Shown here in pieces: positions 1-64,000 of a stretch of DNA of 64,000 nucleotides. Below the pieces are notes generated by a model, which ran no database searches, was not told the DNA's origin, and worked only from the letters and a program-made list of their open reading frames with translations. This stretch comes from a virus: positions 1 to 64,000 of the IMG/VR virus record IMGVR_UViG_3300045146_000214, one strand, 5' to 3'. Within the stretch, counting starts at the first letter, position 1; each line of letters begins with the position of its first letter. The position numbers were made by a program, and so were the translations under genes.

Positions 1-602
1 TTATGCTGTAAATCATACACATGGTCAATCCATACTTGCTTGTCTTTAACTGTTTCAGCATCATATAGCTTTAACCATCCATCTGCAATTTTTCCCCATA
101 GCTCACCACCGTAATTTTCGTTCCATCTGCCTACTTCAAATGCATTCTTGGCAGCGTTGACCACTAACTCTCTATTGTTGTTGCTTGCGTCATTTAGCGC
201 AGCATATGACGCACCTCGATTAAGATCACTACCATATTTTCTTTTTTCTTGATCTGTTATGTGAACTTCCTTCGAGAAAACAGAATAATCATTTCGTGAC
301 CTGTATTCAGTATAGAACTTCTTTAGAAAATCAAAGTATTTAAAATTAACATTCTTTTGTGACTTGTCGAACAAGTGCCGAAATTCACAGCAAATTGAGA
401 AATATACTGCATCAAGCATTTCCTGCCTTAATGACTCATAAAGTGTTGATTTTGCTTCTTGCAGTGCATAATTTATATCTTCGTCATTTGCCTCTGTTAG
501 TATAGACATAAGGTAAAAATCCATAAGTTGCTGATCTGGACTATCAGGCAGGGTATAGGTAAAGCTACCTAACTTGGATTCTAATAATTCTTTAATTTTC
601 AT
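1..602 (-). CDS. Hypothetical phage protein, runs off the window edge (YGGExWG...QHN family)
   Basis: Not in the ORF track. ATG at 602 reads MKIKELLESKLGSFTYTLPDSPDQQLMDFYLMSILTEA...WNENYGGELWGKIADGW...IDHVYDLQH and stays open to position 1. Confidence 0.8.
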   Translation of the reverse strand, partial: MKIKELLESKLGSFTYTLPDSPDQQLMDFYLMSILTEANDEDINYALQEAKSTLYESLRQEMLDAVYFSICCEFRHLFDKSQKNVNFKYFDFLKKFYTEYRSRNDYSVFSKEVHITDQEKRKYGSDLNRGASYAALNDASNNNRELVVNAAKNAFEVGRWNENYGGELWGKIADGWLKLYDAETVKDKQVWIDHVYDLQH

Positions 603-680
603 ATTGCCTACATTTTTAAGTTAATTACAATTGGCTATAACGCTCACTACATACAATGTACGATATAGTGAACATATTCG

Positions 681-1583
681 TTATTTATTGTTCTTTTTTT
701 TGTTTTCAAAATATGTTTTTGGATCTACTTTAGATATTACGTATTTGTTAAGTTCTGCATCGTAGATTTTTCCACCTTTCCATGTGCCACCTTTCCATAT
801 GCCATATTCCCATATACCACCATTCCATGTGCCACTTTTCCATATGCCATCTTTCCATGCGCCACCTTTCCATGCTCCATTATTCCATATTCCAGATTCC
901 CATGTACCACCTTTCCATGTGCCGTTATGCCATGTGCCATCATTCCATGTGCCATTATTCCATATGCCATCATACCATTTTCCACCTTTCCACGTGCCAC
1001 CATTCCATGTGCCATTTTTCCATATGCCATATTCCCATGTGCCATTTTTCCATGTGCCCCCACTCCATGAGCCTTTTTTCCATGTACCATTATACCACCA
1101 GCCATCTTCCCATGTGCCACCATCCCATGTGCCATCTTTCCACGTGCCGTTATTCCATGTGTCATTATACCACCAGCCATATTCCCATATGCCATTTTTC
1201 CATGTGCCATTTTCCCATGTGCCATTTTTCCATATGCCACCATTCCATATGCCGTCACTCCATATGCCATTATACCACCAGCCATCTTTCCATATGCCAT
1301 ATTCCCATATGCCATTATACCATTTTCCACCTTCCCATGTGCCATTTTTCCATGTACCATTTTTCCATATGCCATTATACCATTTTCCACCTTCCCATAT
1401 GCCACCTTCCCATATGCCATTTTTCCATATGCCACCTTTCCATGTGTCGCCATCCCATGTGCCACCATTCCACGTGTCACCTTTCATATTTTTAATTTTT
1501 GCATCTTTATTATACCCTGTTTCATCTTTTTTATTAACTTCCACATTCGCCTCTGTTAATATAGACATAAGGTAAGGGTCCAT
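681..1583 (-). CDS. Trp-rich pentapeptide (xGxWx) repeat protein, probable beta-solenoid
   Basis: 47 consecutive pentapeptides such as NGTWK, GGIWE and DGWWY. An upstream in-frame ATG at 1646 is cut off by TAA at 1587-1589. Confidence 0.8.
   Translation of the reverse strand: MDPYLMSILTEANVEVNKKDETGYNKDAKIKNMKGDTWNGGTWDGDTWKGGIWKNGIWEGGIWEGGKWYNGIWKNGTWKNGTWEGGKWYNGIWEYGIWKDGWWYNGIWSDGIWNGGIWKNGTWENGTWKNGIWEYGWWYNDTWNNGTWKDGTWDGGTWEDGWWYNGTWKKGSWSGGTWKNGTWEYGIWKNGTWNGGTWKGGKWYDGIWNNGTWNDGTWHNGTWKGGTWESGIWNNGAWKGGAWKDGIWKSGTWNGGIWEYGIWKGGTWKGGKIYDAELNKYVISKVDPKTYFENKKKNNK
777..1481. repeat. Degenerate 15-bp coding tandem repeat (about 47 units, ttccatgtgccacct-like)
   Basis: Periodicity is directly visible and explains the spurious overlapping ORFs. 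Confidence 0.95.
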
Positions 1584-1667
1584 AAATTACTGGTCTAGGT
1601 TGTCAAAGCTACCTAACTTGGATTCTAATATTTTATAAACTTTCATTTAATATTTTTCCTTAATTAT

Positions 1668-2198
1668 TTAATGTTTTTCAAAAACACTATACGACCTAAT
1701 TCTATTATTAAAACCACACACAACACCTACAACTGCCACAAACTTTGAGTTTGAAGGAGGCTTTGGTATAACGTAGTGAATGATACCAACTCTTTGCCCA
1801 ACATTTAATGACTTCATCGCATTATCAACGAGTTTAGAGGGCGATGGGTAAACAATTCTTCCACAGTTATAATTATCCGCATCTTCTACGCTATAAGGAG
1901 GGTCAAGCAACATAGCGGAAAACCCAGTAGGTAATGGGTCTAATGCGTTTTGCAAATAGTCTGGTTCTGTTGCAGTGTCAATGTCTAATGTTTTGTCGTT
2001 TGGACCAAAGCCACCACGATACAGATAATGTTTCGCCATGCCGCCACATACATGTAAAACTGGATCGTTAATAGTAACACCAAGCAATGCTCGCGCTCGT
2101 TCTGGAAAGCCGCCTAAATATGCGCCATAGTATTTCTTCTCACCCTTTAGCTTCGCTCTTGCCAAAATCCACATATCAGTAATTGGACGATAGCTCAT
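1668..2198 (-). CDS. Small amino-(N6A/N4C) DNA methyltransferase-like protein
   Basis: LHVCGG (motif I-like) followed by LLDPPY (motif IV). Confidence 0.65.
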   Translation of the reverse strand: MSYRPITDMWILARAKLKGEKKYYGAYLGGFPERARALLGVTINDPVLHVCGGMAKHYLYRGGFGPNDKTLDIDTATEPDYLQNALDPLPTGFSAMLLDPPYSVEDADNYNCGRIVYPSPSKLVDNAMKSLNVGQRVGIIHYVIPKPPSNSKFVAVVGVVCGFNNRIRSYSVFEKH

Positions 2199-2227
2199 AA
2201 CATTTCACTCCTATAGAATTAATTCAC

Positions 2228-3208
2228 TTAAACACTAACATTTTCAGTTGGCTTTTCCTCTCCTAACTCACGCGATGATAACGTTGGTATATCTGTATAC
2301 ACATGAATTAATGCTCTTAACTTGTCAGAAGATATAGTGGTGTCCTTGTTGGTCATGCCTTTAATAAACCAAAACTCAACAAGTTCTTTTGAAATTGCAT
2401 AATAACGAACTCTTCCATTATAAAGTAAATCTTTTGTATCCAATAAAATATAACCATCAATGTCATTTAGTTTTTCTGTGTAAAATCCGACCAAATTAAA
2501 TGCTCTACCTTTTCCTCGCTGATTAGCTGGATTAAAATAAATTCCACCTTGCTTAACCGACATCATTCTTACTTCAAAATTCTTATCGTTTATCTTAATA
2601 TCATAGTGCGCATTTTCTTCTGTTGCACGTTGCCAACCATTTGATTGGCATAACTTAATCTCCAGCAAAAGACCTAAAAATCTTCCATCTGTAAAAATCT
2701 TCTTTAAATCCTCGTCTAGATTAAGCCCAAATCCACGAACAACAACATCGAAGTTTATGGTAAATTCTCCGTAGCCATCACTTAAACCAACAGATTGTCT
2801 AAATCTCTTTTCTTGCTGTAAACCCGACCATACTTTCCAGATGTTTTTTATACTTGGCCGTTGATAAACATTTTGTTGCTTAATAACGGCATTAATATCA
2901 GGGTTCATTTTACATTTTTTAAATAGAAGTTTAAGTTCTTCAGCATCTATATTTGGAGAAACTTTTTTGGCATATTCTGCTGCTTTCTCTTCCGACTCGT
3001 CTGTAGCAAGTAACTTACCAACAATCTTTTCAAGTTTAAACTCACGTATTCTTTTAACAATTTCATCTAAAGAGCTTTTTGATCCTGTTTTTAGCACCTT
3101 ACCCATCGCAATCAAAACTTCTTTTTCATCATTAGTTAAAGTAACTCTTGGAACCGTCGCCATCTTTTTAAAACCTATCTCTTCTTTAAATAATTCTTTT
3201 ATCTTCAT
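2228..3208 (-). CDS. Hypothetical protein with possible C-terminal restriction-endonuclease-like (PD-(D/E)xK) domain
   Basis: LLE...HYDIKINDKNFEVR resembles an E...D-x(n)-E-x-K/R nuclease core. Starts MKIKELFKEE. Confidence 0.4.
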   Translation of the reverse strand: MKIKELFKEEIGFKKMATVPRVTLTNDEKEVLIAMGKVLKTGSKSSLDEIVKRIREFKLEKIVGKLLATDESEEKAAEYAKKVSPNIDAEELKLLFKKCKMNPDINAVIKQQNVYQRPSIKNIWKVWSGLQQEKRFRQSVGLSDGYGEFTINFDVVVRGFGLNLDEDLKKIFTDGRFLGLLLEIKLCQSNGWQRATEENAHYDIKINDKNFEVRMMSVKQGGIYFNPANQRGKGRAFNLVGFYTEKLNDIDGYILLDTKDLLYNGRVRYYAISKELVEFWFIKGMTNKDTTISSDKLRALIHVYTDIPTLSSRELGEEKPTENVSV

Positions 3209-3282
3209 AGTAGTAAAACTTGTGGATTAATATCGTTAATAGAATATACGGTTTTCTCTCATTAATATTACTATTAACATAT

Positions 3283-3972
3283 TCATATAGGCTCATATGT
3301 TACCATAAATATGTCTGGTTTGCACGGATACCTTTCACCCTTTACGCCGGTGATGATGAAATCTCCTGGGCATACAATATGGCCACCCTCTAATGTGTCT
3401 ATCCAACCATGCTCATGAAATGTTTTACCACATTGTGAACACGCATCTTTTCCAGAGACATCCGGTCTGCGGTAATAGCGAACAACACCACCCTCCCACT
3501 CTTTTTCTTTAGCTTCTTGTCCAGCCCATGTGCGTAGTTCATCATTTTCATAGTCAGTCCTATCTTTTTTGAAATCATCAGGATGGTCGCCATTTTTGAA
3601 CCACTGCGTTGCCTCTACTATAACAGGTTTTTTACGATATTGCATATTTTCTCCTTGTATATTATTAACATCAAAACCACCTTTTCTATAGGCATCAATT
3701 TTTTTGTTTAATTCATCAAGCCAATTACAATGTTCTGCTGAAACATCATTTTCTGCTCTTAATGCTCCTAACATCATAAAAACTTTTGCAAATACCCACA
3801 CGCCTATAAGAGATAATAGTGCTAGTGCCCAAATTTTTATACTAATGTTGAACTCATATAACTGCTTCTGTAGTTCACGCGAACTAATGTAAATAATCAT
3901 TAGTGCAGAAAACCAACCCCAGCCGTAATTGAATACAGCTTTTTGCCGAGCTATAAATTTTAATATTTTCAT
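3283..3972 (-). CDS. Two-TM N-terminal module fused to a common phage domain (YRKKPVIVEA...PGDFIITGVKGERYPCKPDIF, PGDYG-like)
   Basis: Likely start is ATG 3972 (MKILKF). A second ATG at 3645 has its own AAGGAG RBS. Confidence 0.7.
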   Translation of the reverse strand: MKILKFIARQKAVFNYGWGWFSALMIIYISSRELQKQLYEFNISIKIWALALLSLIGVWVFAKVFMMLGALRAENDVSAEHCNWLDELNKKIDAYRKGGFDVNNIQGENMQYRKKPVIVEATQWFKNGDHPDDFKKDRTDYENDELRTWAGQEAKEKEWEGGVVRYYRRPDVSGKDACSQCGKTFHEHGWIDTLEGGHIVCPGDFIITGVKGERYPCKPDIFMVTYEPI

Positions 3973-3978
3973 TATCCA
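3693..3978. repeat. Direct repeat copy A (about 286 bp) encoding the TM module; partner at 8390-8675
   Basis: Alignable base by base, with about 20 substitutions counted by eye, mostly synonymous or conservative. Confidence 0.95.
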
Positions 3979-4076
3979 CATTTCGAAAATCCGCATTGAG
4001 TGCAGACAGGACAACCATCTACGAATTTCATATCGCCTTCACATTGTGGGCATTTTCTTGAACACGCAGTCCCATC
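3972..4076 (-). pseudogene. Duplicated 3' end of nrdJ (C-terminal Zn ribbon) with no in-frame start
   Basis: Near-identical to 9574-9678. Encodes DGTACSRKCPQCEGDMKFVDGCPVCTQCGFSKCG*. The upstream ATG at 4125 is in another frame. Confidence 0.85.
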
Positions 4077-4207
4077 ATAAATGTAATGTTTGTTGGCTGC
4101 AAATCTTATTTAATTCATTCATCATAGTAGTAATATATCAATTTTACTGTATTTAAATCTTGGTAATATATATTAGCTTTAATAAAAACATAACAGTCTT
4201 TAATGGA

Positions 4208-5254
4208 TCATGTTTCATCCTTACTTTTGATATAATCATCAACACTATTAACTATTTCTCTCTCTAATAATGGTTGTTCTACAGTTTTAACCCAATGATG
4301 GTTATCGTGTGAAAAAAAACATTTTGACCGCTGTAGGCATATTGGCCCAAAATATGTAAATTGAAACTCTAATGCATAATATTGTTTACCATCAAATGCA
4401 ACATCTAAAGATAAGAATGGCACATCAAGTTTTTCAAATATGTTTTTAGCGAACCACAATAAATTATCAACATTTTCTTCTGGCCAGCTAAAAACACCAC
4501 TACCGCTTGCTCTAAAATCATTCTCTCTATTGTCTCGCTTCATTATATAATACTTGTTGCCAAAAACCAATATCTTCCAATCGTTCATCAAATTTGGTAT
4601 AAACTTTTGAATTATAAATTTTTTTCTGTATCTCGAAACTGGTTTATAACCACTATAAAAAAACGGGGCAATTAAATCCTTTATACCATTAATACCACTA
4701 TAACTTGCCTTGCTTATTTGTTTAATTATTTTTTCTGTTTGTTTAATGTCGTCTGACTTAAACACAAAGCGACTGCCAGCACCAGATGCAGCCTTAATAA
4801 CTATAGGCTCTTTAATTTTATTATTTTCTCTATATTCTTCAATTGTGCCATATACACCGGTTTCAATGTTTAACAACTCATCAATATCCAAATGTTTTCT
4901 AAGCATCTCCATACACGATTTATTATGATGTGCTCTAAAATATTTAAACTCAGGCAGTAAAATTGCGCCTGATTCTTTTAGCATAAGTAACACATCCTCT
5001 ATGTAATCTTTATAAAACAATCCTTCATCTTCTGATGATGGGTATAAAACATATTTTTTGAACAAATTTTTATCGCAATAATCAATTGTATTATATGATG
5101 ATATAACGATCTTATAGCCACGATTTTCAAACAAATTCTTAATTAATGATATATCAACACCAGCCTTATTAGTGGTTGATGAAAAGAATCTTTTATTATA
5201 ATCCACCAAAATAACTATATCTTTACTCATATTCAATTTTTCCAATCCAACCAA
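4208..5254 (-). CDS. ATP-grasp (RimK-like) ligase
   Basis: PIVIKAASGAGSRFV, FIIQKFIP, DWKILV, RENDFRASGSG, SLDVAFDG...LEFQ. Confidence 0.8.
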   Translation of the reverse strand: MVGLEKLNMSKDIVILVDYNKRFFSSTTNKAGVDISLIKNLFENRGYKIVISSYNTIDYCDKNLFKKYVLYPSSEDEGLFYKDYIEDVLLMLKESGAILLPEFKYFRAHHNKSCMEMLRKHLDIDELLNIETGVYGTIEEYRENNKIKEPIVIKAASGAGSRFVFKSDDIKQTEKIIKQISKASYSGINGIKDLIAPFFYSGYKPVSRYRKKFIIQKFIPNLMNDWKILVFGNKYYIMKRDNRENDFRASGSGVFSWPEENVDNLLWFAKNIFEKLDVPFLSLDVAFDGKQYYALEFQFTYFGPICLQRSKCFFSHDNHHWVKTVEQPLLEREIVNSVDDYIKSKDET

Positions 5255-6542
5255 ATGGTGGTTTAAAATATTTACCGAATAAAGTCATTACATCTTTATA
5301 ATCATATTCTTTATTATTATGACAAACCACCATATCCTGTCCATCTAAATCAAATAAATGTTTTGCGTTTAATAGTAGCGGTATTTTTGTCCAGTCATAA
5401 CGCATTAATGCTGCATGAGCAATATCTGCAAAACATGATGATGAAGAAAAAGTTATTGCCCCAAGATTTGTTGGCCTGTTGGACAGTGGCCCGTCGCCAT
5501 CACCAGCAATAATTGCATCAGTTAGTGTATATATTGTCCTTTGTCGTTCTTTTTGAATGTGCCCATCAGATAAGCCACATAATAATATTTTGTTTAAATC
5601 AATCACCATTCTCCAAACTGTATCGTTCCCGCACCATGCTCCTTCTATAGTTGTGTCTTTATTGAATAAATATTTATATGCCCTTAATAGCGCAATTGAT
5701 GTTTTATTTAAAACACTATACTTATACGTTCCGATGTTACGATTTGCAATATCCATAATCAATTCTGCACAATATTTCAATTTGCTTGATTCGGCATAAC
5801 AATCACCACCCTTTGACATATCTCCTAAGCGATGATGCGGCAAGTAGCTTTTATCACCATTAATACCAACAATGTTTTTTAATGCTCCAGTGATTCCAGA
5901 TTTGCAATGAGTTTTTAATTTTGGCATGTTAATTATTACATCTGCATCAAAAATATCTTTCCAAATTAAATACTCATGTTTGCCTAGTTTTTGCCTAATG
6001 TTCAATTCGCTACTATCATAATTAGTTATTCTAAAATTATTTAATGTGGATATTGGCTCTAACATACTATCACATCCAAGATCAAAAAGACAATATTGAT
6101 TTTTACTTATTATTTTTTTAGAATAAGCGTTGTCCCAAACAGATAATCTTAAATCACAAACGTCTATGTTGCTCGATAAACTTCGCAATTCATTTAAAAA
6201 ATTTTCAGTTACAATGTTATTAAATTCACAATTTTGTATAGGCGCATCTGCTATAATTATTTTTTGCGGAGCACATTTTAAGATTTCCTTAACAACTGTT
6301 ATTATTAAATTTTTATTTGTTATTATACAATCAACTGTATAACCGTTATTGTTTTTGTGGCAAACAAAATTTGGTTTTATAACAACAACATCGCCATTTT
6401 TGATAATTGCATTAAATGCCCCTCGGTGGTTATCGTAGAGATAACCAGCAGAATATATAGCTTGCAACATTAAGTTTGTTAATAAACTTCCGTCATTGTA
6501 AACACACCTGTTGGTTGTCGCCATTCCAACTTTGTTATTCAT
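5223..6542 (-). CDS. DUF362-domain (Fe-S-associated) protein
   Basis: VVIKPNFV, ADVIINMPKLKTHCKSGITGALKNIVG, DAIIAGDGDGP. Confidence 0.8.
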   Translation of the reverse strand: MNNKVGMATTNRCVYNDGSLLTNLMLQAIYSAGYLYDNHRGAFNAIIKNGDVVVIKPNFVCHKNNNGYTVDCIITNKNLIITVVKEILKCAPQKIIIADAPIQNCEFNNIVTENFLNELRSLSSNIDVCDLRLSVWDNAYSKKIISKNQYCLFDLGCDSMLEPISTLNNFRITNYDSSELNIRQKLGKHEYLIWKDIFDADVIINMPKLKTHCKSGITGALKNIVGINGDKSYLPHHRLGDMSKGGDCYAESSKLKYCAELIMDIANRNIGTYKYSVLNKTSIALLRAYKYLFNKDTTIEGAWCGNDTVWRMVIDLNKILLCGLSDGHIQKERQRTIYTLTDAIIAGDGDGPLSNRPTNLGAITFSSSSCFADIAHAALMRYDWTKIPLLLNAKHLFDLDGQDMVVCHNNKEYDYKDVMTLFGKYFKPPFGWIGKIEYE

Positions 6543-7638
6543 TGAATAATACCTTTTTGTACTGATTTACTATAATGTCTTTTGAGAACTTTTTATTAAT
6601 ATCATCAAAAGCAATTCTGGCCATATCTTTATATAAGTTCTTATTATTGATTGTGTCCTCTATTAAGCCAGCTAATGAAACATAATCGCCAACGGCGAAT
6701 AAACGACCATTAACCCCATCGTTAATAATTTCTCTTGGGCCATAATCACAATCTGAACTGATAACTGGCACCCCACATGCCATTGCCTCTATAACAACGT
6801 TTGGGAATGCTTCTGTTTTTGAGCTTAATATAAACAAATCTGATTTCTTGAAATAAGAAAATGGCGTTTTTACTTGACCAACAAAATCAACAATATTATC
6901 TAGTCGCAAGTCATGTGTTAATTTTTCTAAGTGGTGCCTAAGATCTCCATCACCAAGTAAGATCAATTTTAGGTTATAAGTTTTCATCTTTAAAGCATAC
7001 ATTGCCTTTAATAAAGTACAATGATCTTTATATTTGCTGAAATTAGCACACGATACAATAACAAAATTGTTTTCGTTAAACCATCTATGCTCAACATTAT
7101 CTTCAGAAAGCAACCTTATCTTACTTGTATTAATTAAATTGTTAATTACTGTTATTTTTTTGGTTGGAACATAAAAATATTTTATTAGTTCTTTAGCGGC
7201 ACCATTAGACTGGCAAATAACACCATTGCACATTTGTAAACAAATTGGCAAAAGAATTTTATGCAATATCTTATTAACACCACTTAGTAACTTATTGTGG
7301 CAAACACATTCTCTAGCATATAATTTTATATTTCTTATTCCAATTAATGACAAAACGGTTTGAAATGTAACGCTTGACATGACAGACAATATTGCGTCTG
7401 GTTTTGTCGTTTTAACAGCACTTCTTATGCCCCTACAAACTCTTAATATATCAAATGAATTTGTACGTTTTAAATCAATAACGGTTATTTTTTTATCAAG
7501 TTCAAAATATTGTTTTTCTGTAGTAAAAACTACAACAGTAATCTTAACATCGTCAATAAGCTCGGATGATAACCTTTCAACAAAACGTTCTGCGCCACCA
7601 CATTGTAGTGTGTTTATCACGATCATCAAATGTTTCAT
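6535..7638 (-). CDS. Glycosyltransferase, GT4 family (GT-B fold)
   Basis: GGAER near the N-terminus; SSKTEAFPNVVIEAMACGVPVISSDC..GPREII. Confidence 0.9.
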   Translation of the reverse strand: MKHLMIVINTLQCGGAERFVERLSSELIDDVKITVVVFTTEKQYFELDKKITVIDLKRTNSFDILRVCRGIRSAVKTTKPDAILSVMSSVTFQTVLSLIGIRNIKLYARECVCHNKLLSGVNKILHKILLPICLQMCNGVICQSNGAAKELIKYFYVPTKKITVINNLINTSKIRLLSEDNVEHRWFNENNFVIVSCANFSKYKDHCTLLKAMYALKMKTYNLKLILLGDGDLRHHLEKLTHDLRLDNIVDFVGQVKTPFSYFKKSDLFILSSKTEAFPNVVIEAMACGVPVISSDCDYGPREIINDGVNGRLFAVGDYVSLAGLIEDTINNKNLYKDMARIAFDDINKKFSKDIIVNQYKKVLFNE

Positions 7639-8669
7639 ACCTCCCCTTTTTTACCCAAAAATATTAAATGTGAACGTTCTTTTTTAAGAATAAAATCACC
7701 AATGCGATAGGATATATTTTTTATAACATCATTAGAATAATATAGTAAATTTGTCTGGTCGCACCAAATTGAACTAAATCCATATTTCTTCAATCGTTTG
7801 CTCAACAAATCTTTATTAAACGACTGTAGGTGCTGCATTTTATGGAATATAGAGTTACATTCTGGACATATAATATTACTATCCGATAATTTTTCATTAT
7901 TCGGGACAGTTATAATAATAACTCCATTATTTTTTAATATTCTATTAATTTCATTAAGACATATATCTATTTTATCATTATCCATATGTTCAATGACTTC
8001 GATTAAAAATACCGCATCAAAAGTGTTGCTTGGATATGATAGTTCCCCGTCAGTAATCAATCTAGCATCTATAAAATTTTTATGTTGTTGATATTTTTGT
8101 AATACAAATTCCACTGATGTATTTGAATAATCACAAGCATACACCTTATTGTTATTCGACTTTAATAAATAATAGCATAGTGCACCATTCCCGCATCCAT
8201 AATCTAATATATTCCCACATACTGTAATTTTTTTATTGATAAAATTAATTATGGCATCTCCAACTTGTTCGGTGAAATATCCGCAGCTATGCATTGCCAT
8301 ATAGTTCCAAAAATTATTTATTTTTTCGTCACTCCATGTGACGCTGGATTGCAAAAATGAGTCTTTTGTATTGTTATCAATTTTATGACCATCAATTTTT
8401 TTGTTTAATTCATCAAGCCAATTACAATGTTCTGCCGAAACATCATTTTCTGCTCTTAATGCTCCTAACATCATAAATAATTTTGCGAATGCCCATACTC
8501 CTATAAGTGCCATCAATGCCAACACCCAAATTTTTATACTAATATTGAACTCATATAACTGCTTCTGTAGTTCACGCGAACTAATGTAAATAATCATTAG
8601 GGCAGAAAACCATCCCCAGCCGTAACTGAATACAGCTTTTTGCCGAGCTATAAATTTTAATATTTTCAT
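7635..8669 (-). CDS. Class I SAM-dependent methyltransferase with N-terminal two-TM module
   Basis: ILDYGCGNG, FDAVFLIEVIEH, RILKNNG, CPEC. Likely start is ATG 8669 (MKILKF). Confidence 0.8.
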   Translation of the reverse strand: MKILKFIARQKAVFSYGWGWFSALMIIYISSRELQKQLYEFNISIKIWVLALMALIGVWAFAKLFMMLGALRAENDVSAEHCNWLDELNKKIDGHKIDNNTKDSFLQSSVTWSDEKINNFWNYMAMHSCGYFTEQVGDAIINFINKKITVCGNILDYGCGNGALCYYLLKSNNNKVYACDYSNTSVEFVLQKYQQHKNFIDARLITDGELSYPSNTFDAVFLIEVIEHMDNDKIDICLNEINRILKNNGVIIITVPNNEKLSDSNIICPECNSIFHKMQHLQSFNKDLLSKRLKKYGFSSIWCDQTNLLYYSNDVIKNISYRIGDFILKKERSHLIFLGKKGEV

Positions 8670-8675
8670 TATCCA
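8390..8675. repeat. Direct repeat copy B of the TM module
   Basis: Matches 3693-3978. Confidence 0.95.
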
Positions 8676-8679
8676 TAAT

Positions 8680-9540
8680 TTAAAAGTTAAAAACAAGTGC
8701 CTCAACCACTGAGGTTCTGTTTCGAGTTTCTCCACCTACAAAATAAAAGTGGTCTTTTGTGACCATATTGAACTTACTCCAAAATTTCTTAATAAATGGA
8801 TTAATTCGATAAACGTCATGATGCCATGTTGAAAGAATAAATCGTGCTGGTGTTGATAAAAGCAAATTGAACAACATTTGCTCGTCTTTTTCTGACCAAC
8901 CACCATAATAATTAACACACCTTCCAATATATGGTGGGTCGCAATAAATAATATCGTTTTTTGTCGCCTGTAAAATAGATTGTTTAAAATCACCTACTAA
9001 GAAACTCCATTTTGGGTTAATAACGCAGGCGACATTGTTGACCTGATTAACTATCTTTGTAATATATGCTGGTGAAAAGCGATCTGGCTTCTTACAGAAA
9101 GGGACATTCCACTTTCCGTTACGGTTAAATCGCATTATTCCGTTAAACCCAGCGCGTGACAGAAATAGAAAATCTAACGGGTCATTTGATTGATTAAAAC
9201 GATCTCTGACTACTCGAAAATGCGCATAACCATTATCATGAGAGTTTTTAAGCAATGAACCTTCTCGCTCAAGATAATCGCGTACACTCCTTGACGTAAT
9301 TTTTAAATCTTTGATTTCGTTATAGAACTTAATAACATGTGGGTTAATATCACATAGTAACGCTTCTTGAAAGCCAGAGTTAAAAGCAACAACACCTGTA
9401 CCAAGAAATGGCTCAATCCAACGACCACGCACTGAAGGGGTTATAGATTTAATCCATGGCACCAGTTTTGTTTTGATGCCTTGACCCTTAATCGGCGGCG
9501 TAATTACACGTATTGTTTCGTTATTGTTTTCACAAGACAT
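8680..9540 (-). CDS. dam: Dam-family DNA adenine methyltransferase
   Basis: WIEPFLGTGVV, GFNGIMRFN..G.WNVPF, IYCDPPY. Confidence 0.9.
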   Translation of the reverse strand: MSCENNNETIRVITPPIKGQGIKTKLVPWIKSITPSVRGRWIEPFLGTGVVAFNSGFQEALLCDINPHVIKFYNEIKDLKITSRSVRDYLEREGSLLKNSHDNGYAHFRVVRDRFNQSNDPLDFLFLSRAGFNGIMRFNRNGKWNVPFCKKPDRFSPAYITKIVNQVNNVACVINPKWSFLVGDFKQSILQATKNDIIYCDPPYIGRCVNYYGGWSEKDEQMLFNLLLSTPARFILSTWHHDVYRINPFIKKFWSKFNMVTKDHFYFVGGETRNRTSVVEALVFNF

Positions 9541-9573
9541 CGGTTTTTGGCCTTAGAGTTTTTAAGATTTTCA

Positions 9574-11832
9574 TTATCCACATTTCGAAAATCCGCATTG
9601 AGTGCAGACCGGACAACCATCTACGAATTTCATATCGCTTTCACATTGTGGGCATTTTCTTGAACACGCAGTCCCATCTTCAATATAACGCTTCAACACA
9701 CGCATAATGCCTTTATGAAAGCTATGTAAATCCTTGTTCGAGTCTTTCTCTAGTTGCTCAACAACAAAACGTATACTGGCACCATGACGTATCGCCAGTG
9801 AGATTAAGCGTGTTTGCGATCCATACGCATCATTATTAAACTGTGACACAATATCCTTGATGACTATTTCGTTATCCTGACCGCGATTAATGATCAAGTC
9901 ATATTTTGTTGTGTGCATCAGTTTGCGCTTCACAATAAATGCTTCTTTTACTGATGGTGAAACTTGTATATCTGCTGCTTTGCCTGCAAACACTTCATAA
10001 GGCCTCCCATCGTAAAGTCCAATAATAGCAATCCAATCTTCACCAGACTTGAAATGATAAATATGCGCAGGAAGATCAACTGGACGTTTAGGAGCATTCG
10101 TTGAAACAAATTTGTTTGCTGTTGTTCCGGTTGACAGAATGCTTTTCAGATTGCTATTAGGACGATATGTTGTGCATCCTTTACAACCAGATTGATACGC
10201 ATATGTGTACACGTTCTGAAACTGTTCAAAAGAAAAATCAGATGGAATGTTGATTGTTTTTGATATGCTTGAGTCAACCCATTTCTGCAATACGGCTTGA
10301 ATGTCAATATGCTGCTCTGGCGTTAAATCAGAAACAGTAGTAAAATATTTTGGCAGTGGCTTATTACCAAACTTATCTCGATACATCAATACTGCATAAT
10401 CATATACTGTTTGCTCAATTTCTTCTTCATTATTCGCTCGATACTTTCTCTTATACTCTAATGCAAATATCGGCTCAAGACCGCTGGACACATTGCCTGC
10501 ATACAACGATATTGTGCCGGTTGGAGCAATTGATGTTAAATGAGAATTGCGAATACCATTAGCTGCTATTGACTCCTTAACTGAATTCGATAACTTAGAA
10601 ACAAACTTGCTGTTTAGATACTTGTCCTTGTCATAAACAGGGAAACTACCTTTTTCAGATGCCAAAAGAGATGATGCCATATACGCTGTTTCAGTAATGG
10701 TTTTCATAATCTTATCGGCAACCTCCAGCGACTCTTTTGAGCCATATTTAATTCCCAGCATTGCAAGCACATCTGCCAGACCAGTAATACCAACACCCAT
10801 GCGTCGTTTATTTTTAGCTTCAGTTTCTTGCTGCTTTAATGGAAAATTGGTGATGTCAATAACGTTGTCTAAAAATCGAACAACTGTTGGCACGACTGAT
10901 TTAATTAAAGCGTAATCAATACCCGCATTGTCTGAAAATGGATTTTTGACGAACTTTGTAAGATTTAAAGAACCAAGCAGGCAATTAGAATTCGCCCCAA
11001 GGAGTTGTTCTCCACAAGGATTTGTCGTTGCTATAACTTCACAATAATTTAAATTATTCATTTCGTTAGCACGATCAATGAAAATCACGCCAGGTTCAGC
11101 ATAATCATATGTTGATTTGGTGATCCTATCCCACAAATACCGAGCATTAACAGTACGATATACCTTGCCATTAAATTTCAAATCAAAATCGCTATCATCC
11201 TTTACGGCCTTCATAAAAGCATCAGTAATCGCCACAGACAAATTAAAGTTTTTTAGTGACACATTATCTCGTTTCGCATCAATAAACAACTCAATATCTG
11301 GGTGGTCAATTCGTAATGCAGCTAACATGGCACCGCGCCTTGATCCAGCACTCATAATTGTTTTGCACATTGAGTCGAACATGTGCATAAAGCTAACTGG
11401 GCCGCTTGATTGCGCCTGGACACCAGACACATACTCACCTTGTGGACGAAGTGTGCTATAGTCCAAACCAATACCACCACCTTGTCGCTGTGTTAAAGCA
11501 GACTCAGTAAGAATTTTTAATATCCCCTCCATTGAGTCTTCGATAGTTCCCATGACATAACAATTATTCATGGTGGTCTTTTTTCTACCAGTTCCCGCAT
11601 TGGAAAGAATTCTTCCACCTGGCAAAAATTTGTAATCGCTAAGAATGTCATAAAACTTTGTAGACCATTCATCTTTATTCTTCTCATTGACAGCAATTGC
11701 ATTGGCAACTCTTTTCCATGTATCTTCGACAGTTACATCAATAGGATTGCCGTCTTTATCTTTAAGCCTGTATTTCAAATCCCAAATTTGATAGCTTAAT
11801 GTGTTCCCCGCAACAGTTTCAACATTATTCAT
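9574..11832 (-). CDS. nrdJ: Class II (adenosylcobalamin-dependent) ribonucleotide reductase
   Basis: LPGGRILSNAG, NNCYV, TTNPCGEQ, SIAPTGTIS, SISKTIN, C-terminal Zn ribbon. No ATP cone and no nrdB nearby. Confidence 0.9.
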   Translation of the reverse strand: MNNVETVAGNTLSYQIWDLKYRLKDKDGNPIDVTVEDTWKRVANAIAVNEKNKDEWSTKFYDILSDYKFLPGGRILSNAGTGRKKTTMNNCYVMGTIEDSMEGILKILTESALTQRQGGGIGLDYSTLRPQGEYVSGVQAQSSGPVSFMHMFDSMCKTIMSAGSRRGAMLAALRIDHPDIELFIDAKRDNVSLKNFNLSVAITDAFMKAVKDDSDFDLKFNGKVYRTVNARYLWDRITKSTYDYAEPGVIFIDRANEMNNLNYCEVIATTNPCGEQLLGANSNCLLGSLNLTKFVKNPFSDNAGIDYALIKSVVPTVVRFLDNVIDITNFPLKQQETEAKNKRRMGVGITGLADVLAMLGIKYGSKESLEVADKIMKTITETAYMASSLLASEKGSFPVYDKDKYLNSKFVSKLSNSVKESIAANGIRNSHLTSIAPTGTISLYAGNVSSGLEPIFALEYKRKYRANNEEEIEQTVYDYAVLMYRDKFGNKPLPKYFTTVSDLTPEQHIDIQAVLQKWVDSSISKTINIPSDFSFEQFQNVYTYAYQSGCKGCTTYRPNSNLKSILSTGTTANKFVSTNAPKRPVDLPAHIYHFKSGEDWIAIIGLYDGRPYEVFAGKAADIQVSPSVKEAFIVKRKLMHTTKYDLIINRGQDNEIVIKDIVSQFNNDAYGSQTRLISLAIRHGASIRFVVEQLEKDSNKDLHSFHKGIMRVLKRYIEDGTACSRKCPQCESDMKFVDGCPVCTQCGFSKCG

Positions 11833-11918
11833 ATCAAAGCCCTTTTAGATGTTAAAAATTATTGTTTTTTCTACGCTTAATATACGAAATTTTGTTTTGC
11901 AGCAACAAACATTTTTTA

Positions 11919-12662
11919 CTACTTCTTGTAACAAAATGCACAATTATGAGCATATTCACAATACTTACAAAGGAACCCAGGCTTTGCCTCAAATATTTTC
12001 TTTTCTCGTATTTCCTTTATCTTAGAATACACACCATATGAAAAAAAGCCAGTCTCTTTCTTTGATAATACAACTGGCTTCGATAACGTGTTGTTCCGAA
12101 TGTAAAAAATTCTTGCCGATATACTATGGTTGCCAAACAGCCCATTGCTCTTCAATGCCATAAGAAGATAGCTTTGAAGCTGAAACTTAAATCGTATATC
12201 ATTTTCACTTTTAGCGCTTTTATAGTCAACAATCTCATAGTGTTCATTGTCATACGTATAAATCAAATCTGCAATACCGCGCATCATTGAAAACTCATCT
12301 AGAGTATACGTCAAATATTTTTCTTCAAAAACAGTCTTAGCATTATTCAATATATTTGTCTTGAACTCAACAATATTACCAACAACCTTTTGTATTTCCT
12401 TCATTTTATCAGCATACACATCAGCACTATATGATATACCCTTAAACGCTTCGGCGATTAGCTCATCAACGTTTGCGCCAATTTTATACTTCTCTGCAAT
12501 AGTGTGAAACGCCTTACCTTCATGTGTTTCAATATTATCCGGCTCCACACCAGTTTCGCCGTCAATGTATCTTCTTTTATAACGAAACGGACACTGTTCA
12601 AATGTTTTAAGTTTAGACGGAGAGAAATCTTCTTTTTTGACATTACCAAAAACTGTTACCAT
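11919..12662 (-). CDS. PD-(D/E)xK Cas4/RecB-like exonuclease
   Basis: FSPSKL..FEQCP, GKAFH, RGIADL, IVDYKS, QLQSY, C-terminal CKYCEYAHNC. Confidence 0.85.
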   Translation of the reverse strand: MVTVFGNVKKEDFSPSKLKTFEQCPFRYKRRYIDGETGVEPDNIETHEGKAFHTIAEKYKIGANVDELIAEAFKGISYSADVYADKMKEIQKVVGNIVEFKTNILNNAKTVFEEKYLTYTLDEFSMMRGIADLIYTYDNEHYEIVDYKSAKSENDIRFKFQLQSYLLMALKSNGLFGNHSISARIFYIRNNTLSKPVVLSKKETGFFSYGVYSKIKEIREKKIFEAKPGFLCKYCEYAHNCAFCYKK

Positions 12663-15600
12663 AGCGACATTTCCATTTGTAGTGTATGGCCAATTAATGC
12701 TTTATTGTCTGTATTTGTAGCACTCAATTGACCGTATTTTATATTACCTGATAATTCGTTGACTATAGATGTGTCCTTAACCGCACTGACAAATTGAACA
12801 AATCCATTGTTTTTTGAGACAACACACCGTATAATGTCACCCGCAGTAATATTGTCTTTCTCAAACTCTTCTAACTCCCATACAAAAATATTAAAAGAGC
12901 CACCATCTACTATAATCATCTTATAGGGTTTGTTCTTTTTTGTTTTCTTACTAATGATGTCTTTCACTCGAAACGCAATTTCATATTTTCCGCTTTCATT
13001 ACTGGCAACATATTGTAATGTATGATGTGCTTTGATAGCTGATACCTTGTCCAACATGTCAAAGTTAATTCCGATTAAATCCTTTTCAATGTTAAGCAAT
13101 TCATTAACAGAGAAGTTTTCGACCTTATCTTTTGTGCTTGTCATTATTTTATACGCTTGCCACATATCATTTCGACCAATATTGAATACATCACATGCAC
13201 CGCAAAATATCAAGGAAAATACACTCGCCTTATTAAACTTATTGATAATCGTAAAATCAATAAAGTTCTTGAATGTTTTGAAGTGTGATTTCTTATTGAC
13301 CAATTGCAGCAAATCTTTTGACATAATACCTTTGATGTAGCGCAGGCCATAGCGGATGTGGTATTGCTCGTCAAGAATAAATTGCTCAGAAGGATTGTTT
13401 ATATCTGGTGGCAGCACAGAAATTGGATATAACACGGTTTCCCCATTAACGTGAAATGGAAGTTTTTTGTTATTAATATTATTGATAACCTCACTAATCT
13501 TGTCAATGTTCTTGTCGCCAAGGTTGTTTAACACACTGGTGTAGAATTCAAAGCCATAGTAATATTTCAACCACATGTCAAAATCAGCAATAATGGAATA
13601 GCATACTGCATGAGCACGACAGAACGCATATTCGGAAAGACGTTCCATTTCATCCCATAATCTGTTTGCTTCGACACTGCCAATTTTCTCTGTGGCATTT
13701 GAAATGAACTTATCTTTGTATTTTTTAACTGAAACAATGTCTGATTTTTTAATAAGCAGCTTTCTTACTTTATTTGCCTCTTTTGAGGAAAAATCACCAA
13801 TTTGCATACACAACTGCATACATTGTTCTTGGAAGATGATAATACCATACGAGTCACCAAGAATTGGTTGTAACTTTTCATGAAGCGTATAACGCTCTTG
13901 TCCCGTTGCTCTACGAATGTATGTTTCCGTTGAACCATAGCGAATTGTTGCCGGTCTCAAAATACTATTTAACGCAACCAAATGTTCAAAGTTACTTGGC
14001 TTCAATCTACTCAATATCGGTTTCGCAGTGTTCGTTCCAAACTGAAAAATACAATCATACCCATTATCAGTTGTGTTGGCATAATTAAAAACATCCTTAT
14101 CGTCTATACCACAGTCTCTATAGATGTCAATATCAACAGCATTACCATTACTGTTTTTAACAATAAATGGTGGAAGAACATTTTTTCCGTTTTTAGCTTC
14201 ATAACATTTTCGAAACTTGCGTATAAGCGACAAGGAGTCGTCAATTACTTGAACGTTGGTGACGCGCAATAAATCATATTTGTAATAACCAAGGTCTGAG
14301 AGTGTGTCACCATCCCAACCGGACACAATTGTATCGTTATAATGGTAATATGGGATAAGATCACCAAGTGGTGTGTTTTTGTCGCCAATTACAACACCCG
14401 CCGGATGTTTACCGCTTGAGCGATATGTGCCATGCAGTGTATCAAGTATAGAAATATCCTCTACCAGTTCAGATATTTTCCTATACATGTTAGGGCACAC
14501 TTCTTCTAGGTGAAAAAAATCTAAATGCTCATAGTCATTTTCAATTTCCTTGGTAAGCTCATTCGCCTCCATAAAGGGAACATTATAAAACCTTAGAATG
14601 TCCTTAATGACCGATTTCCACTTGTATTCTTGTAACGTTCCAATTGGTATGCTGTTGGGATATTTTTCATAGATGTATTTTTTGACATGCTCATGCACAT
14701 TCTGAGCAAAATCCAAGTCAACATCTGGGCCAGAGCCAGACTCAATTTTTGACTCATCTAAAAATCTCTCAAACAAAAGATTGTGCTTTATCGGATCAAT
14801 TTCTGTAATGCCAAGACAATACAACACCAATGATGCTGCTGCACTACCACGGCCTGGAGCCATGCTGGTAACGCCATAGTTTTTCTTTGTCCAACTTACG
14901 AAGTCGTATAAAACGTCAATGTAACTATCAATCTTAAGTTTTTTAATGACTTCCATTTCATACGCAATTCTGTCTCTGTATTGTGCAATATCGGCAATAC
15001 CACGTATTTTTGCCCCTTTTATTACTTCTGCTACAAGGTCTTCAAAATTTGTTTCTTTTGGCCTTGGAATATTTGAGACGATATTAGGTATGAAATTCCC
15101 AACTCTCTCAACAAATATTTTCCTATTGTTCTCTATCGCTTCATCAAATACTTTATCGGTAAATAATTCAGTTTTGAGATTGTTGTTCCAATATGTTCGT
15201 AATTCATCATATGTTTTAAAGTATGTTTCTTTGCACGTCTCTTCAACATATTTGATTGACTTAGCATTCTTCTCTTGCCGTTCTTGAATATCCTGTAATG
15301 TAAGGTTCTCTCGCAGCGCATGAAGAATATAAGACGCTTGCCAATCCGACTTTTTAACAAAGTGGATGTCATTTGAAATAACACAAGGAATTGACAGCTT
15401 TTTAGAAAGCATAATCAATGCATCGTTATATTCGCACACATTATCAACATCAACAGCGGTCAATTCTAAAAAGAAGTTCTCGCCAAAGATTTTTTTATAC
15501 TTCTTCGCATAGGCAATCGCTTCTTCAATGTTGTTTTTACGATATGATTTACCGATCAGCCCACCAATACAAGCAGAAGTTATTATCAATCCATCCTTAT

Positions 15601-16018
15601 GCTGCTTAATTTTCTCGGTTGTGATGAGAGGTTTGTTATAGAAGTTATCAGCGGAAAACGCCACAATATTCATAAGATTTTTGTAGCCAGCGGCATTATA
15701 CGCTATAAGAATAAGGTGACGAACAGACTCGGAGTATAGTTTCTTCGCCAGTTCCGAGTCTTTATTATCTCGTGCCTTTAGAATATCGTTGAGGTTGTCA
15801 CAAACATATGCCTCAATACCAGCTACAGGAATGATATTGTTTTCTTTGCACTTGAAATACAAATCAGCAAATGAATTAATATTGCCGTGTTCCGTAATAC
15901 ACACATGCGAAATGTTGTTTTCTTTATGAACCCTAACAACATCTTCTACGTTACAGATGGCGTCACCAACAGACCCTTTTGAAGTATGTTGGTGAAAGTT
16001 GTAAAACAATTTGTTCAT
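12656..16018 (-). CDS. dnaE: DNA polymerase III alpha subunit (family C)
   Basis: PHP domain (HQHT..S, ITEHG, GIEAY, SNDIHF), APGRGSAA, LLFERFL, PDVDLD, KHPAGVV, KYDLL, IIIFQEQ, YAFCRAHAVCY. Confidence 0.95.
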   Translation of the reverse strand: MNKLFYNFHQHTSKGSVGDAICNVEDVVRVHKENNISHVCITEHGNINSFADLYFKCKENNIIPVAGIEAYVCDNLNDILKARDNKDSELAKKLYSESVRHLILIAYNAAGYKNLMNIVAFSADNFYNKPLITTEKIKQHKDGLIITSACIGGLIGKSYRKNNIEEAIAYAKKYKKIFGENFFLELTAVDVDNVCEYNDALIMLSKKLSIPCVISNDIHFVKKSDWQASYILHALRENLTLQDIQERQEKNAKSIKYVEETCKETYFKTYDELRTYWNNNLKTELFTDKVFDEAIENNRKIFVERVGNFIPNIVSNIPRPKETNFEDLVAEVIKGAKIRGIADIAQYRDRIAYEMEVIKKLKIDSYIDVLYDFVSWTKKNYGVTSMAPGRGSAAASLVLYCLGITEIDPIKHNLLFERFLDESKIESGSGPDVDLDFAQNVHEHVKKYIYEKYPNSIPIGTLQEYKWKSVIKDILRFYNVPFMEANELTKEIENDYEHLDFFHLEEVCPNMYRKISELVEDISILDTLHGTYRSSGKHPAGVVIGDKNTPLGDLIPYYHYNDTIVSGWDGDTLSDLGYYKYDLLRVTNVQVIDDSLSLIRKFRKCYEAKNGKNVLPPFIVKNSNGNAVDIDIYRDCGIDDKDVFNYANTTDNGYDCIFQFGTNTAKPILSRLKPSNFEHLVALNSILRPATIRYGSTETYIRRATGQERYTLHEKLQPILGDSYGIIIFQEQCMQLCMQIGDFSSKEANKVRKLLIKKSDIVSVKKYKDKFISNATEKIGSVEANRLWDEMERLSEYAFCRAHAVCYSIIADFDMWLKYYYGFEFYTSVLNNLGDKNIDKISEVINNINNKKLPFHVNGETVLYPISVLPPDINNPSEQFILDEQYHIRYGLRYIKGIMSKDLLQLVNKKSHFKTFKNFIDFTIINKFNKASVFSLIFCGACDVFNIGRNDMWQAYKIMTSTKDKVENFSVNELLNIEKDLIGINFDMLDKVSAIKAHHTLQYVASNESGKYEIAFRVKDIISKKTKKNKPYKMIIVDGGSFNIFVWELEEFEKDNITAGDIIRCVVSKNNGFVQFVSAVKDTSIVNELSGNIKYGQLSATNTDNKALIGHTLQMEMSLW

Positions 16019-16632
16019 TATTTCTTTACCTTCTTTTCCTTTTTATCGTTGTCTTTTACCTCTTTAATTATCTTGCCGATTTCTTGCTTTCTGCGTTTTA
16101 GCCTTCGTACTACTTCTTCACTGCCAAACCAAAAGTCATGGCCATCAAACAATTTTTCCAATTCTTCGTCTGTCAAGAAAAACCTATAAATGTCTCGAAA
16201 AATATTCTTAAATAAATCATCCTTGAAATCTACGCTGGCTTTATTCTCCTGTCCCTTACCTCGTTCAGAAGAAGAATACCAATGACATAACATTTGGCTA
16301 CCATATTCAACCTTAATATTTCCGGTTGCGCTTAGTAGGATTAACGATGCTGCACTTAGAGCACTACCAGACAATACAACATTAACAGGAATTCTACAGT
16401 TCTTAATCGCGGAAATTATTTGCATAGCAGTATGAAGATAACCACCATAACTGTTAATATAAAGAATAATACCATTCTCACCACTAATTGTATTAAGCAA
16501 ATGCAGTAACTTTACATATTTATCTGGCGACTCAATCGGGGAGTTCATGTAAACGTGGTGAATTGTCTTTGTAAACGTCTGCTCAACTATGCTTATCGCT
16601 TCTTCTTGAACTTTATTATCCGTGTTGTTCAT
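16018..16632 (-). CDS. ClpP-like serine protease
   Basis: LYINSYGG, GSALSAASLIL (catalytic Ser), QMLCH (His), DFWF. Confidence 0.8.
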   Translation of the reverse strand: MNNTDNKVQEEAISIVEQTFTKTIHHVYMNSPIESPDKYVKLLHLLNTISGENGIILYINSYGGYLHTAMQIISAIKNCRIPVNVVLSGSALSAASLILLSATGNIKVEYGSQMLCHWYSSSERGKGQENKASVDFKDDLFKNIFRDIYRFFLTDEELEKLFDGHDFWFGSEEVVRRLKRRKQEIGKIIKEVKDNDKKEKKVKK

Positions 16633-16640
16633 AAACCTCT

Positions 16641-17957
16641 TTAATTCATTGTTAATTCACGAATATGGCATCTTGCTGGATTAAACCCCATTAGTGTAAA
16701 CTGATTAGCTCTCGACTCTCCAAATCTATTAAACAAAACACTAACGCGCAATTGATTAAGTTCTTGTTCTGACTGGTTTTGAGAGATGACAATCGTTGCA
16801 TCGGCAATTCGTGTTTTATCAACCGAACCACCTAAAGACTGCTCTACCTCTTCGTCTATTTTATTACCAGAATTTTTCGTTCTCTGAAACGCTGTAATAA
16901 CACAGCAATTAAGTTGTGACGCCAATGCTTTTGCTTCACGATATGTATACGCCTCTTTAATCCAAGGGTTATTATCGTGAGCTTTTTCTATTGAGTTGAT
17001 GGTAGTGTGGTCAATATAATCAATCACAATAACTTCTGGAACAAACGAGTATTTTGCTTTCAATATATCAACATAGCATCGTATATCATTAACATTAGCA
17101 GTTCCCATTGGAAATTCTTTGATTATAAGCGAGTGTTTATCCACACCAAATTCTTTTTTAATCTGTTCAATAACTTCATTGAGTTTTTCTGGATAATTCT
17201 TTACGATATTAATGTCTTTATTGAGCACCATGGCATCAAGACGAACTTTCTGCATTAATTCAGAAAGCTCCAATGATACAAACAAAACTTTTGTATTTCT
17301 CAACATTAACTGGCCTGCAATATTAAGTAGCATCATTGACTTGCCTGACTTTTGACTGCCTGCAAATGCAATGAGCGACTTTTTAGGAAAACCACCACCA
17401 AAAACATTGTCAAAGAAATGAAAACCACTCTTGATAAATTCAATTTTTTCGTTGGCATAGCTCATTGGGTCAAGATACACCAACCCACCAGAACCAACTG
17501 CCCGTAGCGACTCGGCCTCTTGCAGTCTTTTGATAACTGTTGAAAAGTTACCAGTGTTAATATCAGAAATTGACTTGCGCAGCGCATCCGTCATTCGATT
17601 GTTAATTACAAATTTTTTGGCCTGTTCAAAAACGTATTCAGCTTCATTCTTATCCTCAATAAAACTGACAATATCCTGTTCAATTTGTAACAAACAATTA
17701 ATCGCTTTAACTTTTACATCACCAGTTTCATGTTTTTGAACGTGGTCTTTCAGCATCGTCAGCGTTGGAACTTCCGTAAGTGTTTCGTGCAAGGCCGCAA
17801 TCGCCGCAAATATTGCCTTATTTTCTTCAACATCAAAAAAGCATTTATTGATATATGGTATAAGACTTTTAAGTTGCTTATCTCCGCGCAATATTGAGCG
17901 TAGCAATATTAGCTCAAAATGCGGTTCTAAAAAAATAGTTTGTGTTTCATTTACCAT
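16641..17957 (-). CDS. Replicative SF4 helicase (DnaB/T4 gp41-like)
   Basis: AGSQKSGKS, VSLEL, IIKEFP, VIVIDY, ITAFQ, NRFG. Confidence 0.9.
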   Translation of the reverse strand: MVNETQTIFLEPHFELILLRSILRGDKQLKSLIPYINKCFFDVEENKAIFAAIAALHETLTEVPTLTMLKDHVQKHETGDVKVKAINCLLQIEQDIVSFIEDKNEAEYVFEQAKKFVINNRMTDALRKSISDINTGNFSTVIKRLQEAESLRAVGSGGLVYLDPMSYANEKIEFIKSGFHFFDNVFGGGFPKKSLIAFAGSQKSGKSMMLLNIAGQLMLRNTKVLFVSLELSELMQKVRLDAMVLNKDINIVKNYPEKLNEVIEQIKKEFGVDKHSLIIKEFPMGTANVNDIRCYVDILKAKYSFVPEVIVIDYIDHTTINSIEKAHDNNPWIKEAYTYREAKALASQLNCCVITAFQRTKNSGNKIDEEVEQSLGGSVDKTRIADATIVISQNQSEQELNQLRVSVLFNRFGESRANQFTLMGFNPARCHIRELTMN

Positions 17958-18414
17958 GACTATTAAACCTCTTGATTGGTTTTATATTTGTGTTTTGATG
18001 ATAATAGCCCTTATGATTAGTTGACAAATTAGTCAAATAGTTCTTGCTGTTAATATCCGTCAAACCATGATATACATACTTTGTAAAGCTGTGACTCTTT
18101 ACAAGATCGCGTATCTTATTATACAATATCATGTAACAAAAAGCAAAACATACACGTTTTTTATTGCCATTGTAGTGCTTGAGTTTGTTAAACATATGTG
18201 TAATACATGTTATTTGTATGTCAAGCCAATCCTCATTGTTCAAGTTTTTATACCCTCGCACCGAAACATATGCTCGAATTATCTTGCTTATCTCCCAAAA
18301 CGCACAAAACAATTTTTCTTCATTTGGTTTTGACTTATCTTTTCTATAGTTTATTATCAATTCATGCAGTAATTGAGACGTTACTTGATTTTTTAAATTA
18401 TAAGGTAATACCAT
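17947..18414 (-). CDS. Possible T4 gp55-like late sigma factor
   Basis: DIQITCITHMFNKLKHYNGNKKRVCFAFCYMILYNKIRD resembles sigma region 2 of gp55. Small size and position near gp46/47 fit. Confidence 0.5.
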   Translation of the reverse strand: MVLPYNLKNQVTSQLLHELIINYRKDKSKPNEEKLFCAFWEISKIIRAYVSVRGYKNLNNEDWLDIQITCITHMFNKLKHYNGNKKRVCFAFCYMILYNKIRDLVKSHSFTKYVYHGLTDINSKNYLTNLSTNHKGYYHQNTNIKPIKRFNSHGK

Positions 18415-18416
18415 TA

Positions 18417-18923
18417 TTAACCCTCCTCATTAACAATACATAAATTTTCTAAAAGGCCAAAATCTATTTCTTCAAATCCATTAATGGTGAAGCGACCACA
18501 AAATATTCCTTTATGTAACTCGACCACTCGATTGTTTGCTAATTTTCCACTTCTGAGACTTCTCGTAAAATACATTATAGGTCGCTGATTTGATTTAACA
18601 ATAAGCAGCCAATCTTCTTTACCTTCCTTGTCAAGTTTATCTATCCATTTACGAATATCTGATTTAGCATTTTGCATATCATACATAATATTGAGATTCT
18701 TATAGCTCTTACACTCAATATTTGTATACCAGTTTTTTAATAGATTATGATCATAGGTCACATCGCCGCGCTGACCGTCAACTGCTAAACTTTTCCCCTT
18801 ATGAATTGTAGCATATGCTCCAGAATTGGCGGTGCGGAAAAACTCAACACCAGTTCTTTCTGTTAAAAACTTTGCAACATATCGCTCAAATGTCTTTCCT
18901 TTATTGCATCCATTAACCCCCAT
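18417..18923 (-). CDS. Holliday junction resolvase (Hjc-like)
   Basis: KGKTFERYVA, FFRTANSGA, GDV, IECKSY. Confidence 0.75.
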   Translation of the reverse strand: MGVNGCNKGKTFERYVAKFLTERTGVEFFRTANSGAYATIHKGKSLAVDGQRGDVTYDHNLLKNWYTNIECKSYKNLNIMYDMQNAKSDIRKWIDKLDKEGKEDWLLIVKSNQRPIMYFTRSLRSGKLANNRVVELHKGIFCGRFTINGFEEIDFGLLENLCIVNEEG

Positions 18924-18932
18924 GTTGCTTCC

Positions 18933-19784
18933 TTATATATGTTTTAAAATGTGTGCGACTACATCAACTGTCCACGCATTACCAATCAACTTAACAGCCC
19001 TGTGGTAACTAACAGATTTTGTATACTCTGCCGGAAGTGTTTGTAACCGCTCCATTTCGCATTGTGTAAAATAACGCCACTTAACTTCTTTTGATGGAAC
19101 TCTGCCAACACGCTTCTCGCTGGCAACATTATCTTTTGCGACTGTAGAAAGGCAATTGGTGTAATTATCATAGCGACTTTCTATGTATTGCACAATGGGA
19201 ATACTCATGTTGTAATCATCTCGCTTTCCGTTTTTCAACCTTCTTCCGCGCATTGCTCCTGCATACCACCCATCATCACACACATCTTCCCAGTGTGTTT
19301 CTTTATCGGTTGGAAGTGTTATATCTGGTATGTTTGTCCAATACAGTCTTTTCCGATCTTGTGCGCTTACTAATTTACTATTAATGTAAATCGGCTCCAC
19401 ACCAATGAAGTTACTTATTACATTTTGCCATTCTTTCCTCATGCAAACATTTTCAAGCAAAAAATACTTTGGCTTACATTCATTGATAAGACGGATGAAC
19501 TCAAAGAACAAAGCACTACGATGGTCAGAAAAATTAAGCCCTTTGCCAGAGTATGAAAATCCCTGGCAAGGACTACCACCAATCAACAAATCTATTTTAG
19601 GCAATGCTTTCGCAGAAAGTTTTTGAATACTCCCTACTTGTAGTGTATTAGGAAAGTGTAACTGTGTTATCGTAATAGCATCTTTATTGATTTCAGAAGC
19701 GTAATAATCTTTAACTTTTATTTTTGCTCTTTGTAATGCTATTTGACCACACGATATACCGTCAAAGCAGGAGAGAACGTTCAT
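18933..19784 (-). CDS. DNA cytosine-C5 methyltransferase
   Basis: VLSCFDG, IGGSPCQGFS, FLLENV, SAQDRKRLYW, ERLQTLP, IGNAW. Start ATG 19784 follows a GAGG RBS. Confidence 0.9.
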   Translation of the reverse strand: MNVLSCFDGISCGQIALQRAKIKVKDYYASEINKDAITITQLHFPNTLQVGSIQKLSAKALPKIDLLIGGSPCQGFSYSGKGLNFSDHRSALFFEFIRLINECKPKYFLLENVCMRKEWQNVISNFIGVEPIYINSKLVSAQDRKRLYWTNIPDITLPTDKETHWEDVCDDGWYAGAMRGRRLKNGKRDDYNMSIPIVQYIESRYDNYTNCLSTVAKDNVASEKRVGRVPSKEVKWRYFTQCEMERLQTLPAEYTKSVSYHRAVKLIGNAWTVDVVAHILKHI

Positions 19785-20187
19785 TTTTATCCTCAAATTT
19801 TCTTTTTGTAAAGAACTTTTCTTTTTCCAAACTACGCACTCTATGTAGCCTGTAAACGATTTTATAGTCTACGGTGTTTTTGGATTTCTCCAACTCCAAC
19901 ACCAGCGGTAAAATATTTGTTGTTGCGTAAATCTCATTAACGATATAGATTGCCGCAATGCTCAATGCGGGAGGGCAAACCATAACAAATTCATATTCGA
20001 GAAGCTGGTCTCTAACTTCGTCTATCACATTCACAATCTGTTGATAACAATTCGACTTCAAATTTAAAGCAATTTGTTTTCTAATAGTTGTAACCGGAAC
20101 TCCTAACGTATGAGATATGTCGTTATTAACAGTCTCGTCAAAGATAAGTTCCGAAAAATTAAGAAACAATACTTCTCGCTTTTTCAT
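19762..20187 (-). CDS. Csx15-like protein (CRISPR ring-nuclease-associated family), stand-alone
   Basis: LFLNFSE...VMVCPPALSIAAIYIVNEIYATTNILPLVLEL...RSLEKEK resembles the Csx15 pattern as recalled (LNFSHP...VNPPSL..AA..LAELHG..G.FP.I.RL...NLQ..R). Length is 141 aa. Confidence 0.55.
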   Translation of the reverse strand: MKKREVLFLNFSELIFDETVNNDISHTLGVPVTTIRKQIALNLKSNCYQQIVNVIDEVRDQLLEYEFVMVCPPALSIAAIYIVNEIYATTNILPLVLELEKSKNTVDYKIVYRLHRVRSLEKEKFFTKRKFEDKNERSLLL

Positions 20188-20195
20188 GTCTTTCC

Positions 20196-20465
20196 TTATT
20201 CTTCTTCTTCACGCCCTTCATCATCACCATCCATCTTCTTCAACTTCTTATAATATTTTGAATCTTCTCTCAAGTGATCTAGTGCAATACCCGCGACTAT
20301 ATCCATATCATTATTAACCGTTTCTGCATGTTCCTTTTCAACAAAAAATCCTTCTTGCATATCTTCACGCGAAAAATCTTCTTCTTCAAAGTCAACACCT
20401 AACTTATCAATAGCGTCGTCGGCTTCCTTGCACTCTTGTAAAAGCTGTTTAATAGTCATCTTCAT
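20196..20465 (-). CDS. DUF5661-like small acidic phage protein
   Basis: G..VEKEH...IALDHLREDSKYYKKLKKM signature. Confidence 0.7.
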   Translation of the reverse strand: MKMTIKQLLQECKEADDAIDKLGVDFEEEDFSREDMQEGFFVEKEHAETVNNDMDIVAGIALDHLREDSKYYKKLKKMDGDDEGREEEE

Positions 20466-22207
20466 ACTGTTTCTCCATTATGGGTTATTTTATCGCCTTT
20501 AATTACAGACACACCATTTTGTTTGACAATCGTTAATACATTTTCTTCATCCAGAAAGTTTTTCGACTCTGAATTGTGACTCACTAAAAATACCGTGCTC
20601 ATATCTCTACATTTTGTTTTCAGCAAGTCAATAACTGCCTCAATACCCACAGGGTCTAATTTATCAAGCAATTCATCAAGAAACAATATGTTGCAACTAT
20701 GCTGTGCCGACATAATCTGCATAAGACTAATTGCTATAGCCACATCCACACGCCTACGCTCACCTTGGCTCATGGTGCTATAATTGCCAATCTTATCGGT
20801 TATGTCCTCATCAAACTCAAATGGCAAATACTCTTTCGGTGACAAATACTGTAAAAACGTATCAATGTTTCTGTTGAGTAAATTGATGACGTTTCTTAAA
20901 AATATGTTACGAATACCGTCATAACCAAATAGCTTTTCACAAATTGACAGCTTCTCAAGATCATTCTTCATTTCCTTGGTCGCATTATCAAGGTCATTAA
21001 TTTCATTTGCCAGAGACGTTAATTCGGAAATTGAATTCTCTAAAGCAACAGAATATGGGTTCTGTCCCAATTCTAAGGACCTAATTTTCTCTTTGCATAC
21101 ATCCTTTTTGTGTAGAATGTCTACTATTGACATTCTATCTAGCATAGTGTACACTATGTTTGTCTTTTTGTCAATTTGTTCATCAAGTTTTTTGATAACA
21201 CTAATTGCCGCATTTATCTTTTCGTTGTTTTCCTGTATTTCTTGTTCCTTAACATGAGTGGACTCGTCAATGCTTTTCTTATAGTGAGCATAATCACTAA
21301 TAGATTGTTTACATGTCGGACATATTTCCGGTAGCTGCTTTTTCTTTTCTGCAACAATCACTCCATACAACTTCTTGTTGATCTCTTTAAATGATTTGAC
21401 GTCGTAGTTCTTTGCGTTCTTTTCTTGTTTGATTTTCTCCACTTCCTCCAATATTGCCTTAGCTTCAACAATATTATACTTATCCAGTTCAGCAATATCC
21501 TTTCTATAGTTCTCCAGCACTGCATCTTTTGTTTCATTCCAATTATTAAAGTTACCCTCCAATGCGGATTTCTTTATCACCAACTTATTATGCTGCTCTT
21601 TCTTGTTTTCGAATGTAGACGTTTTAATTACAAACGCTTGTTCTTGTTGTTTGAGCAACATTCGCGTTCTATTAAGGTAATCATCAAAATCTGTCAACTT
21701 AAACATCTTTTCGATAAACTCTCTTCTTTGAGACCTTGACTTATTCATAAACGAAGCAACCGTATCGCCGGATAAAACGTAACTGTTCTTGAATACCTCA
21801 AAAGGCATACCGATATGTGACTCAATTAACTGTTGTGTATCACTGGATGTTCCTTTGGTTATTTCTTCTCCATCAATCCACATGCGTAAAAAGTCAGGCT
21901 TTCTGCCACGGCTAACGATACAGTTGTCAAAATAAACCGTTACACAACAATATTTCTTTTCATCTCTATTGATAACATTATCTTTGCGGTCTGGTGAACG
22001 ATCCAAATTACCATATAACGCCCACAACACAGAAGATATTAAAGCACTTTTCCCACTACCATTGCTGCTTTTTGTATCGCCGTTGTCGGTCGCATCAATT
22101 GTGTCATTGTTATAGCCGACAATAAGGCACAAGCCCCTATCAGACAATTTGAAATGTGCCTTTTTAAACGAAAGGAAATTAGTAATCTCTACTTTATGTA
22201 TGTTCAT
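20462..22207 (-). CDS. SbcC/Rad50-like ATPase (T4 gp46-like)
   Basis: NFLSF, SSNGSGKS, CPTC zinc hook, MSQGE signature, LFLDE, LVSH. Confidence 0.92.
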   Translation of the reverse strand: MNIHKVEITNFLSFKKAHFKLSDRGLCLIVGYNNDTIDATDNGDTKSSNGSGKSALISSVLWALYGNLDRSPDRKDNVINRDEKKYCCVTVYFDNCIVSRGRKPDFLRMWIDGEEITKGTSSDTQQLIESHIGMPFEVFKNSYVLSGDTVASFMNKSRSQRREFIEKMFKLTDFDDYLNRTRMLLKQQEQAFVIKTSTFENKKEQHNKLVIKKSALEGNFNNWNETKDAVLENYRKDIAELDKYNIVEAKAILEEVEKIKQEKNAKNYDVKSFKEINKKLYGVIVAEKKKQLPEICPTCKQSISDYAHYKKSIDESTHVKEQEIQENNEKINAAISVIKKLDEQIDKKTNIVYTMLDRMSIVDILHKKDVCKEKIRSLELGQNPYSVALENSISELTSLANEINDLDNATKEMKNDLEKLSICEKLFGYDGIRNIFLRNVINLLNRNIDTFLQYLSPKEYLPFEFDEDITDKIGNYSTMSQGERRRVDVAIAISLMQIMSAQHSCNILFLDELLDKLDPVGIEAVIDLLKTKCRDMSTVFLVSHNSESKNFLDEENVLTIVKQNGVSVIKGDKITHNGETV

Positions 22208-23304
22208 GTGTCACTTTTCCCACTAATTATATTCAATGCTGTTTGAAGAACCGCATCAATCTTATCGTTGGATATGTTGCTTGATTTGAGCCATGACATA
22301 ATAACTTCTTCAATATTGTTCGTCAACGACTCCTGTGATGCAATTGGTGTTTCTTTGACCTCTAAATCATCAGAAGAACCAGTAAACGCAGAACAGCATT
22401 CAATCTTTAGCTGTTTTGGTTTAAACCTTTCTTCAAATAACTTTTTTAGTGTGATTAGCCACTCAGAACCCAAGTATTCGTTAATTTCAATTTTAACAAT
22501 ATTGTCGTTAAAGTTTTTCATTATGTTAAGCTCTTCCTTGCTCAACAAATCAATTTTATCTATTCGATGAACAATAAACTGACGGCAACATAATGGAATA
22601 AACTTACTCTCATGTGTTTCAGTGTCAAACACTACAAATCCATGCTCAATGTTTCTATCACCAAATGTTAATTGTAATGGTGAACCGATATAGCTTACGT
22701 TTGATTTTGTTTGATGTGAATGAAGGTGGCCAAGAAATACTTTATCAAATATCTTAAAATCACTTATGGATAATCGTGATTTACTTTCCTGCCCACTCTC
22801 TAAAGAAAACCCTCCAATATCAAGGTGTGAACAAAGAACATTGAAGGAATTACTATAGTTATTAATAATCTCTTCTTGTATCTTATTGAGAATGTTTAGT
22901 GTCTTATCATATTCTTCAATACAATGCAAAAACCAAAACGTGCATCCACCCAATTGCACACAACCATAATCTTTGTCATAAAACGTTTCCATTAATGACG
23001 AAAGATGACGGATATTATTCAGCCCTTGAATGAATATCTTAAATGGTGCATCATGGTTTCCTGCAACTGCATAAATCTTTTTGGTCTTGGAGATTTTTTC
23101 AAACAACTGATAGCTTTTATAGAGAGAGATTGAGGGGACATTATCACGTAAATGAAAAATATCTCCTAGAATTGCAAGAACAGAAATGCCATTGCATGAA
23201 CAATAATCATTGACTTGTTCTACGGCATTTAAACAATCATCCAATCTAAAAGAATTTGAACCATGTGGATGTATATGTAAATCAGCAATAAGCGCAATTT
23301 TCAT
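22204..23304 (-). CDS. SbcD/Mre11-like nuclease (T4 gp47-like)
   Basis: IADLH, LGDIFH, AGNHD, SH, LGHLH, YIGSP. Start MKIALI at 23304. Confidence 0.92.
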   Translation of the reverse strand: MKIALIADLHIHPHGSNSFRLDDCLNAVEQVNDYCSCNGISVLAILGDIFHLRDNVPSISLYKSYQLFEKISKTKKIYAVAGNHDAPFKIFIQGLNNIRHLSSLMETFYDKDYGCVQLGGCTFWFLHCIEEYDKTLNILNKIQEEIINNYSNSFNVLCSHLDIGGFSLESGQESKSRLSISDFKIFDKVFLGHLHSHQTKSNVSYIGSPLQLTFGDRNIEHGFVVFDTETHESKFIPLCCRQFIVHRIDKIDLLSKEELNIMKNFNDNIVKIEINEYLGSEWLITLKKLFEERFKPKQLKIECCSAFTGSSDDLEVKETPIASQESLTNNIEEVIMSWLKSSNISNDKIDAVLQTALNIISGKSDT

Positions 23305-23623
23305 ATTGACCATTTTTGAGAATAGCTTGCACAGAAGAAATATCAATGAAAAAGTATATTTCTCCGTCAACCAGTATTTCGCAACCACTAAACTTTTCTA
23401 TGAGCAATCTATCTCCTTTGTTAATAGTGGCCATCGCTCGTTTTTCTTCATCACTTTTGCCATCACCCTTGTCAATAACAACAGCCATTCTTAAAGTCGG
23501 GTCATCTCGCTGCGGAATATGAATGCCGCCAATTTGCTCCGTCATAATCTTTTTTACAAGGATAAGATTGCTCTTTTTAATAACCTTAATTTTATCTAAC
23601 GTAGTTGATACTGAGCTTTTCAT
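23282..23623 (-). CDS. GroES-like co-chaperonin
   Basis: ILVK...GGIHIP...AVVIDKGDG...INKGDRLLIEKFSGCEILVDGEIY...VQAIL. Confidence 0.8.
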   Translation of the reverse strand: MKSSVSTTLDKIKVIKKSNLILVKKIMTEQIGGIHIPQRDDPTLRMAVVIDKGDGKSDEEKRAMATINKGDRLLIEKFSGCEILVDGEIYFFIDISSVQAILKNGQYENCAYC

Positions 23624-23625
23624 CT

Positions 23626-24057
23626 TTAACCATTCGTGTTTGGTGTTATTAACTCTTCGGGAACAATTGCCTCTTCAACAGTGTTTGTATCAGAAAATTG
23701 GATGATTACATCTTCATATGCGACTACATCTTCATATGCGACTACATCTTCATATGTGTCGGTAACTGGGTCAATATAACCCAAATTTAAATCCCAATCA
23801 ATAAACACAGTAAAGTTAGTGTATGCAGAACCATCAGAGTAATGACTTACCGTAGGACAACGTGTATATAAAGCCCATGTCCCCTTAATCACAGTGTTGC
23901 TTACTAACTCTGGACTTTTTGCCAAATCTCTACGTGCAACAAGTGGAGCATTATCTGTTTTAAACACAGCGTAATCTTCTGCAAATATTTTATTATTAAC
24001 AGCAAAAACAGTGGCATATAAAACAAACATACCAATAAAAAATAGCATCTTTTTCAT
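23626..24057 (-). CDS. Hypothetical secreted protein
   Basis: Signal peptide MKKMLFFIGMFVLYATVFA; internal YEDVVA repeat. Confidence 0.7.
   Translation of the reverse strand: MKKMLFFIGMFVLYATVFAVNNKIFAEDYAVFKTDNAPLVARRDLAKSPELVSNTVIKGTWALYTRCPTVSHYSDGSAYTNFTVFIDWDLNLGYIDPVTDTYEDVVAYEDVVAYEDVIIQFSDTNTVEEAIVPEELITPNTNG
23707..23760. repeat. 18-bp tandem repeat x3 (tacatcttcatatgcgac)
   Basis: Directly visible; the third copy is degenerate. Confidence 0.9.
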
Positions 24058-24380
24058 TTTTTCTCCTTTTTGTTCATTTGATCTTCTATTCTCTCTATAT
24101 CGGCAATCAATTCATCATCAAAGATTTGCTTACTACCACAATATTGATAAAGACAATACGATAAAAACCCTATTGTAATTTTCTTTTTTATCTTATCCTT
24201 ATCAATAAAGTCCTCTAAACATTCCTTAAGTCTTTTAACGTTAGTCAGTTTTAACTTCTTGATTTTTGAGGGACATGAAGTTGTTAAAATCTCTATGCGA
24301 TTGTCAATTTCTGGGAAATTGATCATCATTGTTCCAATCGCACCAACAACAACCTCGCGTTCTTCTGTTGTATAGTTCAT
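24054..24380 (-). CDS. Hypothetical protein
   Basis: GGAG RBS and tight operon packing. Confidence 0.7.
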   Translation of the reverse strand: MNYTTEEREVVVGAIGTMMINFPEIDNRIEILTTSCPSKIKKLKLTNVKRLKECLEDFIDKDKIKKKITIGFLSYCLYQYCGSKQIFDDELIADIERIEDQMNKKEKK

Positions 24381-24392
24381 GGTGCTATCTCC

Positions 24393-25562
24393 TTATTCTT
24401 CTTCACTAACCTCTTCAAGCTCATAAGAATTGTTAAATGTTTTAATTTTATCCACCATATGCTTTAGCGAATCCCGAAACTCATCGGTATTGACTTTATC
24501 CTTATCGCCTCCAAGAATATGCTCTGCACCAGCAAAGGGCGTTTCTTTTTCTGCCAATTCCACAAAAACCTCAGAAACGTTTGATTTATTGAATTTAATA
24601 TTGGTGTTATAAAAGTTACACCACGCTCCTGCTTGTTCAATAAAACCTTCTTGCTTACCAATATTAATAAAGCCACTAAGAGGGTTAATTCCCTTGTCAT
24701 ACAATATGTCATATTCAACCTTGATGTCGGGAATGTAAATCTTATTCTTAATGACTTTAAGTTCGCCTTGAATTCCAATAGTTTTCTTTGTATCGGAATC
24801 TTGAATTTTTGCACGTGTTTTTGTCTGAACTCTCAATGAAGCATGGAATCTAAATGCAGATCCACCAGATGTAGTTGTTGAGTCGCCAAAAACTAGACCA
24901 ATTTTCTGTCGTGTCTGATTGATACAGATAAGTGTAATTTTCTGCCGCGCAATTTGTCCGGTGAGTTTGCGAAGACCCTTTGAATTAAGTCTCGCTCGTT
25001 CAGCCATTTCCGCATCTGAAATATCGCCATTAAGCTCTTTTGCCGTTGGTGTTGCCGTTACCGAGTCCCATACCATAGTAACATATTTTTCCGGTATCTT
25101 TTCACGTATCATTTTAACGGCACCTTCAATTTGCATCCACACACTTTCCAATGTTTCTGGATGAACGCGCATAAGTTTGTCAATGTCGCCACCTTGTCGT
25201 GCAAAATATTCCTTCCAAAATGCGTATTCTGTATCAAAAAGAATAGGAATGCCACCACGCCGCTGTGTTTCAATAACCGACATGGTGCTTAACAGTGTCT
25301 TACCACTTGCCTCTGACCCAAATACTTCAGTTACACGGCCAACAGGAAATCCACCAGTAACCGGCTTTCCAGAAATAGCATAGTTAATGCCATAATTGCC
25401 CGTTGAGATAAACTCATCACATGAAAAATCATCGGCACTTAATACTGACAAATCCGAGTCTGGCCCCATTGCCTCTCGAAGACTGTTGGCAATGTCACTG
25501 ATCATTTCACTGTTCATCGGTTTTTGTATTGTTTCTTCATCTATTCTTTTCTTTCTCGACAT
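24393..25562 (-). CDS. recA: RecA/UvsX recombinase
   Basis: ISTG, GFPVGRVTEVFGSEASGKT, FDTE, VWDSV, INQTRQKIG..FG, SGGSAFRFHASLR, VIKNK. Confidence 0.92.
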   Translation of the reverse strand: MSRKKRIDEETIQKPMNSEMISDIANSLREAMGPDSDLSVLSADDFSCDEFISTGNYGINYAISGKPVTGGFPVGRVTEVFGSEASGKTLLSTMSVIETQRRGGIPILFDTEYAFWKEYFARQGGDIDKLMRVHPETLESVWMQIEGAVKMIREKIPEKYVTMVWDSVTATPTAKELNGDISDAEMAERARLNSKGLRKLTGQIARQKITLICINQTRQKIGLVFGDSTTTSGGSAFRFHASLRVQTKTRAKIQDSDTKKTIGIQGELKVIKNKIYIPDIKVEYDILYDKGINPLSGFINIGKQEGFIEQAGAWCNFYNTNIKFNKSNVSEVFVELAEKETPFAGAEHILGGDKDKVNTDEFRDSLKHMVDKIKTFNNSYELEEVSEEE

Positions 25563-25582
25563 ATACTTAACTCCTTTTAGCT

Positions 25583-26734
25583 TTATAGTTTTTCGATTTT
25601 TTCACCTCTACCATATTTTTCGATAAGATTAACAAATTGTTGTTCGTCTTTACCTACCCAATTAAACAATCCTGATGTTTTTGTAATCGGCAAAAATCCA
25701 TGAATATGAGTGTATAACTTACGAAATCCACGCAGTTGTTGTTTTGTCCACCCCCTACTAACATAGGTGTGTCTCTTCAACGAAGTTAATGGCTCATATT
25801 CTTGTGGAAATAAAAACACCGTCTTGCCAACCTTTAACACTGATTTTTCTACACACCGTAACTTTTGATATAGCTCTTGTGGTGTATCATTAAAGTTATA
25901 CAGAAAATATGCAAAGTATTCTGCTCTAACTTTATGAGCTTTACACCAAAGTAATGACCGTTCCAATTCTTCTATTTGCTTCCATTTATCAAGTGCAAAA
26001 CGAATATACGTTGTTCCGTTTTTTGACTGTGATAAAAACGACACTTTAGCCAATGCCTGTATTTGCTCTTCTGTAATGATTAAATTATCCAAACCTTGTG
26101 AGAAATCAACGGGCAGATTATTTTCTCTAATCTCATCAACAATCTGAACAAAGTTTGGATGCGCAGTAAAGTTATTATCAAAAAGAACCAAGCCGTCAAA
26201 ATTCCGTTGCTTTTTCGCCTCCTCTATAACGGTAGATATTGACGGCATTGGTTTAAATGCGCCTTCGATTTTCGGCACACAACAAAAACCACATGTGTTT
26301 GGGCATCCTCTTGAGGCATACATTATAATTTTGTTGGTCGAAATGCCGTGTTCTTCCAAGGCGCGGTAATCTGGGATCACACTGTCTAAGTCATTATCAA
26401 GCCCAACGTGTGTTACAATATTATGATTGTCTTTAAAATACTGTGGCATTAATGACGCAAATATTCCTCCAACAACCCATCGTGCATGTGGAAACAGTTT
26501 TTGATAATGACTAATCCAATCGCTATACTTAGAAGCGTTATATGTAAAAAGAGTAGAAAGAAAGATAGTATCTGGAACAAACTCAATGTGCTTCGCCTTA
26601 TCCGAATGAATTTGATATTGAATATTGTTGGTATTACAATATGTTATCATCTTCATGGTCGCTAACGACGGGTGTTTTGTTTTGATGTCTTTCGGCACCA
26701 AAATAACTACCTTATCTTTCTTCTCTATGTTCAT
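25583..26734 (-). CDS. Radical SAM protein with B12-binding-like N-terminal domain
   Basis: ASRGCPNTCGFC (CxxxCxxC), VVGGIFASL, LFDNNF, DFSQGLD. Confidence 0.85.
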   Translation of the reverse strand: MNIEKKDKVVILVPKDIKTKHPSLATMKMITYCNTNNIQYQIHSDKAKHIEFVPDTIFLSTLFTYNASKYSDWISHYQKLFPHARWVVGGIFASLMPQYFKDNHNIVTHVGLDNDLDSVIPDYRALEEHGISTNKIIMYASRGCPNTCGFCCVPKIEGAFKPMPSISTVIEEAKKQRNFDGLVLFDNNFTAHPNFVQIVDEIRENNLPVDFSQGLDNLIITEEQIQALAKVSFLSQSKNGTTYIRFALDKWKQIEELERSLLWCKAHKVRAEYFAYFLYNFNDTPQELYQKLRCVEKSVLKVGKTVFLFPQEYEPLTSLKRHTYVSRGWTKQQLRGFRKLYTHIHGFLPITKTSGLFNWVGKDEQQFVNLIEKYGRGEKIEKL

Positions 26735-26752
26735 ACATCACCAACAATGATG

Positions 26753-27724
26753 TTATTCACTATCTTCAAACTGCAATTGGTTTGTCAGAATAGCAAGACG
26801 GTCAGTGACGCTTGGCTCCTTTTTGTCTTGTGCCTTTTTTGGTGTATTTGAAGGAATTTCAATTTCAAGTTCTTCAACAATCGGCTCGCTCTTTGCCTGT
26901 AGTTCCGGTTTGGTTGCCTCTGCGCCGACAACATCTGTAATGGAACTCTTTGGCGTAAATGTTCGTGCGCTGGCCTTGTTGCCAACCTTAACCAAGTTCA
27001 CCAATTCTTCTTGGCCGATTTCCTTCAAATACTCAATCAGCAATTGCTCTGTTTCTTCTTGAGAGTATACCTTTGGTTGATATTGACGCAAATCAAAACG
27101 CTTGGACAGAATTGCATCAATTTCATCCTGCGACTTTGCCAAAGGACTTGCGGTAAAGTCAAACGAAGACTTACTATAATCTGGATATGGATCCTTACCG
27201 CCTGTTGATTCAACAATAACGTTATAGTCTCGCCCTGTTTGCGGATTAGTAATATCCCAATCTTGATCTTTAGTCTTTAGACGTTGAATACCCGCAAGAA
27301 TATTTTCCCTTACCTTCTTACCGACATTCCACACCTGAACGCCCTTGTCCTCTTGACCTCTTACAACAACGTTGAAGATGAACCGTGTGTAACGTTTGAT
27401 GTCAGAAGCAAATGCGATGTTTTCCGCAACGTCACTATCGTAAAGTCTGCTGACAAAGTTGCACACTGGACAACGTTCATCGTTAATGATTTTTAGACAC
27501 CCGACGTTCTTAACCTTCTCTCCAACAAGGCGATGGCGCGCTGTGATTTCAAAGAACCAATCTGGATTTGTTGTAATGTCATCTCCACCAGGAAGAATTC
27601 GCACCATGAAATCCTGACCTGGCTTCGGCAAAAACAGATTTTGCTGTGTAGCGAATTTTGTCTTACCGCTATCACGGTTGTAAATCTTGATAACTGACTC
27701 ATAATCGAACGATGGCTTACTCAT
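26753..27724 (-). CDS. Single-stranded DNA-binding protein (gp32-like)
   Basis: VRILP, H/C...CPVC, NVVVRG, DITNPQTGRDYNV, YPDYSKSSF, acidic tail. AAGGAG RBS before ATG 27724. Confidence 0.8.
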   Translation of the reverse strand: MSKPSFDYESVIKIYNRDSGKTKFATQQNLFLPKPGQDFMVRILPGGDDITTNPDWFFEITARHRLVGEKVKNVGCLKIINDERCPVCNFVSRLYDSDVAENIAFASDIKRYTRFIFNVVVRGQEDKGVQVWNVGKKVRENILAGIQRLKTKDQDWDITNPQTGRDYNVIVESTGGKDPYPDYSKSSFDFTASPLAKSQDEIDAILSKRFDLRQYQPKVYSQEETEQLLIEYLKEIGQEELVNLVKVGNKASARTFTPKSSITDVVGAEATKPELQAKSEPIVEELEIEIPSNTPKKAQDKKEPSVTDRLAILTNQLQFEDSE

Positions 27725-27795
27725 TGTAACTCCTTGTTTTTTATTATTTTGTAACACGTATAAAATAACAGCACGGTGCTGAAATTTTCAACTCT

Positions 27796-27824
27796 AGTAT
27801 AGCACAATTTCCATGAATTGTCAA
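27796..27824 (-). promoter_or_regulatory. Sigma70-type promoter for the ssb operon
   Basis: TTGACA-17 bp-TATACT with an extended TG on the minus strand. Confidence 0.8.
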
Positions 27825-27836
27825 TTTCTCATCACT

Positions 27837-28292
27837 TTATTGTGCATTGTCCATTTTTTGTTCTGCTCGCATATTCGCCGACAGAGTAACCAACAAATCC
27901 TTTTGTGCAATCAGTGCCATAAGAAAACTATAAAGAACTTGCTCATTTGCTCTTACACGAAAATACTCTTCATATGCAGCAATAACTCTTTCATCTGTAT
28001 CAACAACAGCTTCAATCTGTGCTTGTGTCACCTTCCCTTTATGACATGCTCGTATTTCCAAATCAACCTGTGATTTTGTCTTTTTTACAAGCCATTCCTG
28101 CCTATCAGCTATTGATTTACTCTTGCTATGTAACAGACCATAAAAAGAAATATTACTGGCACACTCACTAATGTGATTAGAAATTTTTGTTGGATCTATT
28201 CGTGTTAATTCACGAACGTCAATTTTGTTAATCTTTCCATCAATTTGAATATCCAATTCACAGTTAATGATTTCCATAATATTCTCCTTCAC
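27837..28292 (-). CDS. UvsY-like recombination mediator
   Basis: Helical 151-aa protein between uvsW and ssb (KVTQAQIEAVVDTD...LSANMRAE). Confidence 0.6.
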   Translation of the reverse strand: MKENIMEIINCELDIQIDGKINKIDVRELTRIDPTKISNHISECASNISFYGLLHSKSKSIADRQEWLVKKTKSQVDLEIRACHKGKVTQAQIEAVVDTDERVIAAYEEYFRVRANEQVLYSFLMALIAQKDLLVTLSANMRAEQKMDNAQ

Positions 28293-28303
28293 TCATTGAA
28301 AAC

Positions 28304-29755
28304 TCAATTATTAATAATGTTCTTCACAACATCATACAATTGACCGTTACTATCAATGTCAACTACGGAAACTCTATTCTTACCAAATGTTTCCTTGTAT
28401 ATCTCAACACGTTCTTGACTATGTGATATGGTATTACTATCATCATCATAAAAATCATACACTGTCACCGCACCTTCTTTGTTCATTCGTAATGCTCTGC
28501 CTATTTTTTGAATTACCGGAATATCTGTTTTTGACCCACTGGCATTAATCATTACTGCAAAACCACCACGAATGTCAATACCAACACCAAGCACTTGTTC
28601 GTTTCCTAACAGTATTTTTGATTTGCCGCTTTCAAAATCTGCAATCATTTCTTTTCGTTCAGACAACGGCGTTTCTCCACACAGATATGGTGTATGTAAT
28701 ATTTTTGAGAGAAACTCTCCATGGTCTTTTCTACGCACTAAAATAAACACTTTGTCGTTAGTATGCTTCTTCACCAATGAAACAATAAGCATGTTGCGAT
28801 ACACGTTGTAGACATATACTCTATTTTCAACTGCCGTCCACGCATTTGCCGAGTCCAACTTATCTTCATTTTGTTTATCTATGATACTTTTTTCACTACG
28901 ATTGCGCACCATAACGATTGTCGGCTCTGCCAAAACTTTTTCATCACGGTCAAGCAACTCTGACACCTTCAATTCATACAATAGTTTACCATATTGACCT
29001 ATCAATGTCAAATATTCAACAGATTTTGGCGAATGGAACGTTGCGGAAAAACCAAATTTATTATAGGCATTGGTGCATTTCTTAATAACACTTTCATAGC
29101 TTTTCGCCACAGCAGTATGAATTTCGTCAACAATAACCAATTTATAGTCGCTATAGTTAGTTATTTTGTCGGAAGATTGTACAAGCAGAATACATACTTG
29201 ATGATTTTGATATTCAACATCCGATTCTGAGTGGATTAAATCACAGTCTATGCCCCATTCGGATAATCTTGCATATAGCTGTTCAGCAAGATTTTTTCGG
29301 TGTACAAGCACAAGTGTTTTGGTATTATACAATTTTATGAGTGTTGAGAAGATAACGGTTTTGCCTGAAGATGTTGGAGATTTGATTAAACCGTTACCGT
29401 TGTTAAGACAGGAAAGAATACAGTCTTTTTGATAGTCGCGTAACTGTATGTCTTTTGGAATTTCACTTTCGTGAAACTGCGGCATTATCAACTCACAATT
29501 GGATTTGATGGAAACTTCACAGCCATTTTCACTCAGGAAGTCAGCAACAAAAGGACTCAAACATTGGAGAAATCTATTCGTCTTTAAAGAAAAGAAATGT
29601 TTTTTACCGTCCCATATCCTATTTTTATATGCCTGTGACCATATTGCATTTAGGCATTTGACTGACAAGAAGTCATCAAGTTGTCTTGCCAATTCATTGC
29701 TTATTATGGGAATTCGCGCCCAATAAGCATTCTCTATAATGATTTGTATTTTCAA
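28304..29755 (-). CDS. SF2 helicase (UvsW-like)
   Basis: LRDYQ, SPTSSGKT, DEIH, FSAT, GVGIDI, IQKIGRALR, VYDFYD. Confidence 0.9.
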   Translation of the reverse strand: MKIQIIIENAYWARIPIISNELARQLDDFLSVKCLNAIWSQAYKNRIWDGKKHFFSLKTNRFLQCLSPFVADFLSENGCEVSIKSNCELIMPQFHESEIPKDIQLRDYQKDCILSCLNNGNGLIKSPTSSGKTVIFSTLIKLYNTKTLVLVHRKNLAEQLYARLSEWGIDCDLIHSESDVEYQNHQVCILLVQSSDKITNYSDYKLVIVDEIHTAVAKSYESVIKKCTNAYNKFGFSATFHSPKSVEYLTLIGQYGKLLYELKVSELLDRDEKVLAEPTIVMVRNRSEKSIIDKQNEDKLDSANAWTAVENRVYVYNVYRNMLIVSLVKKHTNDKVFILVRRKDHGEFLSKILHTPYLCGETPLSERKEMIADFESGKSKILLGNEQVLGVGIDIRGGFAVMINASGSKTDIPVIQKIGRALRMNKEGAVTVYDFYDDDSNTISHSQERVEIYKETFGKNRVSVVDIDSNGQLYDVVKNIINN

Positions 29756-29791
29756 TTATATAACCCATTAAAATAAAATGTTGACGAAAAT

Positions 29792-29820
29792 TTGACACAA
29801 TTTCTACTTTTCGTTATAAT
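29792..29820 (+). promoter_or_regulatory. Perfect consensus sigma70 promoter
   Basis: TTGACA (29792-29797), 17 bp, TATAAT (29815-29820). Confidence 0.9.
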
Positions 29821-29896
29821 TAAAACGCAGAAGCAGAAGCAGATAGCTCACGCTTGGGAAAAACAATACTATACAGAACATTAATGTACTTTAGTG

Positions 29897-29986
29897 TACA
29901 GATTACAGATTACAGAGTACAGAGTACAGAGTACAGAGTACAGAGTACAGAGTACAGAGTACAGAGTACAGAAGAAGAGTACAGAT
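29897..29986. repeat. Intergenic 7-bp tandem array TACAGA(G/T/A) x11 plus one detached unit
   Basis: Counted directly; lies at the strand switch. Confidence 0.95.
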
Positions 29987-30105
29987 GCTCCGCTTGAGAG
30001 AATATATATTAAGAATAATCATTAAAGTTCTTTAATGTACTGTATAGTATTAACTTCCGAAACTTGTGGTAATCTATAACAATATACACAATATGGAGTA
30101 AAATC

Positions 30106-30741
30106 ATGTTGGAAAAAATTTATACGCAAAATAAGCTCGATACGAAAGAAAAGTTTGTTGACTATTACAACTCTAAGTTTCGAGCAAGAGCAGCACAGGA
30201 ACATTCGCCGGTGTTCTTTAAAATTTCTGTCAATGGTAAGATGAAAACTCATATTCAAAAGATATGGGACTTTTTTACCATGTTTCCAGAAATTGATTTG
30301 CGTCATTATACGGATTGTGTGTTTCAATACAGTGAAGACTTGAATGGATGTTTGCCGCATAGATTCCTTTCAAAGAAGTATGTTTTGCGTTATAGTAAGT
30401 ATATTCAAGATAAGAACCATCAAGTAACCAACAAAGATCATTTGCATTTATTGGTTGAACTTGAACTTAAAAACTTTTTGGATGAGCTTATAAAAGGAAA
30501 GAAGAAATACATGGATATGTTTAATGGTGTGTTTCCGTTAGCTTCTTCAATTTCACTTTATAACTTTCCTCCTGTTTCTATTCTGGCAATATCAAAAAGC
30601 TATATGCGCTATTACCTTAATGCAAACGATAAAACATTACCAAATCCTGAAGCGTTGTCGTATATTGTATGCATTGTTAAGCAATATCCAGAATTGCTGA
30701 ATAAACTTAAACAAATAATTGGTGACGACTTTACCATATGA
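30106..30741 (+). CDS. Hypothetical protein
   Basis: GGAG RBS; first gene of the plus-strand arm. Confidence 0.75.
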   Translation: MLEKIYTQNKLDTKEKFVDYYNSKFRARAAQEHSPVFFKISVNGKMKTHIQKIWDFFTMFPEIDLRHYTDCVFQYSEDLNGCLPHRFLSKKYVLRYSKYIQDKNHQVTNKDHLHLLVELELKNFLDELIKGKKKYMDMFNGVFPLASSISLYNFPPVSILAISKSYMRYYLNANDKTLPNPEALSYIVCIVKQYPELLNKLKQIIGDDFTI

Positions 30742-33700
30742 TATATAAGAAACTGTTTGAAACTCCAGATAAATTGTATCTTGATGATGGCGGCGTTGTG
30801 GTGTTTGCCGCCAAGAATAACATTACGTTTATTACGCAAGGTGATAGTTACGCATTTTGTCAGAATGGAACATACGTCCCAATTCCGTATGCCTCGATAA
30901 GTGACACACCATATAAACTTGCGCAACCAGTTCGTATTGTAGTAGTTGATAAAAATGTTGTTGTTTTTCAAAAAGATATTAATATCAATGATAAAATGTT
31001 AATGTCATCACCCGAAGAAAAAACTAAGATGTTATCACATATTAATTTTCTTGAATTTTTGAATAAACTGGAAAATGATGAAGGTTTAATACCAAAATTT
31101 GTAAAAGGTGAAAATATACAGGGAAGAGTTTTTACAAATTATAAGACAATTTCTCTTTGGCATACTGTTAGTTTTGATTGGATGTTAAAGTTTTACAGCG
31201 TGTTCAAGAATGTTGCTGAACGGTATTATAATGTCAATGTTGATGAAAATTGGGATTTTGAAATTCCTAATAAGGTAACGACCTATATGAAAGGTTATAC
31301 TAAGTATAAGATTTCATCGTTGCATAATAGTAAAGAGAGAGTGGCGCTTATTAATGATGCTTATAAGAACCAGCCAAGCTATTATGATGATAGTTATAAT
31401 CGAAAAGTTAGTGGTTTGTTAAAGGAAACAAAACAAGAGCGTTTTTTACGACTGCTTGAAAATCCAGATATATTTTATGTTATAGGTGACGCTGGCAACA
31501 TTACTGACAGATTGTATTTTGATGAGAGTGATGATAATATTACGTTTATTGCTTGCGGAAAAAGTATTGTGTTTGTTAAAAACTTTAATTATTATGATGA
31601 TTCTTCTGCGCCATTTTATGTGATTGTTAATAACGGAAAATTTCTCGATAAAGGATATATTACTGAAAAGAAATTTCCCAAATTTGGTTCAAACAATTAT
31701 GGTAATCATTCGCGTGGTGATGTTATTGGTATAACACATTGGAACATTGGTTCTTTTCTTGACAACTACAAACAATACAATAAAAAATTCGTCGAAGATT
31801 TTTTAAATCACGAGACGCCTATACAAGGAAGAATATTTCCACTATATAATGCAGTATCACTATGGAAGCAAGTTTCTTCATCTTGGGCAAAAACGTTTTA
31901 TGATATATTTTTAAGAGTTGCGGAGAATTTTTCGCTAGAGTTTGATGATGATTGGTTTATAGAAATTCCGAGTTCTTCATATAACATAGAACAAAAGAAT
32001 TATGTTCTTAAAAGATTTTCTGAGATAATTGATGATACTAACTCTAAAAATAATGTCAATTTTGGAAGTTGGAAGTCTATGGAGCCGCCAGAAGGTATAG
32101 ACCTATATGCATGGAAGGAAATTAAGAGAGCCGGTAGTGAGTATGTTGTTAATCTTTTACAAGTGATGAACCGTTACAAGAAAGAGAAACCGAAAGTATG
32201 GAAGAAATATGTGGAATATATTAACGATACATATAAAATGCAGCCGAGCTATTACAGTGATAATCTGAACCGCATGGCTGATGAAATGTTTCTGTTGGAG
32301 GATACGTTAAAAGATTGGTCATCGTCTGTTCAAAAATATGATATGCTTGTTAAGGCACTAGAAGTCATAAAGATAATCAACCAATATGGAAAAGCATATA
32401 TTGTTGGTGGTTCAGTGCGCGATATACTTATGGGCAAAGAACCAAACGATATTGATATTGCAACAACATTGTCAACACAAGAGATAAAAGAGATTTTTCA
32501 AGATAGTTCTGATAATATCGGCCAATCGGAAAAATTTGGCATTGTAATGGTAAAATACCAAAATTATAATTTTGAGATTGCACAATTACGTAATGATGGT
32601 GAATATTCTGATGGCCGTCGTCCAGAAACAGTAGAGCTTGGCGTTTCGGAAAAAGAAGATGCAGCGCGGCGAGATTTTACTATTAATTCAATGTTGATTG
32701 ATGTTGATGGAAATATTCTTGATTATTTTGGTGGCCAAACAGATATTCAAAATAAGAAAATAAGAGCAGTGGGCAATGCGAATGATAGGTTTAAAGAGGA
32801 CAAATTAAGAATTATGCGCGCTATACGGTTTGCCTCTCGCTTAGGTTTTGAAATTGAACCAGATACATTCAATGCCATTAAAGACAATGCCAATGCTATT
32901 ACAAATGTTTCTGTAGAACGCATTACAAAAGAACTTGTCAAAATGGCTGAACAGACTGGTGATAAGTTTGCCGATGCTATTGTTACTCTCAAGGATGCAG
33001 GAATTCTCCAAAAGATAATTCCAGAAATTGTAGAAATGGAAAAATTTGATCAATCTTTAAAACATCATCCAGAAGGCGCAAAAGTAAAGAACATTATTAC
33101 GAATGTGATTGAGGACTATAATCCACAAAATCAAGAGCATTTGGATGATACCAAGTATTTAATGGTAAAAAAGGGCAACGTGTTAGATCATACTTTGGCT
33201 GCGTTACGCCAAAACAAGATTGCAGATCCTATTATCAATCTTTCAATTCTTCTTCACGATGTGGGTAAGATAAAAACATTCAAAATGTCAGAGGATGGTA
33301 AGATGCGTTATTTGTATCATGCTGAAGTTGGTGTTAATGTGGTTAATGACATTTGTGATAGACTTAAAATTGATAATAAAACTCGTCGGGCGATTGTATT
33401 TGCGACGTTAAATCATATGAAAATGCACGAAGTATTAAATATGCGCACGTCAAAAATATATAATCTCATTCAAAATGAAGATTGGGATGTGCTATATGCT
33501 GTGACCTATTGTGATGATATTTGTAGAAAAGGTGCCAACACTCGATGGGATGAAGTTGGGAAAAAGATAGAAGAGTTGGTAAGAAAGTTTAAAGACTCAA
33601 AAGCAATTAAAGATGTAGTAAATGGTGAACTGGTTATGAAAACGCTCAATATACCACCTGGTAAAAAGGTTGGATACGTTATACAAAAAACAATTAATTG

Positions 33701-33782
33701 GATACTTGATAAAAACATTGATATTCACAATGTTGATGCTATAACTAGGCACATGCGCCAATACAAAAACATTACGATATGA
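30738..33782 (+). CDS. cca: CCA-adding tRNA nucleotidyltransferase with HD domain and two tandem N-terminal domains of unknown function
   Basis: AYIVGGSVRD..DIDIAT, DAARRDFTINS, RFKEDKLRIMRAIRFA, SVERI..EL, HHPEG, LLHDVGK. Confidence 0.9.
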   Translation: MIYKKLFETPDKLYLDDGGVVVFAAKNNITFITQGDSYAFCQNGTYVPIPYASISDTPYKLAQPVRIVVVDKNVVVFQKDININDKMLMSSPEEKTKMLSHINFLEFLNKLENDEGLIPKFVKGENIQGRVFTNYKTISLWHTVSFDWMLKFYSVFKNVAERYYNVNVDENWDFEIPNKVTTYMKGYTKYKISSLHNSKERVALINDAYKNQPSYYDDSYNRKVSGLLKETKQERFLRLLENPDIFYVIGDAGNITDRLYFDESDDNITFIACGKSIVFVKNFNYYDDSSAPFYVIVNNGKFLDKGYITEKKFPKFGSNNYGNHSRGDVIGITHWNIGSFLDNYKQYNKKFVEDFLNHETPIQGRIFPLYNAVSLWKQVSSSWAKTFYDIFLRVAENFSLEFDDDWFIEIPSSSYNIEQKNYVLKRFSEIIDDTNSKNNVNFGSWKSMEPPEGIDLYAWKEIKRAGSEYVVNLLQVMNRYKKEKPKVWKKYVEYINDTYKMQPSYYSDNLNRMADEMFLLEDTLKDWSSSVQKYDMLVKALEVIKIINQYGKAYIVGGSVRDILMGKEPNDIDIATTLSTQEIKEIFQDSSDNIGQSEKFGIVMVKYQNYNFEIAQLRNDGEYSDGRRPETVELGVSEKEDAARRDFTINSMLIDVDGNILDYFGGQTDIQNKKIRAVGNANDRFKEDKLRIMRAIRFASRLGFEIEPDTFNAIKDNANAITNVSVERITKELVKMAEQTGDKFADAIVTLKDAGILQKIIPEIVEMEKFDQSLKHHPEGAKVKNIITNVIEDYNPQNQEHLDDTKYLMVKKGNVLDHTLAALRQNKIADPIINLSILLHDVGKIKTFKMSEDGKMRYLYHAEVGVNVVNDICDRLKIDNKTRRAIVFATLNHMKMHEVLNMRTSKIYNLIQNEDWDVLYAVTYCDDICRKGANTRWDEVGKKIEELVRKFKDSKAIKDVVNGELVMKTLNIPPGKKVGYVIQKTINWILDKNIDIHNVDAITRHMRQYKNITI

Positions 33783-35158
33783 AAGTAAAGAGAATAAATC
33801 CGACATGTTCTTTAAATGAACATATTGATAAAACGTTGTTCAATGATTTTTATTGTTGTTTGTATATCAACACTGCGTTTAAAGACCCAATGTTGAAGGA
33901 ATACTTTAAAAGAGAATTGGCATTGTTTCCAGATGTTAAAAAACACTATGAACAGTTACCGATTGTCTTTGCGCGAGAGCTTCTTGATGATATTATGCCG
34001 CCTGTTTTCTTGGAGTTCAGCCATGTTTTTGAACGCTTTAGCGGCATTGACAGCGTAGAAGATAGCTCAGAGTTGGATGCCCTTAAAAAAGTGTATGATT
34101 ATTCAAGTAATTATAGCCATGAAGAATTTATTGGTCTTAGTAAAGAGTTTCACAGTGCTTCTAAAAAACAAAAGGAACATGCTAAAATACAAAATGTGAT
34201 GAAGGGTATTGATAATCTTATTAACTACATAGAGATTAATAAAAATAATCTTCCAGGAAGTTTTGGTTATTCTTTGGAGTCCGTAAAACGTCTTAGGAAA
34301 AAAGGGAAATATGAGATTGTCCGACTAATGATAAGAACATTTTTAATACCTCAAGAATTTTCCGACGATAATCTTAAAAAGTATTCTGAATTATTAAAGA
34401 CAGTACCTTTTTATAATGATGATGATATTACAGAATATAAAAAAGAATACGATGAAAACATTCATTGGGATCAATATTATGGCGGTGAAGGATGGGGTGT
34501 TCTAGCGTGGTTGATGCTGCGATTAATGCGCTTTGTAGATGGAGTAGAAAGAACCAGTGATATATGGGAGCAAATATCATTATTAACGAATGCGATTATG
34601 ATGATACAACACAATTCAGGAAACATCATTGCGAAGTTTAAAAATTTTGAAGATACATGGCAACCAGGTATAAATATTAAGTCGTTTGCGGTTTCTGCCA
34701 GCGAGTTTTCACCTGTTTCCAATAAGGTTGAGAAAATTAAAGAGTTGGCCGAAAATGCCTTGAGACAGTATAAGAAACACAATGTTATATATGGTGAGAA
34801 GGCTGAAAATCCATTAATAAGAAGTAAGGTTGGTGAACAAATTGAGGCACTGACAACAGCGGTTAGAACCATTCTACAATATCGTTTACAAAACTCAAGA
34901 TTTAAAAATAACGATATTTCAAAATGGTTATTACAATATTTTCCAATCGTTGCTATTAAAAATATTTTTAGAGTAGGCATATCCAACATTAACAAAAAAT
35001 CAAAGGAAAAAATTGCTTATGATATATATGAACAGTTATGTGATATTGCTGGATTTTATAAATACAATTTAAAAAGTTGTGGTATAAAAGAAGTTATAAT
35101 AGATGCTGTTGTCGAAAAAACTATTGACATAATAATTAACAAGATAAAAAACAAATAG
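33779..35158 (+). CDS. Hypothetical protein (YGGExWG...QHNSG family)
   Basis: Long ORF overlapping the cca stop; shares a motif with the 1-602 ORF. Confidence 0.75.
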   Translation: MKVKRINPTCSLNEHIDKTLFNDFYCCLYINTAFKDPMLKEYFKRELALFPDVKKHYEQLPIVFARELLDDIMPPVFLEFSHVFERFSGIDSVEDSSELDALKKVYDYSSNYSHEEFIGLSKEFHSASKKQKEHAKIQNVMKGIDNLINYIEINKNNLPGSFGYSLESVKRLRKKGKYEIVRLMIRTFLIPQEFSDDNLKKYSELLKTVPFYNDDDITEYKKEYDENIHWDQYYGGEGWGVLAWLMLRLMRFVDGVERTSDIWEQISLLTNAIMMIQHNSGNIIAKFKNFEDTWQPGINIKSFAVSASEFSPVSNKVEKIKELAENALRQYKKHNVIYGEKAENPLIRSKVGEQIEALTTAVRTILQYRLQNSRFKNNDISKWLLQYFPIVAIKNIFRVGISNINKKSKEKIAYDIYEQLCDIAGFYKYNLKSCGIKEVIIDAVVEKTIDIIINKIKNK

Positions 35159-35258
35159 TCGTATATTTATTACATTACAATACAAAAGACAAAAAACTAT
35201 CCTATATTGAGGGTAGAATGGAAACAAACAAAAGGTAACGAGAACCAATGGAGAAACT

Positions 35259-36251
35259 ATGACAGAAAGAAATTTCAATGAAAAGGCGCTTAAGCAAAAG
35301 TATGAAGCAGCGAGAGGAAGAGCGATAACACCTCCCAGTGCGCCGGACAGTGCGCAAGATAATGCGCATAAACTACATGCCAGGCCGGACAGTGCGCAAG
35401 ATAATGCGCATGAACTACGTGCCAATGTTTCATCCCAAGAAACATCTAATATAAAAATTCCCGACAATCTTTCCGAACAAATGGGAATTACCTCACAAAA
35501 GAAACTCTATGACATTCCTACAATGAGTGTTGATCTTCCTTCTGGTGGTAGAATTTACGAAGGATTAATACCAGATGGTGTGATTAAGATTAAAGCATTA
35601 GAGCAAAAAGAAATAGATATACTCAATACAGACCATTTGAACAAGAAGAATATTGCATTTGATACTGCTATTGATAGTTGTATTTTGGAACCGAAGGTTT
35701 CTTCAAATGTGCTTATTTCAGCAGACAGAGTATATCTGCTTTTTAAGCTTTTTGAGTTAAGCAAAGGAACATCAGTGTATGACTTTACAGAAAAGTGTCC
35801 AAAGTGCGGTCAAAAGAATAAAATCAGTATTGACATTTCCGGTTTGGAAGTAAGGCGAATTAACTTGGCATCAAACAAGTTCAGTGTTCTGTTGCCGTTA
35901 TGTAAAAAGAACATTACATACCATCTTTTAACAGGAAATGAGCGAAAGGAAATTGAAAACAAGATTAAGATTTTGATGTCGCAAACTGCTGCATCAAAAC
36001 TTATTGATACGACTACAACTGAAACATTGATTAAGTCAATTGATGAAGTTGAAGGTGTGCCGCCAACACAAAAGGTTGAGTTCATTAAGCATCTTATTTA
36101 CGGCGACTCGGTGCGTTTGCGTGAACATATGAATGATAATACGCCTGGCATTAATCCAGTATATGAGTTTTCGTGTGTCAATTGCGAGTTCGAGGATAAA
36201 TTAATTATTCCAATAACGTCATCTTTCTTCTCGATGGCATCAAATATTTAA
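35259..36251 (+). CDS. Baseplate hub assembly chaperone (T4 gp26-like)
   Basis: VDLPSGGRIY, DRVYLL, CPKC, CVNC, IPITSSFF. Confidence 0.7.
   Translation: MTERNFNEKALKQKYEAARGRAITPPSAPDSAQDNAHKLHARPDSAQDNAHELRANVSSQETSNIKIPDNLSEQMGITSQKKLYDIPTMSVDLPSGGRIYEGLIPDGVIKIKALEQKEIDILNTDHLNKKNIAFDTAIDSCILEPKVSSNVLISADRVYLLFKLFELSKGTSVYDFTEKCPKCGQKNKISIDISGLEVRRINLASNKFSVLLPLCKKNITYHLLTGNERKEIENKIKILMSQTAASKLIDTTTTETLIKSIDEVEGVPPTQKVEFIKHLIYGDSVRLREHMNDNTPGINPVYEFSCVNCEFEDKLIIPITSSFFSMASNI
35342..35425. repeat. 42-bp tandem duplication (PDSAQDNAHxLxA x2)
   Basis: gccggacagtgcgcaagataatgcgcat at 35342 and 35384. Confidence 0.9.
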
Positions 36252-36263
36252 TGCCGATGAACA

Positions 36264-37064
36264 ATGTCGGCATCAATATTAAAGTTGCCTAGTGGTGGTT
36301 TGTTTAGTGGCATTGAAAGAGTTGTTGTGCATGACATAACATTGCGCAACTATCTTGAGTTACTCTCTAAAAGAAATAACGATATTGCCATTATTGAGTC
36401 ACTGATAATGGGATTTGTAATTCGTGATGAAGCTATTGTTAGTAAACTTCCGAACGTTGACAAAGAGTTCATACTGACAAATGTTTTTGCAGATAACTTT
36501 CGTGATACGTATAGTTTTATCTTTACATGTCCGGTATGTGAAAACAAAGTAACCGAGTCATTTTTCATACCGGACTATAAAGTATTCTATTTGGATGATG
36601 ATGATGGGAAGATGTTTACCTATCATATCAACAACAGGCAAATTTTCCTTCATCTTCCGCACACGCACAACACCAATATTGTTCTGGAAGATTATCTGCA
36701 TGTTAAAAGTCAAAATGAACAATTCAATGAGGATGAGAAACAAGAGCTTTTATCGTATATTATATCTGAGATAAACTTAAATATAGGCATACAAAAGAAT
36801 ACCTTTATGTATTGCCCGTTTTGTGGCGTTGAACTACCAGTCGAAAGACCGTGTGGTTCTATTCTTTTTAAGATGACGCCAGAGATTATCGAAATTGAAC
36901 GAAAGAACATACTTGAGTTGTTCAATTACTTTTCGTATGCGGCACATCAACCTATAGCAGGATTGATGGATTTAACATATAAAGATGTTTTGTTTATGTG
37001 GAAGCATTTTGTAGATATTAAGGAAAAAGAAGCAAAAGAATTTAATAAAGCGAGAAAGGCATGA
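36264..37064 (+). CDS. Second gp26-like baseplate assembly protein, possibly with a gp51-like C-terminus
   Basis: LKLPSGG, DKEFIL, CPVC, CPFC; paralogous to the upstream gene. Confidence 0.55.
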   Translation: MSASILKLPSGGLFSGIERVVVHDITLRNYLELLSKRNNDIAIIESLIMGFVIRDEAIVSKLPNVDKEFILTNVFADNFRDTYSFIFTCPVCENKVTESFFIPDYKVFYLDDDDGKMFTYHINNRQIFLHLPHTHNTNIVLEDYLHVKSQNEQFNEDEKQELLSYIISEINLNIGIQKNTFMYCPFCGVELPVERPCGSILFKMTPEIIEIERKNILELFNYFSYAAHQPIAGLMDLTYKDVLFMWKHFVDIKEKEAKEFNKARKA

Positions 37065-37546
37065 AGGTAGGAGAAATAGTTAAAACATTGTATATCATGC
37101 GAGGTATTCCTGGCAGCGGCAAAAGCACACAGGCGAAAAAACTTGTCGGCGCTGGAAAAATATTTTCCACGGATGACTTGATTGAAGCAACCGGAGATTA
37201 CAATGGCTTTTTCGCGTCCATGTCAGTAAAAGGAGATTTCACACCACTGCGTCAAATGCACGAACAAAACCTCAACAATGTAAAAGCAGCATTTGCGGAA
37301 GGCGTCTCACCAATAATTGTTGACAATACAAACTTATCGGCGCGAGAAGCTGCACCATATGTTAAGGCTGCAACTGAAAATAATTATGATGTAAAAATAA
37401 TTGATGTTGGTTTAGGTGGTGCCGATGCTGAAACACTGACAAAAAGAAATAAGCATAATGTCCCTCTTGAAGGAATTAAAAGAATGATAGACAAATACAA
37501 AACTTTAGGAAACTACACCATTGAGGATTGCCTATATGAAGGTTAG
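37061..37546 (+). CDS. P-loop kinase (AAA_33 / polynucleotide-kinase-like)
   Basis: LYIMRGIPGSGKST, STDD, IIVDNTN, RNKHNVP..I.RM. Confidence 0.85.
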   Translation: MKVGEIVKTLYIMRGIPGSGKSTQAKKLVGAGKIFSTDDLIEATGDYNGFFASMSVKGDFTPLRQMHEQNLNNVKAAFAEGVSPIIVDNTNLSAREAAPYVKAATENNYDVKIIDVGLGGADAETLTKRNKHNVPLEGIKRMIDKYKTLGNYTIEDCLYEG

Positions 37547-38429
37547 TTCATTACTGTTTACATTACCGCCAAAAATTAAGAAGAACTACAAAATTGTTGG
37601 CGATCTCTCCAATGTAAATAATTGGGAGGCAAAAACAATTCTTGCCAACAGTGGAGGAAAGGTTGGGGAATGGAGTGAGGTTGGTTATATTCTCATCAAT
37701 CCAAATGGCGACGATATTATACCAGTATCGCGTAATGATGAACACCAAAACGGCTATGAACTCATGCATCATTTGCTGGATAAAGGAATGATAAAATTAA
37801 ATTCGTATGTGTCAATTTTTTCAAACGGTAAGAATTATATATATCTCAGCGGGGCAAAGGAAAAAATTGACGAAAAAACTCTTATGGCATATCGAAAATT
37901 TGTGCAGTATGGTGGTGATAGCAATGGCGTTGTCACCATTACAAAGCAATATTGGAGGGATAAAGGTTTTCAAAAATTGATTATTACAATTGATGATATG
38001 CTGTCGTCTCTGTCAAATGGTAAGGTTGTTGAAAAAGTTGACGGTATTTCAAAAATTGGCAAAAGAGTAATAGATGGTTTGGAAGAAGTATCAAAGCTAT
38101 ATGTGCAGCGTTCAAAGAGGTTGTTTTCTGCTGCTTATGGTTTTGTCAATACGTTTTTAACAAAGTTGATGTATGAGCTTGGTTGTGATTATAGCTGGGA
38201 AGTTGTACAACAAATTAAAGAGGAATTGTTAAGAGCAGAAAGTATGGAAGATTATGAGAAAGTAGGCAAACTCTTTTTTACAATGAATGGCATAAAGAAC
38301 AATATTCATAACGCAATACGGAAGGCAAGGAGCAATGATCGTTTTTTTTCTTCTGAAACAATAAAGGAATTTTGGAATGATATTGAGGCAGCAGACAATG
38401 AATTTCAACGGCTGGCAAACAAATATTAA
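37536..38429 (+). CDS. Hypothetical protein
   Basis: ATG 37536 (MKVSSLL) after GAGG; contains SRNDEHQNGYE. Confidence 0.7.
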   Translation: MKVSSLLFTLPPKIKKNYKIVGDLSNVNNWEAKTILANSGGKVGEWSEVGYILINPNGDDIIPVSRNDEHQNGYELMHHLLDKGMIKLNSYVSIFSNGKNYIYLSGAKEKIDEKTLMAYRKFVQYGGDSNGVVTITKQYWRDKGFQKLIITIDDMLSSLSNGKVVEKVDGISKIGKRVIDGLEEVSKLYVQRSKRLFSAAYGFVNTFLTKLMYELGCDYSWEVVQQIKEELLRAESMEDYEKVGKLFFTMNGIKNNIHNAIRKARSNDRFFSSETIKEFWNDIEAADNEFQRLANKY

Positions 38430-38438
38430 AGGATAACT

Positions 38439-40928
38439 ATGGCAGGAACATATACACAAGCTGCTCAATTGTTGGTGTCGGTTACGTTGGACTCTACTAG
38501 TGCCGGTAAATTCGCTGATGATTTATCCAGTAAGATTGCTGGTTCTGTAAGAAAGGCATTAATGAAAATCAATAAAGATGTTGCCAAAGATTATGTTGAT
38601 GCAATAAAGTTAGGGCTTACTGGAGTAACGCCATATGGAAAGACAGCGGCGAAAGGGACATCAGGCGTAGGCTCAATTAGTCCAGCATCGTTTGATATAT
38701 CTCCATTAATTAAATGTATACAAAAAAACGCCGTTAATGTAAGATTGGTGGATATTGGTTCAGTTGGTGCATTTGGAACAAGAATAAAACAATTTATGGT
38801 TTCTGGAGGTGTTAGTACAAGTGTTTCTGCTAAACCAGAAAAGGTTATCGAAAACACATTAAAAGAAAGTTTAAAAGATGTTGGTGGTGGTGGTGGAATA
38901 GATACAAAATTATTAAACGCTGTATTCAAAAAACTTACTGGAGTCTTGCCGCTTGTAGCAACTGGAATGATATTATTGTCAACTATTTCGTGGATAATTT
39001 CTCAAATATTTGCTGGAATAGAAAATGGATTTAAGATGTTTAAATCATATACGAGTATAGGTGTTTCAACTGAAATGGCTACAATGATTGGTAGAAAAAG
39101 ATATGCGATAACAAGATCTGGAAGAATTAATGTTGAAAAAATGAATGAAGTTTTAACTCAAAATAATTATCAAGTTGTGTCATTAATAAGATCATATATG
39201 ATGTTTAATGATACTATGAAAGATGCAGTAGAAAACACTATGGATTATATGAGATATATTATGGAAACGGGTAAGGCATATAGCGTTTCAGAAGATAAAT
39301 TATTGAGTTTTACGACAACACTTTTAAGAAGAATGTGGTTGTTGAAAGAGGATGCAGAGGACTTTATAAGTCGTGTTGGCAAAGCACTTGGATCATTAAC
39401 GGATAGTCAAAAGGATGTGTATGATAATTTACAACAAAGAATTACGCTTGATTATGGTATGCTGGATTTGGGGGAAAAAGGAAAACAAATATTAGATAAT
39501 CTTAATATAGCAATGCCAGCACTTAGTGCAATAACAAGCCCTGAAACTGCTGCTTCTTTAATGGCTACATTGTTTAATTCATGGACAAGCGAACAGGGAC
39601 TATTCAACAAACAGCTTTCTCCGCTTTTTAGAAGATGGGAAAATACACCAGTGCCAAAGGATAGGGCAGCAAGAGATGAATACGAAAAAACGGTGAGAAT
39701 GCAAATGGTAACAGCTTTTTATGATGTTACTGAAGATGTCCAAGATTTATTGGAAGATGCAACCGAAAGTTTTTTAAGCGCTGAGGGGACACAACAATAT
39801 TTGGAAAAATTAAGAACAAATGACCCAAGACTTAGAGCGTTTGGAGATGACCAATTAAGACAAATAATAACTTTTGTAAATGGACTAAATAAAATGGGTC
39901 GGACAAAAGAAGAGGTTATAGAAAGTTTGGAAAAAACGATGGAGAACACTAGATTAAAAGAAGAAAAAAATAATTTACTTAATTTAACTCAAAGCCCGAT
40001 AGAAAGATTAGTAAATATTGCGCAATCTTTATTACAGGAATTAGGGGAGGTGTTAGTGCCTTATATAAGAACTATATCTTTTTATATTAATAAAGGTATA
40101 GAATACATTATGGCTTTTACAAACATGTTTAAGTCGGAAGAAGAACAGAGAAAAGCAAATGAAGATTTAAAGACAGAATTTGCGGAATATACAAAAAAAG
40201 AACAACAAGAGAGAGACATAAAAGAACAATCAGTGTTTGCATCAAAGGTTAAAGAACAATATGGGATTAATATTGATGACATAATTAAGGGGCAATATAA
40301 TAATGGAAAGGGTGAAAAAGAATTTGAGAGTGAATTAAGAACACGTTTAACTGAGGAGTTCGGTAATGAAGATGCAGGCGGGGAACGACGAGACATGATA
40401 GTGAATGAGCTATTGAGAATAAAAAGAGCTAATAACGAAAAATTTACAAAAGAATTAGAAAAAATGGATAATTCACGGTCAGGAGAATTACCGCGATTTG
40501 ATGTAGCAAAGTTTGCAGTTAAAGTTGGTTCGACTGTAATAAAGAAAGTAGCATTGAAAGTTGGTGAAGAAATGTCCCCTTATAGTGGTTTGGGAAACAT
40601 GAATATCTATGATCCTGGTTGGCAGTATGGTGGTTTTTCTGGTTGGAATGGAGCGTTTGGAGGTTTTGACCCACAACAGCAGCAAGTATATGTAATAGAA
40701 CCTGCCGGAGGAAATGAAGACATAAAAAGATTTGAAGAAACGAAGGAACTACAACAGCAGCAAAAAACAGAAGATGAAAGAGAAAGGAAAGACACCAACG
40801 ACAGAGAAGAAAAACGGTTTAAAAATTTTATAGATAAGTGGGTTGAAACACATAATTATTTAAAGGATATTATAAATAATATAAAGATTGGCTCTGGTGG
40901 TATTTCATATATATATAAAAACAATTAA
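38439..40928 (+). CDS. Probable tape-measure-like tail protein
   Basis: Long helical/coiled-coil protein with a hydrophobic segment, between the gp26-like chaperones and the hub genes. Confidence 0.5.
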   Translation: MAGTYTQAAQLLVSVTLDSTSAGKFADDLSSKIAGSVRKALMKINKDVAKDYVDAIKLGLTGVTPYGKTAAKGTSGVGSISPASFDISPLIKCIQKNAVNVRLVDIGSVGAFGTRIKQFMVSGGVSTSVSAKPEKVIENTLKESLKDVGGGGGIDTKLLNAVFKKLTGVLPLVATGMILLSTISWIISQIFAGIENGFKMFKSYTSIGVSTEMATMIGRKRYAITRSGRINVEKMNEVLTQNNYQVVSLIRSYMMFNDTMKDAVENTMDYMRYIMETGKAYSVSEDKLLSFTTTLLRRMWLLKEDAEDFISRVGKALGSLTDSQKDVYDNLQQRITLDYGMLDLGEKGKQILDNLNIAMPALSAITSPETAASLMATLFNSWTSEQGLFNKQLSPLFRRWENTPVPKDRAARDEYEKTVRMQMVTAFYDVTEDVQDLLEDATESFLSAEGTQQYLEKLRTNDPRLRAFGDDQLRQIITFVNGLNKMGRTKEEVIESLEKTMENTRLKEEKNNLLNLTQSPIERLVNIAQSLLQELGEVLVPYIRTISFYINKGIEYIMAFTNMFKSEEEQRKANEDLKTEFAEYTKKEQQERDIKEQSVFASKVKEQYGINIDDIIKGQYNNGKGEKEFESELRTRLTEEFGNEDAGGERRDMIVNELLRIKRANNEKFTKELEKMDNSRSGELPRFDVAKFAVKVGSTVIKKVALKVGEEMSPYSGLGNMNIYDPGWQYGGFSGWNGAFGGFDPQQQQVYVIEPAGGNEDIKRFEETKELQQQQKTEDERERKDTNDREEKRFKNFIDKWVETHNYLKDIINNIKIGSGGISYIYKNN

Positions 40929-42790
40929 TGAATTCTTTAAATATAAAAATTCCTGTTAGAAATAATTATGAGCTAAATCATAAAAATTTTAGTGGTATGA
41001 AAGTGCCGCTACGACCGTTTGTGCAAATTTTGGTTTTTAATAATGCAGATGATAAAAACGCAATTGATGTATTTAGTATTCCCTATAATTACTTTGAAGA
41101 TTTTGTTTTGCACTTCGGAGAACCAGGTATTGGCGGAACTCTTACGGTTTTAAATCCATACCCTATTTCAAATGAGAAAAGAGAAAAAGATAGATTTCAG
41201 AAGTTTCAAGATATAATAGCATCTTTGGTTAAAATTGATAAAAAAAATCCAACAGATAAAAAAGACGAAAACGCTCGCGCACGTGCGTATTATCGTTTTG
41301 GGTGGTGTGATGAAGAAGCAGTGTATTATGTATCGAAGTTTTCAAGATTTGGCATTATAAATTTAAAAGTTAATTTTAGTGTTGAGGGGTTTAGAACCAA
41401 AATAGACTTCATGGATTTTGGTCAAAAAATTTCTCATACACAGCGTATTGATGTTACGTTAGAGAATAATTCTACAGATATTTTATTAGATGTTGCTGTT
41501 TACTTAATGCTTAATTATGATATTAAAATGGATTTTCTTGAGCGTGATGATCAAGAATATAGAATTTGGAAAAACACAATTGACACAGAGGCATCAAGAG
41601 AGTTTATAAAATCCATGAGAGAAAGCGTTAAAAATAATAGTGATGCGCAGCAGCAGATAATGCAATTAATAAAACGAGACTTTACTATGCAATCACCTGC
41701 TCGCGCTGCGTTGAAAGGAAATTCTTCTAACAGTGTTGGTAAAAAATATTCTGCACAACAACAAACAGTTTTTGAATATATTAGTCAATTGACTAAATCA
41801 ATAATTAAACCAGATGATAACCTTTATAATGAAAGCAAAGCAATACAGAGAGAAAGGATATATGTTTCATATGAGTCTCCTATAACTAGTGATGACAATG
41901 ACTTCGAGAAAAATCCTATATTTTTAACAGCGGCAAAAAAAGAGATGTTTGATGTTATAGATATTCCTAATAACAATTTTAAGGAAGTCAACACTACAAT
42001 TAATCTTTCGTGGAAACCAGCAGTTCCAAACGATAAGACGATAGTAGCAGAACGTTTTGCAAATTACACAGGAGGTAATGAAAAATTAAGTGAAAAGTAT
42101 AAGAAGTATCTATTGCCGTCAAGAGATGGTGGTATATATACATATTTTCCCTCTAATGTGTTACCTGTTGATTATAAAGATAAAATATTTAGCACTAAAA
42201 AAGTTCGTCAATCAAACGTATTAAATTTTTCCATTGACTCTGAAGCGTGGATGGGTTTTTATTTGCAAGGAACACAATATTCAATTAATATAGATAGAAG
42301 CACAGGAGAAACAACGTCATTAATGTCAAAAAGTCAACAAAAATATGTTGACAAACCGACTTCTGTTGTTAGTAATACAATACAAGACCCAACTAATAAT
42401 TTAAATGGTAGTTCTAAAGCACAAGCTGCTTTCATACAGTCATATAAGAATATTTTAGTGAATAAGGGCACTGTAGAAATTTTAGGCGATCCAACGTTAT
42501 GTTTTGGTGGAAATCTCATGGGTAAATATATTTATTTAACAGTGTGCTACCCTAATGGAGATATAATTAAAGAATTCACCGGATTTTATAATGTTTGGGG
42601 ATATACACATTCAGTTGCATCAGGAAGGTTTACAACACAGCTTTATGTGTTGATGCCGCCGACTTGTCCGTTTGCATTGTTTGATGGAAAGACAAAAGAA
42701 GAGGTCGAACAAAAAAGTCAAATTGGAAGCGATGGTGTTATTCCTATTGGTGCAAACCAAATTAATCCTTCAACAGAGGCAGTTGCGTAA
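40928..42790 (+). CDS. Probable baseplate hub protein (gp27/late control D-like)
   Basis: YYRFGW; C-terminal VEILGDP...FTGFYNVWGYTHSVASGRFTTQL typical of hub proteins. Confidence 0.6.
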   Translation: MNSLNIKIPVRNNYELNHKNFSGMKVPLRPFVQILVFNNADDKNAIDVFSIPYNYFEDFVLHFGEPGIGGTLTVLNPYPISNEKREKDRFQKFQDIIASLVKIDKKNPTDKKDENARARAYYRFGWCDEEAVYYVSKFSRFGIINLKVNFSVEGFRTKIDFMDFGQKISHTQRIDVTLENNSTDILLDVAVYLMLNYDIKMDFLERDDQEYRIWKNTIDTEASREFIKSMRESVKNNSDAQQQIMQLIKRDFTMQSPARAALKGNSSNSVGKKYSAQQQTVFEYISQLTKSIIKPDDNLYNESKAIQRERIYVSYESPITSDDNDFEKNPIFLTAAKKEMFDVIDIPNNNFKEVNTTINLSWKPAVPNDKTIVAERFANYTGGNEKLSEKYKKYLLPSRDGGIYTYFPSNVLPVDYKDKIFSTKKVRQSNVLNFSIDSEAWMGFYLQGTQYSINIDRSTGETTSLMSKSQQKYVDKPTSVVSNTIQDPTNNLNGSSKAQAAFIQSYKNILVNKGTVEILGDPTLCFGGNLMGKYIYLTVCYPNGDIIKEFTGFYNVWGYTHSVASGRFTTQLYVLMPPTCPFALFDGKTKEEVEQKSQIGSDGVIPIGANQINPSTEAVA

Positions 42791-42792
42791 AT

Positions 42793-43791
42793 ATGTTTTC
42801 ATCAATTAAATTTGCTAACGTTGACAAAAATTTTACAAAAGTAGAGAATGAAAAAATTCCTGCTAATGATCAAAATAGGTCAGAGAATAGTAAGGCACCA
42901 AAAGCTATTGATGGAAGTCCATTTAATAACTTTATCGGTTACATACTGTTTACTCGACCAGACAACGGAACATTAGATGCTTTTAAAATATACAATGAAG
43001 GCAGAGAAGATTTTACCGACTCACATACGGCAACATTTAATTCTGTTCAGTTTGCCGGAAGAAACGAACCAGTATGTGTGTATTATCAAGGCAGTGAAAG
43101 AAAATTCAGTGTTAAAATTGAGTTGTTTGCCAGTCGCCGAGGTTATTCTACACCACCTTCATTGCGTGTTGCGGATATTCCAAGAGACCTTATGACGATT
43201 ACTGATGTTGACTATATTTCACGTATGGCATTGGCATTAACATACAGTAATTATAAAATGAAGTATTCTGGTCCGCATCGTGTATGGCTGACATATGGTA
43301 ATTTTATTAAAATGATACCATGTGTTTTAAATTCAGTATCAAGAGTATTCGTGGGGTCATCGCCAGTAGACAGAACTGGTGAGTCAACAGACTTTTTACC
43401 GTATCATCAGAAAATTACCTTTGAATTAACTGCGTGTCCAGAAGAGTTGACGAAGTGCCCCGACTCGGAAGACATTATGACGGACTCTAATGCCAATAAG
43501 TCCTATGGTATTGGCACTCCTGTTACAGGTGTCCCACAAGAACCTACCGTAATTGCCAGCACGATGCAGGCATTTGATTTTGTTCGTAGAGTTAATTTAT
43601 TACTTGAACAGGGCAGAAGAATTATCTGGCAAGCAGCAAATCCATTTCAATCCGCGATATGGAATGATCTTAAAAATTCAGTAACGCAATATGCAAATCT
43701 TGGCAATCAATTTACTGGATTTGATCAGCAACAGTTAAACACTATTATTGATAAGTCACTACCAGCCAATAAAGTTCGACTTTATAAATAA
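42793..43791 (+). CDS. Tail tube initiator / baseplate tube-junction-like protein
   Basis: GRNEPVCVYY.GSERKFS, P.RVWLTYG...IPCVLNSVS. Confidence 0.6.
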   Translation: MFSSIKFANVDKNFTKVENEKIPANDQNRSENSKAPKAIDGSPFNNFIGYILFTRPDNGTLDAFKIYNEGREDFTDSHTATFNSVQFAGRNEPVCVYYQGSERKFSVKIELFASRRGYSTPPSLRVADIPRDLMTITDVDYISRMALALTYSNYKMKYSGPHRVWLTYGNFIKMIPCVLNSVSRVFVGSSPVDRTGESTDFLPYHQKITFELTACPEELTKCPDSEDIMTDSNANKSYGIGTPVTGVPQEPTVIASTMQAFDFVRRVNLLLEQGRRIIWQAANPFQSAIWNDLKNSVTQYANLGNQFTGFDQQQLNTIIDKSLPANKVRLYK

Positions 43792-43793
43792 TT

Positions 43794-44093
43794 ATGAACC
43801 GCTATAGCATTTTTTCAAGAGAATTTTATATAACAGAGGATAACAAGTATGATTATTCTCCTGTTCCATTTTACACATTTCCTGCTAATGAAAATGACAA
43901 ATATATTGTTATTGATAAAGCAGAACAGTTTAATCCTGATTTAATTGCTTATAATTACTATGGTGATGAGCGTTTATACTGGGTTATTCTGATGGCAAAT
44001 GAAATTTTTGATCCGTTCTCACAACTATATGCTGGTCGTTCAATTCGTATACCAGATTTATTAGAATTGCAAATGGCAGCAAGTCTTGCGTAA
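43794..44093 (+). CDS. Baseplate wedge protein gp53/tail X (LysM-like)
   Basis: PDLIAYNYYGDERLYWVILMANEIFDPF...IRIP. Confidence 0.85.
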   Translation: MNRYSIFSREFYITEDNKYDYSPVPFYTFPANENDKYIVIDKAEQFNPDLIAYNYYGDERLYWVILMANEIFDPFSQLYAGRSIRIPDLLELQMAASLA

Positions 44094-44101
44094 GGAGTAA
44101 T

Positions 44102-45706
44102 ATGGCATTTTGGTCTGAAGTATTAACACAGTTTTATGATGTAATGCGAATAACGCAGAAGTCTCGTGCAAAGTCATTGAGTTCAACTGGCACATGTATT
44201 GGCGAAGTGATAGATAATAATGACCCGTTAAAACTTGGCAGATTACGCATTTACATTCCAGAGCATGACGAGTCTATATTGCTTGAAGCCGGAAGAGTGG
44301 AATGTAAGAATAAAGAGAAAAACTGGTCGCCATATGTTTCACCATTTGGTGGTATGCACAATTCTGGATTGTTTTTTGTGCCCGACATTGGCGCAAAAGT
44401 TGTTGTAGGATTTTTCAATAATGATTTGTATGATAGATTCTGGTTGGGAGCTATAAATAACCCAAATACGAACAATCCACCACTTGAGTCTATTGGTAGT
44501 CACTTAACAGAATATCCTAAAAATAGAATTATCAAAACTCCGGCTGGTCACACTATTGAAATGGACGACACTAGTGGTTATGAACGTATTGCTATAACGA
44601 CTGCTAATGGTAACAGTGTTTCTTTGGAAGATTATAGAGATAATGCACTCAAGGTTGAAGCGCGTGGCGATGTTTATATTCATTCTGGTGGCAACATTGT
44701 TTTTGAAGCAGAAGGCGATATATTTATGAAGTCGAACCGTGATATTGCACTTAGTTCTGGCAGCAGCGTCAATATTGCATGTCCTAATGATGTTAATGTT
44801 GAGAAAAACCTTAACATTCATGGTGATACGATACTACGATTTGGTGGTATTATGGTGGCCGATGGTAGTATAGATGTTAATGGCAATGTGTTGGCAACAG
44901 GCAATATGCTATGTGAAGGGTTATCAACAAATCATCACCAGCATATCGTTATTGCAGAAGCGGTTGACCGAGATGTTGACGGCGGCGAAATTATTGACAA
45001 GAGAATGATACGTGCAAGTCACGTGCATACATATCAAGATAAGCATATTGTTGAAAACCATACACATCAAAGAATGGAAAAATGCAAAGATAAGTCGAAG
45101 TATAAAACATCAAAATCAAAAGATGCCTCTATTCTGCGCGACCATCCAGAAGACTCAGATGATTCTGATAAAATTCTTGGTGTAAAAGTAGAGAGAGATG
45201 CACCAGCAATAAATAAAATGGTTGGAGAGACATATGATAACATGCATCATATTGGTGGCGCAACGTGTGAATTAAATATTAAGGAAGCAGAAAATAATGA
45301 GCATGGAGAAAGTGAATTCGTTTGTACAAAGAGAATTTCTGAGCGTGATTGTCATGAACATTTGAAAGACGTAAACGATACAGATTCAACTAAGATAGAA
45401 ACAAAAGCCGACTCTGAAAGTGACGCAAAAGATATGAACAGTATGGACGGTGGAAAGGGTAAAACTGGCTATATTGAAACACCAAAACCAGAATTTGAAC
45501 AGCAAAACGTCAAGACTGATTCTCCTGACTCGATGATAGATGGGTCGAATAGAAAGACTGATGTAATTATAGAGCAAGTTGATAGAGATTATTATGAAAA
45601 AACGATTAAAGAACGTGCTCCACAGGAATTACAAAAGAACTCAATGCACGACACGCCTTTTGCCGTAATGCAGCATAGGCATTCAGTAAGAGGTATTGCA
45701 ATATAA
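44102..45706 (+). CDS. Baseplate central spike (gp5/gpV-like OB-fold + beta-helix) with C-terminal extension
   Basis: GEVIDNNDPLKLGRLRIYIP, VPDIGAKVVVGF, YPKNRIIKTPAGHTIEMDDTSGYERI. Confidence 0.85.
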   Translation: MAFWSEVLTQFYDVMRITQKSRAKSLSSTGTCIGEVIDNNDPLKLGRLRIYIPEHDESILLEAGRVECKNKEKNWSPYVSPFGGMHNSGLFFVPDIGAKVVVGFFNNDLYDRFWLGAINNPNTNNPPLESIGSHLTEYPKNRIIKTPAGHTIEMDDTSGYERIAITTANGNSVSLEDYRDNALKVEARGDVYIHSGGNIVFEAEGDIFMKSNRDIALSSGSSVNIACPNDVNVEKNLNIHGDTILRFGGIMVADGSIDVNGNVLATGNMLCEGLSTNHHQHIVIAEAVDRDVDGGEIIDKRMIRASHVHTYQDKHIVENHTHQRMEKCKDKSKYKTSKSKDASILRDHPEDSDDSDKILGVKVERDAPAINKMVGETYDNMHHIGGATCELNIKEAENNEHGESEFVCTKRISERDCHEHLKDVNDTDSTKIETKADSESDAKDMNSMDGGKGKTGYIETPKPEFEQQNVKTDSPDSMIDGSNRKTDVIIEQVDRDYYEKTIKERAPQELQKNSMHDTPFAVMQHRHSVRGIAI

Positions 45707-47172
45707 TGGCAACTGTTAATACAAATCCGTTTGTTAGGGAGAACGCTACAACTGTCAATACAAATCCATTTGTTAAAGAAGATGTAACAGTCCCAACAGG
45801 AAATAACTCCACGCCGTTATGCAGTAAGTCATGCGCAACAGGTAACGATAAGCGTTATGTTGCGTTTGGCAAATATGATTATGGCTGCAATCAAAAAGCA
45901 GTCATAACAGAAAAATACATAATGGAGAAGTTGGACTCGCTTACTAGGTTGGATAAGAAAACTGGCGACTCAATAAAGGAAATTCAATGCTTAGTGTCAA
46001 GTGCGATGGACTTGAATTTGGTTGATCCTAATCAAGTTCTTAAAGAGTTGCAAAAAATTGACGCAGAACCATATCCAGAACAATCGAAGTATTTCTTGTT
46101 GCCAGACCGCTCTATAGAAGATGCAAAAAACGAAGTGTTAAAATGGTTTAAGCGTCAACAGGAAAAATACCAACAATATCAATGCTGGCATAATAGAGAT
46201 ATTAAGCAAATTGTTAGTGGTGGAATTCGCACTGAAGCTGAAAAGAAGATTTCAAGTATTAAGAAAGCAACAGAAAAAAACCACTTTCAAACATTTGACC
46301 AGTTGTTTCCCAAGCACTCGTTGTTAAAAGATAAGAACCAACAAGAATTGTCAAAAAGAAAAGGCGGTGATGATTGGATTGTTCGTCCATTTGGTCAAGC
46401 ATATCGAAATTGGATAGAATATGAGTGTAATATTAAAAACGCATTTGAGTGGTATATCTCAGTTGTTAAGGAAAAAGTTGATAATGTTGTTGATATTAAG
46501 ACTGCTCTTACTGGTATTGAACAATTCTTCTTGTTTAATACCAATACCGATACTGATTCTGTAATTAATCGCCCACACAAGAGCTTGAATGTTCTTATTT
46601 TACTTAATAAAGAATATGGAAGAGCAGTGGATAAATACTCGATGGCAGTGAAATCTGGGACAATTGAGACAGAAGCAGAAAGAATGGTTGAAAGTGCTAT
46701 CAAGGAACATTATTTGCCTTATAATGTTAAAAACGACTACAATGTTGTTAATATTATGTTTCAGCAAGAAATTGATGATGCGTATGACTCAACGAAATCA
46801 CGAATGTCTCAGAAAACAGGTAAGAAACAAGATACAGATAAAACTAAGAGTGCAGAAAAAACAAATAATGCCCAATCTCTTATGCTTAAATCACAAGGTA
46901 AGTCACAAAGTGTAGAGAGTTCACAAAGTAATAAAAAAACACAAACGACGCATACGTCACAGGATAAAGAAAATAAGTCTTTGTATGATATTTTTATGGA
47001 TGAAATACGTAAAAACATTACCAATAAAGGAACTGTTACGTCAGCACAGATTTCAAACAATGCAACGTTACAATTGCTGTTGTATAAGAATAATAGTTGG
47101 GATTATGCCTACAAATTGTATAGAGATTTAAAACATATGCGTGATGTGCAATATGAACAAAGACTTAAATAA
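45706..47172 (+). CDS. Hypothetical protein within the baseplate module
   Basis: 488-aa ORF with N-terminal TVNTNPFV duplication. Confidence 0.7.
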   Translation: MATVNTNPFVRENATTVNTNPFVKEDVTVPTGNNSTPLCSKSCATGNDKRYVAFGKYDYGCNQKAVITEKYIMEKLDSLTRLDKKTGDSIKEIQCLVSSAMDLNLVDPNQVLKELQKIDAEPYPEQSKYFLLPDRSIEDAKNEVLKWFKRQQEKYQQYQCWHNRDIKQIVSGGIRTEAEKKISSIKKATEKNHFQTFDQLFPKHSLLKDKNQQELSKRKGGDDWIVRPFGQAYRNWIEYECNIKNAFEWYISVVKEKVDNVVDIKTALTGIEQFFLFNTNTDTDSVINRPHKSLNVLILLNKEYGRAVDKYSMAVKSGTIETEAERMVESAIKEHYLPYNVKNDYNVVNIMFQQEIDDAYDSTKSRMSQKTGKKQDTDKTKSAEKTNNAQSLMLKSQGKSQSVESSQSNKKTQTTHTSQDKENKSLYDIFMDEIRKNITNKGTVTSAQISNNATLQLLLYKNNSWDYAYKLYRDLKHMRDVQYEQRLK

Positions 47173-48595
47173 AGAAAAGTTAGACAATTTCATAAAGAAT
47201 ATTGGCTATAGCGACTGGCACTTAAACCAAGGTGCGCGAGTTTACAATAGCGCCAATCGCGCATCTGTATTAAGTGTTTTACACGCATATTTTGCAAGGC
47301 TTATAAATCATATGTCGGAAATGTCTGTTGTGGGATGGACGAAAAAAATGTTATCATCCGGCAAAAGCAAGTGTGCGTATAGGTCAGAGATAGAAGAGGA
47401 TGAGAATAAGTCAGAGAAAGCATTGGCATCAACCTATGTCGCCGCTGAGTCGTTTGTCGGTTACGTGTTTGATAGAAGATATTGGCAGTTGCACCAGTGG
47501 TTGCATGAAGAAGAAACCAGTAGAAGTCACGCAGGGATGCAAACTATTAACGGGCAAAGAGAATCTGTACATAAGGAACATTTAAGCTATAATAAGCATA
47601 ATTTAATGAAGAATGACTCGATGGCACAAGAAATGAACTTGGACAAAATTCATGATTATGCTGAAATGATACGTAAAGATAAGGCTGAAGGTGACATAAT
47701 AGACATCCCGTATGAAAAGATTGGTCAATGGGATTACTGTAAACATGTTGACTCCGGTGGTGGTGCTGTTATGGAAAACAACAAATTGTTTAACTTTTTG
47801 GATGCGCTGCGAATTGTTCAATCTGCAATGAGCGTTATGCAAATCAATCAGCACAACACCGCACCACTATATGCAGTGTGTGGTATGGGTGCAGCGGAAA
47901 AATTCAGCATGGCACCAGAAGGAGAACAAGAGGTTGACCATACCGTATATCGTTATACTGATATTAACATGGTCAAAAGAAGGTTTGCCCACTATGATAT
48001 TTTGGCGAAAGAAGCGGCCTTATCTGGTATTGGTGTTGCGGGTAACGCTCGCCACACACTGCCATCAGAAAAGTTTTCAGGTTCAACTACAAAAATACTC
48101 AACGATCATTTGGTCGCGCATAGTGTTGAAGTAGTAAACGCTATTGCTGAAGCATCGTATAGACTTGATAATCTTGGCGATGCAGGTGAGTGGAATAGTG
48201 CGATTTTTGAACAAACCAGTTTAACCAATAAGAAGATAAACAATCTTGAAGAGTCGTTTGGTGAGGCGATGTTCAAAAACCATGAAAAGTGCAAGTCATT
48301 GTTGAAAAACGGTGACGATCCGCTTATGTTGTATGCTTTTAATGTGGATGACTCAAAACTTAAGGATGAAGAAAAGAAACGTGTCAGTTATTTTGACACA
48401 ACACAAGTTGCACCGTCTACGATGCTTGGTGTTGAGAAACTATATGTAATTCAAACATATGTGGAGAATATCGAAATAGAGGACAAGGGCGTAGAAAAAG
48501 CAATGAAAGAAAAAGAAAAAGAAAAAAAGTTAAAAGAAAAGGAAAAACCAAAAGAAACACCTATTGACAAACCATTTACGGGTAATATTGCATGA
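47141..48595 (+). CDS. Hypothetical protein within the baseplate module
   Basis: About 480-aa ORF with overlapping operon packing. Confidence 0.7.
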   Translation: MMCNMNKDLNKEKLDNFIKNIGYSDWHLNQGARVYNSANRASVLSVLHAYFARLINHMSEMSVVGWTKKMLSSGKSKCAYRSEIEEDENKSEKALASTYVAAESFVGYVFDRRYWQLHQWLHEEETSRSHAGMQTINGQRESVHKEHLSYNKHNLMKNDSMAQEMNLDKIHDYAEMIRKDKAEGDIIDIPYEKIGQWDYCKHVDSGGGAVMENNKLFNFLDALRIVQSAMSVMQINQHNTAPLYAVCGMGAAEKFSMAPEGEQEVDHTVYRYTDINMVKRRFAHYDILAKEAALSGIGVAGNARHTLPSEKFSGSTTKILNDHLVAHSVEVVNAIAEASYRLDNLGDAGEWNSAIFEQTSLTNKKINNLEESFGEAMFKNHEKCKSLLKNGDDPLMLYAFNVDDSKLKDEEKKRVSYFDTTQVAPSTMLGVEKLYVIQTYVENIEIEDKGVEKAMKEKEKEKKLKEKEKPKETPIDKPFTGNIA

Positions 48596-49023
48596 ATAGA
48601 CTTTACACATATATAGGACCTTCACTGTATGCAGTTTCAAACAATGAAACTGTTCCAATTAATTTTGAAACTGTTGAAGTAATACAAGATGGTCATACTA
48701 TTGAGGTTGTGCCAGCGATAAAGACTGATATTGATTTAATTAACGAGTCAGTTTATCGAATATTGACGACTAGTAAGGGTGAACGGCCATATTTAAGAGA
48801 TTTTGGTTGTAATCTTAAATCTTACGTTTTTGAGCCGTTGGATAGTATATTGTTTGAGGTGATTAATAAGGAAATTCGTGATGTATTGGGGAAGTGGGAA
48901 CCGAGAGTTGGTGTGCAGGATATAGCCGTGGAAAAGGCTAGTGAACATACTGTATATATAACGCTGTTGTATTACATTATTTTGGATCAACGGTATTTAA
49001 TTAAGGCAAGATTTATTCTATGA
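48592..49023 (+). CDS. Baseplate wedge / sheath initiator (gp25-like)
   Basis: ILTTSKGERPYLRDFGCNL..VFEP...KWEPRV. Confidence 0.9.
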   Translation: MNRLYTYIGPSLYAVSNNETVPINFETVEVIQDGHTIEVVPAIKTDIDLINESVYRILTTSKGERPYLRDFGCNLKSYVFEPLDSILFEVINKEIRDVLGKWEPRVGVQDIAVEKASEHTVYITLLYYIILDQRYLIKARFIL

Positions 49024-50045
49024 AAATATTGGAACTATTAGAAGATTTACAACGTGTTCGAGATACTCCTTATGAACTCGATAAGCAAGTAATTGAGTTA
49101 TATCGTTGGTCATATTGTTATCAAATGGCACAGCAAGAATTCAGTAAAACTGGACTTAAACGATTTGAGAATGTTGCAAGAATATTTGAAAGTAATTTTG
49201 ATCAGTTATATGATGTGGTTACGTCATGGTTAATACCTACGTTTGAGTTTTGGTTAAGCACGCATAATGTTGATAATCCTAAACAGTGGGCAAGAGCCAT
49301 TGCAGAAATGCATAATAAGTTATATGTTAGAGAATATGATAGTATTTATGGTTATTTTAGAGATAATGACAGCTTTGTTCATGGTGGCGTGATAGTTGGA
49401 ATGACAGAAATTTTTCCATATCTGTTTTCCGTTGATAAAGTGTATAGTGGCTATGGTGTAAACGGACTTTTAGAGATGTTTGGATACTATTATGTTAATA
49501 AGTTTGTTAAAAAAGGCATAAATGACGTTGACTCAGGCGACCCAAACGCATTGAGCGAGTTTTTAGAAGAAAAAGGTCTAATGGATGGCTTTGTGGATTG
49601 GTGCAGAAAAAATGAAAGAATGCTGGTAGAAGAAATGATTGATAGTCTTGGGAGAGAGATTATTAAAGATGATTGGTTTATTAACAGTTGTGTTGGTAGT
49701 GAGGACAAAATACTTGACAGATTATCTACTGCGCTATACGAAAAACTTTATAATAAGTATGTTGCTGTGCACCCAGATATTAAGCTAATATATAAAAAGA
49801 ATAAAGCTATTCTGGACAAACTTGTTGCGTCATCTTCAACAAATGATAAAATAGTGAATATCAATATTGCCATTAACGCCGTGCATAAAAATGGTAGTAT
49901 GCTTGATTATGTTGTTGAAGCAAACGAAGATATTGATAATGAAGGTGGTGCCGAGCACATCGAAAACGTGTTGGAAGGATTGTCGAATGGAGAGTATGAC
50001 GATGAGTTTCATGAAACACTTGATGAAGTTGGAATACAATATTAA
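49020..50045 (+). CDS. Hypothetical protein
   Basis: Starts MKILELLE; acidic; lies between gp25 and gp6. Confidence 0.75.
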   Translation: MKILELLEDLQRVRDTPYELDKQVIELYRWSYCYQMAQQEFSKTGLKRFENVARIFESNFDQLYDVVTSWLIPTFEFWLSTHNVDNPKQWARAIAEMHNKLYVREYDSIYGYFRDNDSFVHGGVIVGMTEIFPYLFSVDKVYSGYGVNGLLEMFGYYYVNKFVKKGINDVDSGDPNALSEFLEEKGLMDGFVDWCRKNERMLVEEMIDSLGREIIKDDWFINSCVGSEDKILDRLSTALYEKLYNKYVAVHPDIKLIYKKNKAILDKLVASSSTNDKIVNINIAINAVHKNGSMLDYVVEANEDIDNEGGAEHIENVLEGLSNGEYDDEFHETLDEVGIQY

Positions 50046-50059
50046 TTGGAGATTTTACA

Positions 50060-53000
50060 ATGGCTAGACAAAAAATGCCCTTACTGCCTCGTATCAAATT
50101 TTCAGCATTAGATTATGATGCTGTCAATAATGATATTGTGCAATATTTAAAAGCAGCATATCCCGATAATTGGAATGATTTTCTGGAGAGTAACGCTGGA
50201 AAAATGTTTGTTGACATGTTCAGTTATTTTGGAGAATTATTAGGTTATCGTATTGACGTTGCTGCCAATGAGTGCTTTCTTCCCACTGCTCGTTCTCGTG
50301 CAGATATTATCCGATTGCTACAATTAATAGATTATCACTTAAAATCAGTTGGTCAGGCATCCGTTCAAATTGATGCAACACGATTAGATACAGTGTTAAC
50401 TAATAGTGCTGTTTCAAATCGCAATGTGCAATCTCGTTATTATGATGTGGTTGTTTCAGATTTAGCCAATGGTATTAATACACAATTAACAGCACGTGGA
50501 ACAAACGGTAAAGAAGTTCCTTTTACGGTGCTTGCAGCGCAATATGATTATGACAGTAGAGTTTCTATTTTGCATACACACGAAATAGATAATTATGGTA
50601 ATGTGGCATCAGTAAACAGTGCGGCACAAGTTATCAATGCATATGAGGGTATTGTAATATATGATCTCATAACAGATGTAACTGGAGAAGAATATCAGAC
50701 CTATTACACATCAAAGGGTAATGTTGTTTTTGGTTCATTAAAGGTTTATATTGATAAAGGTCTTGGCTGGGAATTGTTGCAGCCTAATCAATATCTGTTA
50801 AACTCTCCTGTTGATATTAGTGCGGAAAAAATCGTATATCGCACAGAGTATACAGAAGATTACAAGGCGAGAATTTCATTTGGTGATGATAAGTTTGGCG
50901 GCATTCCAAAGACTGGTTATAAAATCAAAATGGTTTACATGATTGGTGTTGGTGAACTTGGTAATGTGTCATCACGAAGTATCAATAAACGTGTATTATG
51001 CCCGATTGTTGATAATATTAACAGTCAACCAAACTCTGTGCTTGATTATATCAATGTGTATTTCATTAACAATACACCGGCAACGGGTGGTAGCAATCCA
51101 GAAACTCTGTCAAACGCTATTCAGTATGCGCCATTGACATTACGCGCTAATGAAAAGATGAATACCAGAGAGGATTACAAAATTCTTCTGGAAAATAATC
51201 CATCTGTTAAAGAAGCATATGTTGAAGACGATTTAATTAACGATGAAACGCCAGTTTATACGGTCAATCTCTATATTTTACAAAATGGTGCGATTTCAAC
51301 AGCATCATATATGTCATTAAGTTCATCATTATACAATTCTATTAAGCAATATGTTGATGAGCGTAAGGTTATTGGTATTGACAATAACATTTTTCCTGCT
51401 GATGTAAAATTGGTTAAAGTTGAAGTTACTGTTAAAAAGAATTCTTTTGCGAATGCTTCTGTGGTTTCTGAAAAGATCAAATTGGCAATAGAAGAGTATG
51501 TTACACAAACTAAAAACTCTCTTGGAACCAATGTTGAAGTGTCAGAAATAAGCGGTTTGATACAATCTATTGATGGTGTTGATTATGTGCAATCCATCAA
51601 TGTATATGTTTCTCCGAATATTGTTATAACAACAAATGATACAGAAATTTTGTTATCAACACAGCGCAAGGCTTCTGACGCAAAGGTTGAAATACTACAC
51701 AAAACCAACAAAAACGAGTCGCCGATATTTAATTATTTGCAAATGGCAGGCTCAAATGAGTATGATTCATATTATCACACTTACAAGAAGCTTAAAAATT
51801 CATTAATACCATATGACAAGAATGGCGTATATCTTGGTGATGACGTGGTTAATAACTGGTTGTTGTATTCCTATAACTTCAACGATAAATATGATTATGA
51901 GAAAAAGGTTTATCGTGGTGCCGACCCGAAAATTGTCAATAATGTGCAACAGGAGGCAAGAGCGTGTGTTGTTGCGAATGTCATAGACACATATGTTATA
52001 ACTTCCACAGAAAGAACAATTCAAGACGGTCAAGAAGGCATAGGCATGGAGTATTTGTATAATTACATGTTCAATGTTTACAACACCAATGACAATCTTC
52101 TTATTCTCAATGTTAGAAAGCCAGAAGGAAACATTATTGTTAAGATAAATTTTTCCCGTAACAACTTAATTCAATGCCGTAACGAAAACGGTTTTTCAGA
52201 AAGCCAAGATGCAAGTTTCCCTCAAACGGGATTAACGCCAAAGAGCTTTACAGAGTTTATTAATTGGTATATCGGCAAGTATTATAGTGTGTTTTATGTT
52301 AAGGATGAAAGTTTAAAATATGAACTATGGTCGGAGCAATATGGCGATTATGGTATAAAACTCTTGTGCCGTTATCCGTTTTCATCATTAGACTCGTATA
52401 GTGACGAAGCAGGAAATATTCTTAACAACAATGCTCATTCCCTTATTGGTTTTAGTGATAAAGAAGCATTTAAGGATGCCGTAGACAACCGTTATTTACC
52501 ATGTGAAGGCGGTATGCTGTTGCGTCAAGGCGAAAACAAGTTGTGGTTTAAGATAAATGGCAATGATGAGATTGTTGAGTTGCCATTAGGTAAACCTTCA
52601 ATGGTTATCACTAATCCTCCGCTAGGCGTGTCTGTTATCGGAACAGCCAAATATCCATTGCCGTTATCGGAAGAGAGTTCTGCTATGGTAGAAATTGATG
52701 ATGACATGTATGAGATAGTGTTTTCTCATTATCCAAAGCGTTTTATTATTGATGACAACATGTGGAAACTCAATAATGAACTTGACTTGTCGGACGATAT
52801 CAACATTGTCAATACATGGGGAACTGGCTCAATCAATGACATATTGTTTAAGATGACCCAAAACTTCAGAGACAAAAAAGTTTTATCTACAACGAACTTT
52901 GAGAAACCTATTGCGTCTGATACCGACATCATCAATATTTGGAGCGACAATATTCAATTTTGGAATGCATTTAGTGTATTCTATGACATCATGCGTAAAG

Positions 53001-54961
53001 AAGTTGACAAGGTTATTAATTTTAAAAACAATCCATATAAGTATGATTTTGAAAAGGCCAAATCGAGTATTGAGTCCTTTGTTGTTGAAATAATGAAGCA
53101 ACCATTGGGCACGTTTAAAAAATTTGTCAACGACTTTTTAAGTATCAATGTTAATATTGATGTTAATTTCAACATTGGTGATGATGCCAGTGCCGTCAAC
53201 AAGACAGTCAATCTTAATGTTGGTGCATATCAATTGAATACACTTAGAAATAAGGATGAAATACTTTCTTATATGTCTAAGCAGGGGTTAATCAGCAAAG
53301 AAGACCTTGAAAGAATTTCTAATGAACGACATATATATAGCAGTTTGTCAATTGCAAGTACAATAATGCAAAAATATGCAGCATTACAGGCATATTTAAA
53401 TCAATTTGTCAATATGCTATTCCCACCCGTAGCGTCATCATCAAAAGAAGCATTTCCTCTTGTTGGAAACGCAAAAAACTTCAAGGCCAAAGGAACTTTT
53501 GAGCTTTCAGCATCGGTGTATATTGATGAGTATGTTTCATTTTTCAATATTGACAACAATAGCAGCGAAGGTGTCAATATTAATTTTATCAAGGGTGCCG
53601 TCAATGATTATGCTGGTTGGTTTTCATATGATAAGTTCCAAAAATCAAGAGAATTTCATACGTTGGCCTACACTATAGCGAAGATGTTTTATCGGTTTAA
53701 AGAAGACATGATATTAACGAGTAAACAGTATCTTTTACAACAGAATAATCTTCTATATAATGAACTGCCTGAGCTTGCCGATAGTTCATGGGATATTTTT
53801 AGCAAAAGCGATTATTCCTCATTAAGCGATAGTGAAATTAAGCTGCTGAATAAAGAGTTTAAAGAATATATAGCCAATACATATGTTTTCCGAGTGCCAA
53901 GATCTATTATTGAAGAAGGTGAATATGTAATAGAGTGTAAGGCGATTAAGAATTATAATGACCCGCGCTTTGTGAACTTAGAAAGTGCGCCGGAGTCAAG
54001 AGTGGTCACAATACAACGAAATCATGTTGATACCGCTATTTATCCAATAGAAACGCAAATGTTTCCAGAGATAACAACGTTGAATTGTTATACAAATACT
54101 ATTGTAATGTCAAATGATAATATACCAAAACGTATTACGTGGAAAATTAAACAGCAAATTGATACAACATCTACACGCCCACAATTGACCGCATGGCGTC
54201 TGGATGCATTTGACGAAAACTTCAATGCTTCAGATGTGTTGCAGCAAAGGTCAACACTTTTGAAAGAGGGTGAAATTAATTCATATGTTATTGGTTCGGC
54301 ACTCGATGATATTCAGTTTGATTCGGCGACCAATGCACCATCTATTGTATTTGACTCGGCAGATTGGACAAAATTGGTATGCGATATATCTTTTTTTGGC
54401 GAAGCACCGCAAAGAATTGTGTTTGATTTGATAAGTGCATTTGGACCAAATATTTCTGTTGTTCCAATACAGCGCTTAATTGATGCAATTAATGCTATAT
54501 CATATAAGACGTTTAAAAAGCCGTTTTACGCTTTCTTGGTGGATGAAAATAGAATTGGTATTTACTCAGCATTGCCATATGTCAAGTTTCTTCTAAGCGA
54601 ACAGCCCAAAACGCTAAACTATTACATTGGCGTAGAGAACAAGTCAATCAACAATATTGTGTTGCTTGACTTAACGCCGGATATGTTTCTTAACAGACAA
54701 CCTGGCTTATATTACATTCGCTGTGAAGTGTCACCCGCAAATTTATCTGTTACCGACAAGCCGTTTTCTTACATACGAGTATTTTGGAACAAGAAACCGG
54801 ATTATACAGGAACGCTTTCAACAGAAGAAGTTGCACAAGAAATCATTAACCAAATACCCAATGAAAACAAATACATAGCAGATAACGTAGTGTGTAATGA
54901 TAAGCAATTTGCCATGTTTGGCGGAAGTAACAATGATTCAATTAAAATCAATGTAGTTTAA
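50060..54961 (+). CDS. Baseplate wedge protein (gp6/baseplate J-like), greatly extended
   Basis: LDYD...WNDFLESNAG...NECFLPTA, ISFGD...G.IP, ATGGSNPET, TREDYK. Confidence 0.85.
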   Translation: MARQKMPLLPRIKFSALDYDAVNNDIVQYLKAAYPDNWNDFLESNAGKMFVDMFSYFGELLGYRIDVAANECFLPTARSRADIIRLLQLIDYHLKSVGQASVQIDATRLDTVLTNSAVSNRNVQSRYYDVVVSDLANGINTQLTARGTNGKEVPFTVLAAQYDYDSRVSILHTHEIDNYGNVASVNSAAQVINAYEGIVIYDLITDVTGEEYQTYYTSKGNVVFGSLKVYIDKGLGWELLQPNQYLLNSPVDISAEKIVYRTEYTEDYKARISFGDDKFGGIPKTGYKIKMVYMIGVGELGNVSSRSINKRVLCPIVDNINSQPNSVLDYINVYFINNTPATGGSNPETLSNAIQYAPLTLRANEKMNTREDYKILLENNPSVKEAYVEDDLINDETPVYTVNLYILQNGAISTASYMSLSSSLYNSIKQYVDERKVIGIDNNIFPADVKLVKVEVTVKKNSFANASVVSEKIKLAIEEYVTQTKNSLGTNVEVSEISGLIQSIDGVDYVQSINVYVSPNIVITTNDTEILLSTQRKASDAKVEILHKTNKNESPIFNYLQMAGSNEYDSYYHTYKKLKNSLIPYDKNGVYLGDDVVNNWLLYSYNFNDKYDYEKKVYRGADPKIVNNVQQEARACVVANVIDTYVITSTERTIQDGQEGIGMEYLYNYMFNVYNTNDNLLILNVRKPEGNIIVKINFSRNNLIQCRNENGFSESQDASFPQTGLTPKSFTEFINWYIGKYYSVFYVKDESLKYELWSEQYGDYGIKLLCRYPFSSLDSYSDEAGNILNNNAHSLIGFSDKEAFKDAVDNRYLPCEGGMLLRQGENKLWFKINGNDEIVELPLGKPSMVITNPPLGVSVIGTAKYPLPLSEESSAMVEIDDDMYEIVFSHYPKRFIIDDNMWKLNNELDLSDDINIVNTWGTGSINDILFKMTQNFRDKKVLSTTNFEKPIASDTDIINIWSDNIQFWNAFSVFYDIMRKEVDKVINFKNNPYKYDFEKAKSSIESFVVEIMKQPLGTFKKFVNDFLSINVNIDVNFNIGDDASAVNKTVNLNVGAYQLNTLRNKDEILSYMSKQGLISKEDLERISNERHIYSSLSIASTIMQKYAALQAYLNQFVNMLFPPVASSSKEAFPLVGNAKNFKAKGTFELSASVYIDEYVSFFNIDNNSSEGVNINFIKGAVNDYAGWFSYDKFQKSREFHTLAYTIAKMFYRFKEDMILTSKQYLLQQNNLLYNELPELADSSWDIFSKSDYSSLSDSEIKLLNKEFKEYIANTYVFRVPRSIIEEGEYVIECKAIKNYNDPRFVNLESAPESRVVTIQRNHVDTAIYPIETQMFPEITTLNCYTNTIVMSNDNIPKRITWKIKQQIDTTSTRPQLTAWRLDAFDENFNASDVLQQRSTLLKEGEINSYVIGSALDDIQFDSATNAPSIVFDSADWTKLVCDISFFGEAPQRIVFDLISAFGPNISVVPIQRLIDAINAISYKTFKKPFYAFLVDENRIGIYSALPYVKFLLSEQPKTLNYYIGVENKSINNIVLLDLTPDMFLNRQPGLYYIRCEVSPANLSVTDKPFSYIRVFWNKKPDYTGTLSTEEVAQEIINQIPNENKYIADNVVCNDKQFAMFGGSNNDSIKINVV

Positions 54962-54962
54962 A

Positions 54963-57900
54963 ATGGATACAACAGACAAAAACAATGTATACAGTAAGTT
55001 GGGGTTCTTTGAACAGAACATATTTCAATATGTTCCTATACAAGACGCCAATTTTATAGAGGAAAAGACTAATCTTCTGAAGAGTTTTCTACAACGTGCA
55101 GGATTTAATCTTGATAATACGGTTGTAGATGTTGAGTCAATTCAAAGATTTTATTGGTTGGACGATAATTATTCCAATGCGTTACGTAATGCGACTTTTA
55201 GAGAAGAGAATGAGCAGTTTCGTCATTGGACTACCTTTACCGACTATTCGTTGTCTGATTACTATGATTACTCATATGTCGAACAACAAGAAAAGCCCAA
55301 TGCTGTTTTAGAAGAGAAGTTTTACTCGAACATAATGAGCAATATTGATGTTGAGCAGTATTTGAAATTTAATGTATTGCTTAATGCGGAAATTGATAAA
55401 GGCATCATCACAACACTCAATCATAATTCTGATGAATATGGTGTCTATATACAAGAAGGCAGTAATCAAGGTAAAGAAGAAACGTATTCATTTGATGAAA
55501 TTCTCAATATTGTTAGAAGAGAATATCTTGAAGTTGGCACAAGTGTTTTTGTTACAAGATTACAAGAAGGCTCCAAGGGCACAAAAGGAAATATTAGCAC
55601 AATTCACTTTAATCGTGTTGATAGCGGCTTTTACATCTATATTGGTTTTCTCAAAAACATACTTGGTTCCAATGATGCTGTTTTGACATTCTTAAAGCAG
55701 ATAAGCAATGTTGACAGTTCACATCAACCATATATGGCGCGACAAACACTTATTGATTATTTCAAAGTGTTGGAAGATAAGTATGTGGTCATTAGAAATG
55801 CTGTAGAAAAATTTGGTATTAACTATAAAGAATCATTCAATGCTGTTTGTGGTGAAGAGTTGAATGATCTTGGCGATGCGCTTCGTGCCGGTGAAATTAA
55901 CGATAGTCAGTATAAGCACCTTCAAGATGAAATACTGAAAAAATACTCAGATGAGAACGAGTTTTTCTCTACGAATGTTATCACTACAGTTGACGATTAC
56001 AATAAAGCTCCTTATGTAATTAAGTCTGCCATACGAACACTCTATACGAATTCATTGGCATATACACAATCACTTAACCCAAATGCAGATAGTTATTATT
56101 ATGATACAGTTACTGCAATTACCAATGAAGAAAAGATATACACGCTCCTGCCAGAAGACGTAGACGCTATAAAGAATGGAAGAATTTATGTGTTTCCAAA
56201 TCTTGCATATGCGAATACTATTATTCTTAATAAGAACTTAACACCAACTATTTCTAATGATGATATTGACGTTTTGAATTTGGATGCCGCGCAAGTTGGG
56301 GAACTTATTACAGAGATAGAAGGAAATTCGATAAATCCATATAAAGTCGCAATGGATAACGGTGAGTATCAAAAATGTTACTTTTCTGTTGCGAACGATC
56401 ATGCTGTTGGTGCCAAACAAATAGCGAGATTTCAACGGCACGTTACCGATGTGCGTCTTAATTATATTGTCAATGTTGAGCCAATTGTGTTTACATATAA
56501 CACAACTGATGATGTTTACGCATTGCTGGTTGACAACACTCGTCTTGGAAGGGATATTTCCGTTGACCAGTTTGTGACTAAAGAGAGAATGAACAGTTCT
56601 GAAGAGATTATTTGTGATTTATATAATGAAAAACATCGTAGTGTTAATAACACTTACATCCTCTATGCTCGTCAAAATATACCAAATAATAAGGTTGGTT
56701 TAGACAAAATACGCAACAGTATTGGTTGGAGTTCATTTGACAGCCCATGGAGAAAACAAAGCGACGGGACACCATATACTGATTGGTATGAAGAAATTGA
56801 ATGGGTAGAAAATCCCTTATCATATAAGTTCTCAATGAATGATACTGTTTTCTCGTTCAATATTCTTGAGCCATATCCAGGAACCGACAATATCTGCCGT
56901 GCAATCACACAAGCAATCAATGGCGATGGCGACACGTTATACGCAGTGTATGGTATAACGTGTTTAGCGACCAATGATGGCTTGCTGTATTTTATCGGCA
57001 ATGATGAAATGACATTAAAGAGAGTGAACGATGAAGCTGGATATCGTTTTTGGGAAAATTTAGGGTTCACACGCTTTAAAATTGGTGCATGGCAAAAACC
57101 AAACAACTATTATGCGGTGGAGTCAACACAAAATTTAGCATATCCGATGGACAAAAAATGGAGTATGATTGTTGATGTTAATGATACAACGATTATACTC
57201 AATGGAGCAATTGATTTGGCAACAAAAACTGCATTGTCAAATTCAGATGAAAAATATAATTTGTTCGATAAGACTGTTGAAGATTTGACAACGGCAAAGT
57301 TGCGCATAACTGAAGAGCCTTATACGGTAGAAGTTCTCAATGCGTATCATACTGCATTTGTAGCTGATATTCAAAAGCAGTTAGACGATCAATACAACAA
57401 AAAAGATGGAGTTGAGCTTGAGAACAGTAAACGTATTAATGTGTATAGAGTTCCCGACACGAATTTCACTATAGGTATTGAGTCATATAATCAACCGTTC
57501 TTTATCAAGGCGTATGACAACAAGGGCGATGGTTTGACCTCATGGAGAAACCTATACTTTGATAATATTTTGTATAGTGAAATCAATGATGATGTTTACT
57601 CATATGAAACATGGATAAATACAGATTTAAATAAGACAGCATATCGTTACGATTACAGAGAATTAATTGCCAAACAAAGTATTAGTGATGCTCCTGATGA
57701 TAGTGCTGTTCTCCACGACAATTACTTTTATTTTACCTGCAACGTCAACACAACAGAAAACTTTTCTCTTATTGTGCCCCGCCGCTGGATGTTGCCAAAA
57801 TATTCGATAATTAGTGAAGCTCTTCCTGATGATTTGTCTACAGCGCGTGGTGATATTGTATTTTATAAGTATACACCATCTGATGTTACTGCTACTACCA

Positions 57901-60900
57901 AATCATCCATACAATATTGGACAGAAGGCAATAACTCATTATGCTTTAATGATGCGGCAAATTTAATTGAGTCTCATAGAATTAATATCAATCAAAATAT
58001 AATAGAGGCATATGATAATCTGTTCTTCACGAAATTTACGGATAGCACATTTTATCGTGAATATATTGGAACAGCGACTGCTAAGAAATATGTGGTTCCA
58101 TCAATTGTTGGCACATATACATTTTGGGATTTAGGCAAGTCGGTAAATAATGTTCTGGATAGAGATTATACCTTAACCTTTAAGATTTGTGATGGTGTTA
58201 ATATGTCTGCCAGCATTAACGGTAATGTTGCCGGACAATCCATAACAATACCAAAAGGTCGTTGGTCGCCGGAAGAACTGGTTGACTATATTAATACAAT
58301 GCGACGAGTTATTGGTGGCGAAGGTTATATTGCGCAAAGCAATAGCGAATATGCTGACCGTCAGAATGTATGGAAAGTTGAAGCAAAATTGATGAACGTT
58401 AAGGGTATTTATGATACTGATGACAAATACATAATTTACTTTGAGCAGATTTGTGAAAATGAAGATGACACATTAATGCTTGATGGTGACTTTTTAACAG
58501 CATTAGGGTGCTCTGGCACTGGCGTATATGGTATATGGGCGTCATATACATCGCCACGTTGTAATAATGTTTGGCGTGTTCAAGATTACTGCAATTGGTT
58601 GAACTGGAGATCGTTGTGGAAAAAAGTTGATGAAACCGAAACTGTTTCATATGATCCTGCGGAAGATTGGGATGTGCCGACGTTGGTAGAAGAAACACAT
58701 TATTATGATAATAGAAATTCTACCGATGCATATTCAATATTACAATGGAAAACACTTAATAGTAAATGGTTGGGCGTAGAACGTTGTAATAAGCCATTGA
58801 CCTTTGATACATTGGAAACATCAAGTGCAACAAGCGTTTTAGGTGAACAGATTGATTTATTCTTCAAATTTGAAGATTATACAGTTGCAGGGTCAACAGT
58901 GAGTTTTGAGCCACATAAAGGCTTATTCTATTTGTTGCGCGATGTTATCTTAAGACATCACGATAAAAAGTATGTTCATGGCGAAGAGCGTAATTATAGT
59001 AGTCGTATTACCGCAGATGGCGTCACGGATGATGAAAAGTCAGAAGCACTGAGTGAGATGAAATATTATGCTGAACGTAGTATTCTTGACAATATTTTTG
59101 AAAAGAAAAACACACTAACAGATCGTTGTTTCCATACTATTAAGGGCAATCCAAGAATTAAGGTGAAAGCATGGCGTGAAGGCACACGGTATGGTAGTGC
59201 ACGATATGGTGTTTCTAAATATCCAGAATATTATGAAGACTATGTTGATATTAAAATGTTAGATTTGGACGAAGCAGCAAATCTTATTGAAGATGAAATT
59301 CTCAAAACACAACGAATTGACAATGTTGCGCGTGAAATCAGCAAGCATTTTCAGTGGTCGGTCAACACAACATATAATGATGTTATTAAACAAGTATTAA
59401 AGTTCTATGATTTTTATAATGGGCAGTTTAATACGTGGCGTGGTAGAGCATTTCGTCTCGGCAGCGGTTGGGACACAGTGTCAGTATCATTAGAGGGCGG
59501 TTCGGCTGATATTAACATCACCAATTGTGAAAGCGATTGGCGTGAACCTCCATATTTACCATATGTCGCGTATTTGCTCGGCTGGGATTTCACCGGCGAT
59601 AAGGACTTCTCATATCTTGACAAGAGCCAATTGATTAAATCATTGGTGAAAATATACAAAACGAAGGGAACATTTACAGGCATGAATCGTTTGTTCAACA
59701 TGCTTGGCATGGTGACGACAATTGATGAGCTATACCGTTCTTTTCCTCTCAATGGCGACTTTAATTTGCTTAATAAAGAGAATATTAATAAGGCGCAAAA
59801 TTGTCTATATGACACAAAGCCATTTACCAGCGTCTTTTTACCGGATTTCTATAAGAACGAAGAAGGGCGTATTCTCTTGAGTGATATATTACTTGCCCTT
59901 GGCTATTCCAAAGATGACATTATCAATGACAACGTAGACTTTGATGAGTTTATTGCTAAAGTTCGAGAATATCCAGCAATAAAGAATTATTTACTGGTGT
60001 TTGCCAATAATGAAGATTACCGCCATGATGGTAAGTGGTATCTCAACAAGTCAAATCGAGTTCGTTTGGATATGCAAATGGCGTTTTGGCAACCGTTGAC
60101 GGATAGAAAAATAAATACCATCAATTATTTCGTTGATTTTATGAAACCGGTGCATGTGTTGTATGAAACAAAGAAAATATCAACACCGCGCATTACGGAA
60201 AAACCTTATGATGTTAAATTAGGAAAGGCCATAGTAGAGAATATTGATATAAACATTAATGCACCAGCAGAAGATAAGTTTAATTATCTAATGCGATTAG
60301 ATGGAAGAGTATTCCATAGTAGACGAGATCATTTAAATAGTGTTGACCGCGCCGCAAAAGATACTGCTACAAAATATCAGGAATTAAGGCTTAATACATG
60401 TTCATCAGTTGTTTCAGCACATGAGTTATTTGATTTTAGTGTTGTTGATGACAAGAAGATTAAGTTTTTACTACATAATGGTAAACAATATTTCAACGTC
60501 AATACGTCTGTTGCAGAACCAGCATATTATTATAAGAGATTTGGCATAGCATATGATGCTTCTGGAAAATTTAGAGTGCCATCTAAGGGAATTTTCTATA
60601 TTACACTAAATAATATTAAGGTAGAGATAACTAATAGTGATGTTGTTGAGCGGGGCTATAAAACAGCCGAATTAGCAACAGCATTGTATGAAAAAGCCAT
60701 TGAACTTGGTTTAACAAAATTCTGGTTTACGTCGGATGAAACAAAACGAGAGATTATTATACACTCTCTTACCCCATTTACATTAGGTGCATTTTATCCG
60801 ACAACATCGCTTGATTATTCTGCCGATGGTGAAAATACCAGCCATTTCACTGGTTACGTGTCTTTACTAAATATTCAATTTAATGAAAACGGACTATACC

Positions 60901-63900
60901 GAGCTTTTGCAACACCAGATACGTTTAATATTGTGCTGGCAAATAAACAAACTGGCAGCGAAACAAGCATTACTGTTGAAATGCCAAAAATTGTCTCTGA
61001 AACATTCCTTCAAGACGGTGTTCAGGTTACTTACAACAAAGAGCTTTATGCCATGTCTGATATTGCCGCGTATTTCGATAAACAACTGGTGGCATATCAA
61101 AGGCATTATCAACTTTGGTCATTCATGGTTATTGACGAGTCCGGTGCTTACTTCGACTTTATCTCTTATAGTGATACTAATGATGTTGATAGAATTGAGT
61201 TGATAACCGCGCAAAGTATATCAATATTAAACAACAACGACATTAGCAGAAACTTAGGATGCTATAGCGGTCAATGGATAAATGGCGTTATATGGACTGC
61301 GGAAATGTTTTCTGAATGGCTGTTGGCAACTGTGTTTAACGTTGTTGTTAATGGTCAATATGCTGAATATAGAAATTACACAATAGACGACATTCGCACC
61401 AAGGTATTTAATGCGTTTACCCATGAAGTTGACAATATGAATTGTAGTAGAATGGCTACAATTGGTGGATGGTCATTGCATTTTGAAATGAACGATATGT
61501 TTGCGTATATGGATTGGCAATCATACCATTCGCGCCCACACCATTCGTTTATGATTGATAATGATTATAATGATAGTGAAAACACAACTGCGGCAACGTT
61601 ATATTACAACAATCAAATGATGTATGAAAACAATGCCGACAATGTGCAAAGAGTTATTAATGATGCAGTTGGTGAAGGTAATGAGTCTTATACAATGTTG
61701 TTAAGGCCAACACCCAATGCGAATAATGTTGGTGATTATAGTAGAATTTCACGTTTTGGGAAAATAGGCGAGGATAGAGTTCCTTATGGTGTAGATAGTT
61801 GTCCAAAAGAAAAATATGGCATTAATCTTCTACCAAATTCGTTACCGCTAGAATGGTTTGTTGAGTATGAAACAAATCCACAAACGCGAGCAAATCAAAG
61901 CTGGAGTTATGCGCGCCTTGATGGTATTCCTTATTATTGCAAAACTCCTTCGTTTGCCACACCATTTTATTATGAAGTAAAAGTTTCCGGCGACATCAGC
62001 AATAACGAAGCAACAGAATTGCGTGAATTAAATCCTCCTCTTGAGATAACCAACAGCAACAACAAATTGTTTTTTGACATCTATGTTGACAATGAGTTAA
62101 TACGTGATGTTGTCGTATTTGTTCGTAGTGGTGTTTATACCAACCTATATGACTTACGTGAAGCAATTCAAAACGCACTTGATGTTTATATCAATCGTCC
62201 TTATGGTCTTTCCGGTAAAAACGTCGGCAAAATATCTGCCATAGAGTCGTATTCACGTAATCGCCATAATATGAGCGATACATTTATTAAGCGATTAATG
62301 TTGTCATTGGAAAATAATGGTATGTATAAGCTCTTGCCGAAGGAGTCGTGTATAATTGAGACATCCATTGCAACATTTAGTGCACACAACAGCACAAATA
62401 CGGTAATACAGATAAATCCAATACAGTTAGTGGATATGTTAAACAGTGGCGTTGAATATAAGAATGGCCAAAGTGGTAAGCAGATATATCTAACATATCG
62501 TGCTTTGTCGGATGGTGATTTTATTGAAATAGTCGCCAATGAAGATTTTACGTTATTGTCATATCCGGTCATTAACAATGTTACTGGTAGCTATGTCATT
62601 CCAATTGAAATAACATCGGAGTCAACAGTTATTGTAGACCCGCAGAAGAAAAGGTTGTCAATACAGATGGTTGATGGTGTGTTTAAAATTCTTCCTGCCG
62701 AGAGTGTTGGGTTCACTACAAATGCTGGCGAGTCATGTTATGAAAATACCAGCAGTTTAATGGAAACACTGTCGCCACAACAATTGTATAATAAGCTGGT
62801 AATGAATAAAACAGCAACAATCGGTATGGAGTTTGTTGAGCATGACGGTGAGTATTTTATTGATATTATTGCCAATGCTACAAATACACTGACATTAACA
62901 TCATATACAACAGTCAACAAAACAACACAATGTTATTTGGCAGAGGCACCTATAGTAAACTTTTCCAAGAGTTTGTTGTATACCTATATTTTTGATCGAA
63001 GCATATCGTTCGAGTCTCTTGGCACGAATTTCACTATTAAGACAGATGCAGAAGATGGTTCGGCTGCAACACTATTCCCATATCTGTTTAGACGTTATAG
63101 CTTTGTCAGAAATGATGCAAACTTTACTGCACAATCAGACTATTATGTATATAATAAAGATGTGGTTGCAATTAAACAGTCAAATCGAAACCTCTTCCGT
63201 GTGGATGGTTTTGTCTATGATGATAAGCGTTGGTTTAAACTATGGGGTATTGATGACACCAGAGAAAGTATGGCATATGAGTTAAGACCACGCGGCTTTC
63301 ATTTGGCGCAAACAACATATCCTGAAGAAGATGGTTATGCAAAGCTACCAGATACAACTTATTACGAAGAGCAATTTCTGGTGATAGGCACAAGCAGTGA
63401 TGATGGTAAATTTACGATACCACCCGCAGAAGGTCGTCGGCTTGCATTTGATATATTCGTCAAAAATGGTGAAAGTAACTTTATTGAAGTGTATAATAAC
63501 ACACCAACAGTAATGCGCTTAACGTTGTTTGAGTTGGCAGATTTGATGCAAGAACAATTCAATTCTGGTGTTAAATATGTTGATAGCGATGGCGATGAAG
63601 TTATTAATGGATTTGCATGTGGTATGTTTTCTGTTACCGCCAATCGCTATACAGATTATCAAGGTATGCCACAAGCGCAACCTTCTATTGTTATACGCTC
63701 ATCAATTAGTTGGTCGGTATGTGAAGAAGCAGGCAATCCGTTTAATTTGAGTGGAAAACAATATCAATCATATGCTGATGTAAGTAAGAGCACTATATTA
63801 AGCCCGAATAACATTACTGGTGACTATATGATTTGGGTGAATAGAGCCAAGAACAATACGTCGTTTCCAAATGGCATACCATCATTGGGTGGCGAAGTGA

Positions 63901-64000
63901 GACCATTTGGTGTGCTGTCATGGTCAAGCACAGAAGAGAATGCGCTGTCTGATGATAATTTCTGGTATTACAACGAAGAAGAAACACCGAGAGTTGGGTG
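54963..64000 (+). CDS. Giant (>3000 aa, 3'-truncated) baseplate wedge protein with gp7/P2 gpI-like core
   Basis: ATG 54963 (MDTTDKNN). The frame was open wherever spot-checked, and its absence from the track fits having no stop in the window. YLPYVAYLLGWD...IYKTKGT..G at about 59550-59700; MKPVHV at about 60140. Confidence 0.8.
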   Translation, partial: MDTTDKNNVYSKLGFFEQNIFQYVPIQDANFIEEKTNLLKSFLQRAGFNLDNTVVDVESIQRFYWLDDNYSNALRNATFREENEQFRHWTTFTDYSLSDYYDYSYVEQQEKPNAVLEEKFYSNIMSNIDVEQYLKFNVLLNAEIDKGIITTLNHNSDEYGVYIQEGSNQGKEETYSFDEILNIVRREYLEVGTSVFVTRLQEGSKGTKGNISTIHFNRVDSGFYIYIGFLKNILGSNDAVLTFLKQISNVDSSHQPYMARQTLIDYFKVLEDKYVVIRNAVEKFGINYKESFNAVCGEELNDLGDALRAGEINDSQYKHLQDEILKKYSDENEFFSTNVITTVDDYNKAPYVIKSAIRTLYTNSLAYTQSLNPNADSYYYDTVTAITNEEKIYTLLPEDVDAIKNGRIYVFPNLAYANTIILNKNLTPTISNDDIDVLNLDAAQVGELITEIEGNSINPYKVAMDNGEYQKCYFSVANDHAVGAKQIARFQRHVTDVRLNYIVNVEPIVFTYNTTDDVYALLVDNTRLGRDISVDQFVTKERMNSSEEIICDLYNEKHRSVNNTYILYARQNIPNNKVGLDKIRNSIGWSSFDSPWRKQSDGTPYTDWYEEIEWVENPLSYKFSMNDTVFSFNILEPYPGTDNICRAITQAINGDGDTLYAVYGITCLATNDGLLYFIGNDEMTLKRVNDEAGYRFWENLGFTRFKIGAWQKPNNYYAVESTQNLAYPMDKKWSMIVDVNDTTIILNGAIDLATKTALSNSDEKYNLFDKTVEDLTTAKLRITEEPYTVEVLNAYHTAFVADIQKQLDDQYNKKDGVELENSKRINVYRVPDTNFTIGIESYNQPFFIKAYDNKGDGLTSWRNLYFDNILYSEINDDVYSYETWINTDLNKTAYRYDYRELIAKQSISDAPDDSAVLHDNYFYFTCNVNTTENFSLIVPRRWMLPKYSIISEALPDDLSTARGDIVFYKYTPSDVTATTKSSIQYWTEGNNSLCFNDAANLIESHRININQNIIEAYDNLFFTKFTDSTFYREYIGTATAKKYVVPSIVGTYTFWDLGKSVNNVLDRDYTLTFKICDGVNMSASINGNVAGQSITIPKGRWSPEELVDYINTMRRVIGGEGYIAQSNSEYADRQNVWKVEAKLMNVKGIYDTDDKYIIYFEQICENEDDTLMLDGDFLTALGCSGTGVYGIWASYTSPRCNNVWRVQDYCNWLNWRSLWKKVDETETVSYDPAEDWDVPTLVEETHYYDNRNSTDAYSILQWKTLNSKWLGVERCNKPLTFDTLETSSATSVLGEQIDLFFKFEDYTVAGSTVSFEPHKGLFYLLRDVILRHHDKKYVHGEERNYSSRITADGVTDDEKSEALSEMKYYAERSILDNIFEKKNTLTDRCFHTIKGNPRIKVKAWREGTRYGSARYGVSKYPEYYEDYVDIKMLDLDEAANLIEDEILKTQRIDNVAREISKHFQWSVNTTYNDVIKQVLKFYDFYNGQFNTWRGRAFRLGSGWDTVSVSLEGGSADINITNCESDWREPPYLPYVAYLLGWDFTGDKDFSYLDKSQLIKSLVKIYKTKGTFTGMNRLFNMLGMVTTIDELYRSFPLNGDFNLLNKENINKAQNCLYDTKPFTSVFLPDFYKNEEGRILLSDILLALGYSKDDIINDNVDFDEFIAKVREYPAIKNYLLVFANNEDYRHDGKWYLNKSNRVRLDMQMAFWQPLTDRKINTINYFVDFMKPVHVLYETKKISTPRITEKPYDVKLGKAIVENIDININAPAEDKFNYLMRLDGRVFHSRRDHLNSVDRAAKDTATKYQELRLNTCSSVVSAHELFDFSVVDDKKIKFLLHNGKQYFNVNTSVAEPAYYYKRFGIAYDASGKFRVPSKGIFYITLNNIKVEITNSDVVERGYKTAELATALYEKAIELGLTKFWFTSDETKREIIIHSLTPFTLGAFYPTTSLDYSADGENTSHFTGYVSLLNIQFNENGLYRAFATPDTFNIVLANKQTGSETSITVEMPKIVSETFLQDGVQVTYNKELYAMSDIAAYFDKQLVAYQRHYQLWSFMVIDESGAYFDFISYSDTNDVDRIELITAQSISILNNNDISRNLGCYSGQWINGVIWTAEMFSEWLLATVFNVVVNGQYAEYRNYTIDDIRTKVFNAFTHEVDNMNCSRMATIGGWSLHFEMNDMFAYMDWQSYHSRPHHSFMIDNDYNDSENTTAATLYYNNQMMYENNADNVQRVINDAVGEGNESYTMLLRPTPNANNVGDYSRISRFGKIGEDRVPYGVDSCPKEKYGINLLPNSLPLEWFVEYETNPQTRANQSWSYARLDGIPYYCKTPSFATPFYYEVKVSGDISNNEATELRELNPPLEITNSNNKLFFDIYVDNELIRDVVVFVRSGVYTNLYDLREAIQNALDVYINRPYGLSGKNVGKISAIESYSRNRHNMSDTFIKRLMLSLENNGMYKLLPKESCIIETSIATFSAHNSTNTVIQINPIQLVDMLNSGVEYKNGQSGKQIYLTYRALSDGDFIEIVANEDFTLLSYPVINNVTGSYVIPIEITSESTVIVDPQKKRLSIQMVDGVFKILPAESVGFTTNAGESCYENTSSLMETLSPQQLYNKLVMNKTATIGMEFVEHDGEYFIDIIANATNTLTLTSYTTVNKTTQCYLAEAPIVNFSKSLLYTYIFDRSISFESLGTNFTIKTDAEDGSAATLFPYLFRRYSFVRNDANFTAQSDYYVYNKDVVAIKQSNRNLFRVDGFVYDDKRWFKLWGIDDTRESMAYELRPRGFHLAQTTYPEEDGYAKLPDTTYYEEQFLVIGTSSDDGKFTIPPAEGRRLAFDIFVKNGESNFIEVYNNTPTVMRLTLFELADLMQEQFNSGVKYVDSDGDEVINGFACGMFSVTANRYTDYQGMPQAQPSIVIRSSISWSVCEEAGNPFNLSGKQYQSYADVSKSTILSPNNITGDYMIWVNRAKNNTSFPNGIPSLGGEVRPFGVLSWSSTEENALSDDNFWYYNEEETPRVG

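Follow-up and report, generated by a model that had tools for sequence, protein, structure and literature searches.

To our knowledge, the only known means by which viruses interfere with type III CRISPR signalling are signal-cleaving enzymes, namely AcrIII-1, vSAVED/AcrIII-2 and the 2H phosphodiesterases. Csx15 dimers stack head-to-tail into filaments upon binding cA4. An earlier description of the gene analyzed here, made from the sequence, grouped Csx15 with Csx16 and Csx20 as proteins of the ring-nuclease type, in agreement with the available part of Hoikkala et al., according to which ~25% of cellular Csx15 proteins are found without a type III locus.

Several Csx15 proteins have been characterized. 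In HaCsx15, H8A and R125A abolish cleavage and spare cA4 binding and multimerisation, as given in the accessible part of that report. In CliCsx15 (PDB 9teu), H13A abolishes cleavage and H90A abolishes oligomerisation. Chi et al. (2026) described PfCsx15 (PDB 9tet), an orphan, as a cA4 sponge with no enzymatic activity. H11 of PfCsx15 is needed for cA4 binding, and H11A abolishes cA4-induced oligomerisation and sequestration. Chi et al. argued that, because type III systems produce so much cOA, sponging is unlikely to work and may be futile, and that Csx15 is absent from phages. A Csx15 domain is also fused to a Schlafen nuclease in the cA4 sensor CbCash (PDB 9ylu), in which, by the available account, F241 and F275 provide aromatic stacking and R204 is a cation-pi residue. 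Lastly, viral Csx15 was proposed as 'AcrIII-3' (Klimavicius et al., bioRxiv Oct 2026). In the accessible part of that preprint, the set comprises >20 viral sequences found by BLAST that are rare, located mainly in prophage regions, and hypothesised to be ring nucleases.

A 141-aa gene among phage replication genes

We analyzed a window of 64,000 nucleotides from an 81,446-bp IMG/VR virus record that is ~35% complete and comes from an uncultured large lake-water phage. Profile searches indicated that the record encodes a DnaE-like polymerase, a UvsX-like protein, an SSB, a helicase and baseplate genes, in keeping with the stand-alone phage setting proposed earlier for the gene. The main features around the gene are listed in Table 1.

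Table 1. Features at and around the Csx15-like gene, with positions in the window
Feature	Position	Strand	Remarks
C5 cytosine DNA methyltransferase	18933..19784	-	downstream; PF00145, E 1.1e-38
Csx15-like gene (P0001), 141 aa	19762..20187	-	ORF and translation; phage-encoded protein of the Csx15 fold family, divergent and without the motif His
Ribosome-binding region of the Csx15-like gene	20188..20198	-	AAGGA-type Shine-Dalgarno, read from the sequence
DUF5661 gene, 89 aa, acidic	20196..20465	-	upstream, co-oriented; Pfam PF18905, E 1.3e-15
SbcC-like recombination nuclease gene	20462-22207	-	upstream, same tightly packed block; Pfam
SbcD-like recombination nuclease gene	22204-23388	-	upstream, same tightly packed block; Pfam

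The 141-aa ORF is a real gene. Searching 1.84 billion representatives with P0001 (phmmer) recovered 11 further proteins at E<=0.001, including 7 at E<=1e-10, and because these homologues exist P0001 is more than a chance ORF. The homologues share its start position. Translation gave exactly 141 aa, and everything that had been quoted from the protein was present: LFLNFSE (residues 7-13), VMVCPPALSIAAIYIVNEIYATTNILPLVLEL (residues 68-99) and a basic C-terminus (Lys/Arg-rich, residues 113-136). The AAGGA Shine-Dalgarno precedes the ATG at 20187 by 6 nt and overlaps the TAA (20196-20198) of the upstream DUF5661 gene, only 8 nt from the Csx15-like start. This overlap suggests that the two genes may be coupled. 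On the other side, the PF00145 domain of the methyltransferase begins at residue 5 of a TTG-started ORF. The likely start of the methyltransferase is the ATG at 19784, preceded by GAGGA 5 nt upstream, and from this ATG the methyltransferase overlaps the final 23 nt of the Csx15-like gene.

The gene sits in a replication/recombination block, with DnaB-like, PDDEXK, C5 methylase, DUF5661, SbcC-like and SbcD-like neighbours (Pfam), and is probably co-transcribed with these phage genes. A scan for promoters and terminators gave no informative signal, with 32 sites (34.7 expected) and no minus-strand terminator. GC content was ~35% and even over 15-25 kb, and therefore gives no sign of recent acquisition. 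Matching pieces of 151-242 nt, with 0-2 differences, were present in four other lake runs, and none spanned the Csx15-like gene; the same runs also contained low-likeness pieces of 35-47 nt from other organisms. These runs showed no variation within the gene usable for judging selection, and no RNA run was listed as carrying the sequence.

The preliminary description had noted that no cas operon or array was nearby. Within the reach of our searches this holds: none of 8 tandem-repeat rows of the window was CRISPR-like, no array was found, and the 81-kb record, ~35% complete, had no match to the one Cas10 model used, TIGR02577 (Cmr2/Cas10). No genomic association of P0001 with type III CRISPR-cas was seen in this record, and its neighbours are phage replication genes instead. 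In the same ~35% complete record there was no match to AcrIII-1/Crn2 (DUF1874, PF08960) at E<=0.01, and a 2H-phosphoesterase gene (PF13563) was not found. The window contained no tRNA. No recognisable anti-defence island was seen around the gene.

DNA-metabolism genes surrounded the homologue wherever neighbours were informative, both in the window and on other contigs. A metagenome contig (L004) carries SbcC and then the homologue, with synteny kept (identity is 67% at the SbcC end and 53% for the homologue). The homologue adjoins DnaB on one viral contig (L002) and a 5'-3' exonuclease on another (L007; 158 kb), and an N6/N4 methylase is near the homologue on contig L005. It is possible that P0001 has no role in counter-defence and is instead a Rossmann-like accessory, of Csx15-fold descent, that binds nucleotides or acts as a scaffold for a replication/recombination/methylation module. 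Such a role would fit these surroundings, the overlap with the methylase start, and the loss of several canonical ligand-contact residues (below). We nonetheless consider it unlikely. The neighbours vary from one contig to the next and hence do not point to a fixed partner. Phage counter-defence genes are often early or in the replication module. In addition, every characterized Csx15 domain, as far as the published descriptions available go, binds a cyclic oligoadenylate.

Relationship to Csx15

Two profiles for Csx15 matched P0001, each below its threshold. NCBIfam NF040560, the Csx15 equivalog model with a curated cut-off of 35 bits, matched residues 9-119 (profile positions 3-119 of 125) at E 4.6e-4 and 20.4 bits; that is, the protein's own score fails the equivalog threshold. 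The PADLOC Csx15 model (PDLC01376) matched at E 5.6e-4, also below threshold. Among the relatives, NF040560 matched 30/31 at E<=0.001, a level reached by no other NCBIfam family, and the PADLOC model matched 27/31. The 35-bit cut-off was passed by three of the ten relatives that were scored singly: P0010 (57.4 bits), P0008 (42.6 bits) and P0003 (35.6 bits). P0003 is 42% identical to P0001 (phmmer E 8.5e-23).

Structural comparisons pointed to the same family. A profile of the family (A3) matched exactly three PDB sequences at E<=1, and all are Csx15 domains: CbCash 9ylu (residues 168-276, E 0.0061), 9teu (E 0.043) and 9tet (E 0.091). P0010 itself matched 9tet at E 6.6e-6. The ESM Atlas has its own model of P0001 (pTM 0.71, pLDDT 0.74). 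The top three fold matches of this model were clusters of ~125 aa, with TM 0.67-0.75 over 113-114 residues, and one was automatically named Csx15. This third-party model thereby matches the Rossmann-like five-stranded fold of ~125 aa that marks Csx15. Several motifs are in register with Csx15: LNF(S/G), PP.L, E..A....P, and an aromatic residue followed by a basic helix. The Csx15 family match had first been made by eye, and the two HMMs, transitive homology, the PDB matches of the profile and the Atlas fold all agree with it. These comparisons show that P0001 is a divergent phage-borne homologue of Csx15, a Rossmann-like relative of CARF and SAVED domains that binds cyclic oligoadenylates.

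Other searches with the family returned little. In Pfam, P0001 matched nothing except Cyclin_C (E 0.11), PHROGs had no match, and no Pfam family was shared across the 31 members. phmmer of P0001 against the PDB gave 0 matches at E<=10. In a word-based protein search, P0001 retrieved only itself, and P0010 retrieved nothing beyond its close relatives, none of them named Csx15. Among GenBank phages (50,697 phage records) there was no match, either by megablast of 15000-25000 or by tblastn of P0001. There was likewise no match in plasmids (tblastn of P0010), no relative in contigs of prokaryote genomes (P0010 or A2), and no match in viral contigs with A2, P0029, P0023, P0013 or P0008.

The low scores of P0001 itself and the empty Pfam and PHROGs results could also mean that the likeness to Csx15 is chance or analogous Rossmann-like similarity, and that P0001 belongs to an unrelated phage family. 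A feature search of the Atlas ranked a Pam3_gp32 (PF23992) cluster first (0.90), and generic Rossmann folds (asparaginase, FtsZ, GT4) appeared in the Atlas at TM about 0.5. Pam3_gp32 was rejected, as PF23992 matched 0/31 members at E<=0.1; the listed papers on Pam3 that mention gp32 are cryo-EM work on virions. Chance similarity is very unlikely given that two independently built HMMs concur, that they match nearly all of the relatives, three of these above the curated cut-off, that the profile's PDB matches at E<=1 are confined to Csx15 domains, and that the shared motifs are in register.

The family also has tandem-duplicated relatives of 279-286 aa, which recall the idea that connects a duplicated Csx15 with vSAVED. 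One family member, P0013, had no SAVED match in the PDB; its sole PDB match, LptE (2r76, E 0.03), was judged chance or analogous.

Residues of the active site and pocket, and possible functions

We mapped residues by hand count from the HMMER alignment of the family profile to the PDB chains, together with the family columns (n=31). In solved Csx15 chains the canonical N-terminal motif is NFSGH, and P0001 has NFSEL. The preliminary description had read this as an NFSH-like motif altered to NFSE; the absence of the His holds in either register, and the form given for the canonical motif does not. The catalytic or binding His (H8 in HaCsx15, H11 in PfCsx15, H13 in CliCsx15) corresponds to L14 of P0001 in the 9teu alignment, or to E13 in the other register, and a His at positions 13/14 occurs in 0/31 family members. 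By the same hand count, the second conserved His (H82 in PfCsx15, H90 in CliCsx15) is Y87; over the 31 members this column has H in 13, Y in 10, F in 4, E in 3 and T in 1. The Ser of NFS is kept (S12).

Other parts of the pocket are retained. The aromatic residue that stacks on adenine (F106 in HaCsx15 and PfCsx15, Y113 in CliCsx15, F275 in CbCash) is kept as Y112, which aligns with Y113 of 9teu; position 112 is aromatic in 23/31 members and gapped in the alignment for the remaining 8. The position of CbCash F241 is L75, which we counted as kept, and that of CbCash R204 (by inference R37 of HaCsx15) is Ala40. Q50 aligns with a Gln of 9tet. In the C-terminal helix, 9teu has three Arg at +12, +16 and +19 from the aromatic residue, and their counterparts in P0001 are K124, K128 and F131. 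R118, R122 and R125 of HaCsx15 share these offsets, on which, and not on an alignment to HaCsx15, the mapping to that protein rests. F131 thus appears to occupy the position of the catalytic R125, a position that is Arg in 9/31 members. T/S127-R/K128 is kept in 30/31 members and K/R130 in 29/31. The most conserved residues of the clade are N10, Q50, P94, L120, E85, E98 and E123. By this mapping, the clade has lost the canonical residues for cutting the ring and keeps part of the ligand pocket. These losses strengthen the earlier guess that the altered motif marks a non-catalytic form: no member of the family has the first His, and in P0001 the second is Tyr and the inferred Arg is Phe.

With the cutting residues missing, P0001 is more likely to trap the signal than to cut it. 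Our leading proposal is that P0001 is a non-cutting binder of a cyclic oligonucleotide, that is, a sponge-type counter-defence protein, to which we give a probability of roughly 45%. P0001 would dimerise, and the dimer would bind the cyclic-oligonucleotide alarm signal of the host with no cleavage. The likeliest signal is predicted to be the cA4 of type III CRISPR, with cA3 or cAAG-type CBASS signals as further possibilities. Once sequestered, the signal would leave the host effector off. In favour of this, PfCsx15 is itself a cA4 sponge, and HaCsx15 still binds cA4 when H8 or R125 is replaced. The Csx15 domain of CbCash, which has no His in its motif, still binds cA4, by the available account of that protein, which shows that the lack of this His need not prevent such a domain from binding ligand. 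The earlier description had likewise proposed a candidate anti-CRISPR that would sponge or cut cOA.

Several observations count against a sponge. Given the defects of PfCsx15 H11A and CliCsx15 H90A, the loss of both His could also abolish binding in P0001. The position of CbCash R204 is Ala. The incomplete record has no AcrIII-1 or 2H-phosphoesterase gene to hint at pressure from cOA signalling, and the gene has replication genes around it where a recognisable anti-defence island would have been expected. The view of Chi et al. that sponging may be futile when type III cOA is abundant also applies here.

It is also conceivable, and in our estimate quite improbable, that P0001 is still a ring nuclease, similar to AcrIII-3, in which a non-canonical active site would do the cutting of cOA. 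As one possibility, S12, Y87/Y112 and the tail residues K124, K128, R129 and K130 could position the 2'-OH of the substrate for in-line attack. Other families of ring nucleases function without a His. P0001 retains the Csx15 fold together with part of the pocket, and the basic residues of the tail, T/S127-R/K128 and K/R130, are conserved in the clade. A ring nuclease would also fit the hypothesis of Klimavicius et al. for viral Csx15 homologues, as far as their preprint is available. In contrast, H8A in HaCsx15 and H13A in CliCsx15 each abolish cleavage in the available reports, and neither these His nor the second His nor the inferred R125 is present in P0001. Furthermore, we found no alternative conserved residue of a catalytic type.

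A broader version of the sponge proposal is doubtful: that there is a phage-specific, disarmed Csx15 clade in the replication modules of large environmental phages, and that it forms filaments that act as a cyclic-oligonucleotide sponge. A bolder form of this idea is that the clade would be a cOA sensor on the phage side that controls replication or methylation.

Significance and comparison with known systems

Viral Csx15 as an anti-type III factor is already in print in general form, and this limits the weight of the P0001 finding. If the notion of a disarmed sponge clade is correct, no earlier anti-type III CRISPR factor would have been non-enzymatic, and cross-protection against CBASS might come with it. 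A Csx15 clade that is conserved in phages and lacks the cutting residues would directly test the view of Chi et al. on sponging and on absence from phages, and through it the AcrIII-3 proposal, so far about rare copies in prophages, would come to include large phages of the virulent type. P0001 would also be, if it does bind, a natural separation-of-function variant for ligand binding by the Csx15 fold without the motif His.

P0001 resembles the canonical Csx15 proteins (HaCsx15, CsCsx15 and CliCsx15) in being a single domain of ~125-140 aa that begins with an LNFS motif near its N-terminus and continues with PP.L ahead of the central helix, E..A....P, Y112 and a basic C-terminal helix. It is unlike them in scoring below the cut-off, in lacking the catalytic His, the second His and the inferred catalytic Arg, and in lying in a phage replication module and not beside cas10. 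Like PfCsx15, P0001 is proposed to sequester and not to cut, and the two align at Q50 and its Gln. However, PfCsx15 is bacterial and P0001 is phage-encoded, and PfCsx15 keeps S9, H11, H82 and R116/R120/R123, whereas P0001 has only the Ser and two of the basic positions. The Csx15 domain of CbCash also has an N-terminal motif without His, and 9ylu is the best PDB match of the family profile; Cash, unlike P0001, is a fused effector of type III loci, and P0001 has no effector domain and has Ala40 in place of R204.

AcrIII-3, in the available part of its description, shares with P0001 that it is a virus-encoded, metagenomic Csx15 homologue proposed as an anti-type III CRISPR factor. P0001 differs from AcrIII-3 as described there in its location, the replication block of a large phage of the virulent type, and in having none of the catalytic residues. 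The AcrIII-3 sequences were found by BLAST, and P0001 was too divergent for tblastn in GenBank phages. Finally, AcrIII-1 (DUF1874), vSAVED AcrIII-2 and Acb2/Tad1/Tad2 have folds that are unrelated or distantly related to that of P0001, and they follow the same logic that we propose for P0001: removal of the messenger, by cutting or by sequestering it.

The Csx15-like gene and the phage that carries it

We found that the Csx15-like gene, encoding the protein P0001, is one link in a long, densely packed block of minus-strand genes. As read from the sequence, its ATG at 20187 is preceded by a Shine-Dalgarno sequence (AAGGA), and this ribosome-binding region contains the TAA stop codon with which the DUF5661 gene upstream ends. 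At its 3' end, the gene runs into that for the C5 DNA methylase. The true start of the methylase is most likely ATG 19784, not the listed TTG, because this ATG has GAGGA 5 nt before it and because the Pfam domain does not begin until residue 5 when the ORF is read from the TTG. The overlap would then be 23 nt, which suggests translational coupling of the two genes. No promoter or terminator signals above shuffled expectation were found, and GC content is uniform (~35%).

The sequence strings by which the preliminary description recognized a Csx15-like protein are all present in P0001, at the places it gave. A phmmer search with P0001 against 1.84 billion representatives detected 11 other proteins at E ≤ 0.001, seven of them at E ≤ 1e-10. 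Thus, the gene is real and conserved rather than a fortuitous reading frame.

Neighboring genes encode a DnaB-like helicase, a PDDEXK endonuclease, the C5 methylase, the DUF5661 protein, SbcC-like and SbcD-like nucleases, a Cpn10-like protein, a UvsX-like recombinase, SSB, a helicase, and baseplate proteins. In an unusual combination, the replication module has a DnaE-like Pol III alpha alongside a T4-style UvsX-like recombinase, together with a gp32-like SSB, a phrog_16 helicase, the DnaB-like helicase, an SbcCD-like nuclease and a Cpn10/GroES-like gene. The DnaE-like polymerase is less than 30% identical to that of any GenBank phage, including the DnaE-like polymerases of Streptomyces phages. 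Tandem repeats are also present in the window (Table). The 15-nt repeat fills an ORF of ~300 aa that would be a long pentapeptide-repeat protein. The heptamer array is at the switch from minus-strand to plus-strand genes (the minus block ends at 29755) and looks origin-like. The ORF containing the 18-nt repeat matched no Pfam family.

The virus record, of which the window is bases 1-64000, comes from a lake-water metagenome; it is linear and 81,446 bp, with a CheckV completeness of 35%; by arithmetic, the full genome would be roughly 230 kb. Four further runs of lake water, the product of four studies (2018 and 2025), contain near-identical short contig pieces (151-242 nt, 0-2 differences from window positions 18900-22300). 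Therefore, the phage population seems to recur across lake samples. No CRISPR-like array was found in the record, nor was there a match to Cmr2/Cas10, AcrIII-1 or a 2H phosphoesterase in its 81 kb. Because the record is incomplete, these absences carry little weight.

Table. Features of the window, residues of P0001, structural matches, and contigs carrying homologues
Feature	Position	Strand	Remarks
Csx15-like gene P0001, 141 aa	19762..20187	minus	ORF translation
C5 cytosine methylase ORF	18933-19796	minus	listed start TTG 19796; Pfam domain
Replication module	12656-29755
15-nt tandem repeat	772-1489		~47.6 copies (alternatively 60- or 75-nt periods, 73-74% matches); ORFs 681-1583, both strands
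GTACAGA array	29896-29985		13 copies
18-nt tandem repeat	23707-23756		perfect, 2.8 copies; within 143-aa ORF 23626-24057
NFS of NFSGH	P0001 N10-F11-S12		kept
Gly of NFSGH	P0001 E13		changed
His of NFSGH (Cli H13)	P0001 L14		lost
Cli H90	P0001 Y87		lost
Cli Y113	P0001 Y112		kept
Three Arg at +12, +16, +19 from aromatic	P0001 K124, K128, F131		two basic, third lost
9ylu, CbCash Csx15 domain	residues 168-276		E 0.0061 (20-member profile)
9teu			E 0.043 (20-member profile)
9tet			E 0.091 (20-member profile)
L004, 1.2 kb			SbcC gene end (67% identical to window SbcC), three small ORFs, homologue (53% identity)
L002, 8.9-kb IMG/VR contig			phage metallopeptidase, homologue, DnaB-like helicase, then SSB-, UvsX-, helicase-like genes
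L007, IMGVR_UViG_3300028920_000032, 158 kb	9274-10429		5'-3' exonuclease, GIY-YIG/NUMOD3 homing endonuclease, homologue
L005			N6/N4 DNA methylase, 94-aa ORF, homologue
L003			DUF268 methyltransferase-like gene, homologue

Relationship to Csx15

P0001 matched no Pfam or PHROGs family. Two independently built Csx15 models detected it below threshold: NCBIfam NF040560 (E 4.6e-4; 20.4 bits, cut-off 35; aligned nearly end to end) and PADLOC PDLC01376 (E 5.6e-4). Scores this low might indicate a spurious similarity, which we regard as very unlikely given the behavior of the relatives. The first alignment comprised P0001 and the 11 relatives found first, and every one of these 12 sequences matched NF040560 at E ≤ 0.1. 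In the enlarged alignment, 30 of 31 matched it at E ≤ 0.001, the sole miss being P0005 (E 0.0017), with no other NCBIfam family matched, and 27 of 31 matched the PADLOC model. Three of 10 relatives scored singly passed the curated NF040560 cut-off (P0010, 57.4 bits; P0008, 42.6; P0003, 35.6), and P0003 shares 42% identity with P0001 (E 8.5e-23).

A family profile of 20 members, compared to the PDB, found exactly three sequences at E ≤ 1, all Csx15 domains (Table). P0010 on its own matched 9tet, the structure of PfCsx15, with E 6.6e-6. The exact P0001 sequence is in the ESM Atlas (model pTM 0.71, pLDDT 0.74). Closest to this model in fold are three clusters of ~125 aa (TM 0.67-0.75 over 113-114 residues), one of them automatically named Csx15; generic Rossmann folds scored lower (TM ~0.5). 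Based on the two HMMs, the relatives, the PDB profile matches and the Atlas fold, we conclude that P0001 is a genuine but divergent Csx15 homologue.

Relatives and their genomic contexts

Maximum-likelihood analysis of the 31 sequences groups P0001, P0002-P0005 and the protein from contig L003 into a well-supported 'NFS' clade of six members (support 100/99). Gene order in L004 is that of the window, and the SSB-, UvsX- and helicase-like genes of L002 are homologous to their counterparts in the window. In L007, a homing endonuclease gene is directly upstream of the homologue and downstream of the 5'-3' exonuclease gene; it may be a mobile insertion. No cas genes were found in the L002, L003, L004, L005 and L007 contexts, four of which are only 1.1-8.9 kb. 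The match in a further contig (L006, 1.4 kb) spans only 28 residues, and additional scans of viral and genome contigs for relatives (P0010, P0011 and the duplicated clades) found nothing. It is possible, if rather unlikely, that P0001 is an accessory of the replication module with no role in defense. That it is consistently found among DNA-metabolism genes suits a role tied to replication just as well as a counter-defense one, and so counts against the latter.

In four metagenomic relatives of 279-286 aa (P0007, P0013, P0014 and P0015), which match the family profile at E 1e-67 to 1e-73, the Csx15-like domain is present twice in tandem. This arrangement is reminiscent of the 'duplicated Csx15' cluster, which Klimavicius et al. 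connect with how SAVED/vSAVED arose. A phmmer search of the PDB with P0013 found no SAVED and no Csx15 match.

Active-site residues and proposed mode of action

Canonical Csx15 proteins are reported to have a His in an N-terminal NFSGH motif (Ha H8, Pf H11, Cli H13), a second His (Pf H82, Cli H90), an adenine-stacking aromatic residue (Ha and Pf F106, Cli Y113) and three Arg in the C-terminal helix (Ha R118/R122/R125; Pf R116/R120/R123). We located these positions in P0001 by counting by hand along the HMMER alignment to 9teu (CliCsx15), whose chain numbering is native plus 7 and reproduces H13, H90 and Y113. Because Ha R118/R122/R125 are at the same offsets from F106, we infer, from equal offsets rather than an alignment to HaCsx15, that P0001 has Phe where the catalytic Arg would be. 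CbCash ligand residues F241 and R204 align with L75 and A40.

The loss of the motif His is general: none of the 31 family members has His at position 13 or 14. At position 87, 13 members have His, 10 Tyr, four Phe, three Glu and one Thr. An aromatic residue occupies position 112 in 23 members, the other eight having an alignment gap there; Arg or Lys is found at position 128 in 30, and Arg at position 131 in nine. N10, Q50, P94 and L120 are invariant, and F11, N42, Y48, P73, L75, E85, A88, E98 and E123 almost so.

The best-supported reading is that P0001 would bind a cyclic oligonucleotide without cutting it. P0001 retains the fold and some of the pocket, namely the motif Ser, L75, the aromatic residue for stacking and two basic positions of the tail; it has lost both His and the presumed catalytic Arg. 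HaCsx15 H8A and R125A are reported to lose cleavage and still bind cA4 and multimerize; cleavage is also abolished in CliCsx15 H13A. PfCsx15 is described as a cA4 sponge, and the CbCash Csx15 domain binds cA4 through aromatic stacking even though its motif contains no His; both count in favor of a non-cutting binder. The ligand need not be cA4, since Csx15 enzymes reportedly also accept cA3, cA5, cA6 and CBASS trinucleotides. Against binding, PfCsx15 H11A is reported to abolish it, CliCsx15 H90A is among the substitutions that cost binding or oligomerization, and P0001 lacks the equivalent of CbCash R204. In addition, Chi et al. doubt that sponging can match the cOA output of type III systems. 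We hold sponge-type counter-defense only tentatively, with a probability of about 0.45. That P0001 is a ring nuclease of a non-canonical kind seems improbable; the little that remains is left for other roles, including a phage-side cOA sensor.

Hoikkala et al. ran ring-nuclease HMMs on 28,114 phage genomes. Klimavicius et al. (bioRxiv, October 2026) describe viral Csx15 homologues: NCBI has a single one, carried by a Lokiarchaeota virus, and env_nr and IMG/VR together supplied more than 20. The authors report these as rare and mostly in prophage regions, and propose the homologues, with activity as a candidate only, under the name AcrIII-3, a term that a full-text literature search found only in that preprint. 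Thus, the general idea of a viral Csx15 is already published. To this P0001 adds a clade that is divergent and His-less, and that large, non-prophage phages carry within their replication modules.
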